From contig CBDFKD010000002.1 in NCBI GenBank assembly GCA_965248695.1, positions 5,161,691 through 5,225,690 on the forward strand: a stretch of 64,000 bases of DNA, read 5' to 3'. Under the pieces are notes generated by a model, which saw only the letters and a program-made list of their open reading frames with translations, made no database searches and was not told where the DNA came from. The translations under genes were made by a program, and so were the position numbers. This stretch comes from Acidobacteriota bacterium (lineage in GTDB: Bacteria; Acidobacteriota; UBA890; WLXD01). Shown here one piece after another: positions 1 to 64,000 of this stretch (positions are counted from its first letter, which is position 1; the number at the start of each line of letters is the position of its first letter).

Positions 1-32
1 TGTGGCCCTCCGACAACCGCCAGGCGTTCTAC

Positions 33-1376
33 ATGAATGGCTCCTATGAGGCGCGCATACCTGTCGGAATTTACGAGCTCGCCGCAACCCACGGGGTCGA
101 GTACCACGCGTACCATGGCGCCTTCGAGGTCAGGGAAGGGGAGACCACAGAGGTAACGGCGTCGCTGCAGCGCTACGACGATCTGCCGAGCCGCGGATGG
201 TTCTCGGGCGAATCGCATGTCCACCTGCAACGCGATCAGGTCGAGGATCTCGACGTCTGGACGCAGATCGCTGCCGAGGACGTTCACGTTGCCAACCTAG
301 TGGAGATGGGCAACATCGGCGGCACGTACTTCACCCAGCCGACATGGGGCACTGACGGCCGATTCGCGCGCCATGGAACCGTGCTCGTGTCCGGCCAGGA
401 AGACCCGAGAACCGGACATCGCGGCCACACCTTGCACTGGGATATCGAGCGCCCGACCCACGCCGAGTCGACCACGTTCTACGACTACCGCGACGTCTTC
501 GAGCAGACCCGCGCAAACGGCGGCATCACCGGCTACGCCCACCTGGGCTCGTTGTTCAACGGCGAGCGCGGGCTCGCCCTCGACATCCCGTATGGCCTCA
601 TCGACTTCATCGAAGTTCTACAGGGCGGCAACCTGCATACCGACCTCTGGTACGACTTCCTCAACCTCGGGTACCGAATCTTGCCGGCCGCCGGCGCCGA
701 CTACCCGTATTTCGGCCCCACGCTTCCTGGCGTGGAGCGCACCTACGTGCAGTTGGACGGCCCGTTCAGCGCCGATGCCTGGTTCGAGGGTTTTCGCCAA
801 GGGCGCACCTACGTCACCAACGGACCATTTCTCGAAGCGACGGTAAACGGCCAGCCCATGGGCGCCGAGCTGCGCGTCGAGCCTGGGGCGCTGCTCAACA
901 TCGTCGCCAGCACGCGCATGAATCCCGAGATCGAACCGCTCGTGCGGCTCGAGCTAGTTGTCCTCGGTGACGTGGCGCACACGGTGCCGGTGCCCACCGG
1001 CGAGGATCACGTGAGCCTCGAGACGACGCTGGTGGCGGATCGGAGCATGTGGCTCGCCGTGCGTGCCTACGGTGTCAACGACGAACGCTGGTACACGACG
1101 GTGGCGCACAGCGCCCCCTTCTACGTCGTGGTCGACGATCAGCCGACCTGGAAGACCGAGGCCGTTCCGGATCTCATTGACGAGCGCCTGCAACACCTGG
1201 AGGAACTGCTCGCCACGCCAATAGACCCGATCGAGGATCTCGAAGCGTTCGAGACCGGGGACCTGCTCATCGAGCAGTGGGACTTGCAGCTACCGCACCT
1301 GACGGAGCGGGTCGAGGAGACTCGAGCGCTCTACGAGGATCTACGGCAACGGCACGGGGAGATCTCGGGGCGGTAG
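33..1376 (+). CDS. Metal-dependent hydrolase, CehA/McbA (PHP-like) type; probably 5' partial
   Basis: Long ORF whose frame stays open upstream to the window edge. His-rich motifs GESHVHL and GHRGHTLHW. Family assigned by resemblance only. Confidence 0.45.
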   Translation: MNGSYEARIPVGIYELAATHGVEYHAYHGAFEVREGETTEVTASLQRYDDLPSRGWFSGESHVHLQRDQVEDLDVWTQIAAEDVHVANLVEMGNIGGTYFTQPTWGTDGRFARHGTVLVSGQEDPRTGHRGHTLHWDIERPTHAESTTFYDYRDVFEQTRANGGITGYAHLGSLFNGERGLALDIPYGLIDFIEVLQGGNLHTDLWYDFLNLGYRILPAAGADYPYFGPTLPGVERTYVQLDGPFSADAWFEGFRQGRTYVTNGPFLEATVNGQPMGAELRVEPGALLNIVASTRMNPEIEPLVRLELVVLGDVAHTVPVPTGEDHVSLETTLVADRSMWLAVRAYGVNDERWYTTVAHSAPFYVVVDDQPTWKTEAVPDLIDERLQHLEELLATPIDPIEDLEAFETGDLLIEQWDLQLPHLTERVEETRALYEDLRQRHGEISGR

Positions 1377-1834
1377 GGCGGCGACGGTTGAGGGGCATGC
1401 ACCTCGGCCAGGGACCTGCTCTGGAGCTCGACGACCGGTGTAGTCAACGGCCTGCGGCTAAGAGGTTTCTGACCGCCGTGCACGCGAGCCTGGCTACGGT
1501 GCATACCCCTCAACCGCCGCCGCCGCGATCGTCGGAGGACCCCCAGTCTGGGGGGACGGCAATGCCGCAGTCACGACGGAGTCCGCAGGCGGAGGGGCAA
1601 AGTCCTTCGGGAGGTCTCGAGTGCCCGGGGCTCGGCCTGCAGGAGCGTGCTGGACACGGTGCTTCCGGCAACAGAGGACCGCGCGGACTCGAGGCGTTGC
1701 CGGGGAGGGAGTCGACACACTCGCTTCAGCCAGCATCGCGTGCACGGCGCTCAGAACCTATCGGCTTAGACGCGCAAGCAGAAGAGCTCCCTCAACGCCA
1801 GGCAGTGACGTTGGCAGAAGTGAGTGTGTCGACT
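1377..1834. repeat. Structured repeat element, copy 1 (3' tip displaced to 3248-3266 by the IS256 insertion)
   Basis: Starts 1 nt after the stop codon of the upstream gene. 27-bp outer stem, 1377-1403 pairing with 1498-1524. Second long helix, 1710-1734 pairing with 1810-1834. Palindrome CGTGCACG at 1477-1484 and 1739-1746. Homologous to 8972-9377. Confidence 0.6.
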
Positions 1835-3238
1835 GAGATATAACCGGAAGTTGTGGATGGGAGGAAAAAGAAAGGCGGCGTAACCTTCGCTGGGATCATC
1901 AACAACCAGCAGCCGGCTGTGGAGGCCGGGAAGGAGACGCCACTCGTGCTCAAGATTATCGGTGGATCGGACGCGGAGGAAGGACAGCTGACACTGGACG
2001 TCGATGAGCTCGCCCGGCAGGGCGCGCTGCAGATGCTGGCAACAGCACTGGAGTGGGAGGTTCAGGAGTATATCCAGAGCCACGCCGGGCAACTGGATGA
2101 AGCCGGCCGTCGGCAAGTGGTACGCAACGGTCGGGCTCGCGCACGCAAGATCACGTTGGGGTGCGGGACGGTGCAAGTAGCCGCGCCACGGGTCAACGAC
2201 AAGCGGCTCGACGAGCAGGGACTGAGGCAGCGGTTCAGCAGTCGGATCCTGCCGCCCTACATGCGGCGCTCGCCGAAGGTGGCGGAGGTGCTGCCGGTGC
2301 TGTACCTGCGGGGCCTGTCGACGGGCGACTTCAAGGAGGCGCTGCCGATCTTACTGGGACAGGAAGCCAGCGGGCTGTCGGCATCGGCGATCTGCCGGCT
2401 GACGAACGCCTGGAGCACGGAGTACGAGGCATTCCGGAAGCTGGATCTGTCCACCAAGCAGTACGTATACGTGTGGGCGGACGGTGTGCACTTCAACATT
2501 CGACTCGAGGATGATCGGCTGTGCACGCTGGTGATCCTGGGCGTTTTGCCGGACGGAACCAAGGAGCTCATCGCGGTCGAGGACGGGTATCGAGAGAGCA
2601 CCGAGAGCTGGGCGTTCGTGCTCCGGGAGCTGAAGCGTCGAGGCATGCGGGCGCCGCTCGTGGCAGTGGGTGATGGGGCGCTGGGGTTCTGGGCGGCGGT
2701 GCGGGATGTATGGCCCCAGACTCGAGAGCAACGATGCTGGGTGCATCGGCTTGGCAACGTGCTCGACAAGCTACCGAGGCGGCTGCAGGCCAAAGCCAAG
2801 CGCGCGCTGCACGAGATCATCGGTGCGCCAACGCGCGAGGATGCTCAGGAGGGCATGGCGCGGTTCGCAGCCGACTACGGCGCCAAGTACTCCAAGGCCG
2901 TGGCGTCGTTGCAACGCGACTCCGACAAGCTGCTGACGTTCTACGACTTCCCCGCCGACCACTGGGTTCATCTGCGCACGGCCAACCCGATCGAGTCGGC
3001 GTTCGCCACCGTACGCCTGAGACAACGCGTCACCAAGGGCGCCGGCTCACGCACCAAGGCGCTGACGATGGCATTCAAGCTCCTGGAGATGGCACAGCAA
3101 CGATGGCGCCGCATCAACGCTCCTCACCTCACTGCCCTCGTACTCGAGGGCGCCACATTCGTCGATGGAGTTCACCTGATCGCTAGCGAAGACGCCGCCT
3201 GAACAAATCCACCGATCCACAACATTTGCAAATAACTC
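1835..3238 (+). mobile_element. IS256-family insertion sequence (1404 bp)
   Basis: Imperfect terminal inverted repeats: GAGATATAACCGGAAGTTGTGGAT at 1835-1858 versus the reverse complement of 3215-3238 (17/24 match). Flanked by the 9-bp direct repeat GTGTCGACT at 1826-1834 and 3239-3247. Single transposase ORF. Confidence 0.85.
1853..3202 (+). CDS. IS256-family (Mutator-like) transposase
   Basis: Family-typical blocks are recognisable (ELARQGALQMLATALEWEVQEYI, YVWADGVHFNIR, CWVHRLGNVLDKLP, LRTANPIESAF). The true start may be the GTG at 1946, which lies 9 nt after GGAAGGAG. Confidence 0.9.
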   Translation: MDGRKKKGGVTFAGIINNQQPAVEAGKETPLVLKIIGGSDAEEGQLTLDVDELARQGALQMLATALEWEVQEYIQSHAGQLDEAGRRQVVRNGRARARKITLGCGTVQVAAPRVNDKRLDEQGLRQRFSSRILPPYMRRSPKVAEVLPVLYLRGLSTGDFKEALPILLGQEASGLSASAICRLTNAWSTEYEAFRKLDLSTKQYVYVWADGVHFNIRLEDDRLCTLVILGVLPDGTKELIAVEDGYRESTESWAFVLRELKRRGMRAPLVAVGDGALGFWAAVRDVWPQTREQRCWVHRLGNVLDKLPRRLQAKAKRALHEIIGAPTREDAQEGMARFAADYGAKYSKAVASLQRDSDKLLTFYDFPADHWVHLRTANPIESAFATVRLRQRVTKGAGSRTKALTMAFKLLEMAQQRWRRINAPHLTALVLEGATFVDGVHLIASEDAA

Positions 3239-3266
3239 GTGTCGACTCCCTCCGCTCACCGACCCC

Positions 3267-5261
3267 TCAGGTCCGCTCCGCCCACGGATACTGGAACTCC
3301 GGCCTGATCACGTCACCGATGAGGTCCTGAACGGCGCGATGCGCTTGATCCATCGCCGCATGCGTCAGGCTGGTGGCAGCGGCATCCGAGTTGGCCACGG
3401 CAATGCGACCAAATCGCTTCCGGCCGACCACCCAGGGGACCTCGTCGTAGCCCCATTCCGGGTCGTAGAGATCGTTGGCGCCGCCGGCATAGCCATGAGG
3501 CCATCGGTTGACGGTGATCGCGCTGATCTCCTCGGCGGGGTCGAAGCCGCCGCCTGCGAGGGCGCGCCCAAGCTCGTCGCGGATGCGGTACTCGAAGTAA
3601 TCGAACGATGTGGCGAGCAGCTCCTCGCGGCCGGCCCGGAACTGTTCCCTGGCAGAGAGACCAGGCTTGTGCGCGGGCATGCGCTGCAAGTGAAGCGGCT
3701 GAGGATCATCGGGGGTCCGGGCGCAGGTGTAGTCGCCGAGACTCCGATTCATGTCCAGCATCGCCGACCCGTGGTAGCAGCCGGGACCGTAGAAGCTGTT
3801 GATCCCGAGTGCCTCAAACGCCCTCCAGTTGCGCACCACGACGTTCGTGTAGACGAGCGGCTGGCGCACGGCCATCTTCAGCGCCGCCTTCTGCTCGTCG
3901 GGAAAGTCGGGACAGAGGTAGGGGATCATGGAGTTGTAGCAGGCCATGACGCAGGTGGCGCCGCGGGCCCGGTAGGCCTTGCCGTCACGCACGTAGGTGA
4001 CCTCGACCTCGCTGGCAGTGCGGCGCTCGCCGACGTGGCGGACGTTGACCACGGTGCTGTTGAGGCGGACGCGCGCGGCGCTGCCGTCTTCATCGATGGC
4101 GGCGTAGTCGACCGGCGTCGCCACCGAGTCTTCCATCGTCGTTCCCGGGAGAGCCTTCGGAATCAGCCATCTGACGATCAGTCGAGCGATCGCGGCATTG
4201 CCGTCGGGGAAGTGCACTCCCTCGCCGAAGTCGTTACCCTCGCCAAGCCAGCTCTCGGGCGGTCGCTCGAGACGCAGGCCGTCGAAGCCGGGCAGGGAGC
4301 CGGTGCGAAACGCTCCCCAGGCGCTATAGGAGTCGATCCTGGCCGCACCGTTGGAGCCGCCTTCAGCACGGCGCATGAAGAAGGGCATGACACCGGGATC
4401 GGCTTTGACGATCTTCAGAAGATAATCCTGGTAGCTCATCTTCCGCAGACGCGAGACCTTCTCATCGGAGGTCAATCCGGTTAGATAGTCGGTGTTGTCG
4501 TCGTAGGCGCGGGCGATATCGTGTTTGACGACATCAGTTAGCGGCGCATCGGCCAGGAACTGCGTCCATGTGAGCGTGCTACGAACCGAGCCCCAGCCGG
4601 CGGGATCTCCCACCGACAGGTGGTCGGCGCCGAACGTTTCCTGATCAAAGAAGACACCGGCCTGTAGGCCCATCTCGCGGTAAATGCTGCGATCGGCCGC
4701 CGTCGTCCGCAGGAAGCGTTGCTTGTCGATCCCGATGTCCTCCAGCAGCGCCTTTGCCTCGTGCGGGTAGCTGTTAGCGCCGTGGATCATCATCGTGCCG
4801 CCGTAGCCGATGACCAGCTTGCCATCGACCTCGAACTCGTTGCGCTTGGCGTGCCCGCCGAAGTCATCGTGATTGTCGAGAATCAGAATTCGCGCCTCCG
4901 GCAACGCCTTGCGGAAGAAGTACGCCGCCGACAACCCGCTCAGCCCACCACCGACGACGATGAGGTCGTAGCTCTCGCCGGTGTCCTCGGCGTTGTCCCA
5001 GGTCTTCCCATAGCGCATCTCGTGCGCTACTTCGTAGGAGCCCTCGTGACTGCCCCGCATGCCGGTGAGCCGCGGCGGGTAGTACTCGCCCGGCTGCGCT
5101 GCGGAAACGCCTGACCCGTTTGTCGAGCCCTTCGAGCCTGCGGGAGCCCCCGGCCTCCCGGCACCGACCAGGCCGCCGCCAATTGCGACGCTGGCCCCGT
5201 TGAGAAAATCCCGGCGGCTGATGTCACGGTCCATCCCGAGCTCTCGGTCAGTCTTGGTCAC
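3267..5261 (-). CDS. Tat-signal FAD/NAD(P)-binding oxidoreductase, spermidine dehydrogenase (SpdH)-like
   Basis: Twin-arginine motif SRRDFLNG at the N-terminus. Dinucleotide-binding motif VVGGGLSGL. 664 aa. SpdH-like call is from memory of the family. Confidence 0.6.
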   Translation of the reverse strand: MTKTDRELGMDRDISRRDFLNGASVAIGGGLVGAGRPGAPAGSKGSTNGSGVSAAQPGEYYPPRLTGMRGSHEGSYEVAHEMRYGKTWDNAEDTGESYDLIVVGGGLSGLSAAYFFRKALPEARILILDNHDDFGGHAKRNEFEVDGKLVIGYGGTMMIHGANSYPHEAKALLEDIGIDKQRFLRTTAADRSIYREMGLQAGVFFDQETFGADHLSVGDPAGWGSVRSTLTWTQFLADAPLTDVVKHDIARAYDDNTDYLTGLTSDEKVSRLRKMSYQDYLLKIVKADPGVMPFFMRRAEGGSNGAARIDSYSAWGAFRTGSLPGFDGLRLERPPESWLGEGNDFGEGVHFPDGNAAIARLIVRWLIPKALPGTTMEDSVATPVDYAAIDEDGSAARVRLNSTVVNVRHVGERRTASEVEVTYVRDGKAYRARGATCVMACYNSMIPYLCPDFPDEQKAALKMAVRQPLVYTNVVVRNWRAFEALGINSFYGPGCYHGSAMLDMNRSLGDYTCARTPDDPQPLHLQRMPAHKPGLSAREQFRAGREELLATSFDYFEYRIRDELGRALAGGGFDPAEEISAITVNRWPHGYAGGANDLYDPEWGYDEVPWVVGRKRFGRIAVANSDAAATSLTHAAMDQAHRAVQDLIGDVIRPEFQYPWAERT

Positions 5262-5353
5262 GGCATCCTCGGTCCGAGAAGTAAAATCGTGCGCTAGCGT
5301 TACAGAGACCTTACGTCAGCGCCAGAGGCGGCGATTGCGAGCGCCATATAGCA

Positions 5354-6052
5354 ATGAATGAAGTCATCGGTGCTGTTCATGAATTCCATGACGAAGAGTT
5401 CGCTGCAGGATGGGCTGACCGCTTCGTGCCGACACTCGAACGCCTGGAGTTGTTCGATGTCATGCTCGCCGAGCTGACGTCACGTGTGCCGCCGAGTGGC
5501 TGCGTGGTCGAGCTTGGAATTGGTCCAGGGTACTTGGCAGATCATCTGCTGAGAGCGATGTCCTCGGTTCGCTACTATGGCATCGATTCGTCCGATCCGA
5601 TGCTCGTCATCGCGCGGCAAAGGCTCGGGTCGCACTCAGCCCGAGTCACCTACATACAGGCTGATCTCCTAGCGGCCCATTGGTGGAGGGACATCCGCAC
5701 CCCGGTCGATGCCATCGTTTCAACCTGGGCGTTGCACGATCTGGGCTGCCAGGAGAGCGTCGAGGCAGTCTACGCTCGCTGCGCTCGCATGCTCCAGGAT
5801 GGGGGGATTCTGCTGAACGGAGACTTCATCAAGCCTGACAAGACCATGTACGAATATGAACCGGGTAGATTCGAGATAGCGCGACATCTCGCGATTCTGC
5901 GCCGTGTCGGGTTCACCAAGGCAGACTGCTTGGTCGTGCTCGAAGAGGAAACCGAATCGCCTACGGCGGCGCAGAACTACGCGTGCTTCAGGGCGGTAGT
6001 AGCCCGGACACATCAGAGCCCGGAGCCCGGCAGACGGAAAGGCTGCATATGA
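5354..6052 (+). CDS. Class I SAM-dependent methyltransferase
   Basis: Motif I VVELGIGPGY. Its stop overlaps the next start (ATGA at 6049-6052). Confidence 0.6.
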   Translation: MNEVIGAVHEFHDEEFAAGWADRFVPTLERLELFDVMLAELTSRVPPSGCVVELGIGPGYLADHLLRAMSSVRYYGIDSSDPMLVIARQRLGSHSARVTYIQADLLAAHWWRDIRTPVDAIVSTWALHDLGCQESVEAVYARCARMLQDGGILLNGDFIKPDKTMYEYEPGRFEIARHLAILRRVGFTKADCLVVLEEETESPTAAQNYACFRAVVARTHQSPEPGRRKGCI

Positions 6053-8971
6053 AGCGTCTCTTGTCGACCGCACCCGCACTGGCCAGTGCGATCATCCTCT
6101 CGCTCACCGCAGGCGCCTGTTCCAGTCCCGACCCTGCTGACCAGACGCCGTCCGGCTCGGCCGTCGATCGGCCGCTGATGCCGGACTGGGACGCGGAGCG
6201 CAGCGAACGACTGGCGTTTTCCGGCGAGCCGTTTCGCACACCGGAGGGCTTTCGCGTCGAGGAAGTTGCCGGCGACGATCTCATCGGATCGGCCGTGAAT
6301 CTCACGTTCGCGTGGGATGGCCGCCCCATCGTGGCGCTCGAGCAACGGGGACTCGTAATTCTCGACGACGGCGACGGAGACGGTCGCTACGATCGAATGA
6401 CACGGCTCTCAGAAGAGATCAGCACCGCTCACGGCCTTTATGTGCTCGGCCCGGACGATCTGCTCGTGCATGCCGACGGGCCGAGTGATGGCCCCGGCCT
6501 CTATCGTGTGAGCGGCTGGCAGGAGGGTCCCTCGGAGAGCACGGTCGAGCTGCTTCGACGGTCGCGCGGAGGGATCCAGGAGCACGGTCCCCACACGATC
6601 ACCCGAGGCCCCGACGGAGCAATTTACCTGCTCTTCGGCAATCATGCCGTTCCCGACATCGAGCCCTCACAGCGCTCACCACTTCGCGCGCTCCAAGAGG
6701 ATCAGCTACTACCCGTCATTCTGGATCCACGCGGTCATGCAAACACCATTCGTGCCCCGGGCGGAACCATCTGGAGAGTCGACCTCGAGGCCGACTCCTG
6801 GGAGCTGTTCGCCGGCGGGCTGCGCAATCCATTCGACATGGCCTTTTCTCCTGCCGGCGGCCTCTTTGTCTACGAGGCGGACATGGAGTGGGATCGCAGT
6901 CTCCCGTGGTACCGACCCACGCGGGTCCTGCACGCGATCCCGGCCGGCGACTACGGGTGGCGAACCGGCTCCGGCAAAGTAGCGTTCGATAACATCGATA
7001 CGCTCCCCAGCGTCGCCGACGTCGGCCGCGGCTCGCCGGTGGGCGTGGCCTTCTACCGCCATCACGCCTACCCCGCGGCGTTCGACGGCGCGTTATTCCT
7101 AGGCGATTGGGCACGTGGCCGCATACGCGTTCTCTTTCCGCAGGAGCACGGCGCTAGCTGGCAGGGGGAGGCCGTCGACTTCGTTCTTCGAGAGCCTCTC
7201 AATGTGACCGACCTCGCGGTGGGTCCTGACGGCCATCTGTATTTCACCATCGGCGGTCGCCAGACCACTGGTGGGCTGTTCCGAGTGGTCTACGACGGAT
7301 CCGACGGTGGCGCCCGAGGGAGCATGCAAGGCGGTCAGGGGAGCGCTGTCGAGAGGGCCTTGCACCAGCCAATGCCGCGATCCGCCTGGGGCCGCGCGGC
7401 CATCGCACAGCAGCGAGCTGCGGCCGGGGCAAGCTGGGGAGAAGGCCTGCGCGACGCTGTCGAGGACACCGATCGATCGAGGTTGGAGAGACAGAGCGCG
7501 CTGGAGATCCTGCAGCTCTATGGCCCGCAACCGTCTGTTGACGATTTGCGGAGATTCCTGGCGGCAGATGATGCCGGCGTACGAGCTACCGTCGTGACCC
7601 ACCTGGGAACCCGAACCGGCCCTAGCGTCTACCGCGCACTGGCAGTCGCACTGGAAGACCCGGATGCGCGCGTTCGGCGCCGGGCGGCAGAGGCGCTGGC
7701 GCGCTCCGGGAGCGCTGGAGAGGGCGCAACCTGCGGACATCGAAGCTATCCTCGCCGGCCTGGTCGGCCTTCTCGACGACGAGGATCGGTTCGTTCGGTA
7801 CGCTGTCCGCGAGACGCTCGCTCGAGTGGACCCGGATCGCTGGATCTCCAAAGTGGATCTCGCCGGGCCACCTTCGAACGCCGCGTTCGAGGCGATGCTT
7901 GCCTTGGTTCTCCGTCCGGGCTTTCCCGATGCCGAGCTCGTCTTCGAACATCTGCGCCTTCACGTCCAATCACAACCCGGCGAAGTACTGCTGGGCTCCT
8001 ATTTACGCGTGCTCGAGCTCGCCCTGGTGCGCTCCAGGGACGCTGGGGTCGACAGCGTGGAGCTCGAGGGACTGGGCCAGTCCATGTTGGATTGGTTCCC
8101 CACGCAACGCCGCGAGCACAACCGCAAGCTCGAGCGCATCCTCGCCTACCTGGCTCCGCCGGGGGCGGTGGACGCGCTGACGGCAAGGTTGGCGCTCGGC
8201 CGGAACCAGGAGGACGAGATCCACACCCTCTACGCCTTGCGAGCGATCGAAGGCGACTGGAGCGAGGCCCAGCGACAGAGCGTCGTCACCTGGTTCGATC
8301 GTGCTCGAGCGTTCACCGGCGCAGCCAGCATGGTGGGCTATATCGACGCCCTCTGGCAGCGGTGGCTAGCGAACCTCTCCGACGCCGAGCGCGTGGCGGC
8401 GGTCGAACGCCGGCAGGTCTGGTTGAGCGCCGAGCGGGACAGGATCGCGGCACTGGTGGCCGACGAAGACCTGCCGAGCGAGGATGAGCGCCGCATGCTG
8501 CGTCAGATGAGCTTCGATGAGCTGGCAGAGTACGTCGAATACGACGTCATGGCCTACGAGCGCTTCGACCCTGCGCACGGCGAACGCGTCTTCCAGCGTG
8601 CCCGTTGTGCCGACTGCCACGTTTTCGGCGATGTCGGTCGCGGTGGCGGACCCGACCTCTCGACCGTCGTCAGTCGCTTCAGGCGGCGCGAGATCCTGGA
8701 GTCGATCGTCTACCCGTCACGGGTGATCTCCGACCAGTACAGTGCCCTTCGCGTCCGCCTCCGTGACGGACGGAGATACGTCGGCATGCACGCCGCCGAG
8801 AGCGAAGAGGACCTCGTCCTGATCACCGCTACGGGCGAACGGGTCGTCCTGGACAAACAGCTGGTCAGCGAGCGCGAGCCGGCCGACGTATCCCTGATGC
8901 CGGAGGGTCTACTCGAGGCCATGAGCTTCGACGACTTGATGAGCCTGATGCGATACCTGGAAGAAGGGTAG
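6049..8971 (+). pseudogene. Frameshifted lipoprotein: beta-propeller-like domain + HEAT repeats + C-terminal cytochrome c (CxxCH)
   Basis: Lipobox LTAGAC after MKRLL. The reading frame switches from frame 1 to frame 2 near 7722-7724 within GAGGGCG. HEAT-like repeats continue across the switch (AAEALARSGSAGE / AQPADIEAILAGLVGLLDDEDRFVRY). Heme motif CADCH near the C-terminus. Confidence 0.65.
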
Positions 8972-9377
8972 GGCGGGCGGGTTCGAGCCCCAATGCGCCG
9001 TAACCAGGGACATGCCCTGGTGCTGGGTGAGCGGCGTAGTCTACGGCCTGGGGCACTGAGGTTTCCGGCCGCCGTGCACGCGAGCCTGGCTACGGCGCAC
9101 TGGGGCTCGAACCCGCCGCCGCGACCGAAGACACTTCTTGCCGGGCGGGCCGGTCGTGCCGCGAACTGAGACGCCGCGGCCCAGCGGTTCCGACGATCGC
9201 CCTCTTCCGTATTCCGGAGGCTGCCGCGACCTCAGGCGCTGCCGGGGAGGAAGTCGACACACCTCCTTCAACCAGCATCGCGTGCACGGCACACACCACC
9301 TAAAGGCGATGACGCGCGAGCAAAGGAGTTCCCCTAGCGCCAGGCGATGACGCTGGTAGAAGGAGGTGTGTCGACTT
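8972..9377. repeat. Structured repeat element, copy 2 (uninterrupted)
   Basis: Starts 1 nt after the stop codon at 8969-8971. Outer stem ~8974-8999 pairs with 9094-9119. Second helix 9251-9276 pairs with 9352-9377. CGTGCACG at 9073-9080 and 9281-9288. Confidence 0.6.
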
Positions 9378-9419
9378 GCTCCGCCCTCGTCTCAATCCCG
9401 CTCGCCTGATACCGAAAGA

Positions 9420-10901
9420 TCAATCGCCCGTTTGGCCGAACGTCTCCATGTACCACTTCACGAACCGAGCCGGGCTCCCCTCGTGAGTGGCGTAGCGGCC
9501 AGCGCTGTAGCCGCCCGACTGGATACCGAGGTGGTTGTTGCCGGTAAGCCAGATGTCTTCCATCGTCGTGACGTGCCACAGCGCCTTGAGCTCGTCCGGA
9601 TCGTAGTCGCGCCCCTCGACCGCATCCGGATGCACGAGCCAGATGACCTCGTTGTCGGTTCGGTCGTGCGCACGCGGTGTGTATCGGGCGATCATGACGT
9701 GGTCGTCGTAGCCCTGCCAGTAACCGGTTTGCCAGCGGGTCGTGGCGATATCGGTCTCATGGGTCCACGCGATCCTGGTTGGCAGGAGAGGAGCGACGGG
9801 GTTGCCATCCATGGACCCAGTGACGAACCCCGGGTTGAGCTCGCCGTCAACGTCGCCATAGCCGCCCATGCCTGACGCCCGTCGTTCGGCCGCTGCCGGG
9901 ACCCACTCGTCGACCGCCGTCGCGTGGGCGGCCTTCTGTTCGTCGGTGCGCTCTTCGTCGTAGTTGTGCGCTTTCACCAAGGACCCGTGCGCTGGTCCGC
10001 AGTGGTAGCACTCGATGAAGTTCTCCGTCGCGAGCTTCCAGTTCGACTTCAGCGGGTAGTACTCGCGGGCCGCGACCTTGAGCTTGTCGAAGCGGTAAAT
10101 TTCGTTCAGCGCTCGCACACGAGTCACGGTCGATTCGAACTCGGGGGGCGAATCCGATCGAGATAGATTGATGAAGATCTGGCCAGCGGCGACGCGCACA
10201 TGGCAGGGGAGAAGTCCGTTGTCCGCCGGGTCGAAATCGTCCTGCATGCCATAGGCGTAGATCAGACTTCCTTCGGTGTCATACGTCCAGGCGTGGTACG
10301 GACAGCGGAACACCGGCGAGTTGCCGTTCTGGCCAAGCTGCTTCACTGACAAGCGTGGATCCTGCGGCCTCGTATCCGCGTCGTGGCGGCACACCCGTGA
10401 GCCGCGGTGCCGGCAGACATTGTGGAAGGCGCCGACACTTCCGGTCTGGCTACGAACGAGCAGGATGCTCTCCGAGCGCCCGAACTCGAAAACGAAGAAA
10501 TCGCCCGGGCTCGGAATGCGGCTCGCCTGGTCGACGTACTGCCAGAGATTCTCCGCCAGGAAAGCCTCCTCCACCGCATAGTGCTTCGGGTCCAGGTAGT
10601 ACTCGGCCGGAATCGTGGTGCCTTCTTTCCAGCCGTTGATGCCGGCGTTCTCGGGCACGGTTACTGCGAACCGTGGCGCACCCTTGCCACCGTAGCCCGG
10701 TGCTTCCGCCGGCAAGTCTTTGCGGGCAACCGCAACCGGCGAGCCGATCGCATTCGCTGTTGATGGCCCCTGTGGTGGCGCACCGAACAGGGAGTTGGGC
10801 AAAGCGATTGCCGCGGTCCCAGCGGCTACCGAGGACTTGGCGAACGTGCGGCGGCTTACGCGCTGTCCGCCGTTGACGTCGTGACTGTCCTCGTTGCTCA
10901 T
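9420..10901 (-). CDS. Rieske [2Fe-2S] non-heme iron oxygenase alpha subunit with Tat signal
   Basis: SRRTFAKSS twin-arginine motif. Rieske CRHRG...CPYHAW. Mononuclear iron motif ECYHCGPAH. Confidence 0.8.
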   Translation of the reverse strand: MSNEDSHDVNGGQRVSRRTFAKSSVAAGTAAIALPNSLFGAPPQGPSTANAIGSPVAVARKDLPAEAPGYGGKGAPRFAVTVPENAGINGWKEGTTIPAEYYLDPKHYAVEEAFLAENLWQYVDQASRIPSPGDFFVFEFGRSESILLVRSQTGSVGAFHNVCRHRGSRVCRHDADTRPQDPRLSVKQLGQNGNSPVFRCPYHAWTYDTEGSLIYAYGMQDDFDPADNGLLPCHVRVAAGQIFINLSRSDSPPEFESTVTRVRALNEIYRFDKLKVAAREYYPLKSNWKLATENFIECYHCGPAHGSLVKAHNYDEERTDEQKAAHATAVDEWVPAAAERRASGMGGYGDVDGELNPGFVTGSMDGNPVAPLLPTRIAWTHETDIATTRWQTGYWQGYDDHVMIARYTPRAHDRTDNEVIWLVHPDAVEGRDYDPDELKALWHVTTMEDIWLTGNNHLGIQSGGYSAGRYATHEGSPARFVKWYMETFGQTGD

Positions 10902-10965
10902 CTACTTCGCCTCTCGACTATTCGAACGTTGGTCGACTCGCGCTTTCGCGAACTCGCCGAGCTTC

Positions 10966-11011
10966 AACGAACGAAAACCGCGGGAGCCGACGAGCAGATC
11001 GGCTCCCGCGG
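10966..11011 (-). terminator. Rho-independent terminator downstream of the second Rieske gene
   Basis: 13-bp stem, 10978-10990 pairing with 10999-11011. On the minus strand it is followed by TTTTCGTTCGTT. Confidence 0.7.
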
Positions 11012-11036
11012 ATTCACTAGCCAACTGACAGAAAGC

Positions 11037-12557
11037 TCAATCGCCGGCCTGGACAATCTCCTTCATGTACCAGTTGATGAAGCTCGACGGCCCGCCCTCG
11101 CGCGTTCCATACCGGCCGCCGCTGTATGCGCCGGACTCGACGCCGTCGTGGTTGTTGTCGGTGATCCAGATATCCTCCTGGATCGTGACGTGCCACAGCC
11201 CCTTGACGTGTTCCGGGTCGTAGTCACGGCCCTCGACTGCGTCGGGGTGCACCAGCCAGACGATCTCGGCGTCAGTGAACTTCTCGTTGCGCGGCGTGAA
11301 CCGAACCACCATGACGTGATCGTCGTAGAACTGCCAGTATCCGGTCGACTCTCCGGTGGTCGCGATGATCGTACGGTGGTCGCCTTCCTTTCTGCCGGGC
11401 AGCCAAGGTGCAGCCTGCTTGCCGTCGATCGTGCCAGTGACAAACCCCGGGTTGAGCAGACCAGTGAGGTTCTCATACTGGGGCTCGCCGCCCATACCTC
11501 CTCCGCCCATGCCGGCATCTTCATCGTCGCGACGACGACGGCTGTCCTCCGGAACCCAGTCCGCCACGGCAGCAGCCTTTTCGTTCATCTGCTGGTCGCT
11601 GAGGTCGTGGTCCCAATTGTGCGTCGTCACCAGGGGTCGGTGGGCCGGGCCGCAGTGGTAGCACTCCTTGAAGTTCTCGAGCGCCAGCTTCCAGTTGGCG
11701 TTGATTGGGTAGGACTCGCGCGCCGCGACCTTGAGGTCTTTCAAGCTGTACTCGGGGGCCAGCCGCCTGAGGGCGGTAACTGCCGAATCGAAATCCGGCG
11801 GCGTGTCTGACTTCGACAGGTTGACGAAGATCTGGCCTTCGGTAACCCGCGTGTGGCACGGGAGCAAACCGTTGTCGGCCGGGTCGAAGTCGTCCTGCAT
11901 GCCGTAGGCGTAGATAAGGCTGCCCTCGGTGTCGTATGTCCAGGCGTGGTACGGGCAGCGGAACACGGGTGAGCTGCCGCTCTGGCCGAGCTGCTTGACC
12001 GACAGACGCGGATCGCTCGGCTTCGAGTCGGAGTCGTGACGGCACAATCGCGATCCGCGGTGACGACAGACGTTGTAGAACCCGCGCACCTCGTTGTCCT
12101 GGCCTCGAACGATCAGAATGCTCTCGGAGCGACCGAACTCGAAGACGTAGAAGTCGCCCGGGTTCGGAATGCGGCTCTCCTGGTCGGTGTACTGCCAGAA
12201 GTTCTCCCCGACGAATTTCTCGTCGGCTTCGAAATGCTTCGCCTCGATGTAGTACTCGGCGGGAATCGTCAGGCCCTCTTTCCAGCCGTTGACGCTCGCC
12301 TTCTTGGCCACCGGGCCGGTGAGCGGGGCTGCGCCCCGGCCGCCGTAGCCAATGTTCTCGTTGCGCGCTTCGACGCGCGCGGCGCGGCCATAGGTGGCCG
12401 TGGTTGCGGTCGTCGTTGCGGCCGTTGCCGGGGTAGCGCCGAAAAGCGATTTCGGGAGAGCGACGGCGGCGGTGCCCGCGGCAACCGAGGACTTGGCGAA
12501 CGTGCGGCGGCTTACGCGCGGCCCGCCGTTCTTGTCGTGGTCGTCCTTCTTGCTCAT
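11037..12557 (-). CDS. Rieske [2Fe-2S] non-heme iron oxygenase alpha subunit with Tat signal (paralog)
   Basis: Start chosen at the ATG at 12557 (MSKKDDHD), 6 nt after AGGAGA. Carries SRRTFAKSS, CRHRG...CPYHAW and ECYHCGPAH. Confidence 0.8.
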   Translation of the reverse strand: MSKKDDHDKNGGPRVSRRTFAKSSVAAGTAAVALPKSLFGATPATAATTTATTATYGRAARVEARNENIGYGGRGAAPLTGPVAKKASVNGWKEGLTIPAEYYIEAKHFEADEKFVGENFWQYTDQESRIPNPGDFYVFEFGRSESILIVRGQDNEVRGFYNVCRHRGSRLCRHDSDSKPSDPRLSVKQLGQSGSSPVFRCPYHAWTYDTEGSLIYAYGMQDDFDPADNGLLPCHTRVTEGQIFVNLSKSDTPPDFDSAVTALRRLAPEYSLKDLKVAARESYPINANWKLALENFKECYHCGPAHRPLVTTHNWDHDLSDQQMNEKAAAVADWVPEDSRRRRDDEDAGMGGGGMGGEPQYENLTGLLNPGFVTGTIDGKQAAPWLPGRKEGDHRTIIATTGESTGYWQFYDDHVMVVRFTPRNEKFTDAEIVWLVHPDAVEGRDYDPEHVKGLWHVTIQEDIWITDNNHDGVESGAYSGGRYGTREGGPSSFINWYMKEIVQAGD

Positions 12558-12816
12558 TTGCGTTCTCCTGGGCCGCGGCAGCGGTGATCGGTCTGGAAGT
12601 CCAGAAGTTCTCCCTCGGCGCCTGGTGCCCGGAAGCGGCACTCACCCCACTTACGCACGCGCAGAGAACCTACTTTCACTTGTCTAGGTACTACGGTTGC
12701 GGCCGCACTACAACTGGCCGGGCGCCGACCTCCGTATCTTTATCCGGAGCCGGAGCCGCAGCACCTCCTGCTGCATCTATCATCCTTCCATGCCGGTGAA
12801 CGGTCGACCGTACCCC

Positions 12817-14630
12817 TCAGGTACGTTCCGCCCAGGGGTATTGGAACTCGGGACGAATCACGTCGGTCAGCAGCTCCTGCACGGCGCGGTGTGCCTGCTC
12901 GAAGGCCGCCTGGGTTAGCGAGATGGCTGCGGCGTCCGAGTTGGCGATCGTGATGCGCCCGAAACGCTGTCGCCCAACGACCCATGGCGCCTCGTCATAA
13001 CCCCAGTCGGGGTCATACAGGTCATTGGCGCCGCCCGCATAGCCATGCGGCCAGCGGTTGACGGTGATCCCGGCAATGTCGCGCGCCGGGTCGAACCCGC
13101 CGTCGCCGAGCGCCCGGCCGAGCTGGTCGCGGATGCTGCGCTCGAAGGTCTCGAAGCTTGTCGCCTGAAGCTCCTCGCGTCCAGCGCGAAACTGATCTCG
13201 CGCCGACAGTCCGGGCCGAATGGGAAGGCGCTGCAGCCACAACAGGATGGGCTCGTCGGGAGAGGCGGAATGGCGGTAGTCCCCGACGTTGACGCCCCAG
13301 TCCAGATCGATGAACTCGTGGAACCCACCCGGGCTGTGGATGGCACCGACACCCAGGTTGGCAAACGCCGTCCAGTTCTCGATCGCAACCTGCGTGTAGA
13401 CGTACGGCTTCCGTACCGCCAGCTTCAGGGCCTCCTTCTGTGCCTCCGGAACCTCCGGACACAGGTACGGAATCATTGCGTTGTAGCAGGCCATTACGCA
13501 GCTGCCGCCGCCGACGCGGACCGCCCGCCCGTTCTGCACGTAGGTCACCGCGACCTCGTTGGCTGCGCGTCGCTCGCCCGCGTGGCGCGCACTCACCACC
13601 GTGCTGTTGAGACGGATGCGTACCGGATTGCCGGCCTTGTCCAGCTGCGAGTAACGGATCGGCGTGGTTACCGAATCCTCCATCGTCGTCCCCGGCAGCG
13701 CCGCCGGAATGAGCCAACGGACCATTAGCCGCGCGATGCTGGCATTGCCGTCCGGGAAGTGAATTCCCTGGAATGGGTTGTCGCCCGGGGCAGCGTTGCG
13801 CGCCGGACGTTCGAGACCCTCATCTTTCGCAGTCGGGCGATCTTCTCCTCGTCGCTCAACTCCGGTAAATAGTCGCGGTTCTCGGTATAGAGCTGCAGGA
13901 TGCCCGCCTTGGCGGCTTCCGATAGGGGTGTTTGGGCAAGGAAGTCGGTCCAGCGACGGCGCGCCTGGGCACCGCGTGCCCGCCTTGGCTCGCCGACGAC
14001 CAGGCGGTCTGTGCCGAAGGTCTCGCGGTCGAAGAACACGCCGCCGCGCAGACCCATCTCACTGTAGAGGTCGTTCGCCGAGCCGCCAGGGAAGCGCTCC
14101 GCGCTCACGCCGATATCCTCGAGGAGATCCTTGGCCTCCGCCGGATAGTACCCGGTGATGAATTGGGTGCCGCCGTAGCCGATCAACTGCCGGTCGCCGA
14201 CGGTGAACTCGACGCGTTTGGCATGCCCACCGAAGTCGTCATGATTGTCGAGAACGAGCACCCGGGCTTCGGGGAGCGCCTTGCGAAAGTAGTAGGCGGC
14301 GGCAAGGCCACTGAGCCCGGCGCCGACCACCACCAGGTCGTACTGCTCGCCCGATTCCTCTGCCTCGTTCCAGGTCTTGCCGTAGCGCATCTCGTGCGCC
14401 ACCTCGAAGGAACCGTCGTGGCTGCCGCGCATGCCGGTGAGCCTCGGCGGGTAGTAGCTTTCCGGGTCCTGTGTGGGCGTCGCATGGCTGCCTGGGGGCT
14501 GGCCGGTAGGCACGGTGGCGGAGGCTCCAATCGCTGCTGCCGAGCCTCCAACGGCGACGCTGCTGCCGTTAAGGAAATCCCTTCGAGTGATTCGGCGGTC
14601 CATACCAAGCTGCTTGTCAGTCCTTTTCAC
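12817..14630 (-). pseudogene. SpdH-like Tat oxidoreductase paralog with internal out-of-frame deletion
   Basis: Two ORFs (13725-14630 and 12817-13725) are colinear with the 664-aa paralog. About 55 residues are missing after RLRKM, and the frame changes at about 13800. Confidence 0.75.
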
Positions 14631-14778
14631 GGTCGAGTCCCCTTCTCCAGTTTTCGATCGGATACGGCTCGGTATGGACTTCCTGCGCCGGGATACTGGA
14701 CTTCTTGCGCCAGATTGGAAACCCTGTACGGCACTCAGCGAGTTTCTTTGCGCGGTCCCACCGGTGAGGAGGTACGAG

Positions 14779-15288
14779 ATGCGGCAGGTTCAAGGAATGG
14801 GGAAGCTCATAGTGGTCATGGTCGCGGCGGTGTTTGTCGTTGCTTGCGGCGACAGCGAGCCAGCACCGGAGCCGGAGCCAGAGCCCGAAGCGGCAATGCC
14901 GACCGCTGAGGACGAAGTGCGTGAACGGATGATGGAGTTTGTCGGCGCGTATGGCTCCAACGATGTGGAGGGCTACATCGGCTCGTTCGCGGCCGATGGG
15001 ACGCAGTGGTGGCCGGGTCGACGGGTGACGCGCGCCGAGTACCACGATCTGTGGAGCGGCGTTGTCGGCGGCGGCGGTGGTCTGACGGAAGCCAACATAA
15101 GCGATCTACAGATCCACACATCGCCCGGCGGCGACGGCGCGGTGGCATCGTACCTGCTGAAGGTGAAGCGCATCTCGGACGATCCCGAAAGCGTGGATGC
15201 CACTTACCAGATGTCGGCGACTTGGTTTAAGCGCGACGGAAAGTGGGAGATCATTCATTTCCACTGGAACCCTGTTACCAGCGGCTAG
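14779..15288 (+). CDS. NTF2-like (SnoaL/DUF4440-type) lipoprotein
   Basis: ATG at 14779, 6 nt after GAGGAGG. Signal with lipobox VVAC. C-terminal WEIIHFHW is typical of the fold. Confidence 0.5.
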   Translation: MRQVQGMGKLIVVMVAAVFVVACGDSEPAPEPEPEPEAAMPTAEDEVRERMMEFVGAYGSNDVEGYIGSFAADGTQWWPGRRVTRAEYHDLWSGVVGGGGGLTEANISDLQIHTSPGGDGAVASYLLKVKRISDDPESVDATYQMSATWFKRDGKWEIIHFHWNPVTSG

Positions 15289-15303
15289 CAGCTCAGGGAG
15301 ACG

Positions 15304-15795
15304 TTGATCGAGATGCGACAAGCAATCGGACGATCTTTGCTGGTAGCGGTCGGCGCGATGGCCATGTTTGCTGCTTCCGCAGCGACCGCGCAGGAGCCTG
15401 AGGTTCTCGAGCAGGAAGTGCGCGATGCTGTCGAGCAGCTCACCGCCACCTACGCTGCGAACGACATCGACGGCTACTTCGCGCTCTACGCACCCGAGCT
15501 CACCTGGTGGGGGCCGAACGGCAGGTGGGACAAGGGGTCCTATCTGGCGTACTGGACCGAGTACATCGAATCTACCGGCGGCCTTGCCTCGGCAGAGAAC
15601 ACCGATGTACAGGTCGCGGTGTCGCCGAGCGGGGATCTGGCGTCAGCGTCGTACCTGCTATCGGTCACACGGGCCAACCCCGGGGATGCGCCCCCGGCGG
15701 TGACCTACCAGATGTCGCCGACCCTGGTGAAACGCAGTGGCAGCTGGACGATCGTCCATCTCCACTTCCAGGTGGTGCCGGAGCCTGAGGAGTAG
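15304..15795 (+). CDS. NTF2-like (SnoaL/DUF4440-type) secreted protein
   Basis: Signal peptide ending AATAQE. Paralogous to the previous gene (WTIVHLHF). The start could instead be the ATG at 15313. Confidence 0.5.
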   Translation: MIEMRQAIGRSLLVAVGAMAMFAASAATAQEPEVLEQEVRDAVEQLTATYAANDIDGYFALYAPELTWWGPNGRWDKGSYLAYWTEYIESTGGLASAENTDVQVAVSPSGDLASASYLLSVTRANPGDAPPAVTYQMSPTLVKRSGSWTIVHLHFQVVPEPEE

Positions 15796-15845
15796 ACAGA
15801 CAGGTCGCGCCGGCGGTCCGGTGGCGCAAGGGGGAAAGGCAGGCA

Positions 15846-17801
15846 GTGTCCAATCTGCAGCGGCTCATCGGCTGTGGTGTCGTGCTGGCGATGGTCGGCG
15901 GAGGGCCAATCGCCCTGCACGCCGAAGACGATCGTCCTCCCGGCGAATGGCCGTACTTCGGCGGCGACAAGGCGTTCACGCGCTACTCGGCCCTGGCGCA
16001 GATAAACAGCGACAATGTCGCCGACCTGCAGGTGGTCTGGCGTCGCCCGGCGGTCGACCAGGCGTTTCGGGATGCCTACTCGGAGGTACGCATCCCGGGC
16101 TACTTCCGGTCGACGCCGATCATGCTGGAGGGACTGCTGTTCGCACCCAACGGCGTCGGTCTACTGCGGGCGCTGAACCCGGCGACCGGCGAGACGGTCT
16201 GGGAGCAGGAGCCGTTCGCGCCGACGGTCGGTGAGGCGCGCGGCCGAAGCCCGCGCGGCATCGACACCTGGACCGACGGGACGGATCGGCGGCTGTTCTT
16301 GGTACGCAACGGCCATCTGTACGCCCTCAACGCGCGTACCGGAGAGCCGTACGCCGACTTCGGTGTTCGGGGACGTCTCGATCTGAGCTTCGCTGAGCAG
16401 CGCGCCGGCAGTTTCCGCTGGTCCGCCGGTCCCATCGTCGTGGGCGACGTCATCGTCATTGCCGGAATCACCGGCGGCGCTGGGGACGGCGGCAACCGCA
16501 AGGAGGCCGTGCCGGAGGACGTGCGCGGTTACTCGGTTCGCACGGGCGAGCTGCTGTGGACGTTCAACGTGGTTCCGAAGCCCGGTCAATTCGGCAACGA
16601 CACCTGGGGCGAGGATTCCTGGAAGTCATCCGGCGATCTGGGCTCGTGGTGCTGCGTGACCGCCGACGAGGATCTGGGCTACGTGTATATCCCGCTGACG
16701 GCGCCAACCGCGGCGTACTACGGGGGGCACCGGCCGGGCGACAACCTGTACTCCAATTCATTGGTCGTACTCGACGCCAAGACCGGCAAGCGGGCGTGGC
16801 ATTTCCAGATGGTGCATCACGATGTGTGGGAGTACGACACGGTAGGCCCGGCGACGCTGGGCGAGATCACCGTTGATGGCCGGCGGATCAAAGCCGTGAT
16901 GCAGCCCAGCAAGACGGGTTTTCTGTATGTTTTCGACCGTGCGACAGGGGAGCCTGTGTGGCCGATCGAGGAGCGCCCGGTGCCGCAGTCGAACGTCCCT
17001 GGCGAGCGCCTGTCGCCGACGCAGCCGTTCCCGACCAAGCCCCCGCCGTTCGACATGCAGGGCTTCTCCGAGGACGACCTGATCGACTTCACGCCGGAGC
17101 TCCGGGCGCGAGCGCTCGAGCTCGTGGAGCCGTTCCTGCTGGGCCCGATGTTTACCCCGCCATCTGCGACTGCGGACGATTCGGATGGCAAGCAGGGCAC
17201 GCTGATCAGTCCGGGGGCCTGGGGTTCGGGCAACTGGAATACCGGGGCCTTCGATCCCGAGACCGGGTTCTACTACGCCGTTTCGCACACGATGCCAAAC
17301 GTCTATCCGCTGTCCAGCCCCGACGATCCGGAGGCCACGATCGATTACGAGTGGGGTGATGGGCCCGGCGTCCCGACCATCGATGGGTTGCCGATCTTCA
17401 AGCCCCCGTATGGCCGCATCACGGCCTACGACATGAATCGCGGCGAGCAGGTCTGGATGGTGGCCAACGGTGATGGTCCGCGTGACCATCCACTGCTCGA
17501 GGGGCTCGACGTTCCGCCGCTCGGCATGCTCGGCCGGCCGGCGCCGTTACTTACCAAGAGCTTGCTGTTCCTCGGTGAGAGCAGCGATGCCATCCTCGGT
17601 ATCAGCGTCAACGGCAACAAGTTCCGCGCCTACGACAAGGCCGACGGCAACGTCCTGTGGGAGACGGAGTTGCCCGCCGGCGTCACCGGCGCCCCGATCA
17701 CGTATCTGTACGAGGGCCGGCAGTACATCGTCGTCGCCGTCGGCGGCAACGACGATCCGGCCGAGTGGGTGGCCTTCGCGCTGGACGGGACGACGGATTG
17801 A
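15846..17801 (+). CDS. PQQ-dependent dehydrogenase (quinoprotein beta-propeller)
   Basis: N-terminal WPYFGGDKAFTRYSALAQIN signature, signal peptide, 651 aa. Confidence 0.75.
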   Translation: MSNLQRLIGCGVVLAMVGGGPIALHAEDDRPPGEWPYFGGDKAFTRYSALAQINSDNVADLQVVWRRPAVDQAFRDAYSEVRIPGYFRSTPIMLEGLLFAPNGVGLLRALNPATGETVWEQEPFAPTVGEARGRSPRGIDTWTDGTDRRLFLVRNGHLYALNARTGEPYADFGVRGRLDLSFAEQRAGSFRWSAGPIVVGDVIVIAGITGGAGDGGNRKEAVPEDVRGYSVRTGELLWTFNVVPKPGQFGNDTWGEDSWKSSGDLGSWCCVTADEDLGYVYIPLTAPTAAYYGGHRPGDNLYSNSLVVLDAKTGKRAWHFQMVHHDVWEYDTVGPATLGEITVDGRRIKAVMQPSKTGFLYVFDRATGEPVWPIEERPVPQSNVPGERLSPTQPFPTKPPPFDMQGFSEDDLIDFTPELRARALELVEPFLLGPMFTPPSATADDSDGKQGTLISPGAWGSGNWNTGAFDPETGFYYAVSHTMPNVYPLSSPDDPEATIDYEWGDGPGVPTIDGLPIFKPPYGRITAYDMNRGEQVWMVANGDGPRDHPLLEGLDVPPLGMLGRPAPLLTKSLLFLGESSDAILGISVNGNKFRAYDKADGNVLWETELPAGVTGAPITYLYEGRQYIVVAVGGNDDPAEWVAFALDGTTD

Positions 17802-18811
17802 CCGCGACAATCGAGCCCCTCCGCATCGGCTTCATCGGTGCCGGCGCAATGGCCACCTGGCAGGTGTACCCGTCGCTACACTTCGCGCCCATTCACCTGC
17901 AGGCGGTTTGCGATCGCGACGAGGCATTGGCCCGTGACACGGCCGGCAAGTTCGGACCGGGGCGCTGGTACACCGACTACCGGGAGATGTGGGCGAGCGA
18001 GGATCTCGAGGCGGTGATCGTTCAGATGCACCCGAAGCCGCGCCAGAAGATCGTGCTGGAGGCTCTCGAGGCCGGCTATCACGTCTTCATTCCGAAGCCG
18101 CCGGCCGCTTCATTGGTGGCAACGGAAGAGCTGGCCGCGGCGGCGCGCCAGGCGCGGCGGACGCTGATGGTCAACTTCCAGCGACGCTTCTGCTTCGGGG
18201 TTCGAAAGGCGCGAGAGATCATGGCGACCGAGTCGTTCGGTGCGATGAGCCAGTTCTTCGGCTCCTTTTGCTGCGGCATCTTCGATCCGGTCCGTGGCCG
18301 CGACTACGAAGACCCGATCCATGCGTACGTGCTCGATTTCGCGCCACACTATCTGGATATAGCCCGGTATATCGGTGGCGAGGTGCAGCAGCTGTCGCTG
18401 TTCCATCAGACGGCCGGTGAGGGCGTCGCGCTGGCCGTTGCCGTGGAGTTCGCAAGCGGTGCGGTCGGGACGCTGCAGCTCAACAGCCAGCGGCTATGGT
18501 GGCGTAACTACGACCGCATCGAGATCACCGGGCAGAGCGAGTACCTCGTTCTCGATGACCTGTGGTCGGTGAAGCACTACGGTCAAGAGCAGAATACCTT
18601 CACCGAGAACTGGAGTGATGAGCGGAGCGGCGAGCTCACCGGCGACGGTCCGTGTCTGAGCGAGTGGGTCAACGCCATCCGCGAGGATCGCGAGCCAGTT
18701 GGCAGCATCGCAGACGCGGTCCGGACCATGCGCTTGTATCAGGCAGTCTGGGACGCGGTCAGAGAAGGACGTTCGGGGGTCGTGTTCGATCGACGGACTG
18801 CTGCCGGCTGA
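17798..18811 (+). CDS. Gfo/Idh/MocA family oxidoreductase
   Basis: TTG start overlaps the upstream stop (TTGA). Rossmann motif RIGFIGAGAMA sits directly at the N-terminus. Confidence 0.6.
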   Translation: MTATIEPLRIGFIGAGAMATWQVYPSLHFAPIHLQAVCDRDEALARDTAGKFGPGRWYTDYREMWASEDLEAVIVQMHPKPRQKIVLEALEAGYHVFIPKPPAASLVATEELAAAARQARRTLMVNFQRRFCFGVRKAREIMATESFGAMSQFFGSFCCGIFDPVRGRDYEDPIHAYVLDFAPHYLDIARYIGGEVQQLSLFHQTAGEGVALAVAVEFASGAVGTLQLNSQRLWWRNYDRIEITGQSEYLVLDDLWSVKHYGQEQNTFTENWSDERSGELTGDGPCLSEWVNAIREDREPVGSIADAVRTMRLYQAVWDAVREGRSGVVFDRRTAAG

Positions 18812-18815
18812 GCCT

Positions 18816-19559
18816 ATGATTGCTCTCGATCGGGTGACGAAGCGGTTCGACTCGGTTGTAGCGATCGACGACCTTTCTTGTGAGTTCCGACGAGGTCAGA
18901 CGCACGTCCTTCTGGGCTCCAGCGGATGCGGGAAATCGACCATCCTCCGCCTCGTGCTCGGCCTGGTATCGGCCGACAGCGGCTCCGTAATGGTCGATGG
19001 ACGTCTGATGGACGCCGCCAGTAGAACCGAGATCCTCGCTGCGATGGGCTACGTCGTACAGGAAGGGGGACTCTACCCACACCTCGATGCCCGCGGCAAC
19101 GTGTCGTTGGCCGCCGAGGCTCGTGGTTGGCCGGCCGATCGAATAGCGCAGAGGATCCAGGATCTGGTGGCACTGGTCGGGTTTGACGCGTCGATCATGC
19201 GTAAGTATCCGCATGAGCTCAGCGGTGGTCAGCGGCAGCGGGTGGGCCTCATGCGCGCCCTGATGTTGGATCCACCGATCCTGCTTCTCGACGAGCCGCT
19301 GGGGGCACTCGATCCGCTCGTGCGCGACGGGCTGCAGGTGCAGCTACGAGAGATCTTTCGCGCCCTCGGCAAGACCGTGCTCCTGGTCACTCATGACATT
19401 CGCGAGGCGGCGATGCTGGGCCAAACCGTCAGCCTGATGACCGAGGGTCGCATGGTTCAGCACGGAGCGTTTCTCGATCTCGCAACGAATCCGGCCAACG
19501 AATTTGTCCGTGCGTTCTTTCAGGCTCAGAAGCCACCACCTCAAATGCGGGGGCTCTGA
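18816..19559 (+). CDS. ABC transporter ATP-binding protein (osmoprotectant/glycine betaine type)
   Basis: Walker A GSSGCGKST, signature LSGGQRQRV, Walker B LLLDEP. Confidence 0.8.
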   Translation: MIALDRVTKRFDSVVAIDDLSCEFRRGQTHVLLGSSGCGKSTILRLVLGLVSADSGSVMVDGRLMDAASRTEILAAMGYVVQEGGLYPHLDARGNVSLAAEARGWPADRIAQRIQDLVALVGFDASIMRKYPHELSGGQRQRVGLMRALMLDPPILLLDEPLGALDPLVRDGLQVQLREIFRALGKTVLLVTHDIREAAMLGQTVSLMTEGRMVQHGAFLDLATNPANEFVRAFFQAQKPPPQMRGL

Positions 19560-19562
19560 CCG

Positions 19563-21118
19563 ATGCCACGCCGCAAGGGCAGGTGCAACGAGTCGGAGTG
19601 CAACAACGCTTCGCGGACATTCGCCGCTGCCGTGCTCATGGCGCTGCTGTCGACGATTGGCTGCGCTGCCGCCTCCAGTCGCGACTCGCCCGTGGTTCGC
19701 GTCGGATCCAAAGCGTTCACCGAGAGTTTTATCCTCGGCGAGCTCATCGCGCAGATCATCGAGGACGAAGGCGAGGCAGCGGTCGAACGCCAGCTGGGAC
19801 TGGGTGGTGCTGCGATTGCGTTCCGGGCTCTGTCGAGCGGCGAGATCGACGTTTATCCCGAGTACACCGGGACACTGACCCACGCAATCCTCCGGGACCC
19901 GGCCGTTGTCGGGGTAACGGAACTTCGCCTGCGTCTGCGAAACATGGGCCTCTCACAGTCAGTGATCCGCTGGGATTCCAGAATACGTATGCGCTGGCGA
20001 TGCATCGCGAGGCGGCCGATTCTCTCGGCATCGAGAAGATTTCCGACCTCCAAGGGCATCCCGAGTTCCGGGCGGCGTTCAGCGCCGGGTACATCGATCG
20101 CGCCGATGGATGGCCGGGCCTACAACGGCGCTACGCACTCGATTTCGCGGACGTCCGAGTGATCGAGCATTCCCTGAGCTACGAAGCGGTGGCTCGCGGA
20201 GAGGTCGACCTGATCGATATCTACTCCACGGACGGCAAGATCGATCGTTACGACCTCCGTATTCTGGCCGACGATCTGGAGTTCTTCCCCGACTACGACG
20301 CCGTGATGGTCGTTCGTGAGGACTTCATCGCTCGGTACCCCCGCAGCTGGGCGCGGCTGGAGGAGCTCCTCGTAGAGGGGTTCGATGACGCCGGGATGGC
20401 ACGGCTCAACGCGCGTTCGGATCTCGACGGAGAGACGCCACGCGCGGTCGCAGCCGCGTTCTTGAACGGTGGACAGCCCGGTCAGCCGAGCACCATCTCG
20501 ATCAGAGACGAGATCCTCGGGCTGACGCTGGACCACGCCTATCTGGTGCTGCTTTCGCTGGGCCTGGCCAGCCTCGTTAGCGTCCCGCTCGGCGTCGTCG
20601 CCGCACGCTTCCGTCGCCTCGGGCAAACTGCTCTGGTGTCGGTGGGGGTCCTGCAGACAATTCCGTCGCTGGCGCTGCTGTGCTTCATGATCCCGTTGTT
20701 CGGAATCGGGCAGGCGCCGTCTCTGGTGGCGTTGTTTCTGTACGCCCTGTTGCCGATCGTTCGCAGCACCTATACAGGGCTCATCAGCCTGGATCGCCAG
20801 CTACTGGAGATCGCGGAGGTGCTGGGGCTCAGCCGCTGGCAACGGCTGGCCCGTGTCGAGTTGCCCCTCGCGTCGGTCCACATCATGGCTGGAATCAAGA
20901 CGTCGGCGGTGCTTACGGTCGGAACGGCGACCCTCGCCGCCTTCGTCGGCGGCGGTGGCTACGGCACGTTGATCGTTCGAGGGTTGGCCATCAATCACAT
21001 CCCGACGATCCTTGCCGGCGCCGTCCCCGCAGCTGCTATGGCGCTGGTAATCCACGCCGGCTTCGAGCTGCTCGACCGGGTCGTGATCCCGGAGGGTTTG
21101 CGGCGAGCCCACCGCTAG
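19563..21118 (+). pseudogene. Frameshifted fused substrate-binding/permease protein of an osmoprotectant ABC transporter
   Basis: Lipoprotein signal LSTIGC plus the start of the binding domain lie in frame 3. The remainder (PLGFQNTYALAM..., then the permease TM domain) lies in frame 2. The switch is at the CTCTC run near 19949-19953. Confidence 0.65.
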
Positions 21119-21121
21119 GCC

Positions 21122-21934
21122 TCAAGGACGCTCGGCGGGACCACCACCGCGAGTCTGGGATCGCGGCGTCCGGAACATCATGCCAGGGATTGTTTGCTGG
21201 TCGTCGGCATCGAAATCGTCGAGTCCGATCCGTACTGCATCGACGTCCTCACGCAGACGGAGGCTCCCGAGCACGAAGTCCCAGTAGGGAAACAGCGACC
21301 CGTAGTTGGAGTCCGTCTCGGACCGCTCTCGGCTGTGATGAACGCGATGCATCGCCGGGGTAACGACGAGGAGCAGAAACCCGCGGTCGATCCATCTGGG
21401 CAGCGCGACGTTGGAGTGGTGAACGAGCACCACCGGCAGGACGATCGCTTCGTAGAGCGCCAGATGCCAGATTGACATGCCGATGAGCTGCATCGCGACG
21501 ATCTTGGTAAAGAACGACAGGACTACTTCGACGGTGTGAAAGCGCACGCCGGTGCTGGCGTCCATGAACGGATCAGCGTGGTGCATGCGGTGGAAGCGCC
21601 ACAGAAACGGGATGGCGTGGTTGCCGCGGTGCCACAAGTACATCCAGAAATCGAACAGCACGATGGCCACCAGCGCGCCCAGCCATGCCGGGAGGTCGTA
21701 GGCGCGCAAGAGGCCATAGCCGTTCGCTGCCCCCCAGCTGTTACCGACAATCGCGAGCCCGGAGAAAACAACTGACACGATGACGGAGTTCAGCACGCCC
21801 ATGAAGAGGTTGCGTGCGTCGTGGCGGATGCGCGCGCCGCGGCGGTCGCCGAACTGCGCATAGAACGGTACCCAGGCCTCGCCGAGCCAGAGCGCGATCA
21901 GAACGAGACCGCCGACCAGGGTCTTGGGCTCCAA
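21122..21934 (-). CDS. Sterol desaturase / fatty acid hydroxylase family membrane protein
   Basis: Histidine boxes HRGNH, HRMHH, HHSN and HRVHH, with hydrophobic segments. Confidence 0.7.
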   Translation of the reverse strand: MEPKTLVGGLVLIALWLGEAWVPFYAQFGDRRGARIRHDARNLFMGVLNSVIVSVVFSGLAIVGNSWGAANGYGLLRAYDLPAWLGALVAIVLFDFWMYLWHRGNHAIPFLWRFHRMHHADPFMDASTGVRFHTVEVVLSFFTKIVAMQLIGMSIWHLALYEAIVLPVVLVHHSNVALPRWIDRGFLLLVVTPAMHRVHHSRERSETDSNYGSLFPYWDFVLGSLRLREDVDAVRIGLDDFDADDQQTIPGMMFRTPRSQTRGGGPAERP

Positions 21935-22133
21935 GACCTATACCCAGGCGCAGATGGTCGTCCCGGAGCCGAGAGTCGCGCCGTCAGGTAGTGACGCCAT
22001 TGTGTTTCCGAGTAGAAGGGACCGGTACGGGGCGATGGTATCCTGCGCCAACTTGAGCCGCACTGGCCGACTTGGCGAGGGGACGACGACGAAGGCGCCT
22101 CTGGAACAGCGAGGTCGATGACCACGCGCGGCG

Positions 22134-23576
22134 ATGCGAAGCCCAGGAACGGAGGCGTCGATGCTCTTGAGTGGCGAGATTGCTGAGGTCGGGCAGCGCG
22201 GCCCCGTCCGGCCCCGCCTGCGGCGTGCCTGGGTGGCGACGCTGGTGCTCCCCGTGTTGCTCGGAACCGCGCAGACGCCGTACCGCGCCGCGGAAGGCAA
22301 TATCGAGTTCGCCCTGACCGGTGATTCGATCATCAGTCGACCGTTGTCGGCCTACGTCGAGCCCGAATTCACGGCGATGGTCGAAGCCATACGCGCCGCT
22401 GACCTGGCGTTTACCAACCTGGAGATCGCGCTCCAGACGGTCGACAAGCTGACGCCGATGGTTTCGGATCGGGAAAGCTACATGTTCGCCGACCCGATCA
22501 TCGCCCAGGAGCTCGCATGGGCCGGCTTCGATGCTGTCAGCCGGGCAAACAACCATGCGCTCGACTACGGCTGGGACGGAATGCGCGCTACCAGCCGTGC
22601 TTTGGACGCCGCCGGGGTGGCGCACGCCGGGGTGGGGGAGAACCTCGCACTCGCCGACGAGGCCACCTACGTGCAGACGGCGAACGGCCGTGTGGCGTTG
22701 ATCTCGACCGCGTCGAGCTTCGATACCTTCCATCCGGCGCGGCCCCAGCGCCCCGATATTCGAGCCACCCCGGGACTCAACCCGATCCGCTACCAGCGCA
22801 CGACCACGCTGCCAGCGGACGAGTTCGCGGCCCTCAAGCAGATTGTACGTAGCCTCGGTCAGGGGGTTGACGAGGCGAGCGCAGAGCTTGTTTTCGCCGG
22901 GGAGACGTTCGCCCTCGGCGACGAAGCCGGTGTGAGAACCACCGCCGACCCGACTGATCTTCAACGTATCCTCTCGAGCGTAGATGCCGCTCGGCGCCAG
23001 TCCGACTGGGTGGTCGTCGCTACCCACACGCACGAGAGCGCCGGACGGCGGGAGCTACCGGCTGATTTTCTGGTGCAGTACGCGCGCGCCGCGATCGACG
23101 CTGGGGCGGACGTGTTCGTGGGCACCGGACCGCATGTGCTGCGCGGCATCGAGATCTACAAGGGGCGCCCTATCTTCTACAGCCTGGGCAACTTCTTCTT
23201 CGAGAACGAGACGGTGCGATACCGCCCGTCGGCTGAGTATCGCGATGTGGATCTGCCGGCTGACAGCCGCACGGTCGACTACTACGACTACCGTCAGCAG
23301 ACTCAGGCGGGATATTTCACCCTCGACGCCTGGTTCTGGGAATCGGTCGTGGCGATGCCGAGATTCGAAGCCGGTGCGTTGAAGGAGATCCGCCTCCTAC
23401 CAGTGACGCTGGGTTACGACACGCCCCGTTCGCGTCGCGGCCGACCGATGCTCGCCGGGCCCGAGCTGGCTCGGAAGATCATCGATGATCTGGCGCGGCT
23501 GTCCGCGCCTTACGGCACCGCGGTTCGATTCGAGGATGCTGTAGGTGTGATCACGCCGCCCGTGACCGGGTGGTGA
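22134..23576 (+). CDS. CapA-family (poly-gamma-glutamate capsule-type metallophosphatase) protein
   Basis: SRANNHALDYG motif. Start codon uncertain. Confidence 0.6.
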   Translation: MRSPGTEASMLLSGEIAEVGQRGPVRPRLRRAWVATLVLPVLLGTAQTPYRAAEGNIEFALTGDSIISRPLSAYVEPEFTAMVEAIRAADLAFTNLEIALQTVDKLTPMVSDRESYMFADPIIAQELAWAGFDAVSRANNHALDYGWDGMRATSRALDAAGVAHAGVGENLALADEATYVQTANGRVALISTASSFDTFHPARPQRPDIRATPGLNPIRYQRTTTLPADEFAALKQIVRSLGQGVDEASAELVFAGETFALGDEAGVRTTADPTDLQRILSSVDAARRQSDWVVVATHTHESAGRRELPADFLVQYARAAIDAGADVFVGTGPHVLRGIEIYKGRPIFYSLGNFFFENETVRYRPSAEYRDVDLPADSRTVDYYDYRQQTQAGYFTLDAWFWESVVAMPRFEAGALKEIRLLPVTLGYDTPRSRRGRPMLAGPELARKIIDDLARLSAPYGTAVRFEDAVGVITPPVTGW

Positions 23577-24565
23577 TGCGCCGGGGCCTCATCCGAGCTC
23601 TACCTTGGCTCGCCGTCGGCATCCTGGTTTGCGCCGCCTGTACGGAACCGGAGACAGTAACGGGCGATCGACGGCTGCAGATCGCCGTCATTCCGAAGGG
23701 CTCCACGCATCAGTTCTGGAAGAGCATTCACGCCGGCGCCATCAAGGGCGGATTCGAGGCCGACGTGGACGTGCTCTGGCAGGGCCCGGTGCGCGAGGAT
23801 GACCGCCAAATGCAGATCCAGGTGGTGCAGAACTTCATCAGCCGCGCGGTCGACGCCGTTGTTCTGGCGCCGCTCGATTCCCGTAGCCTGGTGGGACCGG
23901 TCGAAGCGGCGGTCGGCCGCGACATCCCGGTGGTCATCATCGACTCGGGATTGGATTCGACCGCCCAGTCAGCGTTCATCGCCACCAACAACTACGAGGG
24001 TGGACGCCTTTGCGGCCTGCGGTTGGCCGAGGTGCTCGGCGGTAGCGGCAAGGTGTTGCTGTTGCGCTTCATGGAGGGTCACGCGAGCACCACGGCTCGG
24101 GAAGAGGGCTTCCTCGACGCCATTGGCGAGTTCCCCGAGATCGAGGTCGTCAGCGACAACCAGCGCGCCGGCGCGACGCTTGAAACGGCCCTGCAGGCCT
24201 CGCAGAATCTGCTCAACAGATTTCCGGAAGTCGACGGGGTCTTCGCCGCCAACGAGACCTCCACACAGGGCATGTTGCGCGCCCTGCAGACTTCTGGCCG
24301 GGCCGGGATCACGCGTCTCGTCGGCTTCGACGCCAACGCGACGTTGATCGCCGCGCTCGAGGCCGGAACCATCCAAGGGCTGGCGGTGCAGGATCCGTTC
24401 GCGATGGGATACCTCGGTGTCAAGACCGCCGCCGCCGCCGCTCGCGGCAACGAGCACGAGGTGTACGTCGAAACCCGCTTGATGATGATTACCGCCGACA
24501 ACATGGCCGAGCCGGCAGCGCGCGAGCTGTTGTCGCCGGATCTGGAAACCTGGCTCGACGAGTGA
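23576..24565 (+). CDS. Sugar ABC transporter substrate-binding lipoprotein (ribose/CUT2 type)
   Basis: The ATG overlaps the upstream TGA. Signal ending in CAAC. Periplasmic-binding-protein type I features. Confidence 0.7.
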   Translation: MRRGLIRALPWLAVGILVCAACTEPETVTGDRRLQIAVIPKGSTHQFWKSIHAGAIKGGFEADVDVLWQGPVREDDRQMQIQVVQNFISRAVDAVVLAPLDSRSLVGPVEAAVGRDIPVVIIDSGLDSTAQSAFIATNNYEGGRLCGLRLAEVLGGSGKVLLLRFMEGHASTTAREEGFLDAIGEFPEIEVVSDNQRAGATLETALQASQNLLNRFPEVDGVFAANETSTQGMLRALQTSGRAGITRLVGFDANATLIAALEAGTIQGLAVQDPFAMGYLGVKTAAAAARGNEHEVYVETRLMMITADNMAEPAARELLSPDLETWLDE

Positions 24566-24604
24566 TCCGGGACACGGGCCGCGAGTCAGCGTCTCGGCCT
24601 CACA

Positions 24605-26146
24605 GTGCCTGAGCCCCTTCTGGAGGTTGACGGCATCGAGAAGGCCTTCGGGCCCGTGCGCGCCTTGCGGGGCGTCTCCGTGCGCCTGGAGCGGGGACAG
24701 GTCCTCGGGCTGATTGGCGAGAACGGCGCCGGTAAGAGCACGCTGATGAATGTCCTTACCGGCGTAGCTCAACCGGACCGAGGCAGCATGCGTCTGGCCG
24801 GGGAACGCTACGCGCCCACGTCGCCGTTGGAAGGGATGCGGGCGGGTATCGCCGCGATCCATCAGGAGCTGAGCCTGGCGCCCCACCTGAGCGTCGAGGC
24901 GAACATCACCCTTGGGCGGGAGCTGTCCCAGATCGGGATGCTGCGCTCGCAGCGAGCCCGCGTACGCGAGGTCCTGGCGTTGCTCCAGCACGGAGACATC
25001 GACCCGGGCGTCTCAGTAGGTGAGCTCAGCCTGGCTCGACAGCAGATCGTCGAGATCGCCCGCGCCCTGTTCGCCGACGCCCGCATCGTGGTCATGGACG
25101 AGCCCACGAGCGCGCTTTCGTCGGCCGATACCGACACCTTGTTTCAGGTGGTGGACCGACTCCGGCGACGCGGCGTCGCGTGCATTTTCGTGAGGCACTT
25201 CCTGGAGGAGGTGCGCCGTATCTGTGATCGGTTCACGATGCTGCGCGACGGGCAGACGGTCGCCAGCGGCGCGCTCGAGCAGACCACAGACGACGAGCTC
25301 ATTTGCCATATGGTGGGTCGGGAGGTCGGCGAGCTCTACCCGCAATCGCAACGCCGGCTCGGGGAGGTGCTTCTGCGGGTCAGCGATCTATCAGGCTGCG
25401 ATGGGAAGCCTTCTGGGGCGGACATTACGATCCGCCGCGGCGAGATTCTGGGCCTCGCCGGGCTCGTCGGTGCCGGGCGAAGCGAAACGTTGCGCTCGCT
25501 GTTCGGCCTGCATCGAGCAGTGACCGGACATCTCGTGGTCAACGGCGGATCCGGGCTGCAAGTTCGCGAGCTGACGCCGGCGCATGCCCTGGATCAGGGC
25601 GTCGATCTACTCAGCGAGGATCGGCAACTCGAGGGGCTGGCGCTGGGGATGTCGATCTCCGCCAACGTCACGCTCTCGGCACTAGGGCGGTATCGCAAAT
25701 GGGGACTATTGGATCGGCGCCGCGAAGATGACGGCGCCGCTGGCTGGGCGCGACGGCTCGGAATCAAGATGCACGACACGGCTTCGCCAGCGGCAACGTT
25801 GTCGGGCGGCAATCAACAGCGAGTGTGTCTCGCGCGCCTCCTGCATCGCGACGCGGATGTGTTGTTGATGGACGAGCCGACCAGAGGCATCGACATCGGC
25901 ACCAAAGCCCGTATCTACCGCCTGATGCACGAGCTCGCCGACTCCGGGAAGGGACTCCTGATGACCAGCTCCTACTTGCCCGAGCTGTTCGGAGTCTGTG
26001 ACACGCTGGCGGTCGTTCACCGGGGAGCGATCTCGGCCCCGCGACCTGTCGGCGGATGGACAATGGAAGAGGTGATGCGTCTCGCTACCTCTGGCGCACC
26101 AGACGCTGGCCTACAGGTGCGTACCGCAGGATCGGAGCCGGCTTGA
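24605..26146 (+). CDS. Sugar ABC transporter ATP-binding protein, duplicated ATPase (RbsA-like)
   Basis: Two nucleotide-binding domains, GENGAGKST and GLVGAGRSE, plus LSGGNQQRV. Confidence 0.8.
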   Translation: MPEPLLEVDGIEKAFGPVRALRGVSVRLERGQVLGLIGENGAGKSTLMNVLTGVAQPDRGSMRLAGERYAPTSPLEGMRAGIAAIHQELSLAPHLSVEANITLGRELSQIGMLRSQRARVREVLALLQHGDIDPGVSVGELSLARQQIVEIARALFADARIVVMDEPTSALSSADTDTLFQVVDRLRRRGVACIFVRHFLEEVRRICDRFTMLRDGQTVASGALEQTTDDELICHMVGREVGELYPQSQRRLGEVLLRVSDLSGCDGKPSGADITIRRGEILGLAGLVGAGRSETLRSLFGLHRAVTGHLVVNGGSGLQVRELTPAHALDQGVDLLSEDRQLEGLALGMSISANVTLSALGRYRKWGLLDRRREDDGAAGWARRLGIKMHDTASPAATLSGGNQQRVCLARLLHRDADVLLMDEPTRGIDIGTKARIYRLMHELADSGKGLLMTSSYLPELFGVCDTLAVVHRGAISAPRPVGGWTMEEVMRLATSGAPDAGLQVRTAGSEPA

Positions 26147-27114
26147 TGGAGACTCCGAAGGTCCGCATCGCAGCACTCGGTCCCTTCATAGGTCTTGCGG
26201 CCGTGGTGATCTTCTTCGCGGCGATAACCCCGCCGGCGTTCCAGTCGCTGTACAACCTCAAGACGATCCTTACGCAGAGCGTCATCGTCGGCATCGCCGC
26301 TCTGGGCATGACATTCGTCATCGTCTCCAGGGGCATCGACCTGAGCGTAGGCTCGCAGATCGCGCTGGGGACTGTCGTCACCGGGCTGGTGGTGAATTCG
26401 GCCGGGCAGGGATTCGTCGGCCCCCTGCTTGGTGCCGCTGCCGGAGTGGCGGCGTGCGTTGCGGTGGGCGCCCTGAGCGGCGTCCTCATCACGCGGTTCA
26501 ACGTCATTCCGTTCATCGTCACGCTCGGGATGATGCAGATCGCGCGCGGCGTCGCCAAATGGCTTGCCCGCGAAGGGACGCTGGCGATCCCGGACAACTG
26601 GCTCAACGATCTGATGCTGGTCGATCCACGCCCGACGTGGTTGATGTTCGCGCCCGGCGTGTGGATCGCGGTGGCGCTCCTGGCTGCTTCGACGGTCATC
26701 CTGATGCACACTGCGTTCGGGCGTTATGTGTTCGCCATCGGCTCCAGCGAGCGCACCGCCCGGCTATGCGGCGTGCGGGTCGAACGGATGAAAGTCGGAA
26801 TCTACGCGCTGAGCGGCTTCTTCACCGGCGTTGCGGCGGTGATGCAGTGTGCCTACCTCACGGTGGGTGACCCGACATCCGCGGCCGGCTTGGAGCTCGA
26901 CATCATCGCCGCAGTCGTGATCGGCGGCGGATCGCTAGGGGGTGGCGAGGGCAGCGCTGTGGGCTCGGTCGCCGGGGCATTGATCATGGCGGTCCTGCGC
27001 AACGGCAGCAACATGCTCGGAGTGCCGCACTACGTGCAGGAGATCATGATCGGCGCGTTCATGCTCGCCCAAAGCAACGGACATGCAAATGTCACGCAAA
27101 CCTATTTTTTGTAG
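26146..27114 (+). CDS. Sugar ABC transporter permease (RbsC-like); C-terminus apparently altered
   Basis: ATG overlaps the upstream TGA (TGATG). Multi-TM protein. The last ~15 codons run into AT-richer sequence at about 27068. Confidence 0.7.
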   Translation: METPKVRIAALGPFIGLAAVVIFFAAITPPAFQSLYNLKTILTQSVIVGIAALGMTFVIVSRGIDLSVGSQIALGTVVTGLVVNSAGQGFVGPLLGAAAGVAACVAVGALSGVLITRFNVIPFIVTLGMMQIARGVAKWLAREGTLAIPDNWLNDLMLVDPRPTWLMFAPGVWIAVALLAASTVILMHTAFGRYVFAIGSSERTARLCGVRVERMKVGIYALSGFFTGVAAVMQCAYLTVGDPTSAAGLELDIIAAVVIGGGSLGGGEGSAVGSVAGALIMAVLRNGSNMLGVPHYVQEIMIGAFMLAQSNGHANVTQTYFL

Positions 27115-27297
27115 CAACTTACAGGCGACCCTCTTGTGGGGCTAATTCTGTTCTTTCCGGTCTATTTCGGGGTGTTTCCCGGGTTTCCTGGTACAAAAGT
27201 GGTATCGGGGTGCCGGCGCTCGCGCAGCACAGGAGGGTAGCGTGCGGGGCGAGGCGATGTGGCGGCTCGAAGAACTGCTGAGGCTCGGGAGAGCGGC

Positions 27298-28302
27298 ATG
27301 AGGCACTTCCGGCTGATCTGTGCCGACGTGCTGGAGGGCCTCGCCCGGTTACCCGACGAATCGGTCCACTGCGTGATAACGAGTCCGCCGTATTGGAGGC
27401 TGCGCGACTACGGTACCGACGGCCAGCTCGGGCTGGAGGCCACGCCCGAAGAGTACGTGGAGACCATGACGGGCGTGTTCCGCGAGGTGCGCCGTGTGCT
27501 GCGCTCTGACGGCACGCTGTGGCTGAACATGGGCGACTGCTACGCGAGCGGCGGGTACGGGGCACGAGATCCCGAGAGGTGGCCGGAGCAGAGCCGAAAC
27601 AACCATATGCGGCACGCCAGGGCACCAAGCGGCGGCCTCAAGCCCAAGGATCTCGTCGGCATACCTTGGCGGGTCGCCTTAGCGCTACAGGCGGATGGCT
27701 GGTGGCTGCGAAGCGACATCATCTGGGCCAAGTCGCCACCGATGCCGGAATCGGTCAAGGACCGCCCCACGAAAGCGCACGAGTACGTCTTCCTGCTGTC
27801 GAAGTCCGCTCGCTACTGCTACGACGCAGATGCGGTTCGAACGCCCTATCGCCCTGCGACGCGGAGCGATTTGGTTGATGGCAGGTGGCGAAAATCCAAC
27901 ATCTCTGGGTGGGCAAATTCGCCGAACTTTCACGGGGCCAATCCGACTAGTAGGCCGCAGCGCCCTTGTCACCGCGGCGGCAAAGTCAAGCAAGGTGCGA
28001 ACCTGCGCTCGGTCTGGACCATCTCGAATAGCGGCAAAGATGCGTTTCCCGAAGCGCACTTCGCAACCTTCCCGACCAAGCTCGTGGAGCCGTGTGTGCT
28101 GGCCGGCTGCCCCGAAGGCGGTGTCGTGCTTGACCCCTTCTGCGGCTCAGGCACCACGGGCGTCGTCGCACTCCGCGCAGACCGGCGCTTCGTGGGTATC
28201 GAGCTCAATGAGCAGTACGTGGAGATGGCGCGCCGCAGGATCGGAGATGACGCGCCGCTGCTGAACCGCGAGGACCCGATGCTCCTGGATCTAGCGGCAT
28301 GA
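27298..28302 (+). CDS. DNA methyltransferase (beta-class amino-MTase, N4-C or N6-A)
   Basis: SPPY motif near the N-terminus. SAM motif DPFCGSGTTG near the C-terminus. Confidence 0.8.
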   Translation: MRHFRLICADVLEGLARLPDESVHCVITSPPYWRLRDYGTDGQLGLEATPEEYVETMTGVFREVRRVLRSDGTLWLNMGDCYASGGYGARDPERWPEQSRNNHMRHARAPSGGLKPKDLVGIPWRVALALQADGWWLRSDIIWAKSPPMPESVKDRPTKAHEYVFLLSKSARYCYDADAVRTPYRPATRSDLVDGRWRKSNISGWANSPNFHGANPTSRPQRPCHRGGKVKQGANLRSVWTISNSGKDAFPEAHFATFPTKLVEPCVLAGCPEGGVVLDPFCGSGTTGVVALRADRRFVGIELNEQYVEMARRRIGDDAPLLNREDPMLLDLAA

Positions 28303-28622
28303 TCAGCTTCGAGTCCCCCGCGATCCCCGACGTTGAAGGCGTGGACATCGCCCCGGAGCGCGCACTTGCCGCTGCGGTGATCCGTCGGGCGATTGTCGAC
28401 CTGGGCATGGTGGCAACGTGGCGTGATCGAACCGAGCGGCCCGCTTGCACGTGCAAGAGGCTACGGGAGATCGGCCCCGAATCAGACCTGGTTGCGTGGT
28501 TGTCGCACCCGGAGGAGTTGCGCCCCTGCTCGCTGGGCTGGTGGTGTCAGTACATCGGTGCTGACCCGGTGGCGCTCACCGAACAACTGCGTCATCGAGG
28601 GCTCTTGGAGGCAGCGGCATGA
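28299..28622 (+). CDS. Hypothetical phage protein
   Basis: ORF overlapping both neighbours by 4 nt. No recognisable motif. Confidence 0.4.
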   Translation: MISFESPAIPDVEGVDIAPERALAAAVIRRAIVDLGMVATWRDRTERPACTCKRLREIGPESDLVAWLSHPEELRPCSLGWWCQYIGADPVALTEQLRHRGLLEAAA

Positions 28623-29866
28623 CTCCAACGCCCCGCCGGATCGAGGATCTGCAGCCGGCGCCCTACAACCCGCGCACTATCGATGCCCCCTCGCTGGAGG
28701 CGCTGAAGGCATCGCTGGGTACCTTCGGCGACCTCTCAGGTATCACCTTCAACGAGCGCACCGGGCACCTCGTTACGGGCCACCAGCGCGTGCGTGTGCT
28801 ACGCGAACAGCACGGCGAGTCAGCGCGCATCCGTCACGCCGGCAAGGAAGCGTACCTACACGTGGGCTCCGAGCGGTTCCGGTTGCGCGTCGTGAACTGG
28901 GACGAGGAGACGGAGCGCGCCGCGAACATCGCCGCCAACTCGCCCCTGCTCGCAGGCATCTTCACGGACGATCTACCCGACCTGGTGGCGCTGGCCCAAG
29001 AGGAGTTGCCGGAGCTGACCGATGCGCTCCGATTCGATGATCTGCTGGAAACGCTCGACATGGGACCGGAGCCCATCGAACTGCAAGATGACGAGGTGCC
29101 AGAGCCACCAGCCAACCCGGTGACCAAGCCCGGGGACGTATGGACACTGGGGGATCACCGGCTTATCTGTGGCGACGCGCAGGATCCTGGTGTCGTCGCC
29201 GCGCTGCTCGGCGATCATGTCCCGTTGCTCATGATCACCGATCCGCCCTACGGCGTGGAGTACGAGCCGGAATGGCGCGAACGTGATTTGGGAGAAAAAC
29301 ATGCGGGCCGGCGGTCCGGGATTGTACGCAACGACGATTGCGCCGACTGGCGAGAGGCGTTCACCCACTTTACCGGCGATGTCGCCTACGTATGGCACGC
29401 ATCCTTGTTCGGTGCGGTCGTGCTCGAAGGGTTAGCGGCGGCGCGGTTGGGGCCTCGTGCCCAGATCATATGGGCCAAGCCGCAGGGCGTGATCTCACGT
29501 GGTCACTATCAATGGGCTCATGAGCCGGCCTGGTACGCGGTGCGCCGCGGCCGGAGCGCGCGCTGGAGCGGAGACCGGTGCCAAAGCACGCTCTGGCGCA
29601 TCTCCAACCAGCTACGAGCCTCCGAAGGCAAGACGGACCACTCGACGCAAAAGCCGCTTGAGTGCATGGGCCGTCCGATGCGCAACCACGGCAAGGTCGG
29701 CGATGGGGTCTATGACCCGTTCGTGGGCTCGGGTACCACGCTCATCGCCGCCGAGCAGCTGGAGCGCCGCTGTTTCGCCATCGAGATCGACCCCGGCTAC
29801 TGCGACGTAACCGTCGAGCGCTGGGAAAACCTGACCGGCTCCAAGGCCAACCGGTGCACCCCGTGA
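28619..29866 (+). CDS. ParB-like nuclease domain fused to DNA methyltransferase
   Basis: N-terminal ParB/Srx-type block (PYNPR, VTGHQR), then DPPY and DPFVGSGTT. Confidence 0.8.
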   Translation: MTPTPRRIEDLQPAPYNPRTIDAPSLEALKASLGTFGDLSGITFNERTGHLVTGHQRVRVLREQHGESARIRHAGKEAYLHVGSERFRLRVVNWDEETERAANIAANSPLLAGIFTDDLPDLVALAQEELPELTDALRFDDLLETLDMGPEPIELQDDEVPEPPANPVTKPGDVWTLGDHRLICGDAQDPGVVAALLGDHVPLLMITDPPYGVEYEPEWRERDLGEKHAGRRSGIVRNDDCADWREAFTHFTGDVAYVWHASLFGAVVLEGLAAARLGPRAQIIWAKPQGVISRGHYQWAHEPAWYAVRRGRSARWSGDRCQSTLWRISNQLRASEGKTDHSTQKPLECMGRPMRNHGKVGDGVYDPFVGSGTTLIAAEQLERRCFAIEIDPGYCDVTVERWENLTGSKANRCTP

Positions 29867-29885
29867 TCATCCCAGGCACACACCC

Positions 29886-30443
29886 ATGAACAACCGCTGC
29901 ACGGCGATTACCACGAGCACCGGAAAACGCTGCAAACGCAAGGCGTTACCCGGATCGGATCGGTGTGCCATCCCCTCGCATGCCGAAGATGTTGTCCAGG
30001 AATGTCCAGGAGCCAACGTGCGCGCGCGCGCGAGGGATTGGGAATCGGTCTACTTCAAAGCGTTAGAGCGTGGACACACCAAGGAGTCTGCTGCCGGTGT
30101 CGCTGGCGTCAGCGCGGCAACGCCCTACAAGCGCGTGCAGCGGGGAGACACGGCGTTCGCCGAGCAGGAGGACATTCACTACAACCGGGGCTTGGGGATG
30201 CTCATGGAGGTGGCGCGGCGACGCATCCTGGATCCCAAGCGCCCTGGAGATCTCGTGCTCAAGCATCTGCTATCGGTTCGTGGCGTCAGCGAGCGCGTGC
30301 AAGTGACGGGTGCCGACGATGGCCCGGTCATCACCAGGATCGAGCGGGTCATCGTGTATCCCGAGAATCGGAATGACGATGCAGACGCTGACCCTAAGGC
30401 TGATGCAGCCGCCGGCCCCGAGGCTCAGGACGATGCGGCATGA
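29886..30443 (+). CDS. Putative terminase small subunit
   Basis: Lies immediately upstream of, and overlapping, the large terminase gene. N-terminal Cys/His knuckle (GKRCKRKALPGSDRC..H) and an HTH-like segment. Confidence 0.45.
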   Translation: MNNRCTAITTSTGKRCKRKALPGSDRCAIPSHAEDVVQECPGANVRARARDWESVYFKALERGHTKESAAGVAGVSAATPYKRVQRGDTAFAEQEDIHYNRGLGMLMEVARRRILDPKRPGDLVLKHLLSVRGVSERVQVTGADDGPVITRIERVIVYPENRNDDADADPKADAAAGPEAQDDAA

Positions 30444-31665
30444 CGGGCAGCATGAAGGCACGCTTCAGATCGACACGCCGCACGGGTTTGAGCCGCTGCT
30501 CAAGGAGCGCGCACGGTACCGGGGTGCGTACGGTGGGCGAGGATCAGGCAAGTCATGGTTTTTCGCCTCGCTGCTGGTGCAACGATGCCTAGAGGATCCC
30601 AACACCCGAGCCCTGTGCGTGCGCGAGGTGCAACGGTCGCTGGATCAGTCCGTGAAGCGGCTGCTAGAGGACACCATCGGAAGGCTCGGGGTGTCAGAGC
30701 ACTTCCGCATCCTCAACACGCATATCGAGACCGGCGCCAACGGCCGGATCATCTTTCACGGGATGCAGAACCATACGGCCGAGTCGATCAAGTCGCTGGA
30801 GGGGTATGGGATCGCGTGGGTGGAGGAGGCGCAGTCGCTATCAGCCAAGTCGCTAGAGCTGTTGCGCCCGACGGTGCGCGCCACCGGCTCGGAGCTGTGG
30901 TTTTCGTGGAACCCCAACAGTCCCACCGACCCGGTGGATGCGCTGCTCCGCGGCACCAATGCACCGCCCGGCGCGGTGGTGGTGGAGGCCAACTACGCGG
31001 ACAACCCCTGGTTCCCAGACGTGTTGGCCCAGGAGATGCAGTGGGACCGGGCGCGCGACCCGGACAAGTACGCCCACGTCTGGCTGGGGGAGTACGTGGG
31101 CCGGTCAGAAGCGCGAGTGTTCGACAACTGGAGCGTCGAGCAGTTCGCCGATCCGCCCGAAGGCACAGCGTTGTACTTCGGAGCCGACTGGGGTTTCTCA
31201 GTCGACCCGACGGTGCTGGTGCGCTGCTGGATCGATGGGCGGAAGTTGTACGTGGATCGGGAGGCGTACCAAGTGGGCTGCGAGATCGACCGCACGGCGG
31301 AGCTATTCGACTCCATCGACAACGGCCAGGCACGCGCCTGGCCGATCATCGCCGATTCCGCTCGTCCGGAGACGATCGCGTATCTGCAGCGACACGGGTA
31401 CCCGCGCATCGCCAAAGCGCGCAAGGGGCCGGGAAGCGTGGAAGAAGGTATCGAGTTTCTGCGCAGCTACGACATCGTCGTGCATCCCCGCTGCCACCAC
31501 ATGATCCAGGAGTTGACGTTGTACAGCTACAAGACGGATCGGCGCACGGGACAAGTGATCCCGGTGCTACAGGACACCCACAACCACGTCATCGACGCGC
31601 TGCGCTACGCGGTGGAGCGGGTGCGGAGAGTCGCGGTGAGGCAGCGACAGGTGGCCTGGGGGTGA
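30433..31665 (+). CDS. Terminase large subunit
   Basis: Start chosen at MRHDG. Walker A GGRGSGKS. Acidic nuclease-type C-terminal half. Confidence 0.8.
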   Translation: MRHDGQHEGTLQIDTPHGFEPLLKERARYRGAYGGRGSGKSWFFASLLVQRCLEDPNTRALCVREVQRSLDQSVKRLLEDTIGRLGVSEHFRILNTHIETGANGRIIFHGMQNHTAESIKSLEGYGIAWVEEAQSLSAKSLELLRPTVRATGSELWFSWNPNSPTDPVDALLRGTNAPPGAVVVEANYADNPWFPDVLAQEMQWDRARDPDKYAHVWLGEYVGRSEARVFDNWSVEQFADPPEGTALYFGADWGFSVDPTVLVRCWIDGRKLYVDREAYQVGCEIDRTAELFDSIDNGQARAWPIIADSARPETIAYLQRHGYPRIAKARKGPGSVEEGIEFLRSYDIVVHPRCHHMIQELTLYSYKTDRRTGQVIPVLQDTHNHVIDALRYAVERVRRVAVRQRQVAWG

Positions 31666-32071
31666 GGAGACGTGAGGAGACGCGCGCGCAGCAGCGAACC
31701 GATCTGCATTCGGTCGTTTCGTTGGTGCGCACGCCACCCCGAACCGGGGCGGCTCCCCGGAGCGATTTCATACAAGCACTCCAACGACCCTTGCATACCT
31801 TCCGAAGGGCAGCGTGGAGCCAACGTGCGGGTGGGACCGTGCAGGGCCACGACTGTCGCAGTAGGGACCGGGGGCGGATTGTTGTCTTCGACCCGAAGCC
31901 AGCCATACGGGGGCGTCCGCAAAAGCCACCTCCCCCACTAAGGACCAGGGGGAGTTGTCGGGTGTGCAAGTAGTAGTTAGAGGAACATATATCAGTAGAT
32001 CTCGTCCGCTAGGTCCGGGGGGGGGGGGAAAGGCCCCCGGTATGCGCGAGAGCTGAAAAAGGGGTGGGACG

Positions 32072-33487
32072 ATGCCAGTAGATACCGCTTCCGATACGTA
32101 TGAGGCGTTCGTCACCAAGTGGCAGCGGGTGCGTCATTGCTACGAAGGCTCTGACGCAGTCAAGGAGCAGGGGGCTGGATACCTGCCCCCGCTAGCGAGC
32201 CACGGACGCGAGCCAGCCAAGTACGAGGCTTACAAGCAACGAGCGCTGTTTTACAACGCCACCGGACGCACGGTGGATGGTTTGGCGGGACTGATCTTTC
32301 AGAAAGAGCCAACGCTTCTGCTGCCCGCAAGCATCCAGGATCACGATAGGGACGTGACGCTAGGGGGCGAGTCGGCCGAGACGTTCGCACTCCAAGCTAC
32401 CCGCGAGGTGCTGCTGACGGGTCGCTACGGAATCCTGGTGGAGATGGGCTCCGAACAGGTAGCGGGTAAGCGACCCTACTGGTGTGGGTATCGGGCCGAG
32501 GACATCGTGTCGTGGCGCACGCAGCGTCTGGGTGGCGATGAGATCACTACACGGGTGGTGCTCAGAGAGGTAGCGCGGGAGCCCGATGAGCGAGACGAGT
32601 TCGTCACGCGGCAAATCGATCAGTACCGGGTGCTGCGGCTACGAGACGGGGCATATACGCAAACGGTGTATCGGAAAGCCTCGAAATCCTCCTCCAAGTA
32701 CGAACCATGGACACCGCCGGGGCAGCAGGAGCCGGAAGTGGTGGCGATACGGCGCGGCGAGGCGCTGCCGTTCATTCCCTTCGTGTTCGTGTCTCCAAAC
32801 TCCACGTCGGCTCGGGTGGACAAGCCCCCCCTGCTGGACCTGGTGGATGTGAACCTGTCGCACTACCGGACGATGGCGGACCTAGAGCACGGGCGACACT
32901 TCACGGCACTGCCTACCCCGTGGGTAGCCGGGATCAAGGACGAGGAGTCAGGGCGGTTGGAGATCGGCTCGGGCACAGCGTGGATGCTGGAGCCCACCGG
33001 TAAGGCGGGGATGCTGGAGTTCACCGGCCAGGGGTTAGGGGCGTTGGACAAGGCATCGGAGGAAAAGCGCCTCATGATGGCGACGCTGGGTGCGCGGTTG
33101 TTGGAAGAGCAGCCGCGAGCGGCGGAGACCGCCACGGCGGTAGGGATGCGTCACGCTGGGGCCCACGCCACGCTGCGAACGGTGGCGCAGGCGATCGAGA
33201 GTGCCCTGGGTCAGGCGTGGCGGTATCACGCCTGGTGGATGGGTACGGAAGCCAAGCCAAGCGACGTGGAGGTTGCCTACGAGCTGAACAAGGACTTCGT
33301 GGCGGTGCCGATGAGGGCCGACATGTTGCGCTCCTTGGTGTTGGCGTTGCAGGCGGACGCGGTGTCGTTTGAGACCTTCTGGGCGGCGATGCAGAAGGGC
33401 GAGCTGGCGCGGCCGGGGGTGAGTGCGGAGGAGGAACAAGCGGAGATCGGGCGTCAGGGACCGGCGCTCGTGGGAGAGGTGGCGTGA
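32072..33487 (+). CDS. Portal protein (DUF4055-like)
   Basis: 471 aa and the first large gene after the terminase. Family assigned from memory of N-terminal conservation. Confidence 0.55.
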   Translation: MPVDTASDTYEAFVTKWQRVRHCYEGSDAVKEQGAGYLPPLASHGREPAKYEAYKQRALFYNATGRTVDGLAGLIFQKEPTLLLPASIQDHDRDVTLGGESAETFALQATREVLLTGRYGILVEMGSEQVAGKRPYWCGYRAEDIVSWRTQRLGGDEITTRVVLREVAREPDERDEFVTRQIDQYRVLRLRDGAYTQTVYRKASKSSSKYEPWTPPGQQEPEVVAIRRGEALPFIPFVFVSPNSTSARVDKPPLLDLVDVNLSHYRTMADLEHGRHFTALPTPWVAGIKDEESGRLEIGSGTAWMLEPTGKAGMLEFTGQGLGALDKASEEKRLMMATLGARLLEEQPRAAETATAVGMRHAGAHATLRTVAQAIESALGQAWRYHAWWMGTEAKPSDVEVAYELNKDFVAVPMRADMLRSLVLALQADAVSFETFWAAMQKGELARPGVSAEEEQAEIGRQGPALVGEVA

Positions 33488-33786
33488 GCAGGGTTCTAAG
33501 AGTTGACGGGATATCGGTAGCCGTTGAGGAGGTGCCTCGTATCCATATAACCGAGGAGGCTCACGGCGAGTTTATTAGCCAGCCGACGCCGCACATTCGG
33601 CTAGCAGAGGACTTGCCGGACGGTGAATGGAAGCACTATGTGCTGCTGCATGAGTGGGTGCATGCGGTGTTATTCGTGCGGGGGCTGAGCTCGGTTCTCG
33701 AAGAGCATCAAGAACTCGAAGAGTTGGTATGCAACGCCATTGCATCCGAGATGGTCAAGGGGGGGTTATTTCCCGATGCCACGTAG
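33484..33786 (+). CDS. Small HExxH protein (putative zinc metallopeptidase-like)
   Basis: Overlaps the portal stop (GTGA). Contains VLLHEWVHAVLF. Confidence 0.4.
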   Translation: MSRVLRVDGISVAVEEVPRIHITEEAHGEFISQPTPHIRLAEDLPDGEWKHYVLLHEWVHAVLFVRGLSSVLEEHQELEELVCNAIASEMVKGGLFPDAT

Positions 33787-34054
33787 AGAGCCTGCGTATC
33801 GGGAGCTTCATGCGGCCGCCGACAGGATCGAGCCGCGCCTGGAGCGGGCGTTCGTACGGGCCATGGAGCGCTTGCGGGATCAGGTGTCGATCAACGAGCT
33901 AGCGCTAGCGCTGTCGGCCGGCGATGCGAAGGGGGCGCTGCGGCGGGTGCCGGTGGGTGAGGTTCGGGAGGCGTTGGAGGGAGTGGGAGACAGCGTGCAG
34001 GAGGCGTTCATGCGCGGTGGAAGACTCGGGGCGAAGCGAATCAATGAGCTCTAG
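33776..34054 (+). CDS. Head morphogenesis protein, N-terminal fragment
   Basis: Lies upstream of the Mu F/SPP1 gp7-type C-terminal domain gene. Ends in a stop 1 nt before the next ATG. Confidence 0.4.
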   Translation: MPRREPAYRELHAAADRIEPRLERAFVRAMERLRDQVSINELALALSAGDAKGALRRVPVGEVREALEGVGDSVQEAFMRGGRLGAKRINEL

Positions 34055-34055
34055 G

Positions 34056-34370
34056 ATGGAGCGGGCGTTCGTACGGGCCATGGAGCGCTTGCGGGAGGGT
34101 CTGTACGACGAGGCTGGTGCCGAGAGCTTGATGGCGCCTGTTCTGGTGGAGTGGCACGACTCGTACGGCTGTTCTGCCAGTTGGCAGCCATTGGATATGA
34201 TCGAGCCTGCGGCTCTCGTGTACCGGTCTGTAGGGTGGTTGGTACACGAAGACGATCAGTGTCTCGTGGTTGTGCCCCACCTGACGGACCAGACTGAGGG
34301 AGTTGCCCGCCAGGGGTGCGGCGACATGACGATTCCACGCTGCGCGGTGCTACGCGCGTCCAACGCCTAA
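34056..34370 (+). CDS. Hypothetical protein whose first 13 codons repeat part of the preceding gene
   Basis: Codons 2-13 (ERAFVRAMERLR) are encoded by 34057-34096, an exact copy of 33840-33879. The start codon differs (ATG versus CTG). Confidence 0.4.
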   Translation: MERAFVRAMERLREGLYDEAGAESLMAPVLVEWHDSYGCSASWQPLDMIEPAALVYRSVGWLVHEDDQCLVVVPHLTDQTEGVARQGCGDMTIPRCAVLRASNA

Positions 34371-34384
34371 CGAGCCGGTAAGCG

Positions 34385-34966
34385 ATGGCCACGACCAGCA
34401 CTTCCTTCCGGTTCGACGCCACGCTCCCGGCAGCACAGCGCGCCGCTGCCCGCCATGCGGCACGGCTCGTCAAGGGAGTCTCAGAGGAGACCCGTCGGGG
34501 TATTCGTGCAGCCATCGTGCGCGCCATCCGCGAGGGGCAGCCTCCGTTCGAGGCGGCACGCGCGATCCAACCGATGATCGGACTGAACGCGCAACAGGTC
34601 CAAGCGGCGCTGAATTACCGCGCCGAGCTGATCGACCAGGGGCTGACGCTGCAGTTTGTCGACCGCAAGGTGGACCGCTACGTGCAGAAGAAGCTTCGGG
34701 AGCGAGCCCGAACGATCGCCCGCACCGAGATCATGAACGCGCTCAATGCGGGGCAGGAAGAATCCTGGCGTCAGGCGCAGCGGGCGGGGCTGTTGCCCAA
34801 GGGGCAGAAGAAAGTATGGATCGTCACGCCGGATGATCGGCTCTGCCCGATTTGTGAGCCGATGCGTGACGCCGTGGCGGAGGTTGGTAAGCCGTTTCCG
34901 ATTCCGGGGCCACCGGCGCATCCTCGGTGCCGGTGCGCGGTGGGGATCGCTACAGACGGCCGCTAG
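34385..34966 (+). CDS. Head morphogenesis protein, Mu F / SPP1 gp7-type domain
   Basis: ARTEIMNALN and the C-terminal HPRCRC motif are typical of minor capsid/head morphogenesis proteins. Confidence 0.65.
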   Translation: MATTSTSFRFDATLPAAQRAAARHAARLVKGVSEETRRGIRAAIVRAIREGQPPFEAARAIQPMIGLNAQQVQAALNYRAELIDQGLTLQFVDRKVDRYVQKKLRERARTIARTEIMNALNAGQEESWRQAQRAGLLPKGQKKVWIVTPDDRLCPICEPMRDAVAEVGKPFPIPGPPAHPRCRCAVGIATDGR

Positions 34967-35110
34967 AGCACGTTAATCGCGTGTAGCACGCAGTCTCCCC
35001 TGATACCACCAGATCGGGGAGGAGAAACGATCTTCGCCACAGCAGCAATCTCCATAGCGAAGACATAGCTATAGAAGAACAAAGTTAGTCACTTTTGCGC
35101 AAGGGGGGTG

Positions 35111-35140
35111 TTGACACCGCAACCAGGATCGTCGTATTGA
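35111..35140 (+). promoter_or_regulatory. Sigma70-like promoter candidate upstream of the scaffold gene
   Basis: TTGACA at 35111-35116, an 18-nt spacer, then TATTGA at 35135-35140. Confidence 0.35.
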
Positions 35141-35214
35141 TTCAAGGAGACGGATTCAGACGCAACGGACCGTAGCCGGGGGGCCACGGTCGGTCGCGCT
35201 GACAGGGTGGGAGC

Positions 35215-35976
35215 ATGCAAGTCGTCGTTGAAGATCTGGGTGCCGTTGCCGAAGCACTTCGCGACGAGTACGTGGAGCGTGACGGTAAGTACGTACTGAA
35301 GCTCGAAGGCGATGTGCCGGGGATGGTGGTGGCCTCGGAGCTGGAGGAGCAGAAGAAGGCCACGGCGCATTTCCGGGATAGCAACGTTGGTCTGAACAGC
35401 AAGATCGGTGATTTGACCACGAGGCTCGATGAGATCTCCGGTCTTGAGGACAAGTACACGAGCGCCGTCACGGAGCTTGAGACGTTGAAGAAGACGGCGC
35501 CCAAGAAGGACGCGGAGATGCAAGCGATCCAGGCGCAGCTAGAGTCATTGGCAAAAAAGCTCGATGAGTCCAATGCGCGCGAGGTGGCGGCACGGCAGCA
35601 AGCGGCACGGAAGGATCTTGAGTCGCAGCTGCGAACCGTGGGATCCAAGCTCGGAGTACGTGACGAGGCGTGGGAAGACTTTTTGTCTCGTGGAACAGCG
35701 GTCTTCCAGCTGACCGAAGAGGACGGCAAGGTCGTTGCCAAGCGTGGCGAGGAGCCGTTGTTTTCCGAAATCAACCCGGCGCTGCCGCTCACGATGCAAG
35801 AGTGGGGCGAGAGGCTACAGCGACAAGCGGCGCATCTGTTCAAGGAATCCACCGGAGGTGGAGCACGCCCGAGCGATACGAGCGGTTCCACAACGGGCAT
35901 GGCACGTATGGTTTCGGAAGATCAGTTCGGGGGGAGCTTGGAGGACATTGCGGCCGGCAAGGCCGTAGTACAGTAG
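35215..35976 (+). CDS. Scaffolding protein
   Basis: Acidic, coiled-coil-rich 253-aa protein directly upstream of the capsid gene. Confidence 0.55.
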   Translation: MQVVVEDLGAVAEALRDEYVERDGKYVLKLEGDVPGMVVASELEEQKKATAHFRDSNVGLNSKIGDLTTRLDEISGLEDKYTSAVTELETLKKTAPKKDAEMQAIQAQLESLAKKLDESNAREVAARQQAARKDLESQLRTVGSKLGVRDEAWEDFLSRGTAVFQLTEEDGKVVAKRGEEPLFSEINPALPLTMQEWGERLQRQAAHLFKESTGGGARPSDTSGSTTGMARMVSEDQFGGSLEDIAAGKAVVQ

Positions 35977-35990
35977 AGGACAGCAGTACC

Positions 35991-36277
35991 GAGCGTGACG
36001 TAGCACGCCATTAGGCTACGGCGGCTAACAGGGTCTCTTTAGATCCAGGGGGCCGCGCCCCGGTGGGGACGAATCGGAAGTAACCGAGCGTGACGCGGTG
36101 CGGTACGAAGCCGCGGCGGCTGGTGGATCTTGAAGGATCCAAGGGCCGTGCCCCGGTGGGGACGAATTCGGTAGTACTAAGACATATTCTGAGAGCGTGA
36201 CGTGGCACGCCATTAGGTCACGGCGGCTAACAGGGTCTCTTCAGATCCAGGGGGCCGCGCCCCGGTGGGGACGAATC
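35991..36277 (+). repeat. Three tandem ~85-nt hairpin-rich modules
   Basis: Units at 35991-36075, 36086-36169 and 36193-36277. Each reads GAGCGTGA, hairpin, GCGGCT, hairpin, GGGCCGYGCCCCGGTGGGGACGAAT. Confidence 0.7.
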
Positions 36278-36309
36278 CGCAACTTCTTTTGTGGAGGAGT
36301 GCCCCGACA

Positions 36310-37425
36310 GTGGCCAATACCAACACCACCACGCATATCGTTGACCGTCTGTTGGCACAGGGTCTGTTGGCTCTGCGCGAGATGGTGGTCATGCCGCGGT
36401 TCGTCAACCGCGCCTACGAAAACGTTCCGGGCGATCAGTACTCGACGATCGATGTACCGATCCCCTCGGCGATCGCCGCAACCGCGGTAACGCCTTCCAA
36501 CACGCCGCCCGACGATGCCGGGATCGCGCCGACGAAGGTGTCGCTCGTACTGGATCAGTGGTACGAGGCGCCGTTTTTCCTCAACGACAAGGAAATGCTG
36601 GAGGTGCAGTCGGGAACGATCCCGATGCAAGCCTCCGAGGCGATCAAGGCGCTGGCGAACAACATCGACAACGCCATCCTTGCCAAGTACAAGGACATCT
36701 ACGGGTACGCCGGCACGGCGGGCACCACGCCGTTTACGAGCGACCTGTCGGCGTTCGTGAACGCCCGCAAGGTGCTCAACGAACAGCTCGCGCCACTGGA
36801 TCCACGCTTTTGCGTGATCGATCCGGATGCAGAGGCGAACGCGCTGAACCTGCGCGCCTTCCAGGACGCCAGTTACCGGGGTGACCGTCAGGGTATCTTG
36901 CGTGGTGAGATCGGCGAGAAGCTCGGCTCCATGTGGGCGATGGACCAGAACGTTCCAACGCATACCACGGGCGGCGGCTCAGGCTGGCTGGTGAACCAGT
37001 CGGACCATGTGGTGGGCAACGGAACCGTGACGATCGATACCGGCTCGGGCGATCCCGCCGAGGGCGACATCTTCACGGTGGCCGGTGACACGCAGACCTA
37101 CGTCGTGGAGGCCTACGGGAGCAACGTCATCACCTACGCACCGGCGTCGAAGGTTGCCTGGGCCGACGATGCGGCGCTGACGTTCAAGGGCAGCCACACG
37201 GTGAACCTGGCGTTTCACCGTGACGCCTTCGCGTTGGCCATGCGGCCGTTCCAGGGAGCCGACCCGATGGGAGTCGGGACGTTCCGCGCGGCGGTCGACC
37301 CGGTATCGGGCTTGGCGCTGCGACTGGAAGTGTCGCGTCAGCACAAGAGGACTCGCTTCTCCTACGACTCCCTCTACGGTGTGCAGACGGTTCGCCCGGA
37401 GCTGGCGGTGCGCGTCGCAGGCTAA
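36310..37425 (+). CDS. Major capsid protein (P22 coat-like)
   Basis: GTG at 36310, about 10 nt after GGAGGAG. 371 aa. Called from position and family resemblance. Confidence 0.6.
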   Translation: MANTNTTTHIVDRLLAQGLLALREMVVMPRFVNRAYENVPGDQYSTIDVPIPSAIAATAVTPSNTPPDDAGIAPTKVSLVLDQWYEAPFFLNDKEMLEVQSGTIPMQASEAIKALANNIDNAILAKYKDIYGYAGTAGTTPFTSDLSAFVNARKVLNEQLAPLDPRFCVIDPDAEANALNLRAFQDASYRGDRQGILRGEIGEKLGSMWAMDQNVPTHTTGGGSGWLVNQSDHVVGNGTVTIDTGSGDPAEGDIFTVAGDTQTYVVEAYGSNVITYAPASKVAWADDAALTFKGSHTVNLAFHRDAFALAMRPFQGADPMGVGTFRAAVDPVSGLALRLEVSRQHKRTRFSYDSLYGVQTVRPELAVRVAG

Positions 37426-37447
37426 TCGGCTGGGTCCACAATGATGA

Positions 37448-37484
37448 GGCTCGGTCGCGCTGGCTGCGTGCTCGCGACCGAGCC
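37448..37484 (+). terminator. Hairpin after the capsid gene (terminator/attenuator candidate)
   Basis: 12-bp perfect stem, 37448-37459 pairing with 37473-37484. No U-tract follows. Confidence 0.35.
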
Positions 37485-37507
37485 CACACCCCCTAGGTGA
37501 CAAAGCG

Positions 37508-37681
37508 ATGGCTGCAATACCGACTCAGAAAGTCCGTCGCAAAAGCGATGGGGCGGAGTGCGTGATCAATCGAGAAGAGTTCAACGAACACGACTACGAG
37601 GAGATAGCCAAGCCGAAGGCTAGAGGCGGTGGCAAGCCGAAGTCCAAGGCGCAGCCTACGAAAAGGCGCAAGGGGAACTGA
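37508..37681 (+). CDS. Small basic protein (57 aa), absent from the ORF track
   Basis: ATG lies 7 nt after AGGTGA. Lys/Arg-rich C-terminus. Its stop overlaps the next ATG (TGATG). Confidence 0.4.
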   Translation: MAAIPTQKVRRKSDGAECVINREEFNEHDYEEIAKPKARGGGKPKSKAQPTKRRKGN

Positions 37682-38220
37682 TGGCGACCTCGGTACTGAA
37701 TGCGACCGTCGGCGGGGCTTGGAGCAACACCTACGCCACGCTGGGGGAGGCCGAGCAGTACCACGAGGACCGGGTCGCGTCCGGTACGGCGTGGACAGCC
37801 ACGAGCACCGAGGAGGATGCCAAGACCAAGGCGCTGTTGATGGCGACGCTGCTGCTGGACCGAGCCTTTGAGTGGAGCGGGCACGCGGTGGATCGGAACC
37901 AGGCGCTGCAATGGCCCCGCACGGGGATGCTCAAGCCGACCGGGTTTGAGCACGTCGCCTCCACCGAGATCCCGGTGCAGATCAAGAACGCGCAGGCGGA
38001 ATACGCCCGGCAACTGCTGGCCGATCTCGGCCGCACGGATGATTCCGATATCGAGACCAAAGGCATCACCAGGATCAAGGCAGGGCCGGTGGAGTTGGAG
38101 TTCAAAGACTCCGTGTTTGCCAAGGCGGTGCCGGACCTGGTGGTGCTGCTGCTCCCGGAGCACTGGTACTACGCGGTACGGGGCCGTGCCTCCGGTACGC
38201 GACAGCTGGTGAGGGCGTAG
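37681..38220 (+). CDS. Head-tail connector / adaptor protein (DnaT-like DNA-binding fold family)
   Basis: Called from position and conserved blocks (LGEAEQYH, ALQWPRTG). Confidence 0.5.
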   Translation: MATSVLNATVGGAWSNTYATLGEAEQYHEDRVASGTAWTATSTEEDAKTKALLMATLLLDRAFEWSGHAVDRNQALQWPRTGMLKPTGFEHVASTEIPVQIKNAQAEYARQLLADLGRTDDSDIETKGITRIKAGPVELEFKDSVFAKAVPDLVVLLLPEHWYYAVRGRASGTRQLVRA

Positions 38221-38224
38221 CGAT

Positions 38225-38581
38225 ATGGGCTTGGAGAGTCTCGTTGCCTCCGGTGTGGCGCTGGCCAACAGCCTCACGAGCGACCTGCAGCACGACGTGG
38301 TCCACGAAGCGTATGAAGGCCCCAATGACCAGGGGGCACCGACGTATGGCTCAGCGGTACAGCGGCCAGCGCTCGTGGAGCACAGGCAGCGACAGGTGCG
38401 CGGCGACGAGGGCAACGTGGTGATGGCGCGGGCCAAGGTGAGCTTTCTGCACCCGGTGCGGATCGGTCCGTTGGATCGGATCACGCTACCGGACGGCACG
38501 ACGGGGCCGATCCTGGATATCGAGGGGATGGTGAATGGCTCCACCGGGGCACCCTACATGCTCGAGGTGTGGCTGGGATGA
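38225..38581 (+). CDS. Head-tail joining protein (hypothetical)
   Basis: Called from position within the connector module only. Confidence 0.35.
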   Translation: MGLESLVASGVALANSLTSDLQHDVVHEAYEGPNDQGAPTYGSAVQRPALVEHRQRQVRGDEGNVVMARAKVSFLHPVRIGPLDRITLPDGTTGPILDIEGMVNGSTGAPYMLEVWLG

Positions 38582-38949
38582 GCGTACGGATCGAGGGGTT
38601 GTCTGAGCTGAGGCGCAAGCTGGGGGCCGTAACGGCTCGCATGCCGAGCAAGATCGAGGCGGCGTTGCACCGGGAGGCTCAAAAGATCGCCACCAAGAGC
38701 CGTCGGCGAACCCCGGTGGATACCGGCGCACTACGTGCCAGCCACAACGTGGAGGCGCCCAGGCGGTCGGGTCGGGATGTATCGGTGCGGATCGGTGTTG
38801 GGGGGCCGGCGGTGAGCTACGCACACCGCGTACACGAGGACCTAGAGGCGCGCCACACGGTGGGCGAGGCGAAGTTTCTGGAGAACTCCGTGACCGAGGC
38901 GATTCCAGGGATGGCGGCGCGGATCGGCAAGGGGTTGTTGGAGCGCTGA
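38578..38949 (+). CDS. HK97 gp10-family tail/neck component
   Basis: MSVRIEGLSELRRKL...TPVDTGALRAS pattern. ATGA overlap with the upstream gene. Confidence 0.6.
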   Translation: MSVRIEGLSELRRKLGAVTARMPSKIEAALHREAQKIATKSRRRTPVDTGALRASHNVEAPRRSGRDVSVRIGVGGPAVSYAHRVHEDLEARHTVGEAKFLENSVTEAIPGMAARIGKGLLER

Positions 38950-39341
38950 TGGCCTTTCTGCAGGAGGTGAAGAGCTACTTGGTCACCGAGAGCATCACGG
39001 ATCCGATCTATAGGGGAACGATGCCGGCGACGCCGGATACGGCGGTGGCGCTGTACCAGTACCCCGGGGAGGCGCCGTCGCGGGGGTTCGGGGTCACCGG
39101 CGGGGTGGCCTACGAGCGGCCGCGGCTGCAAGTCGTGGTGCGCGGTGCACCGCACGACCACGACACGCCGCTGGCCACCGCCACGAGTATCCGTGACGCG
39201 CTGGTGAAGGTTCAGGGCACCGAGCTGTCCGGAACGCTGTACCACTGGATCAGCCCTCTACAAGACCCGGGACTGTTCAAGCGCGACGAAAAAGAGCGCG
39301 TCTTGATCGTCTTTAACTGCCGCACGGAGAAGCACCGATGA
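38949..39341 (+). CDS. Tail terminator / tail completion protein
   Basis: Called from position and size (130 aa). Confidence 0.4.
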   Translation: MAFLQEVKSYLVTESITDPIYRGTMPATPDTAVALYQYPGEAPSRGFGVTGGVAYERPRLQVVVRGAPHDHDTPLATATSIRDALVKVQGTELSGTLYHWISPLQDPGLFKRDEKERVLIVFNCRTEKHR

Positions 39342-39526
39342 CCGAAGCGGGGCCTGAAACAGATGCTCACAGCAGTCGGCTCGTGGATGCTCGCGGCAAC
39401 GCGATCCCCACTCATTTAGATGATGGATCGTGCCCGCAATGCGGGGCCTCGGAGGACAGGCAGCAGAAAGCCTTCGGAGGTACGAGCTGGTGTTTGAAGT
39501 GCGGGCATAACTACAGGAGCGACTGA
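39338..39526 (+). CDS. Small zinc-ribbon protein
   Basis: CPQC...CLKC pairs. Confidence 0.4.
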   Translation: MTEAGPETDAHSSRLVDARGNAIPTHLDDGSCPQCGASEDRQQKAFGGTSWCLKCGHNYRSD

Positions 39527-39530
39527 TCTC

Positions 39531-39797
39531 ATGGCTACCCAAAAGCTGCGCGTGACGAACCGTCGCGGCGCCATCACGTATCCCATCGATCCGAAGGCCG
39601 TGCAGGCGATCGCTAAGGCGGGTGGGCTATCGCGCATGGGCGCCAAACAGCGCGCCGGGATCGAGCTTAGGACCGTCGAGGCTGGGGGCGACTGCTCCGA
39701 TATGCCCAAGAAGCTGCAACAGGTTCAGATCCAGTCCGGCAACGTCGAGATCGTCACGCCGCGCTTCAAGGCGAAGTCTCAACGGGGAGGTAAGTAA
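39531..39797 (+). CDS. Hypothetical phage protein
   Basis: ORF in the operon context only. Confidence 0.3.
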   Translation: MATQKLRVTNRRGAITYPIDPKAVQAIAKAGGLSRMGAKQRAGIELRTVEAGGDCSDMPKKLQQVQIQSGNVEIVTPRFKAKSQRGGK

Positions 39798-40534
39798 TGG
39801 CACGCCACGGTCCCGCCGATGTGTTCCTTACGGTGGATGGCTACGACCTGACGGCCGCGAGTCCACAGCAGCTATCCGAAACGGTCACCGTCCCCACCGT
39901 GCGTACCGATGGGCTGGGAGATGGGTGGCAAAAGCACACGCCCATCGGTGTGCGCCAAGTGGAGCTGAGCATTGAGGGAGCGTTCTTTGATACCGGAGCC
40001 AACAACAGCCACGCGGCGCTAGGGGGCTCGGTGCCGAGCTCGGTGCAGGCGGTACCGCGCCTGCTCGTGTACGGCCCCTCCAGGGGCGTGGGGGATGCGT
40101 GCGTGGGTCTGTCGGGTCTGTATCAGCAGAGTTACCAGGTAATGATGTCGCAAGGCGATCTACACCGAGCCAACGCCACATACCTGGTGACCGGGCAGCG
40201 CGACGAGTGTGTGCTTTTGCAGCCGCTGGAAGCCAAAACGGCCGACTGGAATACCGAGAGCCAGACGCTGGACAACGGTGCCAGTTCGGCCAACGGCGCT
40301 GTGGGGTACCTCGTCGTGAACGCCGCTGCGGGCATCACGGGCTTGTCGGTCAAGATCCGCGACTCGGCCGATAACACAGTGTTCGCAGATCTCATTACGT
40401 TCACCAACAACGTCTCGGCTCCGTTCGCCGAACGCCTCGGTGCAACCGGCACGGTGGATCGCTACATCGCCGTGAGTGGCGCGCTGACGGGTACCGGCTC
40501 GATCACCTCACTGATCGCAATGTCTCGTTTGTAA
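39797..40534 (+). CDS. Major tail (tube) protein candidate
   Basis: Lies before the chaperone and tape measure genes. Shares the block G-W-x-HTP-G-x-R with the next gene. Confidence 0.45.
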   Translation: MARHGPADVFLTVDGYDLTAASPQQLSETVTVPTVRTDGLGDGWQKHTPIGVRQVELSIEGAFFDTGANNSHAALGGSVPSSVQAVPRLLVYGPSRGVGDACVGLSGLYQQSYQVMMSQGDLHRANATYLVTGQRDECVLLQPLEAKTADWNTESQTLDNGASSANGAVGYLVVNAAAGITGLSVKIRDSADNTVFADLITFTNNVSAPFAERLGATGTVDRYIAVSGALTGTGSITSLIAMSRL

Positions 40535-40576
40535 TCGACAACAACGGCCCGCAATGCGGGCGGGAGAAAGACAACG

Positions 40577-40999
40577 ATGCCTGGAAAGTACGGCTCCTCA
40601 TCGGTATCGGTGACCATCGAGGATGCTCCCGGTGGGACGGCCCGCGACATCTCCAACTACTTGCTCGAAGGGGTCGATCCACAGATCGAGGCGGCGTTTG
40701 TGGAGACCACCACCTACGGGGATGCCTGGGGAGAGCACACGCCCACGGGCATGAGGATGGTGAACCAGCTCACCTTCAATCTGATCTGGGACACGAGCAC
40801 GAACGGCCCGCACGACATCTTCAAGGATGTCGATGATGGTCCCCAGGATGACGGCCGCGAGGTTGTCATTACGGCCGGTGACGGTAAGACCCTCACGGGC
40901 GATGTGCGGGTGGTGAGCTTCCAGGTGGTGATGAGTGCCGAGGACATCCACAAGGCGGTCGTGGTGCTGCAGCCGACCGGCGCGTGGACCTGGGCGTAA
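40577..40999 (+). CDS. Tail tube-like protein (paralogous fold)
   Basis: The GDAWGEHTPTGMRMV block is similar to GDGWQKHTPIGVRQV in the previous gene. Confidence 0.4.
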   Translation: MPGKYGSSSVSVTIEDAPGGTARDISNYLLEGVDPQIEAAFVETTTYGDAWGEHTPTGMRMVNQLTFNLIWDTSTNGPHDIFKDVDDGPQDDGREVVITAGDGKTLTGDVRVVSFQVVMSAEDIHKAVVVLQPTGAWTWA

Positions 41000-41028
41000 G
41001 AGCAGCCAAAGACAAAGGAGAAACGTAG

Positions 41029-41436
41029 ATGTTGGTGACAGGAGAGCCCGTACAGCGGGAGATTCCACACGAGCCGGGGCAGCACTTTCTACTCAACCGG
41101 CTCTCGTGGAAGCAGCTGCGCAAAGCGCGCAGCCTGCAGGAGGATTATTCCCGCGAGTCCGCTAAGGCTTGGGGAGCGGAGTTCCTTGAGGTGCTTTCGA
41201 AGGGTGGCGACAGAGCCGAGGGGGAGATTCGCAAGGTGCTCCAAGAGCAGCGCTATCAGGCGGCCAACTACGACACGGGCTATCTGATCGACATGGGCGT
41301 GGCGGCCTGGTCCTACGATGCCTCCTGCGACTCCGAGAACAAGGCGGCGCTGGATGAGCGCACCACACAGTGGGCCGCTCAGGAAATCATCGATCTGACC
41401 ATGCCTCCGTCAGAGGCTCAGGAGGGGGAAGCCTAG
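41029..41436 (+). CDS. Tail assembly chaperone (G-like)
   Basis: Lies immediately upstream of the tape measure gene, with an overlapping -1 frame ORF. Confidence 0.5.
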   Translation: MLVTGEPVQREIPHEPGQHFLLNRLSWKQLRKARSLQEDYSRESAKAWGAEFLEVLSKGGDRAEGEIRKVLQEQRYQAANYDTGYLIDMGVAAWSYDASCDSENKAALDERTTQWAAQEIIDLTMPPSEAQEGEA

Positions 41437-41801
41437 TCCGGCTGTATCGCCACTTCGAGGGTATTGGTGATGAGCCGGTGCCCGAGGCGTGGTTCATCAG
41501 TCGGCTATGTGAGGAGTTTGGATGCACGCCACTGCAGGTGGTGGAGGATCTCGAAAACGACCCGGAGCGCTGGATGCTGCGCATCCTGCCGCTGCGGGCT
41601 TTGGCGCGCGCGTACCAAAGCTACAAGGCGGCTCAATCCAAGAAAGAACTTGGCAAGGCCATCCATCAAGACCCGTGGGTGCGGCGGGTCGTCGAGATCG
41701 ACTTTGCCGAGAAGCGACGGCAGATAGAAGCCAACAAGCAAGGCGGCGACGAGGATGATTCCGATCGGGGTGCTCGAGGCGATCCTGCGGCTGCGGGATG
41801 A
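41370..41801 (+). CDS. Tail assembly chaperone extension (T-like ORF in the -1 frame)
   Basis: Overlaps the G-like ORF by 67 nt in the -1 frame. Ends 2 nt before an in-frame ATG of the tape measure gene. Confidence 0.4.
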   Translation: MGRSGNHRSDHASVRGSGGGSLVRLYRHFEGIGDEPVPEAWFISRLCEEFGCTPLQVVEDLENDPERWMLRILPLRALARAYQSYKAAQSKKELGKAIHQDPWVRRVVEIDFAEKRRQIEANKQGGDEDDSDRGARGDPAAAG

Positions 41802-44800
41802 GATGAGCCCGAAGCTGCAGGTCGCCGGCGAGCAGCTGCAGCAGACGGGCCGGTCCATGACCAGAGTCGGTGCCGGGCTGACGGCGGGGCTGACGTTGCC
41901 CATCGCTGGGGTTGGCATCGCGGCGATTAAGGCGGCGACCGACTTCAACAAGGGAATGGCCAACGTCGCCACGCTGATCCCCGGCAACACCGAGCGTGTC
42001 AAGGAGCTGAAGCGCTCGGTGCAGGACATGGCTGTAGCCACCGGCAAGAGCACGACCGACATCTCAGAAGGTCTGTATCAGGTCGTTTCCGCCTTCGGCG
42101 ATACCGCCGACACGGCGAAGATTCTCCAGACGAACGTCGAAGCCGCAGCAGCTGGCTTGGCCACCACGAGCGAGGCAATTGCGCTTACATCGGCCGTCAC
42201 CAAAGCCTACGGGGACACAAGCGCGGAGGCCGTACAGGCTGCTGCCGACATGGCGTTCGTGACCGTCAAGCTTGGCCAAACATCGTTTCCTGAGCTGGCT
42301 GCGTCTATCGGCAAGGTCGCGATCGGCGCCGCCGGCTTGAAGATCAGCCAGCAAGAACTGAACGCCGTGTTTGCCACGATGACAGGCGTAACCGGCGGCG
42401 CTGCGGAGGTGGCCACGCAGTTCCGCGGCGCGATGACCGGCCTGAAGAAACCGAGCGACGACATGATCGTCGCGCTCGACGAGATCGGTTTCTCAACAGA
42501 GGTGTACGGCGCTCGAGCAGGAGAGGCCGCAGTCGAGAGTCTCGGCTTTCAAGGCACGCTGGCAGCTCTAACGGAGGCCTCGGGCGGCAACGCAGCCGCG
42601 ATGGCGAAGCTGTTCGGGTCAACCGAGAGCTGGGACTTCATCGCCGGCCTCGCAGGCTCGCAGGCCGAGACGTTCGGCAGCAAGTTGGGCGAGTTGGCCG
42701 AGTTCTCTGGTGCGGCAACCGAAGCGCTCAACGAGCAACAACGCGGCGTCAACGAGGCCGGCTTCCATTGGGAGGTGCTGAAGCAGAAGGTGGTCGTGGC
42801 TGCGCAGAAGTTCGGAGACGAGCTCTTGCCGATCGTGATGCGCGTCGGGGAGAGTTTGCGACCGTTGTTGGACATGGTGCTCCGGGGCGCGGAATGGTTC
42901 GGCAAGCTGCCGGTGCCGGTGCAGACGGCAGGGGTGATGTTAGCGGGGCTGGCGGCGGCGGCGGGGCCGGTGCTGATCGTGCTCGGAACGATGGCCTCCT
43001 CGATTGGAACGCTACTGCCGCTGCTTACAGGAGCAGGTTTGGCGGGAGCGGCAAGCAGCGTCATTGCTGTCCTTACTGGCCCGGTGGGGTGGGTTCTGGC
43101 GATCGGCGCCGTGGTCAGTGCCCTCGGTTTTCTCGTGCTCAAGGTACAGGAATCGAATCGGATTCTCGAAGAACACAAGCGTCGGGCCGAAGAGATTTCG
43201 GAGGCGGCGCGCGACTACGAACGCGAGGCGCAGCTGCTTGCCGGCACCTTTCGCGGTGCTCTGAGTCAGGGGCTGGATGCGGCGCGTCAGGCGACCGATG
43301 AATATCTCGACTCGCTGGAACTTGGCGCCGAAGGTGTCGTGGAGCTTTCCAGTGGCCTGCGGCTGCTGCTGAACGACAACAAGCTAACGAGAGAGCAGTT
43401 CAATGAGCTGTCCGGTGCGCTCGCCGAGTACCGGCAGCGGTCCAAGGATGCTGCTTTACAGCTACCAATTTTGAGTGCGGAACAGGATCGAGCTAGGGAG
43501 GCGGCAAGGCTTCTCGCAGAGGCGCTGGAGGGCTTCACGCTTGCCGAAGATGTTGCCAAGGATATCGACAAGCTGCGCCTAGCGGTCGAGTCCGCTGAAG
43601 CGCCGACCGTGCAGTTGGAGGCCGCTTGGAAGGACCTGGTAGCAAAGATGCAAGAGGCCGGATTGGAGATACCGGTCTCCATGAGCGCCATCGCCGACAG
43701 CCTCAATATCGTCGAGCGGAGCTTCGAGCGCGCCCGCGAGGAACAGGAAAAGCGATGGGACACAGCCAACCTCAAAGCGCTGAATGATGGATTCGACCAG
43801 CTCCAAACCGAGCTGCTTGAAGCCGAAAAAGCTGCGCTCCAAGCCGGGGAAGCGCTGAAGAATTTTGTTATCCAGCCGCCGGACCCGAGCACCATCCCAC
43901 AAATCGATGCTGTCACCCTGGCGGCCGAGAGGCTCGGGCTTAAGGCGGTCAACGTCGAGGAGCTGAATAAGAGCTTTGCTGACCTGCAAGCCGTCGTTGC
44001 AGCTGGGGGCTTCGCCCCATCGGATCTGAAGCGCATCTACGACGATCTGTACCGGACGTTCCAACAGCTGGGGCCATTGACCGACGAGCAGGCCGCTGCA
44101 TTTGAACGGCTCCGCGGGCAGATCGAGCAACAACCAAACCTGTCGTTTTTCGGCAAGATCGGCGATTCGCTCAAGTCCGTCTTTGGCAAGCTGGCAGAGC
44201 TGGGCTCGGTGTTCACCAACGCACTCGGGACGCTGTTCACGGATGGCTTAAGCGGCGCTCTAGGAGCTCTCCAAACCGGCCTGTCGCAGCTGCTGTCCAA
44301 GGCGTTCAACAGCGTCATTCCGGGGTTGGGTACCTTGGCGGCACCGCTGATCTCGGCGATCGAGAACCTGCTCTCCGGCATGTTCGGCAAGGCCCACGCG
44401 GCCGATCACGTAGCCGAGCAGTTTGGCATCGCCCTGTCCGACGGGCTCGCCAAGGCCATCGACGACCTCGCCGCCAGTCAGTTCCAAGGCAACTTCGATG
44501 CGGCTTTCCGCTCGATGATGGCGCAGGCGATCCAAGAGGCTTCGATCACCACAGAGGCGGAGCTATCCAAGTGGGTCACGCTGACCCATCAGATCCTCTC
44601 GTCTGTGGACGAGGGGTTCATGAGCCTGCAGCAGGCCGTCGAGTCGATGTCGGACTCCTGGTTGGCTCTGGTGCCCGCGATGGAGGCGACGGGAGCGTCG
44701 GCGATGGGCCTGCAGGCGCAGATATCGGATCTGATATCTCGGGGCGTTGACCTGGACACGCTCGCCACACAGCTGCAGCCTGTGATCTCGGCGATGTTCG

Positions 44801-46611
44801 ATTCCGGCATCTCCGGAGCGCAAGAGCTCGTGGACTGGCTCAACACCATGGGTGTGGAGATCGACGGCGTTGCCACGAGCGCCGAGGCCGCCGTCGCCGC
44901 CATCGAGGCCGCGTTCGGTGCCGGTGACTTCAGCGCCATGAGTACCGCGATCCGCGACGCGATCGCGGCGGGTGTTGATCTGTCGAGTCTACAAGGGCTG
45001 CTGACGGACGTGATGGCCCAGTACAAGGACCTGGTACTGGGAGCCTCCCAGGAAGTTGTCGCCGGGGTGGAGGCGCTGTTTGCCACCGTACGGCGAGAAG
45101 TCGAGGTGCTGGCCGAGGACGGCTCTACCCAGACCATCGAGCAGCTGCGGCTCACCAAGCGGGAGGCGGAGTTTGCCGCCTCGGCCCTGCTGGTCACCTT
45201 CGAGCAGATGCGTGCCGCTGGCGTGCCGCTCACAGAGATCTTCGAGGCCATGGGAGATCAGATCACCCAGTTGGCTGACAACTTCAAAGGCGCACTGCCC
45301 CCGGTGCTCGCCGAGGTGGACGCGCTGTTTTCGGCCATGCAGGGGAGCGCCGCCAAGGCGATCGAGAAGGTTGACGCCATCGGCGGCTCTATCGGCGCGC
45401 TGGGGGAAATGGGCCTGCTGAGCGCCGGGCAGCTGGATTTCTTTGGCGACAAGATCGACCGCGCCTACGCCAAGCTCATCGAAGGCGGTGCGGGCTCGGA
45501 GCAAGCGATGGCGCTGCTTGGGCCGCAGCTGCGGCAGCTGATTGACCTGTCCGAGCAATACGGTTTCAAGATCGACCGCAACACCCGGGCGCTGATCGAT
45601 CAGGCTGATGCGTCGGGTCTGCTTCCGCCAGCGATCGAGCCGGTCGAGGATATCTTCGGCGACATCCGCTCGGTGATCATCCTGTTGGCTGAGTCGCTCG
45701 GTGTGCAGGTACCGGCAGCGATCAAGCAGGCAGCAGATGCGGCGCAAGAGGCTGAGAACCGGATCAAGAGCCCCTTCAAGCGCGCCTTCATGGAGATGGC
45801 CGCGGATGCCGGCTGGGCAGCGCGAGAGACGCGCGGGGTATGGAGACAGCTGTCGCCGGATCTGCGGCGCGTGTTCGAGGAGGGTGGTGAAGTTGGCCGC
45901 GCCCAGTTCAAACAAATCGCCATGGCCGCCGGGCTGAGCGCGGCACAGGTGCGGCAGCTGTGGGGCTCGGACATGCGCACCGTCGAAGACATCTTCGGCC
46001 ACGCCGGAACGACCGGCGAGGAGGAAAACGTCAAGGTGGGCGAGGCGGCCGAGCGCGAGGCGAAGCGGTCGGCGCGCGAGATGCGCATCGCATTCATCGA
46101 CCGGGTCATCCCGGCGCTGCGCCGCATCGGACAGGTCGGTGAGATTGAGGCGAAGCGGCTGGGGGACGCGTTCGTGGGGGCGGCAAAGGACTCTGCGGCC
46201 GAGTGGGAAGCGACGCAGCGAGCCACCGTCGGTAACTCTTCGATTCTGGATATCTCACGACGCGGCATCGAAGCGGCCGAGGTGCTCGGTGGTAGTCAGG
46301 TCGAAGCGGCCATGCGTGCCGCGCACACCTGGAGCCTCGCCTCGGACACGATTGCCCGGTCGATGAACCGTACGGAATCAGCGGTTTCCGCGATTCCCTC
46401 GTCGGTGTCCGTGTCGGTGGGCACGGGGCCAAGGGATTCGATTCCCGCACCGGTCGCGGCTGCATCGGCCCCCGCACCATCCAGGCGCCCCGACGAGACG
46501 TTATTGCGCGAACTGCTCCATGAGCTCCGTGCGCTCCGGCAGGACCAGCGCACCTACTTGCCGGACGCGCTGCGCACCGCTGCCCGGCACGGGAAGCAGA
46601 CGAGCAGCTGA
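41755..46611 (+). CDS. Tape measure protein
   Basis: 1618 aa. Ala/Gly/Leu-rich helical protein with a central TM-like stretch, in the canonical position. Confidence 0.85.
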   Translation: MIPIGVLEAILRLRDEMSPKLQVAGEQLQQTGRSMTRVGAGLTAGLTLPIAGVGIAAIKAATDFNKGMANVATLIPGNTERVKELKRSVQDMAVATGKSTTDISEGLYQVVSAFGDTADTAKILQTNVEAAAAGLATTSEAIALTSAVTKAYGDTSAEAVQAAADMAFVTVKLGQTSFPELAASIGKVAIGAAGLKISQQELNAVFATMTGVTGGAAEVATQFRGAMTGLKKPSDDMIVALDEIGFSTEVYGARAGEAAVESLGFQGTLAALTEASGGNAAAMAKLFGSTESWDFIAGLAGSQAETFGSKLGELAEFSGAATEALNEQQRGVNEAGFHWEVLKQKVVVAAQKFGDELLPIVMRVGESLRPLLDMVLRGAEWFGKLPVPVQTAGVMLAGLAAAAGPVLIVLGTMASSIGTLLPLLTGAGLAGAASSVIAVLTGPVGWVLAIGAVVSALGFLVLKVQESNRILEEHKRRAEEISEAARDYEREAQLLAGTFRGALSQGLDAARQATDEYLDSLELGAEGVVELSSGLRLLLNDNKLTREQFNELSGALAEYRQRSKDAALQLPILSAEQDRAREAARLLAEALEGFTLAEDVAKDIDKLRLAVESAEAPTVQLEAAWKDLVAKMQEAGLEIPVSMSAIADSLNIVERSFERAREEQEKRWDTANLKALNDGFDQLQTELLEAEKAALQAGEALKNFVIQPPDPSTIPQIDAVTLAAERLGLKAVNVEELNKSFADLQAVVAAGGFAPSDLKRIYDDLYRTFQQLGPLTDEQAAAFERLRGQIEQQPNLSFFGKIGDSLKSVFGKLAELGSVFTNALGTLFTDGLSGALGALQTGLSQLLSKAFNSVIPGLGTLAAPLISAIENLLSGMFGKAHAADHVAEQFGIALSDGLAKAIDDLAASQFQGNFDAAFRSMMAQAIQEASITTEAELSKWVTLTHQILSSVDEGFMSLQQAVESMSDSWLALVPAMEATGASAMGLQAQISDLISRGVDLDTLATQLQPVISAMFDSGISGAQELVDWLNTMGVEIDGVATSAEAAVAAIEAAFGAGDFSAMSTAIRDAIAAGVDLSSLQGLLTDVMAQYKDLVLGASQEVVAGVEALFATVRREVEVLAEDGSTQTIEQLRLTKREAEFAASALLVTFEQMRAAGVPLTEIFEAMGDQITQLADNFKGALPPVLAEVDALFSAMQGSAAKAIEKVDAIGGSIGALGEMGLLSAGQLDFFGDKIDRAYAKLIEGGAGSEQAMALLGPQLRQLIDLSEQYGFKIDRNTRALIDQADASGLLPPAIEPVEDIFGDIRSVIILLAESLGVQVPAAIKQAADAAQEAENRIKSPFKRAFMEMAADAGWAARETRGVWRQLSPDLRRVFEEGGEVGRAQFKQIAMAAGLSAAQVRQLWGSDMRTVEDIFGHAGTTGEEENVKVGEAAEREAKRSAREMRIAFIDRVIPALRRIGQVGEIEAKRLGDAFVGAAKDSAAEWEATQRATVGNSSILDISRRGIEAAEVLGGSQVEAAMRAAHTWSLASDTIARSMNRTESAVSAIPSSVSVSVGTGPRDSIPAPVAAASAPAPSRRPDETLLRELLHELRALRQDQRTYLPDALRTAARHGKQTSS

Positions 46612-48158
46612 TGGCGGAGGTGGCGATGGAGTTTTACCTGTCAGGATCCTGGAGGGACGTGAGCGTCGACGTGCTCGCTGCCCACCCGATCAGCTGGCAG
46701 CGCGGCATTCCCGGCTCCGGGCCGCAAGATCTGATCGGGCAGCCGGGTCGCATGAACTGGGTGATGAACAACGGCAACAACTCCGGCGGTGTTGCCGGCT
46801 ACTACTCACCCGGGCACGCCAGCGTGCGGACCGGGTTCAAGCACGGTATGCGTGTACGGCTGACGATCGATGCAGGCAACGACTCCGCCGGCAACAACGT
46901 CAGCCGCACCGTGTTCGCCGGCAAGCTCAAGGAGGCCAACCCGATACCGGGCGCCTACACGGTGCACGAAACACACTGCATCGCCTGTGACTGGCTGGAG
47001 GACCTGGCGGATCTGAAGGACGTGCGCCTGAGCCTACGGGAAAACGTTCGCTCCGATCAGTTAATCGATGACCTCGTGGCGCTAGTGGCCATGGCGCCGA
47101 CCAGCAAGAGCCTCGATGTGGGCATCGACACCTACACGTTCGCCTTTGACGATCTCGGGGACAAAGATCCCAGCCCGATGTCGCTGGCGCACGCCATCTG
47201 CATGAGCGAACGGGGCTACCTGTATGTGCGGGGTAACACGACCGATGGCGAGACGCTGCGGTTCGAAAACCGTCACGCGCGCGCCACCAAGAGCCTGGAT
47301 TTGACGCTCACCGCCTCGCAGGTGCGCGACATCCGCGTGCCTTCGGCCATGGATCGGATCTACAACCACGTCGAAGCGACGGCCCACCCGCGCAACAAGG
47401 GCAGCACCATCATCGTGCTCGTGAGCCTGGATGAAGAGATCGAACTCCGATCTGGACAGACCGTTGAACTGTTCGTCGCCTACACCGATCCGAACAACAA
47501 GGACGCCCGTATAGGTGGCGCCAACATGGTCGCACCGGTATCGGGTACTGATTACACGGCCCGTGACGCCGCCAACGGTGGGGGGAGTCTCATCACCTCC
47601 CAGTTTGACCTATCCGACACGGAGTTTCAGGGCTCCGGGTGCAATATCGTGGCCACCAATAACGCCGACAAAACAGGCTACCTGCGAGGCCCCGGCACCA
47701 GCCCAGGCATGCAGATACGGGGCAAGCCGCTGTATCGGTACTCGCCCGTATCGCAGCGCGGCAAAGGCTCCACCGACAGCATCACCGACTACGGAGAGCG
47801 GTGGTTGCGCATCGACATGCCCTACCAGGACAACGTTCTGGTGGCGCAAGACGTAGCGAACTTCACCGCCAACGTCTATGACGGGATCCTCAACACGCCG
47901 ACCGAAGTGTCACCAATGACCGAGAGGCCTGCTCTGTTGGTGTCCTGTCTGCCGGTGGATATTGGCTCGCGCATCAAGGTGACCGAGGCGCAGTCCGGGG
48001 TGGATGGCGCGGAGGTGTTCATCAACGGCGTCCGCGGTCGGGTGCTCAACAAGACGGTGAGCTTGGAGTGGATTGTGGCCCCGGCTGATACGACCGCCGT
48101 GTTCATTCTGGATGATCCGGTGGCCGGGATCCTGGACGCCAACGCACTGGGGTACTGA
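46611..48158 (+). CDS. Distal tail / minor tail protein
   Basis: First gene after the tape measure (TGATG overlap). 515 aa. Confidence 0.5.
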   Translation: MAEVAMEFYLSGSWRDVSVDVLAAHPISWQRGIPGSGPQDLIGQPGRMNWVMNNGNNSGGVAGYYSPGHASVRTGFKHGMRVRLTIDAGNDSAGNNVSRTVFAGKLKEANPIPGAYTVHETHCIACDWLEDLADLKDVRLSLRENVRSDQLIDDLVALVAMAPTSKSLDVGIDTYTFAFDDLGDKDPSPMSLAHAICMSERGYLYVRGNTTDGETLRFENRHARATKSLDLTLTASQVRDIRVPSAMDRIYNHVEATAHPRNKGSTIIVLVSLDEEIELRSGQTVELFVAYTDPNNKDARIGGANMVAPVSGTDYTARDAANGGGSLITSQFDLSDTEFQGSGCNIVATNNADKTGYLRGPGTSPGMQIRGKPLYRYSPVSQRGKGSTDSITDYGERWLRIDMPYQDNVLVAQDVANFTANVYDGILNTPTEVSPMTERPALLVSCLPVDIGSRIKVTEAQSGVDGAEVFINGVRGRVLNKTVSLEWIVAPADTTAVFILDDPVAGILDANALGY

Positions 48159-48553
48159 TGATGCACCGCTACATACTGGGCATTCGGGACCAGCACTTGG
48201 TCGTTGACGAGACCAGGTTGCTTGCCAAGCTCGACCAACAGGTCGCCAAGTCACAGCGTCTGGGAGCGCGCATCCAGGTGCACCCGGAGGGCGAGGAGAT
48301 TGTGGCGTACTGCAACCACGGCCGCTGGGTGGCGGACTGCCCGTGCGGCGGGGGCGTGGCGGTGGAGCCGGAGTTTGACAAGGCAGCCTGCTTCGGGTGC
48401 GGGGCGGTGTACTCGTCAGTCCGGTTCCCTCGGCACCGTGACCAGATCGAGCGACAGCTGCTGAAGCGTCCCCGGATGGACAACCGCAACTGGGAGCCGG
48501 GCGAGACGGTACGGCAGCTGCGTCGGGACAACCGCAGCCGGGGGATCAGGTAG
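48158..48553 (+). CDS. Small Cys-rich tail-module protein
   Basis: CPCGGG...CFGCG motifs. Confidence 0.35.
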   Translation: MMHRYILGIRDQHLVVDETRLLAKLDQQVAKSQRLGARIQVHPEGEEIVAYCNHGRWVADCPCGGGVAVEPEFDKAACFGCGAVYSSVRFPRHRDQIERQLLKRPRMDNRNWEPGETVRQLRRDNRSRGIR

Positions 48554-49801
48554 ATGGCCTGGACGACTCCCAAGACATTCGTGGCCGGTGCCGTGCTGAC
48601 GGCGGCGGAGCTGAACACGCATATGCGTGACAACCTGAACCATCTGTTCGACAGCATCGACGATGTCGGCACGCTCTTCAACATCGCCTCCAAGACGGCT
48701 GCCTACACCGCCACCACCGCCGACACGGTACTGCTGTGCGATGCCTCCTCGGGTGCCTTCACTCTCACGCTGCCGGCAGCCTCGGGCAACGCTGGGCTGT
48801 ACTACCTGATCAAGAAGATCGACTCCTCCGCCAACGCCATCACCATCGATGCCAACGGCTCAGAGACCATCGATGGGGCCACGACCTACGTGTCGGAGAT
48901 GGAGGATCAAGCGGTACTGATCGTTTGCGATGGCTCCAACTGGGAGACGCTATCGCACACCGCCAACAGTCTGCTGAACGTGGTCTCCAAGACCAGCGCC
49001 TATACGGCCTCGGCCACCGTAGACCAGGTGATCTTGTGCGATGCTTCTTCGGCAGCTTTCACCCTCACGCTGCCAGCCGCTTCGAGCAACGCCGGGGTGT
49101 ACCTGTACATCAAAAAGATCGACTCCTCCGCCAACGCGGTGACGATCGATGGCAATGCCTCAGAGACCATCGATGGGGCCACCACGTTCGTGGTGAACTA
49201 CGAGGATCAGGCCGTTGTCCTCGCGTGCGACGGGACCAACTGGGAGACGCTAGCGCGGACCAGCACGCCGGTCTCCGCAATGGCCTTGATCGCCGCGGCG
49301 ACGCCAGCCAGCGGAACGATCTCGATGAGCTCCCTCACCACCACCGACTACGACGCGCTGTGGCTGGTGGTTACGGGTCTGGAGTCCGATACCGATCAGG
49401 ATGAAGTAGAGATGCAGCTCAATGCCACCACCGCGGGCTACCACTATGCGGACGAGATCGTCAGCGAGACGACCATCGAGCAATCCTTCGGCGCCGGCAA
49501 CGCCGGCTCGATCAAGCTGCTGTCCAATAGCGTCGGGGCCCGGAGGCTGGGCAATGCCGCCGATGAGGGGGCGTTCTTTTCGGTCTGGATCGACAACGAC
49601 CACCACGCCAACGAGTTTCTGGTGTTTTACCAAGGCTCCTATGTGGACGCTGACGGCAGGCTCTGGTCCTCGCTCGGCGGCAGCGGCTGGGTGGATCTGG
49701 GCACCGCCACCTCGATCACGCAGATTGACATCAAGGCCACCACGGGCAACCTGGATGCAGGCACAGCACGTTTGTACGGGCTCCGAAAGGCGGCGGCATG
49801 A
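48554..49801 (+). CDS. Tail fibre / receptor-binding protein with an internal tandem duplication
   Basis: Two ~90-aa repeats (48689-48985 and 48986-49258) sharing LCDASS.AFTLTLPAAS.NAG and KKIDSSANA.TID. Confidence 0.5.
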   Translation: MAWTTPKTFVAGAVLTAAELNTHMRDNLNHLFDSIDDVGTLFNIASKTAAYTATTADTVLLCDASSGAFTLTLPAASGNAGLYYLIKKIDSSANAITIDANGSETIDGATTYVSEMEDQAVLIVCDGSNWETLSHTANSLLNVVSKTSAYTASATVDQVILCDASSAAFTLTLPAASSNAGVYLYIKKIDSSANAVTIDGNASETIDGATTFVVNYEDQAVVLACDGTNWETLARTSTPVSAMALIAAATPASGTISMSSLTTTDYDALWLVVTGLESDTDQDEVEMQLNATTAGYHYADEIVSETTIEQSFGAGNAGSIKLLSNSVGARRLGNAADEGAFFSVWIDNDHHANEFLVFYQGSYVDADGRLWSSLGGSGWVDLGTATSITQIDIKATTGNLDAGTARLYGLRKAAA

Positions 49802-50226
49802 ACTACAAGCTCCTGGTGCGGGATGAGGACGGAGAGATCCTGGCCTCAAGGCGCGCACCGAAACAGCCGGATGGCTCCTATGAAGGGCAGCCCCTGGACT
49901 ACGTCGCGCCCAACGATCCGAAGGCCGTGCGCTACGGCATCGACGAGGTTGTGGCCACGGACGTGTGGACGGGCTCCGGCGCCCTGCGCTCCGGCTACTC
50001 GGTGGTTGTGATCGACTCCGCAGTGCACCCGAAGATGACAGCGCACAAGGTGCTGGAGGGGCAGCTGGTGGACAAGAGTGCCTCGGAGCGGGAGGCTTCG
50101 GAGCGGGCCTCCAAGCCGGCCGAGGAGCGCCGGCGCGAGGATGCGCTCGCGTGGCTGGCAGAAAACCCCGATGCGTTGGTGCCCGCCTCACGAGTGTTGC
50201 AGTTGATGGGGCAGGCGGATGCATGA
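49798..50226 (+). CDS. Hypothetical phage protein
   Basis: ORF in the operon context only. Confidence 0.3.
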   Translation: MNYKLLVRDEDGEILASRRAPKQPDGSYEGQPLDYVAPNDPKAVRYGIDEVVATDVWTGSGALRSGYSVVVIDSAVHPKMTAHKVLEGQLVDKSASEREASERASKPAEERRREDALAWLAENPDALVPASRVLQLMGQADA

Positions 50227-50440
50227 GGGGGTCGCGCAGCTGGACTACGAGGCTCTGGAGCGGCTGTATTGGCAGCTACCGGAGCCGATGCGGAGCCAGT
50301 TTCAGCAGCAACCGTGCATCCAGAAGGTACGGTGCCCACAGTGCCAGAGTCGACTGCTTGATCTACGAGGTAGCATCGCGCACATTAAGTGCAGGTGCGG
50401 CAAGGTCCACAAGCTGGGCCGGCTGAGCCTGACAATCTAA
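50219..50440 (+). CDS. Zinc-ribbon protein, Mu Com-like
   Basis: The pattern RCPQCQSRLLDLRG...IKCRCGKVHKL resembles Com-type zinc fingers. Confidence 0.4.
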   Translation: MHEGVAQLDYEALERLYWQLPEPMRSQFQQQPCIQKVRCPQCQSRLLDLRGSIAHIKCRCGKVHKLGRLSLTI

Positions 50441-50481
50441 GAGCCCCGAGAGGGCCTAAAACCTAACCGAGACCCGAGAGG

Positions 50482-50509
50482 TCCAGGCGTATTCGCCTGG
50501 GCCTTTTTG
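50482..50509 (+). terminator. Rho-independent terminator at the end of the structural operon
   Basis: Stem CCAGGCG/CGCCTGG (50482-50488 with 50493-50499), loop TATT, followed by GCCTTTTTGT. Confidence 0.75.
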
Positions 50510-50524
50510 TATGCAGAGACTCCG

Positions 50525-51559
50525 ATGACGAGCAACATGAATCGCCGGCAGCTGCTCAAGAGGGGCGGCGCCAGCAGCGCGCTGCTGGGCGTGGGCGACC
50601 TTTCCCCGCTGCTGGCCCCACGCATACTCGTGGGTCCCTTCGTACAGGAACTGCTCACGTACCGGCGCGCCACCCAGCTGCGACTCGTGCGTCAGGCCCA
50701 AGAGCTCGGTCTGGATGCCCTCGGCTTTTGCCTGTGGCCCATCGTGCCGGGGGGCGTGGAGATAATCCGCTACCCGGTGCCGTATGCCGGCTACGACCTG
50801 TCCCGGCCCACGGTGCCGTACCAGCGACGCCTGCACGAGACCGTGAGTGCCTCGGTGGCGGCCGGCATCCGGCCCTACGTCTACGGGCCGATGTTCCCGG
50901 ACCTACGCCGTTACCACCCGATGTTCGAGCGCATGAGGTTCGGTGGCCGCGGCATCCGTGCGGCGGACTGGGCCACTTGGAGCCCGCTGGCGCACGATGC
51001 CTGGAGCCATTTCCTGTTGCGCATCCACGCCGAGTACGGCGACGCGGTGGCCTACGTGGACGGTGTGGAGCCATTCACGCGCTACCTGCCGCCGCCCCCG
51101 AACCACTTCACGGCTCAGATGAGGCAGGCGCTCCCGGGCATCCTGTCGGCGGGCATCCACGAGCGTCACTTTAACCCCGGCGACTCCGACATCCCGCATG
51201 CCCGCGTCGTGGCTTCCGACGGCTGGGGCCGCAGCACGCGGCGCTGGCACTGGGGCCGCCCGACAACAGGGACGGGTCCCGTCCGCCGGCCCTTGGCGGC
51301 GCTGCCCCCGGGTAAGGCATCCGACCAGCGAACCGCTGAGGGCCAGGTGGCCTCCTACTTTCGTGGCGCTGCCGATACGGCCCAGGCGCAGGGCGCCGAG
51401 GCGTTCCTGGTGCTGCACACCCCTGGCTGGGTGGTGTCCTCGGAAAAGGAGGCCAAGGCGCAGGCCAACGACCCGGACCACTACCAGGGTCACCCGGCGG
51501 TGGCGAGTCTGCATGCACCGCCCTTCGGGGCCATCTATCAACAGCTGGCGGCGGCATGA
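50525..51559 (+). CDS. Tat-signal protein in the lysis cassette (possible exported cell-wall hydrolase)
   Basis: NRRQLLKRGG twin-arginine motif. First gene after the terminator and upstream of the holin-like genes. Catalytic family not recognised. Confidence 0.4.
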   Translation: MTSNMNRRQLLKRGGASSALLGVGDLSPLLAPRILVGPFVQELLTYRRATQLRLVRQAQELGLDALGFCLWPIVPGGVEIIRYPVPYAGYDLSRPTVPYQRRLHETVSASVAAGIRPYVYGPMFPDLRRYHPMFERMRFGGRGIRAADWATWSPLAHDAWSHFLLRIHAEYGDAVAYVDGVEPFTRYLPPPPNHFTAQMRQALPGILSAGIHERHFNPGDSDIPHARVVASDGWGRSTRRWHWGRPTTGTGPVRRPLAALPPGKASDQRTAEGQVASYFRGAADTAQAQGAEAFLVLHTPGWVVSSEKEAKAQANDPDHYQGHPAVASLHAPPFGAIYQQLAAA

Positions 51560-51864
51560 GCGAGGAGCGGCTAGCGCGCATCGAGACGGCCGTGGCGCGC
51601 ACGGAAGCCAACGTGGCTGCCCTCAAAGGGGATGTCGAAACGCTCAATGAACGGCTGTGGAGGGGCAACGGCGGCAAGAGCCTCATGGTTCGCATAGAGC
51701 TGCTTGAGCAAACCCAGGTGACCACGGAGCACATCGAGCAGTTAGAAGCAGATCGAGAGAAACGAGAGGCAGCTCGCCGCTGGCACATCCGACACCTATG
51801 GGCCGCCATCGGAGCCGTGGTGGCCACCATCGTAGCCGGCTGGATCTTCGGAGGAGGGAGTTGA
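51556..51864 (+). CDS. Coiled-coil protein with a C-terminal TM helix (holin/lysis accessory candidate)
   Basis: Hydrophobic tail LWAAIGAVVATIVAGWIFG. Confidence 0.4.
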   Translation: MSEERLARIETAVARTEANVAALKGDVETLNERLWRGNGGKSLMVRIELLEQTQVTTEHIEQLEADREKREAARRWHIRHLWAAIGAVVATIVAGWIFGGGS

Positions 51865-52067
51865 TGAGCAAATTTTCGTTGTCTCAACGTGTAATGAAGC
51901 ATCTGGGCCCGTGGCAGCGCGCGCAGTCGCTCGCAGTGCGGATCGCTAAGGCGGTGGTGCTGGTGTGCCTAGCGTTCGGCGTGGTGTTCGCCGGGTTTTT
52001 CGGCAAGGTGCTGATCGTCGTCGTGCTGCTCGGCTGGGCGGCGCTGGCGGTGCTGGTGGGGCTATGA
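51864..52067 (+). CDS. Small two-TM membrane protein (holin candidate)
   Basis: ATG overlaps the upstream TGA. 67 aa with two hydrophobic helices. Confidence 0.45.
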   Translation: MSKFSLSQRVMKHLGPWQRAQSLAVRIAKAVVLVCLAFGVVFAGFFGKVLIVVVLLGWAALAVLVGL

Positions 52068-52098
52068 GACTCGCCGGCCTGCTCGCCTGGGGGCTGCC

Positions 52099-52455
52099 AT
52101 GAGCGACGACAAGCGCCTGATTGCCGTGTTGGGAGGGCTAACAGGCGTCGGTGTCCTGCTGCTACTGCTGGGGCTGGCCTCCGAGGTCCGCACGGCGACC
52201 GGTGTCTCACCCACGAATCTGGGGCTCGTGCTACAGGCATTCGGCAAACGCCTTCTGGCCGTGACGCTTGGCCTGGGGGTGCACCAGGTGATCGACCGCG
52301 CCTTCCTGCCGTTCCTGCGCATTGAGCAGGCCTTTCGCCGGGAGGGCAAGTTCTCCACCGATGCCATGAGCAATGAGGAGCGCATGGTGTGGGTCGCCGG
52401 TTGGTTCTTGACCTTGGCGGTCATCGTCCTCGCCTTCGCCTCGGCGGCGAGCTAA
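52099..52455 (+). CDS. Membrane protein (holin/antiholin candidate)
   Basis: Hydrophobic helices at both the N- and C-termini. Confidence 0.4.
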   Translation: MSDDKRLIAVLGGLTGVGVLLLLLGLASEVRTATGVSPTNLGLVLQAFGKRLLAVTLGLGVHQVIDRAFLPFLRIEQAFRREGKFSTDAMSNEERMVWVAGWFLTLAVIVLAFASAAS

Positions 52456-52973
52456 TGGCCGGCGCGATCCAGGTCACAGCCGCGCTGTTGGCGGTGTTCT
52501 ATGGCGAGCTCGCCGGCGCGGGGTTGCCACTCGATCCGTTCGAGTCGCGGTTTCGGGCGCAGATCCAAGTGGAGTCGGCTTGGCGGCCCGAGGCGCGCTC
52601 CAAGTACGCCGCCGGACTCGCACAGTTCACCCCTGCCACGTGGAGCGACATCGCGCCGTACACCGAGCCCTCGTGCGCTGGCGCCCCCGAGACTGACCCG
52701 GCCTGCTCGATCCGCTCGCAGATCGTGTACATGCGCCGACTATTGATCCGATACAGCGACTCGGCGACCCCGGAGGACCAGTGGGCGTTTGCCTCGGCTG
52801 CCTACAACGGCGGTCCTGGATGGATCAGCCGCGAGAAGGCGCGGTGTGCGGCGGCTCCAGACTGCGAGCCGCGCCGCTGGTGGGGCCACGTCGAGCTGCA
52901 CTGTTTACGCGCCGCGTGGGCGTGCCGTGAAAACCGCGCCTACCCGCGCAAAATCGTCGCGCGGCTGCCGTAG
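52455..52973 (+). CDS. Lytic transglycosylase (SLT domain) endolysin
   Basis: QVESAWRPEARSKYAAGLAQFTPATW carries the catalytic ES and GLAQF signature. Confidence 0.7.
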   Translation: MAGAIQVTAALLAVFYGELAGAGLPLDPFESRFRAQIQVESAWRPEARSKYAAGLAQFTPATWSDIAPYTEPSCAGAPETDPACSIRSQIVYMRRLLIRYSDSATPEDQWAFASAAYNGGPGWISREKARCAAAPDCEPRRWWGHVELHCLRAAWACRENRAYPRKIVARLP

Positions 52974-52980
52974 CGAAAGC

Positions 52981-53670
52981 ATGAGACTCCGCACTGCCAT
53001 TCTCCTCATCGCCCTCGCCACCCTCGTGGGCTTCGGTGCCGGATGGTGGCACTTCGCACCCTCGCTGCTGTCGCCTGAGGGGCTGGTCGGGCTGGCCTCG
53101 GGGCTGCTGGATCAGCAGCGCCGCGAGTCGCTGGCCCAGTACGAGGCGATGCAGGCGACCCACGCGGCCGAGATCGCCGCCTATGAAGCCGACCTCTCCG
53201 CTACAGAACGAGCGCTCGGCCAGCTGGGTCTCCGACTCGCCGAGCGCGATGCAGAGGCGGTCGAGGCGGAGCAGGCCCTTGGCCGCACTCTCCAGCTGGC
53301 GGCACAGCGCGAGGCGCAGCTGCGCGATGAGATCTTGGCGGCCGTCCCCGGGCTCGAGGTGCCCCTGGAGGAGCTACAGGCACAGCACCGCGGCGTGGTG
53401 AAGGGGTTCGAGCTACGGGTCAAGGCGCTGCAGCAGAGCGTCGAGACTCGTGACCAGCTGATCGTGAACCTGCGACAGCAGCTGGGTACCACTCGCCAGC
53501 TATACGAGACAACGCAAGCGCGGCTCGACCTGGCGGAGGCGCGGCGCAAGAGCCTCGAAGGACGGCGCGTGCGGCTAGCTCCAGCGCTGCTGATCGGCGG
53601 GATACGCGACCTGAGCGGCACAGACGGCTGGAGGGCTGGCGTCGCCGTCGGGATTGCGATCACCTGGTAG
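52981..53670 (+). CDS. Spanin-like protein (N-terminal TM + coiled coil)
   Basis: TM helix ILLIALATLVGFGAGWW followed by a long heptad-rich region. Last gene of the lysis block. Confidence 0.45.
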   Translation: MRLRTAILLIALATLVGFGAGWWHFAPSLLSPEGLVGLASGLLDQQRRESLAQYEAMQATHAAEIAAYEADLSATERALGQLGLRLAERDAEAVEAEQALGRTLQLAAQREAQLRDEILAAVPGLEVPLEELQAQHRGVVKGFELRVKALQQSVETRDQLIVNLRQQLGTTRQLYETTQARLDLAEARRKSLEGRRVRLAPALLIGGIRDLSGTDGWRAGVAVGIAITW

Positions 53671-53722
53671 GAACCTCGAAGCTGCGCCTGACCAATCCGG
53701 TGCCGAGACGGTGAGGATGCAG

Positions 53723-54421
53723 CTAGCTGGAGTTGAACCGAACCTCTAGCTCCTTGACAACATCCAGCAGGGTTGCTGTCGACGCCGGTAACAATACGTA
53801 GTACAGCGGCTCTCCGTCTCCAGCACCGGCCCGCGGTTCGATAACAAAAACCTTTTCGGCGAGAGTTGCCGCAAATGACGTGACGCTGTCTTTGGCCTCG
53901 TAGGTCACGCGGTACCCGATGCGCAACGGGAGCAAATGGTGTTCGTCAGCGTAGGGGCTCACGGTTGCCGGTTCGAGGGTCTGCTCGACGAACTCCTGGA
54001 ACGCAGAGGAGAACATCCGTCGAAAGTCGATGTCGAGGGTGCAGATGCAGAAACTGTCCTGTGTCTCTGCGATGGGGACCATCGCGTCAACGTCGCACAG
54101 GCCGGACTCGACGAAACACTGCATGAGCTGGGCGTGGAACTCGTCCGCGTTTTCCGATGTGCCGAGCACCGTCGAGGAGATCCGCCGGGGCTCTACCCGC
54201 GTATGCATGATCGGCACCGCCGTGTCTTCGTCCAGCTGGTACGCGCCCCTCTCGAATACCACGGTATCTAGCCCGGCTTCGCCCAGGTTCGGGTTTACGT
54301 TGTTGAAACCGAACTCGGTGATGAGCTTGTTGCCAAGGCCTGCTGACAACACGGCCCCCGCAGGAAGCACGTCCGATCTAAAGATGCGCGTCTGGCTGAC
54401 GCTCAGTCGTCGAACCTTCAC
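53723..54421 (-). CDS. Unknown 232-aa protein, third gene of a toxin/HTH operon
   Basis: GTG start overlaps the stop of the upstream HTH gene (GTGA). No motif recognised. Confidence 0.5.
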   Translation of the reverse strand: MKVRRLSVSQTRIFRSDVLPAGAVLSAGLGNKLITEFGFNNVNPNLGEAGLDTVVFERGAYQLDEDTAVPIMHTRVEPRRISSTVLGTSENADEFHAQLMQCFVESGLCDVDAMVPIAETQDSFCICTLDIDFRRMFSSAFQEFVEQTLEPATVSPYADEHHLLPLRIGYRVTYEAKDSVTSFAATLAEKVFVIEPRAGAGDGEPLYYVLLPASTATLLDVVKELEVRFNSS

Positions 54422-55092
54422 GCGACTATCCCCTGCTCAGCTCCGCTGGAGATTCCGGACGCCGGGCGCGCCTGAACCGAGGGGGCAATCGAGTCGTCCA
54501 TTGTGCTGGCGTAGTGGGAGATGTCGTCCTGCGGGATGAGACTACTGGCCCCTTGGGATTCCAGCCCGCTCTGGGGCACGCAGCTTGGTGCCAGATGCTG
54601 TTGGGTTGGTGCTCCTGGGGCGGGGTACCACCACATTGCCTTGCTGCCGATCGACGAGCCGGCAGAATGCCATATGCGAAGAAGGTCCGCGATCGTGATG
54701 GCAGTAGACGTATCCTCCTCTACTGCTCGGCCGTGGAACTCTGGATCCTCGTCAAACGAGGCCTGCCACAGGGTGGCAGGGCTGCGATCCTCGATCTCAA
54801 ACAGCATCTCACCAAAGCTCTCGAACCGCACCGACAATCCGATGTCGAAGATCTCGGCCAGCCGCTTAAGCGTCCCGATCCGCCCCGCCGGTTCGTTCGG
54901 ATCCTCTAGGCGGGAAATAGCTGACTGGCCGGTTCCGAGGAGTTCGGCAAGTTGCTCCTGAGATAGGCCCCGGTGCTTCCGGAGGATCCGAATCTGTGAC
55001 GCTACGACAGAATCGACGAACGAGTCGATGTAGGCATGCCGGTACTCTGGGTCACGAAACTCCTCGCGTAAGTGGTCTATGTCACGGGTCAA
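54418..55092 (-). CDS. XRE-family HTH protein (HigA-like antitoxin N-terminal domain + ~100-aa low-complexity extension)
   Basis: EFRDPEYRHAY...LRKHRGLSQEQLAELLGTGQSAISRLE. TTG start overlaps the upstream gene by 11 nt. Confidence 0.65.
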   Translation of the reverse strand: MTRDIDHLREEFRDPEYRHAYIDSFVDSVVASQIRILRKHRGLSQEQLAELLGTGQSAISRLEDPNEPAGRIGTLKRLAEIFDIGLSVRFESFGEMLFEIEDRSPATLWQASFDEDPEFHGRAVEEDTSTAITIADLLRIWHSAGSSIGSKAMWWYPAPGAPTQQHLAPSCVPQSGLESQGASSLIPQDDISHYASTMDDSIAPSVQARPASGISSGAEQGIVA

Positions 55093-55471
55093 AACGCTGC
55101 CTCCAATCCGCGTCGTCGATGATCGCTACTCGTCGCTTATTGGCTTTCGCACAACTGTTCCGGGGGTTCCACTTGCCGCCCACCTCGAACGCGCCCATCA
55201 GGAACGTGAACTCCGTGGTCTTGTCGATCGGCCCCTTGCACAATATGGGTCGTAGCTGCACTCCTCCGACTTGGATGCGGAGCTTGTAGAGATGCCGGTA
55301 CTTCCGTGTCGCGTCTTTGATTGGACCGGCAAGGAGCTCTGTCGAAACCGTCGGACCCTCTTCCCTGAGCAGTTTCGCCTTGTCGTTGAATCTGGCCTGC
55401 GCCCGACGCTGAAGACCATCGCGCCAGGAGGTAATCGTCCCCTGGCCTCTACCATCTACGTACTCATGCAA
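55082..55471 (-). CDS. Gp49/HigB-like (RelE/ParE superfamily) toxin
   Basis: The block LYKLRIQVGGVQLRPILCKGPIDKTTEFTFLMGAFEVGGKW matches the phage Gp49-type toxin pattern. The start is uncertain: TTG at 55471 has no clear SD, and the ORF is open up to 55666. Confidence 0.5.
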   Translation of the reverse strand: MHEYVDGRGQGTITSWRDGLQRRAQARFNDKAKLLREEGPTVSTELLAGPIKDATRKYRHLYKLRIQVGGVQLRPILCKGPIDKTTEFTFLMGAFEVGGKWNPRNSCAKANKRRVAIIDDADWRQRFDP

Positions 55472-55914
55472 GGAGAAGATGGGCGTTGACGGTACCTTAT
55501 CACGATACTGTGATGCTGCGAGTTGACGGCGCTTTCGGCGACTCACCTGGCGGGCAGCGATTATCACGGGCCATCCGGCGGGTATCGGGCGCACCCCCCA
55601 GTTCCTCCCCCACCGTAGAAAACACCGTGCGGCCCTTCGAAAAGGCCGCCCGGCGCTTGCGGGCACGTCGAAGCCCCTCAGCTTCGCGCGGCGGGAAAGA
55701 TAGCACGCGAGAAGATCGCCGGCACTTCAGCTGCCTGCCAGCAGATGCGGCGCCAGGCATGGCACAGGTGCTCGCGGCCAAAAAGCGGTCTTGATGAGCA
55801 ACCAAAAGAGCGGCCGGAGGAGGTATCGTAGCGAACGTACCGTTCCGACCGCTCTTTCGTTCTTCGTGTACCGGGTGGTGGTGGGCTGGTGCCGGCTCCG
55901 GGCTTCCTATCTAC

Positions 55915-55947
55915 GGGTCACGGGTTCGATCCCCGCCACCTCCACAC
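55915..55947 (+). other. tRNA/tmRNA 3'-end-like fragment (possible former att site)
   Basis: ACGGGTTCGATCCCCGCCACCTCCACA gives a T-arm plus a 3' acceptor strand. No convincing 5' half lies within normal tRNA distance. Confidence 0.45.
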
Positions 55948-56029
55948 CGTTACCACCACACTAAACCTCCCGCGCACGTAGTCGTCAACGCTGATCGGCC
56001 ACTCGGGTACAAAATAAGGCTGGAGCATT

Positions 56030-56305
56030 TCATTTGCCGGCTTCGGGGGCAACGAAGATCTCCTTCGCATCGTGCGATGACAGCGTGATTTCCCGGTCCT
56101 CGTTATCGCCGATGTAACCAACGTCTGCGAGCGTCACAGTTCTTCCAACATCTTCCGGTGCTACCACGATGCTCAGAGGCAGTTCGGAGGATCTCGGAAA
56201 CATGTACATTCGCGTTAGGAAGCCGCGATTCACAGCCTCAGCCAACTCAGCGGCAGCAACGTCTTTCGTGATGCCTTCGATGCTCGCGTATTCAGCTACG
56301 TCCAA
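56030..56305 (-). CDS. Hypothetical 91-aa protein
   Basis: TTG-initiated ORF. No motif. Confidence 0.3.
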   Translation of the reverse strand: MDVAEYASIEGITKDVAAAELAEAVNRGFLTRMYMFPRSSELPLSIVVAPEDVGRTVTLADVGYIGDNEDREITLSSHDAKEIFVAPEAGK

Positions 56306-56356
56306 ATAGCGCCCCCCCGTTCGACGGTATACAGTCTCGATCTAAATAGCACCTAG

Positions 56357-56408
56357 CCCGAGGGTAGAGAGACAATCCGATCAGAGGAAGGTGCTCTCTA
56401 CCCTCGGG
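56357..56408. repeat. Perfect 15-bp inverted repeat (hairpin)
   Basis: CCCGAGGGTAGAGAG at 56357-56371 pairs with CTCTCTACCCTCGGG at 56394-56408. 22-nt loop. Confidence 0.6.
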
Positions 56409-56422
56409 GGCTTGGATCTGGT

Positions 56423-56548
56423 CGCATCAAGAGCCTCAGCGGCCGGCGGATCAGGTTCGGGCGGCCCGCCGTGCTCATCGGTGCCGTGCGGAGCCCTGGG
56501 CGTGGATGGGAGCCGGGTGTCGCCGTCGGGATCGCGGTTACCTGGTAG
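56423..56548 (+). pseudogene. 3' remnant of a second spanin-like gene
   Basis: Translates to RIKSLSGRRIRFGRPAVLIGAVRSPGRGWEPGVAVGIAVTW*. This is colinear with the C-terminus of 52981-53670 (RRKSLEGRRVRLAPALLIGGIRDLSGTDGWRAGVAVGIAITW*). Confidence 0.65.
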
Positions 56549-56561
56549 GGAGGCGTGTGAT

Positions 56562-56774
56562 TTACCCCAACACCACTAGAGTATCGATCGTTGTCCCTAG
56601 CGCTCTAGCAATGCGGGACAGCGCGGCTGTAGAGCCGGGCTTGAGCCCACGTTCGATCTCAGACAGATATCCTGTAGCGATGCCCGTCTTGGCGGTGAGG
56701 TCGCGCACTGTGATGCCGTAGTGGGCGCGGAATGCAACGATTGGGCGTTCACCCTCCATAATGGCAAGTGCCAC
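56562..56774 (-). CDS. XRE-family HTH antitoxin-like protein, probably 5' truncated
   Basis: HTH GITVRDLTAKTGIATGYLSEIERG. The frame stays open upstream (SKEELEDRLAALEADDGSRIPHEV) to a TAA in an AT-rich junction at about 56868, with no earlier canonical start. Confidence 0.5.
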   Translation of the reverse strand: MALAIMEGERPIVAFRAHYGITVRDLTAKTGIATGYLSEIERGLKPGSTAALSRIARALGTTIDTLVVLG

Positions 56775-57032
56775 CTCGTGCGGGATACGGCTCCCATCAT
56801 CTGCCTCGAGTGCGGCTAACCGATCCTCAAGTTCTTCCTTGCTGGCAACAAGGGCATCGTGAATTTATTGCAATTCATAATTTCTGGATAATTTGCAGTT
56901 GCTTCTGCAGTTCACCTGTACTGAACGAAGACGAAGTGATCGACCAGTACGGCATCGCGCCCGAGCGGGAACACCAGAAAGGCCGCCTGCGGCTGATCAG
57001 CTTACGAGAGGCGTCTGCCTGAGAAGAAAGGT

Positions 57033-57119
57033 GCCATCGTGGCGAAATCGGCAAACGCACCCGGTTTGCGACCGGGCGGCTGTCTAGGCCTTGTGGGTTC
57101 GAGTCCCACCGATGGCACC
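57033..57119 (+). tRNA. Class II (long variable arm) tRNA, Leu-type body, anticodon UGC
   Basis: Acceptor 57033-57039 pairs with 57110-57116. 3-bp D stem with an 11-nt loop. Anticodon stem 57060-57064 pairs with 57072-57076, loop TTTGCGA. 16-nt variable arm. T arm GTGGG TTCGAGT CCCAC. Discriminator A followed by CC. Confidence 0.7.
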
Positions 57120-57189
57120 TAAAGTACCTCCAGCAGCATCGAACCGTAGCCGCCGTGCCGCCACGATGGCGAATGTTACTTGTAACAGT

Positions 57190-57345
57190 ATGGCGCAACG
57201 TGACACAGACCGTAAGGAACCGTCGAAGCCCGGCCCTGATGCCGAGCGGCTGAAGATCGACGACGATCCCGAGGAAGCCCTACAGCGGCTCCTGAAGAAC
57301 GCCCCCGCGCCAGAAGAACCGCGACCGCCCCGTCGACCGCGTTGA
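57190..57345 (+). CDS. Small hypothetical protein (51 aa)
   Basis: ORF MAQRDTDRKEPSKPGPDAERLKIDDDPEEALQRLLK... No strong SD. Confidence 0.25.
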   Translation: MAQRDTDRKEPSKPGPDAERLKIDDDPEEALQRLLKNAPAPEEPRPPRRPR

Positions 57346-57421
57346 CTGACAACAGCCGGTATTCAGCGACCGTCGCCACCCTCAGCAGATTTCAACAGGT
57401 ACATACTCCCGAATACCTTTG

Positions 57422-57465
57422 AACAAAATATCGGGTGGCCCTCGTTTCTTCGATAGGCCACCCGA
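57422..57465 (-). terminator. Rho-independent terminator (minus strand)
   Basis: 10-bp stem, 57431-57440 pairing with 57456-57465. On the minus strand it is followed by TATTTTGTT. Confidence 0.55.
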
Positions 57466-57539
57466 AGAAGTCCCGTAGCTCAGGGACACCCGTCTCACGT
57501 GCCCCCTAGGTTAGCACAAGCGAAGCGCTCCACAGCGCC

Positions 57540-57727
57540 GGTTTTGAGATAACGAACCAAAGGTGGTCGTCGTGAATGCCGGTCGTGTCGTGAAAGCTGT
57601 CGCCGGCCTCAACAATCACCCCGCTGCACCAGCTGATCGGATTATGTCGACCTTCTTGCTGAACGCGTTTGTTAGGCGAGTAAATCTGCGCATGTTCATG
57701 CGCATGGTCAGGTTCTGCCGCTCGATT
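57540..57727 (-). pseudogene. IS1-family transposase 3' fragment
   Basis: Encodes ERQNLTMRMNMRRFTRLTNAFSKK, compared with ERQNLTMRMSMRRFTRLTNGFSKS in the intact copy at 59059-59895. Downstream frames are broken, and the fragment is truncated at 57727. Confidence 0.6.
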
Positions 57728-57887
57728 CGCCGGAGAGCCGATGAGCTAGAAGAACTTCTCATCGAAAGCGTCGATGACCCATCCGACCTCGACCACGAGC
57801 GCGTCAAGGCTCTCGAATACAGCCAAGCCGGTATCAGGCCCCATACCTTCGCCGAAGACTACGCGCGCGACCACAAGCGTATCCATT
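57726..57887. repeat. 162-bp perfect direct repeat, copy A
   Basis: Identical base for base to 62546-62707. Confidence 0.9.
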
Positions 57888-58098
57888 CGGCAACTAATGC
57901 AGATCCGAATCCGAAAATGAGAGCAAACCGCAACAGCGATCGCGTCGGCTGCGAGAATGCCCCCGGCAAACGGGTGCTGTCCTAATTTGAACTGCTCGAA
58001 GTTTATGAGTGATTTACAACGATTTATATCATGCAGGATGGACTCTCCCTTAACTTACTTTATACTTTCACTTAAATCGTATTGACGGGAGAGAGACT

Positions 58099-58701
58099 AT
58101 GGTTCTAGGCTCTGACAGGTTGTGGGAAACGGCGTTTAGGGGACTCATGGACCCGAAATTGCTTGTCGAAAGGTACCAGTACTTATCCAGGAAGCGACGC
58201 GAGATCGAGGGGAAGATGGCGGCCCTGGCGGAAATGCAGCAAGTCTTAGGGGTGGAATTGGACGACGTAAACGACCAGCGCGCCATGCTTTGGCTTCAGC
58301 TCGATCGACAGGCTCTGCTTGATCGTGACGATATCCGCGAGTATCTCGGTGACGCCACGAAGCCGCCTGGCATCAAGCGCGTGCGTGCCGAACAGGTAGA
58401 CCGAGACTTGATGAGATACCTGGCCAATCAAGATGGTCGGGAATGGCGCGTCCGGGACATCCTCACGCACAAGAACGCCATGCGGCTCGGCCATATGTCT
58501 GATAGCGGTGTTCGGGCGGCGATTAACCGCGCCATCGAGCGCGGCGAACTGGAGAAGACTGGCGGATGGGGGATCGTTCGCGTATCGGACCGAGGTAAGG
58601 AGTCTTACGGTCTTGATGCCGAGGCTGACTTGGAAGAACAAGACATGGACCTGGCCGAGAAAGAGGCCATGGAAAAGGAGAAGGCTAGGCCACCGTTCTG
58701 A
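58099..58701 (+). CDS. Hypothetical protein with a winged-helix-like C-terminal region
   Basis: ORF preceded by an AT-rich region with TTGACG. No family recognised. Confidence 0.4.
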   Translation: MVLGSDRLWETAFRGLMDPKLLVERYQYLSRKRREIEGKMAALAEMQQVLGVELDDVNDQRAMLWLQLDRQALLDRDDIREYLGDATKPPGIKRVRAEQVDRDLMRYLANQDGREWRVRDILTHKNAMRLGHMSDSGVRAAINRAIERGELEKTGGWGIVRVSDRGKESYGLDAEADLEEQDMDLAEKEAMEKEKARPPF

Positions 58702-58706
58702 ACAAA

Positions 58707-58738
58707 GAGCCCGCCGCTGCGGTAACAGCGACGGGCTC
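58707..58738 (+). terminator. Hairpin after 58099-58701
   Basis: 13-bp stem with one mismatch and a 6-nt loop. No U-tract. Confidence 0.35.
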
Positions 58739-58752
58739 CGACAACTTGTGAT

Positions 58753-58827
58753 GGCCTCGTGGACAACAGACGGTCAAGTCGCGGGACTGGAAATCCCGAG
58801 ATCCCGGTTCGACACCGGGCGGGGCCT
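58753..58827 (+). tRNA. Class I tRNA, Cys-like body, anticodon GGA
   Basis: Acceptor GGCCTCG pairs with CGGGGCC (one G-U pair). Anticodon stem CGGGA/TCCCG with loop CTGGAAA. 4-nt variable loop. T arm CCCGG TTCGACA CCGGG. Discriminator T. CCA not encoded. Confidence 0.65.
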
Positions 58828-58999
58828 CACCTTTCTCCCCTGACAGCAAGGAGGGTCAGATGATAGCGCGAGCACCACCGTCAGCGCATCCCTGAACGCC
58901 GAAGGGGCCGGGGTGCGTCTCACGATGCTCCCCGGCCACCTATAAGTCGCCCGGCCCGCTGCACGAACAGCGAACCGGGCTAGATCCAAGACGCGGGCA

Positions 59000-59960
59000 T
59001 AGGCCGCATCGGACCCTCACAGCCATTGTGGTCCTGCCCGCCATCCGGAGCAAGACCGATGGCGAACGTACTGGCCCCCGAGAAGAAGCGCATGATCATC
59101 GCCGCCCTGGTGGAGGGCAACAGCATCCGCAGCATCGAGCGCATGACCGGCTGTCACCGAGACACGATCTGCCGGCTGCTCGTGCGGGTAGGTGAAGGCT
59201 GCGAAGCCATGATGCGCGAGCGGTTCACCGGTTTGCGCCTTGACGATCTCCAGGTCGATGAAATCTGGACCTACGTCCAGAAGAAGCAGGCCACGGTGAT
59301 CAGGTCCGGCAAGCGCGTGAATCCCAAGCATGGTGATCAATGGGTTTTCGTCGCGCTCGATGCCGAAACGAAGTTGGTGCCGCATTGGATCGTCGGCAAG
59401 CGCGACGGCTACAACTCCTACCAGATGATCTCGGAGCTGGCCCGTAGGATCGACGGGCCGTTCCAACTGACCACGGACGCTTTCGCTGGCTACAAGGCCG
59501 CTCTCGGAGTCGTGGCGGCTCGTGGTATCGACTACGCACAGCAGACCAAGAGCTATACGGCCACGAATCCATCCTTCGGACGTTACTCACCACCAAGGGT
59601 CAGCCACTGCACAACTCAGGTTGTGGCCGGAGATCCAGATCCGGAGGCGATCTCCACGAGCTACGTCGAGCGTCAGAACCTGACCATGCGGATGAGTATG
59701 CGACGGTTCACCCGGCTGACGAACGGCTTCTCAAAGTCGCTGCGCAACCTGGAAGCCGCTGTGTCGCTGCACTTCGCCTGGTACAACTTCGTGCGGATTC
59801 ACGACAGCCTGCGGAGCACGCCGGCCGTTGTGGCCGAAGTAGTTAGTACCGAGTTGGCGATGGACGACCTGCTGGCCTTCGAGGCGGGCTACTAATGCTC
59901 GGTGATTTCCACAGGATATCCACAACGGGTGGCGCTCCTGTTGATGATGACCCCCAACAT
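59000..59960 (+). mobile_element. IS1-family insertion sequence (ends approximate)
   Basis: Single transposase ORF. Short similar inverted blocks CCATTGTGG at about 59023 and CCACAACGG at about 59921. Exact termini not resolved. Confidence 0.4.
59059..59895 (+). CDS. IS1-family transposase
   Basis: N-terminal HTH (GNSIRSIERMTGCHRDTICRLL). DDE region. C-terminal YVERQNLTMRMSMRRFTRLTNGFSK motif. Confidence 0.75.
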   Translation: MANVLAPEKKRMIIAALVEGNSIRSIERMTGCHRDTICRLLVRVGEGCEAMMRERFTGLRLDDLQVDEIWTYVQKKQATVIRSGKRVNPKHGDQWVFVALDAETKLVPHWIVGKRDGYNSYQMISELARRIDGPFQLTTDAFAGYKAALGVVAARGIDYAQQTKSYTATNPSFGRYSPPRVSHCTTQVVAGDPDPEAISTSYVERQNLTMRMSMRRFTRLTNGFSKSLRNLEAAVSLHFAWYNFVRIHDSLRSTPAVVAEVVSTELAMDDLLAFEAGY

Positions 59961-60013
59961 GTTGTGGTCGTGATGTTGACCACGGGACTTCCCGCAGGCT
60001 ACAACAACAAAGA

Positions 60014-60034
60014 CCCGACGGGTTCACCGTCGGG
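60014..60034. terminator. Bidirectional hairpin terminator candidate
   Basis: Stem CCCGACGG/CCGTCGGG. T-rich flank on the minus strand (TCTTTGTTGTTG) and a weak one on the plus strand (CCTTTG). Confidence 0.4.
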
Positions 60035-60189
60035 CCTTTGACCAAACCAGTTGTCACCCGGCGTAGGCGCGCCGGGACTTTGATGCTCTGTCGGAGCATA
60101 GGCCGCTCTGACCTTGAGCGTCAAGTCGCACCCGGTGCGTCTGTCGGGTGGCAACGCAGCGCCCGCATTATGCGGGAGGAGTAACTGCA

Positions 60190-60345
60190 ATGCCAACTAC
60201 AGGCAAGACTGCCACCACGTCCGGGATCTACCGGGCCAGCGACTGCGGCTACGAAATCGCCCTCAGCCGAGGGGAACGATTTCCACCGTGTCCGATGCAT
60301 CGGCGTGCTGTGACGTGGACTCTGGTGAGGGCGACGAAGCACTAA
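60190..60345 (+). CDS. Small zinc-ribbon protein (51 aa)
   Basis: ATG lies 9 nt after GGAGGAG. CGYEI...FPPCP pattern. Confidence 0.5.
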   Translation: MPTTGKTATTSGIYRASDCGYEIALSRGERFPPCPMHRRAVTWTLVRATKH

Positions 60346-60724
60346 CGTAGCCCGACACCGCATCACTGTTGTAACCGAAGAGGTGCCCCATTACCCAATC
60401 GGGGCACCTCTTCCTCGTCTCCAAGAGAGCTTCTAGGGCGTAGGCGTGACGATATACGCCTAGCGCCCACTGGCCGCGTTCGACCTCCAAGAGGAACCCG
60501 CTGATCGGCAGCGATAGCGAGGACAAGAGAGTCTGTAGCTCGCTGGCGAACGCGGGCAAGTCTTCGCTCGCGATGTTGCGCGCTCCGACCTCGGCAATGG
60601 GTTTACCACCCCAAGCTACCCATTCGGCATACGCCGAAATCCGGCCCGCTTCGTAGTCGGTGATCATTTTTTTGAGATCACTCCGATCCGGCGCGCTGTC
60701 GCCCTCCATTAGGCTAACAGGCAC
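60263..60724 (-). CDS. Hypothetical 153-aa protein
   Basis: ORF with ordinary composition. Its 3' end overlaps 60190-60345 convergently by 83 nt. Confidence 0.4.
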   Translation of the reverse strand: MPVSLMEGDSAPDRSDLKKMITDYEAGRISAYAEWVAWGGKPIAEVGARNIASEDLPAFASELQTLLSSLSLPISGFLLEVERGQWALGVYRHAYALEALLETRKRCPDWVMGHLFGYNSDAVSGYVSASSPSPESTSQHADASDTVEIVPLG

Positions 60725-60809
60725 AAACGCTCCTCGAAACGGCCAGCAAAATCCGTACCAAACTGACTTTCAGTGACTTTCATAATGGGACACTACCCAT
60801 ACGAGATCA

Positions 60810-61424
60810 CTACCCTGGCAGGCGGCCGGGGCTGGCGCGAACGCCGAGCACGGTGTTGGTTTCCGGGTCGATGTCGCATTGGTAGGTGTGGTTCTGCCAA
60901 GCACCGAGGCCATTTTGGAACTGGATCTTGTCGCCGATCAGGGTGAGGGTTCCGGCAGACTGATCCTTCCAGCGGAAGCGGCTGAACTTTGGCTCAAGGA
61001 AGCCGTCTGTCCACTGGTGGCTGTATTGCGCTAGCCGCTCGATGCGGTCTTCGCAGTACACACCTGTAGAGATGTGCCTGTTGCCCCAGCAGTTGAGGTC
61101 TTGCCGACAGGCCGTGTCGCTGACCGAAGGTGCGGAAGACGAGCCTGACCCTGGGTCATCCGTGCTGAGGACGTAGACGCAAAAAGCCAGTCCTAGCAGA
61201 AGCATCACCACACATCCCATGGCGGTCTTGCTGGCCTGCTTTTTCTCTGCAGCCGCCGTCTCGGCGGTGAGGCTGGGTGCCGAGTCCTCGGGCTCGGGGG
61301 CTGCAGTGGCTGGGGGCGCGGCCGCGGCCGGATCCTCCGTTCCAACCGGGCAACCGCACTGCGGACAGGCTGCCGCCTGGTCGGAAATCTGAGCCTTGCA
61401 TTCAGGGCATTCGATCAGAGCCAA
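60810..61424 (-). CDS. Zinc-ribbon / single-TM protein with an extracytoplasmic Cys-containing domain
   Basis: N-terminal CPECK...CPQCG, Ala/Pro linker, TM helix MGCVVMLLLGLAFCVYVL. Confidence 0.5.
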   Translation of the reverse strand: MALIECPECKAQISDQAAACPQCGCPVGTEDPAAAAPPATAAPEPEDSAPSLTAETAAAEKKQASKTAMGCVVMLLLGLAFCVYVLSTDDPGSGSSSAPSVSDTACRQDLNCWGNRHISTGVYCEDRIERLAQYSHQWTDGFLEPKFSRFRWKDQSAGTLTLIGDKIQFQNGLGAWQNHTYQCDIDPETNTVLGVRASPGRLPG

Positions 61425-61661
61425 CGTCGGTTTCCCCGTTCAGCGTTCACCGACCCTCGGGTGAGGTCGGCCTGTAGCGTGTAGAGCCTGCCGTAGCAGG
61501 CGCTCTCGGTCCTCCAGCGCGCTCCCCACGCGGCCTTCTCATCTTCTCCTTGTGTTAACAGACATTTGTCTAGTATGGTCTGCCACTTTGGATTAGAGCA
61601 CACACGTACGGATACCGCTACCGGAAGCAGCCCCCTCGCCTCCCGGTTCGGAATGCTGGGA

Positions 61662-61784
61662 GGCATAAAGCATGGAGTGGATTGCGGCCAGTTTCGGATT
61701 TCTAGTCGGGGTCATCATCGGTGTTCGATGGGGCGTAGCTTCGGTGCTGCGCGTGGCTCGGGATCGTCGCCGTATTCGGCTCCG
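61662..61784 (+). CDS. Candidate 40-aa hydrophobic/Arg-rich peptide
   Basis: GGGAGG lies 8 nt upstream of the ATG. Peptide MEWIAASFGFLVGVIIGVRWGVASVLRVARDRRRIRLRVP. Overlaps the 3' end of the minus-strand HTH gene. Confidence 0.3.
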
Positions 61785-62119
61785 AGTTCCCTAACAATCT
61801 TTTCAAGCTCGTCTACGTCCGCTTCGTATTCTTCTTTGATCTGGAAAAGCAAATCCATCAGGCGGAGGGTTCGTATGCGCGAGCGCGTGAGCCCCGGCAG
61901 ATGAACCGCCAAGGCATCAATGAGCCCCTGGCCGCTCGGGTGCGACTTGCCCGTGATCCAGTTACTCAGCGTCGGTTGTGGGACACCTATTAGGCGGGCA
62001 GTAGCGCTCTTGTTCATGCCGCTTTCCTCGATCGAAGCCTCGATCGCCGAGCCCAGGTACCGCCTGAGGTAGATGTGTCCGTGTTTCTTGCGGGGTCGCA
62101 CGCGATCAATACTTAGCAC
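61715..62119 (-). CDS. HTH (Cro/CI-type) regulator
   Basis: GMNKSATARLIGVPQPTLSNWITGK. Divergent from 62182-62415. Confidence 0.6.
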   Translation of the reverse strand: MLSIDRVRPRKKHGHIYLRRYLGSAIEASIEESGMNKSATARLIGVPQPTLSNWITGKSHPSGQGLIDALAVHLPGLTRSRIRTLRLMDLLFQIKEEYEADVDELEKIVRELGAEYGDDPEPRAAPKLRPIEHR

Positions 62120-62181
62120 TTCCTGCCGACGGGTGCCGGAAAGCTATTGCGCTATCCAGTGAAACAGGTTATCTTTCTTCT

Positions 62182-62415
62182 ATGAGATTCAGCAGAGAAA
62201 CACTCCGATCTGCACGGGAAGAGGCGGGAATGTCCCGCGAGGACGCTGCCTTCTTCTTGCGGCAGTCTGGAAACGGTGTGTCGGTACGCACACTGCTTAA
62301 TTGGGAGAGCGGTCGGTCGGAACCGCCGGCAGGCCAACTCGTGAATTTGGCGAATTTGTACGGCGTGAACCCAGTTGCATTTTTTTCACCAGATTCAACC
62401 AGTAACGCAGCCTAA
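62182..62415 (+). CDS. XRE-family HTH regulator
   Basis: GMSREDAAFFLRQSGNGVSVRTLLNWESGR. Confidence 0.6.
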   Translation: MRFSRETLRSAREEAGMSREDAAFFLRQSGNGVSVRTLLNWESGRSEPPAGQLVNLANLYGVNPVAFFSPDSTSNAA

Positions 62416-62545
62416 GACGAATACTCATACTCGACGAGGTCGCATAGAAACCCCATGACGCTACCGAACGCAGACACCCACACGCCACTGCGGAATCAGG
62501 CGGGTAGCGCAGTGGGCGAGGCCATCGTCACGCTTCTCATGGAGC

Positions 62546-62707
62546 TTCGCCGGAGAGCCGATGAGCTAGAAGAACTTCTCATCGAAAGCGTCGATGACCC
62601 ATCCGACCTCGACCACGAGCGCGTCAAGGCTCTCGAATACAGCCAAGCCGGTATCAGGCCCCATACCTTCGCCGAAGACTACGCGCGCGACCACAAGCGT
62701 ATCCATT
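62546..62707. repeat. 162-bp perfect direct repeat, copy B
   Basis: Identical to 57726-57887. Covers the 3' end of the minus-strand gene 62566-63327. Confidence 0.9.
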
Positions 62708-63327
62708 TGCACTTTTGGGGGTGCAGAGAAGACGAGGGTCGCGATTTTTGCGTTGTGTACCAGGCGGGGCTTGGTGACGGCGATGAACGTTTTGGGCTGG
62801 CCAGCGGATTCGTCATCGACGAGAGCGTTCAAACGGAAGCGCTCGGGCATCGCGGCGACGACCGAGAGCAATTTGTGCTTGTTCCGGTTGTCCAGTCTTC
62901 TCAGAAGGGAGAGGGGCGCCATCACGGGATCGTCACCTTGGTACGGCTGAACTCGCTCGATCAAGGATCTGGCCTCAGCGGGAAGGCTGGCAATGCGCCG
63001 AGCCCCGCGCGATTCGTATGCCCGTTCGGAGTCGAAGATCGGAAACAGGGTCAGTGTGTCATCAAGATCCGCCCCAGAAAGCTCCCAGGCGATGTAGTCG
63101 AGCGAGCACCGCAGGTTGTGGATGCAATCGCCGATGGTCAGCGCCCACTCACTACTGGGCAAAGCAGGAGGATCTTTGACGCGAGCGACGTAGCGGACTT
63201 CGTCGATCTCAGCCTCAACGACGATTCGATAGAGGTTCGCTTCAAAGAAGGAGTCAGTTTCTCTTTTAAGCGCTTCGAGGTGCTGTCTCGCCCGACGAAG
63301 TTTGGCGCGACTTCCATCAAGCCCCAA
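62566..63327 (-). CDS. Unknown protein downstream of an XRE regulator
   Basis: ORF open to 63432. Start chosen at the TTG at 63327, 9 nt after GAGGAG. Blocks GDCIHNLRCSLDYIAWEL and LRRLDNRNKHKLL. The plus-strand ORF 62455-63378 is judged an antisense shadow. Confidence 0.5.
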   Translation of the reverse strand: MGLDGSRAKLRRARQHLEALKRETDSFFEANLYRIVVEAEIDEVRYVARVKDPPALPSSEWALTIGDCIHNLRCSLDYIAWELSGADLDDTLTLFPIFDSERAYESRGARRIASLPAEARSLIERVQPYQGDDPVMAPLSLLRRLDNRNKHKLLSVVAAMPERFRLNALVDDESAGQPKTFIAVTKPRLVHNAKIATLVFSAPPKVQMDTLVVARVVFGEGMGPDTGLAVFESLDALVVEVGWVIDAFDEKFF

Positions 63328-63389
63328 TTGGCACAGCTCCTCGGGATTGAGGTCGACGACGACGGGGAGGCGGCGTGAGCGGCGTGAGG

Positions 63390-63605
63390 CTAGTCGAACT
63401 CGACGCCTTCCAGAAGCTCGTCGACGGTGCATTCCAGGGCGCGGGCGATCTTCGCGACGTTCTCGATTCCAGGGCTTCTTGTGTTGCCGCTCAGAATCTT
63501 GTTCAGCTGGCTTCGAGCCATCCGCGCCCGATAAGCCGTCTCCTCGATCGAGATTTCCTTCTCCTGGATTACGGCTCGCACACGCTGCCCAAACGTCAAG
63601 CTCAT
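63390..63605 (-). CDS. XRE-family HTH regulator
   Basis: Start at MSLTFGQRV. HTH ISIEETAYRARMARSQLNKILSG. Confidence 0.65.
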   Translation of the reverse strand: MSLTFGQRVRAVIQEKEISIEETAYRARMARSQLNKILSGNTRSPGIENVAKIARALECTVDELLEGVEFD

Positions 63606-63657
63606 GCGCCAGACGCTATTCGTGTGAGTTTCCCCCATCAATCTTCGCAAATACTAC

Positions 63658-63687
63658 TTGACGAATCTGCAACTTCTCTTGTATAAA
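63658..63687 (+). promoter_or_regulatory. Sigma70-like promoter within a divergent switch region
   Basis: TTGACG at 63658-63663, an 18-nt spacer, then TATAAA at 63682-63687. Flanked by the inverted motifs ATCTGC/GCAGAT and GCAAAT/ATTTGC. Confidence 0.45.
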
Positions 63688-63731
63688 TATAGACAGCGCA
63701 GATTTGCAAGGTCATAACCGGAAGCTCGATC

Positions 63732-63941
63732 ATGGATAATCGCATCAAGGAAGAACGCGAAAAGCGGGGCATGACTCAAATGGCCTTGGCTGTCGCCGCT
63801 GGGCTCCACCCAGGACACGTCAGCCGGATCGAAAACGGCTCCGGCTGCGAGCTGAAGACTGCACGCAAACTCGCTGACGCGCTCGAAGTAACCCTCGATG
63901 AGCTAGTCGGGCCGCGACGAAGCTGCCTAGGAGCCCCATGA
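63732..63941 (+). CDS. XRE-family HTH regulator (Cro-like position)
   Basis: GMTQMALAVAAGLHPGHVSRIENG. Confidence 0.65.
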   Translation: MDNRIKEEREKRGMTQMALAVAAGLHPGHVSRIENGSGCELKTARKLADALEVTLDELVGPRRSCLGAP

Positions 63942-64000
63942 CGCTACCGAGCCCCACCACCCCCACGCCACTGCGGAGTGAGGCGAACGGCGCAGTCAAC

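Follow-up and report, generated by a model that had tools for sequence, protein, structure and literature searches.

Two copies of a non-coding element lie between convergent genes

The window, a 64-kb stretch of Acidobacteriota DNA that was analysed as a whole, harbors two copies of a non-coding element of ∼415 bp, each located in the gap between two convergent genes. Reading and aligning both regions placed copy 1 at positions 1377-1834, resuming at 3248-3257, and copy 2 at positions 8972-9389. The original prediction had located two copies here, each starting behind a stop codon and filling the space up to the convergent gene, and re-reading of the sequence bore this out, coordinates included. 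Upstream of copy 1, a plus-strand ORF (33-1376) ends with a TAG stop codon at 1374-1376, a junction that is also found in a related genome described below. The plus-strand ORF upstream of copy 2 ends at 8971, likewise with TAG (8969-8971). Both copies begin one base past this codon within the common string GGTAG-GGCGG (the hyphen marks the start of the element). Because TAG terminates 13 of the 41 ORFs in the window, its presence at both element starts is not significant alone. At the other side, the copies end 9-30 nt short of the stop codon of the convergent gene, which is located at 3267-3269 beyond copy 1 and at 9420-9422 beyond copy 2, where a 30-nt unconserved tail precedes it.

The genes upstream of the two copies are unrelated to each other: one has no Pfam match, and the other encodes the C-terminal cytochrome-c-like end of a large DUF7133/HEAT protein. 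The convergent genes encode a FAD/NAD-binding protein and a Rieske oxygenase. Copy 1 is split by an insertion sequence (IS) of the IS256 family in plus orientation (1835-3238), whose transposase ORF (1853-3202) matches PF00872 with an E-value of 1.2e-58. This IS is accompanied by a 9-bp duplication, GTGTCGACT, the second copy of which occupies positions 3239-3247, so that the interruption covers 1835-3247 altogether. The IS is foreign to the element, and the corresponding site of the related genome is uninterrupted and free of it.

Each copy consists of two inverted hairpin modules

Two separate long helices had originally been described for each copy. Both are present, but the helix-2 units turned out to be diverged reverse complements of the helix-1 units: once flipped, all four units of the window align end to end as versions of one module of ∼150 nt. 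For example, the motif CCAGCATCGCGTGCACGGC of module 2 corresponds to the minus strand of module 1 with two mismatches. Each copy is composed of a first module with its head pointing outward, an unconserved linker of 123-179 nt, and a second, inverted module whose head again points outward. Within a module, a near-perfect stem of 31-37 bp closes a loop of 69-76 nt. The helices of the original prediction are therefore real as stems but longer than described, and they are homologous throughout.

In copy 1, the 5′ arm of the module 1 stem (1377-1412) is 36 nt long, with 31 of the 36 positions paired to the 3′ arm at 1489-1524, as delimited by inverted-repeat search and stem alignment. The 76-nt loop between them (1413-1488) contains the core GCCGTGCACGCG at 1475-1486. 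The linker (1525-1703) is followed by module 2, with its 5′ arm on the plus strand at 1704-1737, a 69-nt loop at 1738-1806 and the core CGCGTGCACGGC at 1737-1748. Its 3′ arm begins at 1807-1834, where it is cut by the IS, and the outermost part of this arm together with the element end (CCCTCCGCTC) lies at 3248-3257. Copy 2 repeats this arrangement without interruption. Here, module 1 comprises the 5′ arm (8972-9008), a 76-nt loop (9009-9084) with the core GCCGTGCACGCG at 9071-9082, and the 3′ arm (9085-9122); a linker unlike that of copy 1 follows at 9123-9245. Module 2 consists of the 5′ arm on the plus strand (9246-9279), a 69-nt loop (9280-9348) with the core CGCGTGCACGGC at 9279-9290, and the 3′ arm including the outer end (…CTCCGCCCTC) at 9349-9389.

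The four stems top all inverted repeats of the window. For module 1, the repeats are 1377-1412/1489-1524 in copy 1 (36 nt, 86% complementary) and 8967-9008/9085-9126 in copy 2 (42 nt, 86%); for module 2, they are 1710-1737/1807-1834 in copy 1 (28 nt, 86%) and 9246-9279/9349-9382 in copy 2 (34 nt, 91%). In addition, the 27-mer CCGCCGTGCACGCGAGCCTGGCTACGG occurs twice, compared with 0.00 expected occurrences. The feature is real and far beyond chance.

The only block that is invariant across all eight modules compared in this study is GTGCACGCG, which lies within the palindrome CGTGCACG. The stems are homologous among modules, yet both of their arms have accumulated numerous changes. The two module heads give the composite its mirror-image ends, (T/G)AGGGCGG…CCGCCCT. 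Directly before the stem of module 1, GTAG is present in all four copies from the two genomes, and module 2 has GAG or GTGAG at this position. We detected neither a target-site duplication nor a flanking direct repeat around either copy or their orthologues. [quoted passage not shown]

The arms of the stems change together

The claim that pairing is preserved despite sequence divergence was confirmed, and it now extends to orthologous copies in two species. In an alignment of eight modules, about four of which are independent, 90.1% of the stem cells of the inner 19 stem pairs are paired and 14 of these 19 pairs have changed on both sides. Controls in which the partner was slid by one to three columns gave 27-45% paired cells. 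A set of six modules behaved in the same way (89.6% paired cells, changes on both sides in 9 of 16 pairs, and 27-44% paired cells after sliding).

The most direct view of these changes comes from module 1 of copy 1, in which GCCAGG/CCTGGC in one genome corresponds to GCGGGG/CCCCGC in the other; moreover, both arms show the loss of one T-A pair and the gain of one G-C pair. Since CCAGG changed together with the distal CCTGG and not with a nearby CTCTGG, the long stem is the relevant pairing. Over the four orthologous module pairs, we counted five compensated substitution pairs and two compensated indel pairs, next to ∼16 single-arm differences across ∼134 pairs. If the arms evolved independently, with ∼10% of arm sites changed, ∼0.5 compensated pairs would be expected. 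The joint change of the two arms is thus unusually clear.

Compensation of this kind can arise at the DNA level. A single event of template switching inside a hairpin can yield multi-base or indel "compensation" and thereby create or repair a stem (Mönttinen and Löytynoja 2022, PMC8794818). REPIN hairpins, which are DNA repeats, also show compensatory changes (Bertels and Rainey 2011, PMC3116915). The multi-base blocks and paired indels of module 1 in copy 1 match the template-switching pattern, and quasipalindrome correction by this route would account both for the change from GCCAGG/CCTGGC to GCGGGG/CCCCGC and for the paired indels (PMC8794818). Template switching is a mutational mechanism and not an element family, however, and it leaves the conservation of the loop and of whole modules unexplained. 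Based on this mechanism and the REPIN precedent, the covariation demonstrates a maintained foldable inverted repeat, not an RNA gene. Of the earlier description as a functional RNA or single-stranded DNA fold, the maintained fold therefore stands, while covariation alone is no proof of an RNA. The element is a clean natural illustration of a methodological point, namely that template switching can mimic covariation wherever such an argument is made for an RNA gene.

Both copies are maintained at orthologous loci

Both copies have counterparts at the same loci in another Acidobacteriota genome, a metagenome-assembled genome (MAG) whose flanking genes are ∼88% identical to those of the window. 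The orthologue of copy 2 was found at positions 5574-5990 of sequence L077 and is the same element as that at 11521-11935 of L142, which derives from the same MAG contig; the orthologue of copy 1 lies at 19371-19833 of L142. Being located at orthologous loci in two genomes, both copies are older than the split between these genomes.

Comparison of the orthologues revealed a strongly uneven distribution of identity. In copy 2, the arms of module 1 are 89-92% and its loop 91% identical, and the arms and loop of module 2 reach 88-94% and 83%, respectively. In copy 1, the values are 97-100% for the arms and 90% for the loop of module 2, and 76-78% and 75% for the arms and loop of module 1. Between the modules, linker identity drops to 54% in both copies, in agreement with the original description of the linker as unconserved, and it falls further to 40% (copy 2) and 21% (copy 1) in the tail leading to the convergent gene. 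The flanking genes show 88.5-92% identity at copy 2 and 88% at copy 1, with 76-85% and 73-76%, respectively, at codon position 3. Three of the four modules therefore display coding-like conservation (83-100%), the exception being module 1 of copy 1 (75-78%). These three are as conserved as amino-acid-determining positions, while unconstrained intergenic DNA has essentially decayed. Given conservation so far above that of the adjacent non-coding DNA, the element is not decaying junk. No hidden small ORF or other coding signal was found in it, and since the substitutions between orthologues show no period of three, the constraint is not a coding one. Within the linker, an island just upstream of module 2, TTCCG…GAGGCG.TGCCGGGGAGG, is conserved.

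Individual copies can nevertheless be lost or damaged. In a strain represented by L134, which is 99.7% identical to L077, the copy 2 element is gone because of a 563-bp deletion that also removed 141 bp of the upstream gene and whose junction shows imperfect microhomology. This absence is an imprecise loss and not an excision. Together with the IS tolerated in copy 1, the deletion shows that individual copies are dispensable. Module 1 of copy 1 has five unpaired stem positions in the genome of the window, compared with two in the relative; along with the IS, this suggests that constraint on copy 1 of the window has been relaxed.

Searches for relatives and known families

At gathering thresholds, Rfam 15 matched nothing in the element, and the only matches in the window were two tRNAs located elsewhere. 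In E-value mode, generic long-hairpin miRNA models appeared with 29-38 bits, far from their gathering thresholds of 168-268. The element therefore matches no catalogued RNA of Rfam 15, in line with the original prediction, in which it could be assigned to no familiar RNA family. We also found no match to the element by blastn against plasmids and phages or by a pattern scan of viral contigs. A 25-nt degenerate core pattern gave ten matches in JGI metagenomes, all of them due to chance. Among the matches listed for a 17-nt core pattern in genome contigs, 118 were chance hits and at least one was a true locus, namely L077. A chimeric six-frame peptide query for spurious ORFs over other copies returned nothing.

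The covariance-model scan that had been proposed at the outset was carried out with a model built from six modules. It recovered the four modules in the 64-kb window and no others there. No module was detected in ∼330 kb of DNA from relatives (L130-L141), which had been sampled via homologues of the IS256-like transposase and the Rieske protein and include IS-rich contigs with the same IS256-like element. Matches of the model in a Burkholderiales MAG (L116) were rejected as a generic hairpin and coding DNA. A match to the end of a known IS or transposon had been named in advance as a result that would speak against a novel element, and none was obtained from plasmids, phages, viral contigs or the IS-rich loci of relatives.

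Several other candidates were discarded. A TnpB/IscB-type guide RNA was rejected because the upstream genes are not homologous. A link between the variable stem segments and a tRNA (57033-57117) was rejected because the 13 of 14 matching positions correspond to chance level; within the window, these segments have no other match. Readings as an attC site, a retron or an intrinsic terminator were rejected on anatomy. Integron attC sites share the position after a stop codon, the imperfect inverted repeats and the preservation of structure over sequence, and they are recognised as folded single strands. Their core is RYYYAAC…GTTRRRY, however, whereas module 1 has GTT…AAC in reversed order and module 2 has neither; attC sites measure 57-141 nt, whereas the module is larger and has a big conserved loop; and they are found in same-direction cassette arrays beside intI, whereas the element forms no array and no integrase is adjacent.

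A different origin to be weighed is a selfish non-autonomous transposable element, either a MITE or the pair of ends left by a deleted IS, without a function for the host. The hairpins would then serve as transposase recognition sites, possibly as single-stranded DNA for a HUH enzyme of the RAYT or TIRYT type. The two dispersed copies with unrelated flanks and their mirror-image ends, (T/G)AGGGCGG…CCGCCCT, would agree with such an origin, and insertion between convergent genes does the least harm. The same holds for the GTAG immediately ahead of the module 1 stem, which recalls GTAG-tagged REPs (PMC3733652), and for the missing target duplication, which is expected of HUH transposition; TIR-associated tyrosine transposases are indeed encoded in Acidobacteria. 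On the other hand, two species have both copies fixed at orthologous positions, and three of the four modules display coding-like conservation amid decayed non-coding DNA, whereas a dead MITE should decay. Variation of the arm sequences between copies is unexpected if a transposase reads the arms, module 2 carries GAG instead of GTAG, and the 563-bp deletion is imprecise, with no precise presence/absence polymorphism observed. Moreover, neither an autonomous relative nor a module-like IS end turned up in IS-rich sequence from relatives (125 kb), in plasmids or in phages, and no Y1 transposase or RAYT was present among the 20 small ORFs of the window that were scanned. We therefore regard a purely selfish element as unlikely.

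Folding, expression signals and strand bias

Compared with shuffled sequences, the RNA fold of the copy 2 region (8960-9400) has z-scores of –7.25 and –7.28 on its two strands, and the fold of positions 8965-9395 as single-stranded DNA reaches –8.66. The loops of 69-76 nt, taken by themselves, do not exceed shuffled sequences in folding, neither on the strand that is sense to the closest gene (z-scores of –0.3 to –1.7) nor on the opposite one (0 to –1.3), and consensus folds revealed no internal loop structure that is significant or covarying. Conserved in sequence and devoid of a significant fold, the loops would also suit recognition by a protein. A sigma-70-like promoter was found neither in nor beside copy 1 or copy 2. 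Likewise, no U-tract terminator or terminator-like site exists inside or beside either copy; GC-rich sequence follows the stems, and neither copy combines a short GC-rich hairpin with the U/T tract of an intrinsic terminator.

The mismatches within the stems are not distributed evenly between the strands. On the gene-sense strand, there are 12 events of the A·C type versus two to three of the G·T type (binomial p ∼0.01-0.04). The strand that tolerates mismatches as wobbles is the minus strand for module 1 and the plus strand for module 2, in both cases pointing outward from the linker. Because this better-pairing strand is the antisense or distal one, the bias fits poorly with a simple model in which each gene uses the hairpin of its own 3′-UTR, and because it flips between the modules, replication asymmetry does not explain it. 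The wobble-compatible bias suggests that the strand pointing outward, as seen from the linker, is the active one. Two paired cis-antisense RNAs, or a barrier dedicated to stopping convergent read-through, would agree better with this orientation than a REP-like relic. Stated in full, the module would then be an undescribed functional RNA or single-stranded DNA hairpin with a conserved apical domain of ∼70 nt around GUGCAC, arranged in mirror-image pairs at convergent junctions, a reading that we consider quite unlikely.

The same bias bears on the narrower proposal that each module encodes a small structured RNA or a cis-antisense RNA, transcribed outward from the linker (module 1 from the minus strand and module 2 from the plus strand). 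Exactly on these outward strands the mismatches are G·U-compatible (12 versus two to three), the long stem covaries, and purifying selection acts on three of the four modules. The conserved island of the linker is located just upstream of module 2, and such an RNA, having no Rfam match, would be new. This proposal conflicts with the lack of a sigma-70-like promoter and of a terminator in or beside the copies, with the linker, the expected site of a promoter, being mostly unconserved (54%), and with the loops, whose internal structure is neither significant nor covarying. Bacterial sRNAs do not usually contain near-perfect duplexes of 31-37 bp, which would be substrates of RNase III. Template switching in DNA readily explains the compensated indels and multi-base blocks (PMC8794818). 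Overall, we judge an RNA gene to be distinctly improbable.

Alternatively, the modules could be recognised as duplex DNA by a protein, for instance a site-specific recombinase, an invertase or a nucleoid protein, which would read the palindromic core CGTGCACG and, in module 1, also GTAGTCTAC. Both arms would then be required for recombination or binding, which would keep the long inverted repeats identical, and recombination between inverted arms would homogenise them as well. This would agree with the location of the invariant block GTGCACGCG inside the palindrome and with loops conserved in sequence and not in fold. However, the strand bias of the mismatches is unexpected for duplex recognition, and the arm sequences vary from site to site. 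No integrase or recombinase gene lies next to either copy. A loop of 69-76 bp bordered by 35-bp repeats between the 3′ ends of genes includes no evident switchable content and no promoter, and the loop orientation is identical in both species. Duplex recognition sites are accordingly very unlikely.

Relationship to palindromic repeats and a possible function

The architecture of the element comes closest to REP doublets, REPINs and BIMEs. Like these, it is extragenic and non-coding, lies between convergent ORFs and consists of two inverted palindromic units with a less conserved spacer. It also has in common with them a hairpin kept by compensatory changes and long vertical persistence at fixed loci. 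The parallels to GTAG-tagged REPs are specific: these repeats likewise occupy gaps between convergent ORFs, occur as inverted dimers and in many cases provide a TAG stop codon (Di Nocera et al. 2013, PMC3733652). In our element, the upstream gene takes its stop codon from the GTAG at the base of module 1. The original prediction had set the element apart from simple MITEs and terminators. For terminators this holds, as no U-tract terminator is present, but the contrast to MITEs was too strong in view of an architecture so near to that of REP doublets, REPINs and BIMEs.

The differences are equally clear. REP and REPIN units are palindromes of 20-40 bp, whereas the module is a hairpin of ∼150 nt with a conserved loop of 69-76 nt. 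The arms are the conserved part of a REP, but here the arm sequences vary between copies. REPs and REPINs occur in tens to hundreds of copies per genome, together with a cognate RAYT gene that the repeats flank, whereas we found four modules in the window, none in the ∼330 kb from relatives, and no RAYT among the 20 small ORFs scanned. REP hairpins bear GTAG or CGTC at their 5′ foot; here module 1 has GTAG, but module 2 does not. Judged by this comparison, the element resembles GTAG-tagged REPs yet falls outside that family.

A similar mixture of shared and divergent traits applies to ERIC/IRU-type and other long-hairpin MITEs, which are also intergenic imperfect palindromes, of 120-150 bp. 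ERIC/IRU-type MITEs lie in transcribed intergenic regions, form a long RNA hairpin and are often better conserved than expected. However, ERIC-type elements have conserved terminal repeats, TA target duplications and many copies, whereas our element shows no duplication, its arms are variable and its modules always occur as an inverted pair.

Based on these observations, we tentatively interpret the element as a composite palindromic repeat with a REPIN/BIME-like architecture, restricted to its lineage and retained under selection, which would act as a single-stranded nucleic acid hairpin, most likely at convergent 3′ ends. A near-perfect stem of 31-37 bp is commoner in palindromic DNA repeats than in bacterial RNA genes. 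We propose that the module hairpins would act in RNA produced by read-through past the 3′ ends of the two convergent genes, as a barrier, a stabiliser or an insulator. By analogy to REP-, BIME- and REPIN-type repeats, such stable hairpins would stop exonucleases or polymerase and insulate the two genes from each other. The arms would stay complementary through template switching within the hairpin, by which one arm is copied from the other, and selection against unpaired stems would add to this effect. As for the spread to two loci, the GTAG foot and the absent target duplication would fit a single-strand route of the HUH/RAYT-like type. The element is best classed among the structured palindromic repeats of bacteria, as a new variant.

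The persistence of a non-coding element at two given loci across species is unusual, as are its origin in a poorly studied phylum and its stems with compensated substitutions as well as compensated indels in modules of which three out of four are conserved like coding DNA. If the modules act as RNA, they would represent a new 3′-end or antisense device for convergent genes, which would be relevant to GC-rich bacteria without classical terminators. If they are REPIN-like, this class would be extended to far larger hairpins with conserved loops. The copy number of two loci in 64 kb, both of them common to the relative, appears low and in this respect unlike that of REP and REPIN families.

Strand bias of stem mismatches and a block change in one loop

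The mismatches within the long stems were tallied over eight hairpin modules, comprising the four modules of the repeat copies c1 and c2 (window 1377-1524, 1704-1834, 8972-9122 and 9246-9382) and their orthologues. They are strand-biased: read in the sense of the nearest gene, about 12 independent events are of the A·C type, compared with two to three of the G·T type. Since the bias on the gene-sense strand is toward A·C, the wobble-tolerant strand is the minus strand for module 1 and the plus strand for module 2. All four copies of module 2 share a conserved T·T mismatch in the stem, 7 nt away from its loop end. Within the module 2 loop of c2, a 5-nt block on the plus strand reads CCCTA in the window (9328-9332), whereas GGAGG is found in the c2 orthologue of the relative (L077:5931-5935); the respective reverse complements are TAGGG and CCTCC. 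This clustered multi-base change is of the kind produced by template switching.

An insertion sequence within c1

In c1, module 2 is interrupted in the outer part of its 3′ arm by an IS256-family insertion sequence (1835-3247, including the second copy of the target duplication), which carries a transposase ORF (1853-3202; PF00872). Its terminal inverted repeats consist of GAGATATAACCGGAAGTTGTGGATGG and an imperfect partner, and the 9-bp target duplication GTGTCGACT is present at 1826-1834 and 3239-3247. In the relative, the c1 orthologue (locus L142) shows the site without the insertion sequence and reads GTGTCGGCT. Several relatives of the transposase (269-449 aa), belonging to the same 90% cluster, are encoded on the 5.76-Mb contig that also carries the window.

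Gene upstream of c2 and apparent absence of the element in a near-identical contig

The large DUF7133/HEAT/cytochrome-c gene upstream of c2 (5983-8971) is broken into one ORF at 5983-8487 and a second, overlapping one in another frame at 7664-8971, and its orthologue in the relative is a single intact ORF of 1048 aa (L077:2430-5576). The split in the window is an apparent frameshift, reflecting either a pseudogene or a sequencing error. L134, a locus from another assembly that is 99.7% identical to L077, lacks 563 bp (junction at L134:9141-9146 versus L077:5436-5998). This stretch contains the entire c2-orthologous element and the terminal 141 bp of the upstream gene, and the microhomology at the junction is only imperfect. 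Either the strains truly differ in this region, or the absence is an artefact of assembling a site rich in hairpins.

Genomic neighborhood of the repeats

Gene content was compared between window 3267-14789 and L142:6043-19363. The elements have paralogous FAD-protein and Rieske-oxygenase genes to either side: the FAD-protein genes at 3267-5261 and roughly 12817-14789 (the latter in two overlapping frames, with approximate gene limits), the Rieske-oxygenase genes at 9420-10901 and 11037-12641. The window Rieske protein and the IS256 transposase are 100% identical to the database proteins P0250 and P0246, both encoded on a contig of 5,761,898 bp (NCBI and ENA). Between c1 and c2, the window harbors a methyltransferase gene (5354-6052), whereas a sulfatase gene and a 111-aa ORF are found in the relative; the gene content between the copies thus differs between the species.

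Farther downstream, a prophage-like block extends from about 30000 to 55000. It encodes a Mu F-like head protein (34382-34966), a DnaT-like ssDNA-binding protein (37624-38220), an SLT transglycosylase (52377-52973) and a 1627-aa ORF (41728-46611) that, judged from its size alone, could be a candidate tape-measure protein. After the block come two tRNA genes (57033-57117 and 58753-58827); beyond these lies an IS1-like/DDE transposase ORF (58984-59895).

Follow-up and report, generated by a model that had tools for sequence, protein, structure and literature searches.

Phages require many more copies of the coat and scaffold proteins than of any other virion protein, and one long late operon usually encodes both. 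Small hairpins serve as operators for the translational control of phage genes, as in the coat protein-replicase operator of MS2 and PP7 and in the Com-mom system of Mu. Hairpins located at the 5' end of an mRNA or between cistrons can also act as stabilisers, as in ompA and REP. The scaffolding protein of P22 reportedly regulates its own production after transcription, and we know of no RNA operator defined for P22.

Here we describe an array of hairpins located between the scaffold and coat genes of a prophage, and it resembles each of these systems in part. With MS2/PP7 and Mu Com-mom it shares a small hairpin of conserved apex near a ribosome-binding site, where the identity of the stem is free and the apex is fixed. 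The differences are that a GGN triloop is closed by C-G, that the copies are in tandem, that two genes carry the hairpin and that the cognate protein is hypothetical. The resemblance to P22 consists of a head module with a P22-fold coat and a scaffold, and of head-protein output that would be set after transcription; however, genes 8 and 5 of P22 abut, and there is no leader to compare. By analogy, P22 autoregulation may serve as a lead, and only as a lead, towards a trans-acting factor. Further, as with the post-capsid stem-loops of P22, HK97 and lambda, hairpins bracket the most highly expressed cistron of the late operon. In contrast to the coat leader, the stem-loop and stabiliser elements of P22, HK97, lambda and ompA/REP are not known to have a conserved apex or to belong to a multi-hairpin family that covaries and keeps to the 5' side of a gene.

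The nearest described analogue is the Start-Associated Sequence (SAS) of Cluster K mycobacteriophages with its ESAS, which are, like the element studied here, short, oriented and phage-specific repeats just upstream of start codons (PMC3203893). The SAS is a 13-mer, GGGATAGGAGCCC, located 3-7 nt upstream of the start codons of 11-19 non-structural genes (PMC3203893). A role in translation initiation has been proposed for it, with no factor known, and its authors found no support for RNA pairing in the ESAS (PMC3203893). Both the SAS and the coat leader have an outer symmetry of the GGG...CCC type around a Shine-Dalgarno-like core. Unlike the SAS, the coat leader has stems that covary, lies 24-80 nt upstream, is found at coat and scaffold genes only and belongs to a larger module of three hairpins. 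We do not regard it as a Cluster K SAS, as both sequence and spacing differ and the element is limited to two structural genes. In addition, a catalogue from 2023 describes unnamed candidate structured RNAs upstream of phage capsid genes of the capsid family PHA00201 (PMC10690425). As described there, these are computationally predicted cis-regulatory RNAs located consistently upstream of the major capsid gene, as is the coat leader; so far as the description goes, the capsid family it names is a different one.

The stretch of DNA that was analysed, here called the window, is 64 kb long. Positions 1-27000 are host DNA, with a Mutator-family transposase, a Rieske oxygenase, a PQQ dehydrogenase, ABC transporters and a DUF7133/HEAT protein. 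In the prophage part (28600-55700) the structural module begins directly after a DNA methylase at 28619, and no lysogeny module is visible on the left side of the prophage. At the right end there are three tRNA genes (57033-57119, 58753-58828 and also 55874-55945). The 87-nt tRNA has the anticodon UGC (Ala), yet it has a long variable arm and a C at position 3, and because of this C the alanine identity pair G3:U70 is missing. The 76-nt tRNA has the anticodon GGA (Ser) but lacks a long variable arm. In each of these two the architecture seems at odds with the anticodon.

Within the structural module, the gene of the head scaffolding protein (253 aa, 35215-35976, + strand; phrog_206, E 3e-19, with only coiled-coil matches in Pfam) is followed by a gap of 333 nt (35977-36309) and then by the major capsid, or coat, gene of the P22-coat type (36310-37425, + strand; PF11651, E 1e-18; phrog_283, major head protein, E 7e-73). 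The start of the coat gene is GTG 36310, as set by a 100%-identical database protein of 371 aa (P0001). Its initiation region (36293-36312, + strand) consists of the ribosome-binding sequence GGAGGAG (36293-36299), CCCC (36302-36305) and the GTG codon (36310-36312). A consensus scan found no sigma-70-like promoter in the gap between scaffold and coat.

The gap is occupied by three units of about 85 nt, each of which is predicted to form three hairpins in succession (H1, H2 and H3) on the + strand. Unit 1 (35991-36075) contains H1 at 35999-36020, H2 at 36021-36056 and H3, CCCC GGU GGGG, at 36058-36068, followed by the tail ACGAAU (36069-36074). Unit 2 (36086-36169) is a diverged copy, with H1 at 36094-36115, H2 at 36116-36149, H3 at 36151-36161 and the tail at 36162-36167. 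Unit 3 (36193-36277) adjoins the coat gene, and its H1, H2, H3 and tail are found at 36201-36222, 36223-36258, 36260-36270 and 36271-36276. H1 has a stem of 6 bp and a loop of 4-12 nt, H2 is long and variable, and from H3 through the tail all three units read CCCC GGU GGGG ACGAAU. The initial annotation had placed three units at these positions, filling the gap between scaffold and capsid genes, and the sequence and both gene assignments bear this out (phrog_206 upstream, phrog_283 and PF11651 downstream). Its layout needs revision in part. The first two hairpins stand, but what was taken as a linker, GCGGCT, pairs with GGCCGY of the supposed tail and forms the outer stem of H2 (GCGGCU/GGCCGY), which encloses the second hairpin noted earlier. 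Neither is the conserved tail linear, as it contains the third hairpin, CCCC-GGT-GGGG.

In a repeat search, units 1 and 3 are 95% identical, while the middle unit matches at 72% over the 39 nt of the 5' part and at 89-100% over 28 nt of the 3' part. A 25-nt motif from the 3' part has exactly 3 copies in the 64 kb, against 0 in 100 shuffles. The array is not listed by Tandem Repeats Finder, presumably as a consequence of its irregular spacing (95 and 107 nt) and the diverged middle unit. The spacers are richer in AU than the units. That the array is not a CRISPR, as had been argued from the sequence, is confirmed: the units are 85 nt long with gaps of 10 and 23 nt, whereas CRISPR repeats are of ~23-50 nt and alternate with unique spacers of similar length.

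Single units have only modest fold z-scores (-2.4, -2.5 and -0.8). RNAalifold predicts 26 pairs from the three units; in 4 of them both partners differ between units, and in 5 a change of one partner gives G-U. The compensatory stem changes claimed earlier are real. The four differences between units 1 and 3 are all neutral to the structure; three of them are located in hairpin 1 (A-U to G-C, G-C to G-U) and one in the loop of hairpin 2. Such pairing-preserving changes from unit to unit argue for selection within the array, although the triplication could be a neutral product of slippage.

Several known kinds of element were compared with the units. Rfam 15 gives no match at E <= 10 in 35850-36400, and none at E <= 1 in 16 relatives. 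An intrinsic terminator is rejected, as H3 is trailed by ACGAAU and there is no U-tract. The sole terminator-like match in the gap, at 36265-36280, is weak, and the region as a whole has 4 such matches where shuffled sequences give 2.5 +/- 1.7. Hairpins that bind CsrA/RsmA carry GGA in the loop; the loops in the window read GGU and those of the family are mixed, so we do not assign the element to this class. Antiterminator RNAs of the N-utilisation (boxA/boxB) or HK022 put type follow an early promoter, carry defined boxB or put stem-loops and allow read-through of terminators. The Rfam search gives no match to such RNAs, and a boxA-like sequence, GUCUCUUUAGA, is found in the H2 loop of units 1 and 3 and is not kept in unit 2.

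Short motifs of the array need some care as search patterns. In one of its frames the conserved 3' motif CGCCCCGGTGGGGACGAATTC (36055-36075 and its counterparts in the other two units) encodes RPGGDEF and thereby coincides with the signature of GGDEF domains (loci L030-L149; seen in L137), a trap for pattern searches. The 17-mer GCCCCGGTGGGGACGAA has at least 120 single matches in bacterial genome contigs, and among the matches listed none extended beyond about 25 nt. The GGDEF signature is the likely reason for many of these. Those extended matches that were inspected lay inside other sequence, the one in L137 being the RPGGDEF of GGDEF-domain genes, and are ascribed to chance. Other scans of viral contigs with 16-18-mers gave either nothing or known coat relatives together with chance matches. 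An apparent tandem array in L286 (IMGVR_UViG_3300004817_000002) is an unrelated repeat of about 25 nt, CCCCGGTRSSGCAGAAATTGC, found at the end of the contig in the first ~300 nt of the reverse strand and not linked to coat genes. Chance also accounts for TCCCGGTGGGA at 40627 in the window, which is inside an ORF, and for three clustered hairpins in L318/L326, which lie 5.1 kb upstream of the coat gene inside an ORF of 141 aa and encode ...NPGGGRPKG....

Homologous modules were sought near coat-gene relatives from viral and metagenomic contigs, with 27-68% protein identity. We found no nucleotide similarity to GenBank phages. A covariance model built from the three window units alone (R1) detects, in each of eight relatives (L200, L160, L218, L219, L203, L223, L221 and L199), a single module of full length that immediately precedes the coat gene on the + strand. 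The E-values range from 3e-8 to 3e-3, with further matches down to about 0.03. In the window, R1 matches the three units only, and the next match has E 3.3. The matches span 35986-36080 for unit 1 (R1/R2), 36081-36173 for unit 2 and 36188-36282 for unit 3, all on the + strand. A second model (R2), built from the R1 matches in one iteration, was used to search 410 kb on both strands. It gave 31 matches at E <= 0.1, and all are on the + strand and in coat leaders. Two more relatives, fetched independently by exact-protein look-up, carry one module each.

In the relatives the module lies within about 60 nt of the coat ribosome-binding site. More than one module was found in no relative examined, so the triplication is seen only in this prophage. 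It is well supported by sequence comparison that the units represent three copies of a three-hairpin RNA leader that relatives carry once upstream of the coat gene. The comparison proposed in the initial annotation thus agrees with it: the module is found ahead of the capsid genes of related phages, and covariation is seen in its stems. In L005-L008 and L165 an HNH-endonuclease-like ORF takes the usual place of the scaffold gene, and the leader hairpins remain on its coat side. Among cultivated phages, Vibrio phage SSP002 (51% coat identity) has a scaffold-coat gap consisting of a terminator, a sigma-70-like promoter and then two C-GGG-G hairpins.

These matches bear on an origin from the host. 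GC-rich hairpin repeats in an intergenic gap could be a repetitive extragenic or miniature mobile element of the host, inserted by chance, and the minimum-free-energy fold of a single unit resembles a four-way junction, as a tRNA-like cloverleaf would. However, there is no further copy in the 64-kb window, including its 27 kb of host DNA, while homologues are found at the equivalent syntenic site in dozens of unrelated metagenomic phages. The element is associated with phages, and within that host DNA the host-wide repeat that the initial annotation had named as a counter-explanation is not seen. Neither ARAGORN nor Rfam finds a tRNA or tmRNA at 35991-36277, and the closing helix of the cloverleaf is 73% paired, with one pair mostly unpaired across homologues, so it is without support from covariation. 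We regard both versions of this explanation as barely credible.

Covariation across the family is extensive. In a 31-sequence alignment (A4), which like the others used for counting pairs was fitted to the model and leans towards its structure, 89.1% of the cells pair against 62.8% when shuffled (a level of 89.1% is reached by 0 of 500 shuffles), while in slid registers 37-49% of the cells pair. In the same alignment a compensatory change is found in 25 of the 26 pairs, and pairing amounts to 95% in H1, 82-90% in H2 and 98% in H3. In an independent alignment of 18 sequences (MAFFT and RNAalifold) H1 and H3 are found again and 9 of their 10 pairs show compensation; only H2, which varies in length, is missed.

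There are 55 G-U cells against 24 A-C cells. This excess of G-U, together with the strict orientation, speaks for an RNA with the sense of the coding strand and against a DNA palindrome, and the homologues, the covariation and the orientation agree with the structured RNA-type element suggested by the initial annotation. At the level of DNA, the element would be a set of short inverted repeats to which a transcription factor of the phage binds, or it would belong to a late promoter. Operators can be small palindromes; in L199 a hairpin abuts a -35-like TTGACA, and in L203 a hairpin follows a sigma-70-like promoter. However, the placement relative to promoters is inconsistent, the stem sequences vary while complementarity is kept with the use of G-U pairs, and H1 and H2 are long variable hairpins rather than conserved half-sites. 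The strand bias of the core hairpin, reported below, also disagrees with a DNA element, and we consider this explanation highly improbable.

The most widespread part of the module is H3. Its apex is CC-GGN-GG, its stem has pyrimidines in the 5' arm and purines in the 3' arm, and it is usually followed by (A/C)CGAA. The loops found across the family are GGU (46), GGA (24), GGC (9) and GGG (8), and the apex is kept in AT-rich phages (L175, L235) as in GC-rich ones. In the 150 nt that precede the coat start, 51 of 85 distinct relatives have CC-GGN-GG hairpins whose stem is 4 bp or longer (64 hairpins), where the background per 150 nt is 0.02 for the + strand and 0.015 for the - strand. H3 lies about 24 to 80 nt from the coat start.

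To place these hairpins along the genome we scanned flanks of 10 kb at 78 loci (904 kb) in bins of 300 nt. The bin that precedes the coat gene has 56 CC-GGN-GG hairpins, and the zone of the scaffold leader has 27. No other bin has more than 4, most of these lie within ORFs, and no other gene is enriched. In the coat-leader bin the 56 hairpins on the + strand compare with 2 on the - strand. A non-circular test starts from the CCGGNGG heptamers and asks which have a stem of at least 4 bp: 62 of 70 do (89%) in the coat-leader zone, against 21 of 154 (14%) elsewhere. On the minus strand there is a small cluster of CC-GGN-GG matches (15 in two 300-nt bins) within the coding sequence of the relatives' coat genes, between +300 and +900 relative to the start, and this is probably a conserved coding motif, not a structure.

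The core hairpin also occurs just before the scaffold ribosome-binding site, in at least 13 relatives. There it is often found in two tandem copies that abut this site, for instance GUCCCGGUGGGACcaGUCCCGGUGGGACGGAAAAGAGGAugugAUG in L200, and in L203, L235 and L253 the GGAGG at the apex of the hairpin is itself the scaffold ribosome-binding site. In the window the scaffold leader has a hairpin at 35168-35191 (+ strand), GACCGU-A-GCC GGGG GGC-C-ACGGUC, with a z-score of -2.5 for its fold in a context of 91 nt. It ends 23 nt before ATG 35215. It would be a variant, with a loop of 4 nt, of the family's hairpin with a G-rich apex, presumably equivalent to the CC-GGN-GG hairpins that relatives have at this place. 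By eye, a sigma-70-like TTGACA-18-TATTGA can be seen upstream of this hairpin at 35112-35141; the consensus scan made no call there.

The distribution of the hairpins further limits the reading that the array is cut in its spacers into RNAs of ~95 nt, which would titrate a host or phage factor, either as small RNAs that act in trans or as decoys. Such processing would fit three separate units, each with a stable fold, and the AU-richer spacers between them, and several hairpins with G-rich apices recall sponge RNAs. Against this, the single copy of relatives is fixed beside the coat start and co-oriented with it, the core hairpin adjoins ribosome-binding sites, and the 904-kb scan found no copies away from coat and scaffold genes. 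We find a role in trans very unlikely.

We therefore turn to what the module could do in cis. Among the functions listed in the initial annotation, the sequences favour a cis-acting leader of the coat mRNA, while antitermination, trans-acting small RNAs and decoys receive no support. We propose, with a probability of roughly 0.55, that the module is a cis-acting leader RNA for the post-transcriptional control of coat and scaffold output. It would act on the late mRNA and set the output of coat protein, and the version consisting of H3 only would do likewise for the scaffold protein. The most likely route is that the apex of H3 would be the recognition site of a putative factor that controls the initiation of translation. 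In addition, the coat cistron may be shielded from RNases by the stack of hairpins on one side and the strong hairpin on the other, and three copies would then provide three recognition sites and three barriers. That the units are transcribed, that a trans-acting factor is involved and in which direction output is changed are matters we infer.

A strong rival is that the hairpins are nothing but a passive stabiliser or insulator of the mRNA. They would then protect the coat cistron against scanning by RNase E and against 5'-end-dependent decay, and the scaffold cistron against 3' exonucleases; no specific factor would be involved and extra copies would merely add barriers. The surroundings of the coat gene fit this. 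A strong GC-rich hairpin of 12 bp is predicted by folding at 37448-37484 (+ strand), 23 nt after the coat stop codon, so the coat cistron is bracketed by the modules on its 5' side and by this hairpin on its 3' side. The record of P22 annotates a stem-loop at the equivalent position, and its note calls the location similar to that of the stem-loops of HK97 and lambda. Further, the number and shape of the hairpins vary among relatives, from one to four hairpins or H3 alone, many relatives have an additional strong hairpin right after the scaffold stop codon, and AU-richer spacers would suit cleavage by RNase E.

However, a passive stabiliser needs no conserved CC-GGN-GG apex, no asymmetry of pyrimidines and purines and no CGAA tail, and all of these are kept across base compositions. 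It also leaves unexplained why a hairpin abuts or contains the scaffold ribosome-binding site (L200, L203, L235, L253). We consider stabilisation alone possible but doubtful. Recognition of the H3 apex by a factor is favoured because apex, stem asymmetry and tail are conserved in phages of very different base composition, and because a passive barrier would have no need of a hairpin placed against ribosome-binding sites. Two features speak against a strict operator: the third base of the loop varies (U > A > G, C), and so does the distance between H3 and the coat start; both are loose.

A leader RNA could also work by alternative pairing. In the OFF state the loop and 3' arm of H3 would pair with the stretch that separates the start codon from the ribosome-binding site; in the ON state the locally folded H3 would free this region, and a factor or upstream translation would pick the state. 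To assess the complementarity between H3 and the initiation region we used a percentile test within each locus; it replaced a permutation test across phages that was partly confounded by base composition, as the control with the 5' arm was also significant. For 36% of 56 phages the complementarity of the 3' half of H3 ranks within the top 5% of windows at the same locus; for the control with the 5' arm the share is 12% (Kolmogorov-Smirnov p 1e-6 and 0.1, respectively). Different phages pair different sequences, as in L199 (GGUGGGCCC/GGGCCCACC), L005 (GUGUGGCC/GGCCACAC) and L219 (CGGAGUGGCC/GGCCAUUUCG). However, the complementarity is significant in only about a third of the relatives, and it is absent in those whose modules are most like the window's (L200, L160, L218). 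In the window itself, GGGGAC of H3 in unit 3 could pair, only moderately, with GU-G-CCCC of the initiation region; the duplex of -9.9 kcal/mol, at a within-locus percentile of 0.30, is not significant. As an explanation of the module, a switch of this kind appears unlikely.

A more specific version of factor recognition is that the CC-GGN-GG hairpins are operators of a feedback coupled to assembly, in which free scaffold or coat protein, or another conserved protein of the head module, binds both leaders. Binding would set the ratio of scaffold to coat at the level of translation, and the tripled module would be a cooperative version with several sites. We offer this tentatively, as a rather improbable reading. 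If true, it would provide an RNA target for the P22-type post-transcriptional autoregulation of scaffold, which has long been known genetically and is not known to have been explained mechanistically.

We found no named motif for the coat leader in Rfam or in the searchable literature, and the nearest analogue, the SAS, differs in sequence, spacing, the set of genes and the lack of RNA pairing. On these grounds we class it, from its sequence, as a candidate new family among the leader RNAs that act in cis on late genes of phages; its triplication in tandem is seen in this prophage only. With this element, the few cis-regulatory RNAs linked to structural genes of phages gain one well-supported family. 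The element recurs over many phage lineages, from AT-rich to GC-rich, and leader hairpins of the same type are found in the cultivable group of Vibrio phage SSP002. The tripled copy is a natural variant in dosage. A covarying RNA located before the coat and scaffold genes only would offer a testable handle on how phages set the ratio of these two proteins.

Follow-up and report, generated by a model that had tools for sequence, protein, structure and literature searches.

A tRNA gene in an Acidobacteriota genome raises the question considered here: why does a tRNA with a leucine-type body carry the anticodon UGC, which belongs to alanine, and what could such a gene be for? The gene lies on the plus strand at positions 57033-57119 of the window, as we call the whole stretch of 64,000 nucleotides that was analysed. 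Mismatches between body and anticodon are rare among natural tRNAs and provide test cases for the rigidity of the genetic code.

A Leu-type tRNA with an alanine anticodon and its relatives

An 87-nt tRNA-Ala(tgc) is called by ARAGORN at 57033-57119, and the complete model positions 1-71 of Rfam RF00005 match there with 58.2 bits (gathering score 29; E = 5.6e-10). Stems and loops were assigned by reading the sequence together with the Rfam alignment. The acceptor stem, GCCATCG/CGATGGC, consists of seven Watson-Crick pairs. The D stem, GCG/CGC, has three pairs, with an A13/A22 mismatch and the 11-nt loop AAATCGGCAAA, and the anticodon stem, CCCGG/CCGGG, has five. The 7-nt anticodon loop TTTGCGA contains U33, the anticodon U34-G35-C36 (57067-57069) and G37. 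The variable region of 16 nt, CGGCTGTCTAGGCCTT, may form a 4-bp hairpin and ends in U48; the T arm, GTGGG-TTCGAGT-CCCAC, is canonical. The discriminator A73 (57117) is followed by CC and then T, and therefore the CCA end is not encoded. The 20 stem pairs are unbroken, the T loop is preserved along with U33 and A73, and the Rfam alignment gives a 7/5 acceptor/T geometry. Thus the position and the clean cloverleaf proposed in the first-pass annotation were borne out. The thermodynamic fold is mildly better than that of shuffled sequence (z = -2.4), and since this value is so modest, the case for the existence of the tRNA rests on the covariance model and on the homologues, not on the folding energy. 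The three leader nucleotides GGT (57030-57032) are indeed complementary to A73-C74-C75, as had also been noted, and the three extra pairs fall outside the mature tRNA. Such extensions of at least 3 bp occur in 28 of 135 relatives, whereas about 5% are expected.

The body is of leucine type, as the first-pass annotation had claimed. The exact 19-nt D arm is present in 17 viral contigs, and in 13 of them it belongs to phage tRNA-Leu(UAA) genes. Isotype profiles were built from the class II tRNAs gathered in this analysis, with the anticodon loop masked. They give 42.0 bits for Leu, 24.8 for Tyr and 19.4 for Ser, the Leu margin being generous, as the Leu set was partly enriched for this D arm. 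Isotype and anticodon thus disagree, the former pointing to leucine and the latter, in the ARAGORN call, to alanine. The identity set of E. coli LeuRS, reportedly established by Asahara et al. in 1993 (cited in PMC3333845), consists of A73, A14, the Levitt pair A15:U48, the placement of G18G19 and the class II shape. Every one of these features is found in the window tRNA; U48 is kept in 132 of 135 relatives. In place of a leucine anticodon (NAG or YAA) it has UGC. Of three features of tRNA-Ala that were compared (the G3:U70 pair, a class I body and an NGC anticodon), only the anticodon is present. The variable region is not the 4-5 nt loop of class I, the 3:70 pair is C:G, and there is no G:U pair anywhere in the acceptor stem. 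The pair G3:U70 is the near-universal determinant of AlaRS (PMC8583063). The gene therefore combines a Leu-type class II body with the alanine anticodon UGC and lacks the AlaRS determinant; the sequence, ARAGORN and Rfam agree with the first-pass annotation on the anticodon, on A73 and on the absence of G3:U70.

The search of other genomes for the same combination of body and anticodon, which that annotation had suggested, covered 185,579 species with one genome per species. The pattern combined a degenerate Leu D arm with U33-N-G-C-R37 at the proper distance downstream, and it fixed neither position 73 nor the stems. It was found at 116 loci, compared with about 2 expected by chance. About 40 of these are tRNA-Leu(UAA) genes interrupted after U34 by a group I intron; being false positives, they served as controls. 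About 55 loci are intact 7/5 class II tRNAs with the anticodons UGC, CGC, GGC or AGC. They occur in Gemmatimonadota, where synteny with a Ser/Thr kinase is conserved, in sponge-associated Pseudomonadales, where the variable arms are 29-32 nt long, and also in Acidobacteriota, Dehalococcoidia, Paracoccaceae, cyanobacteria and other groups.

In the alignment of 51 distinct relatives with NGC anticodons, 17 of the 20 stem pairs have changed on both sides, that is, by double compensatory substitutions. The 3:70 pair is CG in 33 sequences, GC in 10, UA in 7 and AU in one, and it is never GU. A73 is present in 51 of 51 sequences and 99% of the stem cells are paired. However, the set had been filtered for both properties (the A73 filter removed about four parses with another base, two or three of which looked spurious), and thus neither figure is independent evidence.

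A single scan of metagenomes used the same D arm, any base except A at position 35, class II spacing, the T loop and A73. At least 84 distinct intact tRNAs are among the matches listed. Among these matches, the proline anticodons UGG, AGG and CGG occur 30, 4 and 2 times, the ochre anticodon UUA 8 times, the alanine anticodons CGC and UGC 8 times and once, and the aspartate anticodons GUC and AUC 5 times and twice; serine, glycine and arginine types together with UCA make up most of the remainder. About half of the non-Leu anticodons among the matches listed are one step at position 35 away from a leucine anticodon. A bacterial population of such tRNAs thus exists, with a Leu body and Ala, Pro, Asp, Gly, Ser or stop anticodons. 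It spans many phyla; among the matches listed, UGG is the most common anticodon, followed by UUA and the alanine NGC types. The pairing of a Leu body with an alanine anticodon is not unique to the window, and alanine is not special among the non-Leu anticodons.

In viral contigs, where any anticodon without A35 was accepted, the matches listed are mainly intron-bearing tRNA-Leu genes and phage class II tRNAs. In the phage long-arm tRNAs among these matches the discriminator agrees with the anticodon (GUU or UUG with G73, GUG with C73). This is a different phenomenon from the Leu-bodied tRNAs with A73.

The tRNA gene as a conserved component of IS1595-family transposons

The only recurrent neighbour of the odd tRNAs is a transposase of the IS1595 family, with the Pfam domains PF12762 and PF12760. 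By tblastn it was found within approximately 2 kb at 11 of about 70 genome loci and, among the matches listed, at 31-35 of 120 metagenome loci; it was found at none of about 40 control loci with intron-containing tRNA-Leu genes. Elements of the IS1595 family, as classified in ISfinder, encode a DDE transposase whose N-terminus forms a zinc ribbon; they end in terminal inverted repeats and vary in their passenger ORFs. The complete elements related to the window locus share the PF12762 + PF12760 transposase, the terminal inverted repeats and the variability of passengers. Overall, among the matches listed, about one in three of the odd Leu-bodied tRNAs has an IS1595 transposase beside it, and a large share is physically part of active insertion sequences. 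A dedicated synthetase paralogue was considered as another possible partner and rejected, as a Pfam survey of 129 neighbouring ORFs yielded single, non-recurrent matches to MetRS and Glu/GlnRS.

Complete elements with the anticodon UGC were found in several genomes. Two copies, L204 and L212, are 100% identical over at least 2.2 kb and reside in one Acidobacteriota chromosome; L194 comes from a Planctomycetota genome and L138 from an Acidobacteriaceae genome. In all four the class II tRNA(UGC) has a small ORF directly 3' of it, and each has a divergently oriented IS1595 transposase. The transposase is present in the related elements L138, L204, L194, L402, L412 and L397.

A test independent of the tRNAs started from the homologues of the L138 transposase, which form more than 120 clusters at identity of at least 72% and are named in their sources as IS1595 transposases of Terriglobia. 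Three transposase clusters were chosen without regard to any tRNA, and the loci with enough flanking sequence were inspected. The class II tRNA(UGC) was found in all three clusters wherever the flank sufficed. In L402, L403, L405, L412, L415, L416 and L417 it lies about 1.1 kb upstream of the transposase in divergent orientation; in the third cluster (L397) it was missed by ARAGORN and has an Rfam score of 53 bits. In each chosen cluster the small ORF and then the inverted repeat come after the tRNA. Paired inverted repeats enclose the tRNA in L412 (positions 114/2541), L402 (125/3626) and L397 (1411/3900), with 20-23 of 24 positions matching. The core of the UGC clade is thus well supported as consisting of a DDE transposase, a Leu-bodied class II tRNA(UGC), a basic protein of 40-60 amino acids and 24-nt terminal inverted repeats.

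The anticodon loops of the UGC elements are UUUGCAA, UUUGCGA, UUUGCAU or CUUGCAG. The positions U33-U34-G35-C36 are invariant, while all four stems differ between elements with compensatory substitutions. At least seven distinct elements, drawn from different taxa, combine UGC with the same type of body in the same module, and every one of the stems shows compensatory changes. These observations show that the transposon includes the tRNA as a conserved part whose structure has been maintained. They also show that the anticodon itself is under selection, because it has been strictly kept while all stems diverged. Some members of the clade have non-canonical T loops (UCCGAUC, UCCAAGC, UGCAAAU), and the D loop of the L397 tRNA lacks GG.

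Gene order differs in the UGG clade, a sister of the UGC clade. The tRNA and then the transposase lie on one strand, or the two genes are convergent, with a gap as short as 8 nt; a conserved basic ORF of 45-50 codons follows the transposase. A 27-nt terminal inverted repeat, (A/T)TTTCGGAAGTATGTACTTTACGCAA, delimits tRNA-containing units of 2.1-4.3 kb; it was found at positions 333/2409 in L339, 270/2648 in L368 and 5114/9404 in L322. No convincing target-site duplication was seen at the ends of L368. The anticodon follows the transposase clade: UGC occurs with transposases 61-67% identical to that of L138, and UGG with two groups that are 44-48% and 38-42% identical to it. The possibility that an insertion sequence merely landed beside tRNA genes was rejected for the IS1595 clades, as both inverted repeats enclose the tRNA.

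The window contains a part of such an element, which goes beyond what the first-pass annotation had noticed: the tRNA belongs to an IS1595-family module of tRNA, small basic ORF and terminal inverted repeat. The surviving element begins at 57016 with a 17-nt leader (57016-57032, plus strand) directly 5' of the tRNA. Its left limit follows from a blastn comparison with a second copy in L248, a 4.36-Mb contig of an Acidobacteriota MAG. Similarity starts at 57016 (L248 1887-1967 against window 57016-57095, 98.8%), and the sequence to the left is unrelated. The L248 copy comprises the 17-nt leader and the first 63 nt of the tRNA, breaks off inside the T stem and is thus truncated. L248 and the window have several pieces in common at 87-99% identity, and the host of the window sequence is accordingly an acidobacterium or something close to one. 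Downstream of the tRNA, an ORF at 57166-57345 (plus strand) encodes a small basic protein of 59 amino acids, MANVTCNSMAQRDTDRKEPSKPGPDAERLKIDDDPEEALQRLLKNAPAPEEPRPPRRPR. Its tblastn homologues lie directly 3' of the tRNA(UGC) in L204/L212 (E = 1.6e-9), L194 and L138, and others are found in L402 (E = 8e-7) and L412 (E = 7e-6). They have the motif KPGPxxERLxIxxDPxxAxxxLLK in common. A search of Pfam and NCBIfam with the 59-residue protein gave no family match.

The right end of the element is formed by the 24-nt terminal inverted repeat TTTCAACAGGTACATACTCCCGAA at 57390-57413 (plus strand), recognised by a match to its core. The core, TTCGGGAGTATGTAC, has exactly one match in the window (57399-57413, minus strand; 0.03 expected by chance), and the repeat at the end of the module also occurs in L138 and L212. 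No second inverted repeat was found in the window, even with seven mismatches allowed, and tblastn found no IS1595 transposase there. The locus is therefore a one-ended remnant. It is well supported that the window gene belongs to an IS1595-family transposon, in which it forms the tRNA component, and that this copy is reduced to its right-hand part, with the tRNA, the small ORF and a single inverted repeat; rearrangement has removed the transposase and the other end.

Comparison with known tRNAs and possible roles

Three groups of natural tRNAs with mismatched body and anticodon invite comparison. The closest are the nev-tRNAs of nematodes, class II tRNAs with the anticodons CCC (Gly) or UAU (Ile), which are leucylated in vitro (PMC3333845, PMC4300185). 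Like the window tRNA, they have a Leu-type class II body with A73, their anticodon specifies a different amino acid, and they are conserved across species or taxa. The traits that define the nev type (class II, A73, an anticodon of neither Leu nor Ser, retention across taxa) are all found in the window tRNA family. In the nev-tRNAs the synthetase ignores the anticodon, as would be expected for the window tRNA. However, nev-tRNAs are eukaryotic nuclear genes, described as nematode-specific, with other anticodons and no linkage to transposons, whereas the window family is bacterial and resides inside IS1595 elements together with a companion small ORF.

The allo-tRNAs have an 8/4 or 9/3 configuration, serine identity and many anticodons (PMC5389517). 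Like the window tRNA, they are rare bacterial long-arm tRNAs whose anticodon and identity disagree, and most come from soil metagenomes, including Acidobacteria; their expression in E. coli causes toxic missense suppression. They differ in the non-canonical acceptor/T geometry and Ser (or Ala) identity, as opposed to the canonical 7/5 geometry and Leu features here. The third case is tRNAProX of Streptomyces with its ProRSx, a mismatched tRNA with alanine codons among its targets, for which deliberate mistranslation was proposed (PMC10404621, PMC11415595). It too is a natural bacterial tRNA in which body and anticodon disagree and alanine codons are concerned. However, its body is Pro-like and of class I and a dedicated synthetase paralogue adjoins it, whereas the odd Leu-bodied tRNAs have no recurrent synthetase paralogue.

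To our knowledge, no described insertion sequence has a tRNA gene as a constant component. A search of the open-access literature found no description of a bacterial tRNA with a Leu body and an Ala anticodon or of a tRNA-carrying IS1595 element, and no bacterial Leu-bodied family is among those covered by a 2024 review of mistranslating tRNAs (PMC11415595). Hybrid-identity tRNAs as such are already known. A tRNA as core cargo of an insertion sequence is unexpected and apparently undescribed.

The reading we prefer for the window tRNA is decoding. If transcribed and given a CCA end, the tRNA would be charged with leucine by LeuRS; the leucylated tRNA(UGC) would read GCA and GCG codons and insert leucine for alanine, at a level set by the expression of the tRNA. 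Leucylation is expected because all known requirements of bacterial LeuRS are kept and the AlaRS determinant is absent. Decoding competence is expected because the anticodon loop has kept its normal length of 7 nt, U33 and a purine at position 37. A parallel is provided by the nematode class II tRNAs with A73 and non-Leu anticodons, which are leucylated (PMC3333845). We consider charging by LeuRS and reading of GCA/GCG as leucine possible, with slightly more doubt than confidence. Constitutive misreading of alanine codons should be harmful, and this counts against the explanation. Further, the LeuRS argument is weaker for those members of the family that combine a degenerate elbow with a fixed anticodon loop; degenerate elbows fit a role in which the anticodon loop outweighs the canonical tertiary structure of tRNA.

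Four observations were also counted against leucine decoding: the truncated state of the window element, the broken copy in L248, the lack of a promoter-like site and the lack of any need for recoding in the transposases. As for the last, the idea that the transposase itself requires recoding was rejected, since its ORFs are uninterrupted and normal codons are used at the conserved columns for Leu, Pro, Ala and Asp.

The main alternative, which we rate as rather unlikely, is that the tRNA-like RNA does not decode and serves the transposon, for instance as the RNA partner of the small basic protein, of the transposase or of both. It might regulate transposition, sense some state or act through its anticodon loop. 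Consistent with this, the inverted repeats enclose tRNA, small basic ORF and transposase together in two clades that differ in gene order, this three-part core is constant while passenger ORFs vary, the type of anticodon tracks the transposase clade, and in some members the anticodon loop is better conserved than the D/T elbow. However, A73 (in a set filtered for it), U48, U33, the purine at position 37 and the 7-nt loop have been kept, and these are features of an aminoacylated, ribosome-competent tRNA. No complementarity was found between the anticodon loop or the variable arm and the ends of the elements, and we know of no DDE transposase of the IS1 or IS1595 type that requires RNA. Finally, similar tRNAs of Gemmatimonadota and sponge-associated Pseudomonadales occur in conserved chromosomal neighbourhoods without a transposase.

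It is also improbable, in our view, that the window copy, left over from a broken element, is inert, with neither transcription nor selection in its genome. The missing transposase and second inverted repeat, the mere 17 nt of native upstream sequence, the truncated sister copy in L248 and the surrounding patchwork of IS fragments and duplicated segments all point in this direction, and no sigma-70-like promoter was found upstream of the tRNA. On the other hand, the consensus used in the promoter scan was of the E. coli type and may not fit Acidobacteriota, the tRNA has lost none of its 20 stem pairs nor U33, the T loop or A73, and the small ORF is still open.

It is very unlikely that the gene is an ordinary duplicated tRNA-Leu with a drifted anticodon, a pseudogene without meaning at the level of the family. 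UGC is two substitutions away from the Leu anticodon UAG, and the frequency of single steps at position 35 among the metagenome matches listed agrees with such drift. So does G37 of the window tRNA, G37 being typical of tRNA-Leu that read CUN codons. However, the recurrence of UGC on the same body and in the same module in at least seven elements, with compensatory changes in every stem, and the 99% pairing in 51 relatives (selected for pairing) have already largely refuted this explanation. The decaying duplicate envisaged in the first-pass annotation is contradicted by the relatives in other phyla, which have kept UGC while compensatory substitutions altered the four stems. That AlaRS charges this oddly shaped tRNA, making it a true tRNA-Ala, as the UGC anticodon, A73 and, in many relatives, the A37-C38 context typical of tRNA-Ala would allow, is extremely improbable given the class II architecture, the acceptor stem free of G:U and a 3:70 pair that is never G:U in the 51 relatives, G3:U70 being required almost universally by AlaRS (PMC8583063).

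For the family as a whole, we tentatively propose that in soil and marine bacteria the IS1595-family transposons possess two core parts, a dedicated Leu-bodied tRNA whose anticodon is fixed within each clade (UGC, UGG or others) and a small basic protein, and that the pair is either a switchable device for deliberate mistranslation of host codons or a tRNA-like ribonucleoprotein in transposition. Either one, if true, would be a new link between mobile DNA and the decoding apparatus. If the tRNAs are charged and used, transposons would spread ready-made missense or suppressor tRNAs between genomes, with a bearing on proteome fidelity, stress-induced mutagenesis and the onset of codon reassignments. 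If they are not used in decoding, they would represent a new RNA component of a DDE transposon. The family may also be a source of new anticodon-blind tRNA scaffolds for synthetic biology.

Surroundings of the tRNA gene in the window

The left part of the window, from 1 to about 27000, looks chromosomal and encodes Rieske oxygenases, a PQQ dehydrogenase and ABC transporters. It is followed, from 27000 to about 52000, by a prophage with methylases, a DUF4055 portal protein, a P22-type coat protein and a tape measure protein of 1618 amino acids. From 54000 onward the GC content drops from about 64% to 58-61%, and the DNA is a patchwork of ORFs for Xre-type HTH proteins, an IS1-like transposase and its fragments, and duplicated segments. 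The mobile mosaic setting described in the first-pass annotation was thus recovered; the toxin-antitoxin remnants were not, as only the Xre-type HTH ORFs are found nearby. Megablast of the region 55500-59500 against plasmid records and of the region 40000-64000 against phage records gave no match.

A separate insertion sequence adjoins the IS1595 remnant. Its intact transposase gene (59026-59895, plus strand) encodes an IS1-like DDE protein distantly related to IS1595; the NCBIfam matches to IS1 (E = 2.5e-17) and IS1595 (E = 1.7e-6) are both below the curated cut-offs. The protein has more than 8000 homologues, and several sources name it an IS1 family transposase. Tblastn with this protein identified a gene fragment at 57649-57726 on the minus strand (amino acids 214-239, 81%), which is evidence of later rearrangement beside the IS1595 remnant.

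A second tRNA with mismatched identity features lies outside the remnant, 198 nt upstream of the IS1-like transposase gene (58753-58828, plus strand). It was called by ARAGORN, has an Rfam score of 50.2 bits, is of class I and carries the anticodon GGA and the discriminator U73. The IS1-like element may simply have inserted beside this tRNA gene. A homologue of the tRNA in L391 agrees with it in acceptor stem and 3' flank but differs in the anticodon loop, which is enlarged.

Leader pairing and the palindrome upstream of the transposase

The acceptor stem is lengthened by at least 3 bp, through pairing of the 5' leader with positions 73-75, in 28 of the 135 relatives (Leu-bodied tRNAs with non-Leu anticodons, from genome and metagenome loci), against about 5% expected; kinship of the sequences may inflate the observed number. 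Six loci that combine an odd tRNA with an IS1595 transposase (L339, L368, L351, L317, L266, L352) share a conserved promoter-like block with the palindrome tACTTGACGCAAnnnnTTGCGTTAnGTATAAA. The block lies between the tRNA and the transposase, just upstream of the transposase start, and is similar to the inner portion of the repeat at the ends of these elements. It may be an autoregulatory operator.

Ochre-type relatives and tRNAs beside IS1-like transposases

The loop CUUUAAA (anticodon UUA) was observed on Leu-bodied A73 tRNAs of the loci L261, L274, L286, L312, L318, L323, L329, L356 and L376, among the matches listed. By their anticodon sequence, the Leu-bodied tRNAs with UUA are of the ochre-suppressor type. 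The one at L376 (positions 2435-2520), found in three samples, precedes an IS1-like transposase by 480 nt.

The window contains a second identity-mismatched tRNA (58753-58828, + strand; Rfam score 50 bits), with a class I body, the serine anticodon GGA and the discriminator U73. The gap between it and the downstream IS1-like transposase (59026-59895) is 198 nt. A homologue was found at positions 1085-1161 of the locus L391. The two share U73, the flank cacctttctc on the 3' side and an acceptor stem of the form GGCCYCG, and differ in the anticodon loop, which is enlarged in the homologue: CCUUGCAGA. Three closer copies of the window's IS1-like insertion sequence (L392-394) are without this gene and are similar to the window from 58939 onward.

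At another locus, L390, an IS1-like transposase is flanked by two direct repeats of 300 nt each (1619-1918 and 3838-4137; spacing 2219 nt), which are 100% identical and each contain a tRNA-Thr(CGU). These repeats are far too long for a target-site duplication of a DDE transposase.

Gemmatimonadota tRNAs and intron-split genes

Leu-bodied tRNAs with the anticodon CGC or GGC were found at nine Gemmatimonadota loci (L144, L146, L149, L191, L201, L207, L217, L228, L253), L191 and L201 being two copies on one contig. Their synteny with a gene encoding a Ser/Thr kinase-PD40 protein is conserved, and no transposase was observed near the tRNA at any of the nine. The tRNA gene appears to be chromosomal and vertically inherited.

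The by-catch of the genome scan consisted of tRNA-Leu(UAA) genes split by group I introns after U34 (L139, L140, L151, L153, L154, L156, L164, L169, L171 and about 30 more). The taxa that carry them include Alphaproteobacteria, Bdellovibrionales, Eremiobacterota and Usitatibacter.

Prophage, candidate tRNA-Arg and rearrangements in the window

A prophage at approximately 27000-52000 encodes two N6/N4 DNA methylases, a DUF4055 portal, a P22-type coat protein and a tape measure protein of 1618 aa. No integrase was identified in it, and megablast against a phage collection gave no match. The GC skew is strongly positive across 30-46 kb, within the prophage region.

ARAGORN called a tRNA-Arg(cct) of 72 nt at 55874-55945 (+ strand). 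It falls short of the Rfam gathering score, and by eye the two sides of the acceptor stem pair poorly. Since only the T arm and the 3' end resemble a tRNA, this may be an attachment-site remnant.

In L248 (1788-1967), an Acidobacteriota locus with a truncated second copy of the Leu-type tRNA, the reverse complement of window positions 55754-55861 directly abuts the tRNA leader (window 57016). Relative to this copy, the window thus contains an inversion or insertion of approximately 1.26 kb, whose two junctions show an inverted match of 6 bp (caggca/tgcctg). Two ORFs have partial duplicates within the window: residues 48-108 of the ORF at 57563-57985 are repeated with 88% identity at 62524-62706, and a 40-aa part of the ORF at 62455-63378 is repeated with 100% identity at 57767-57886.
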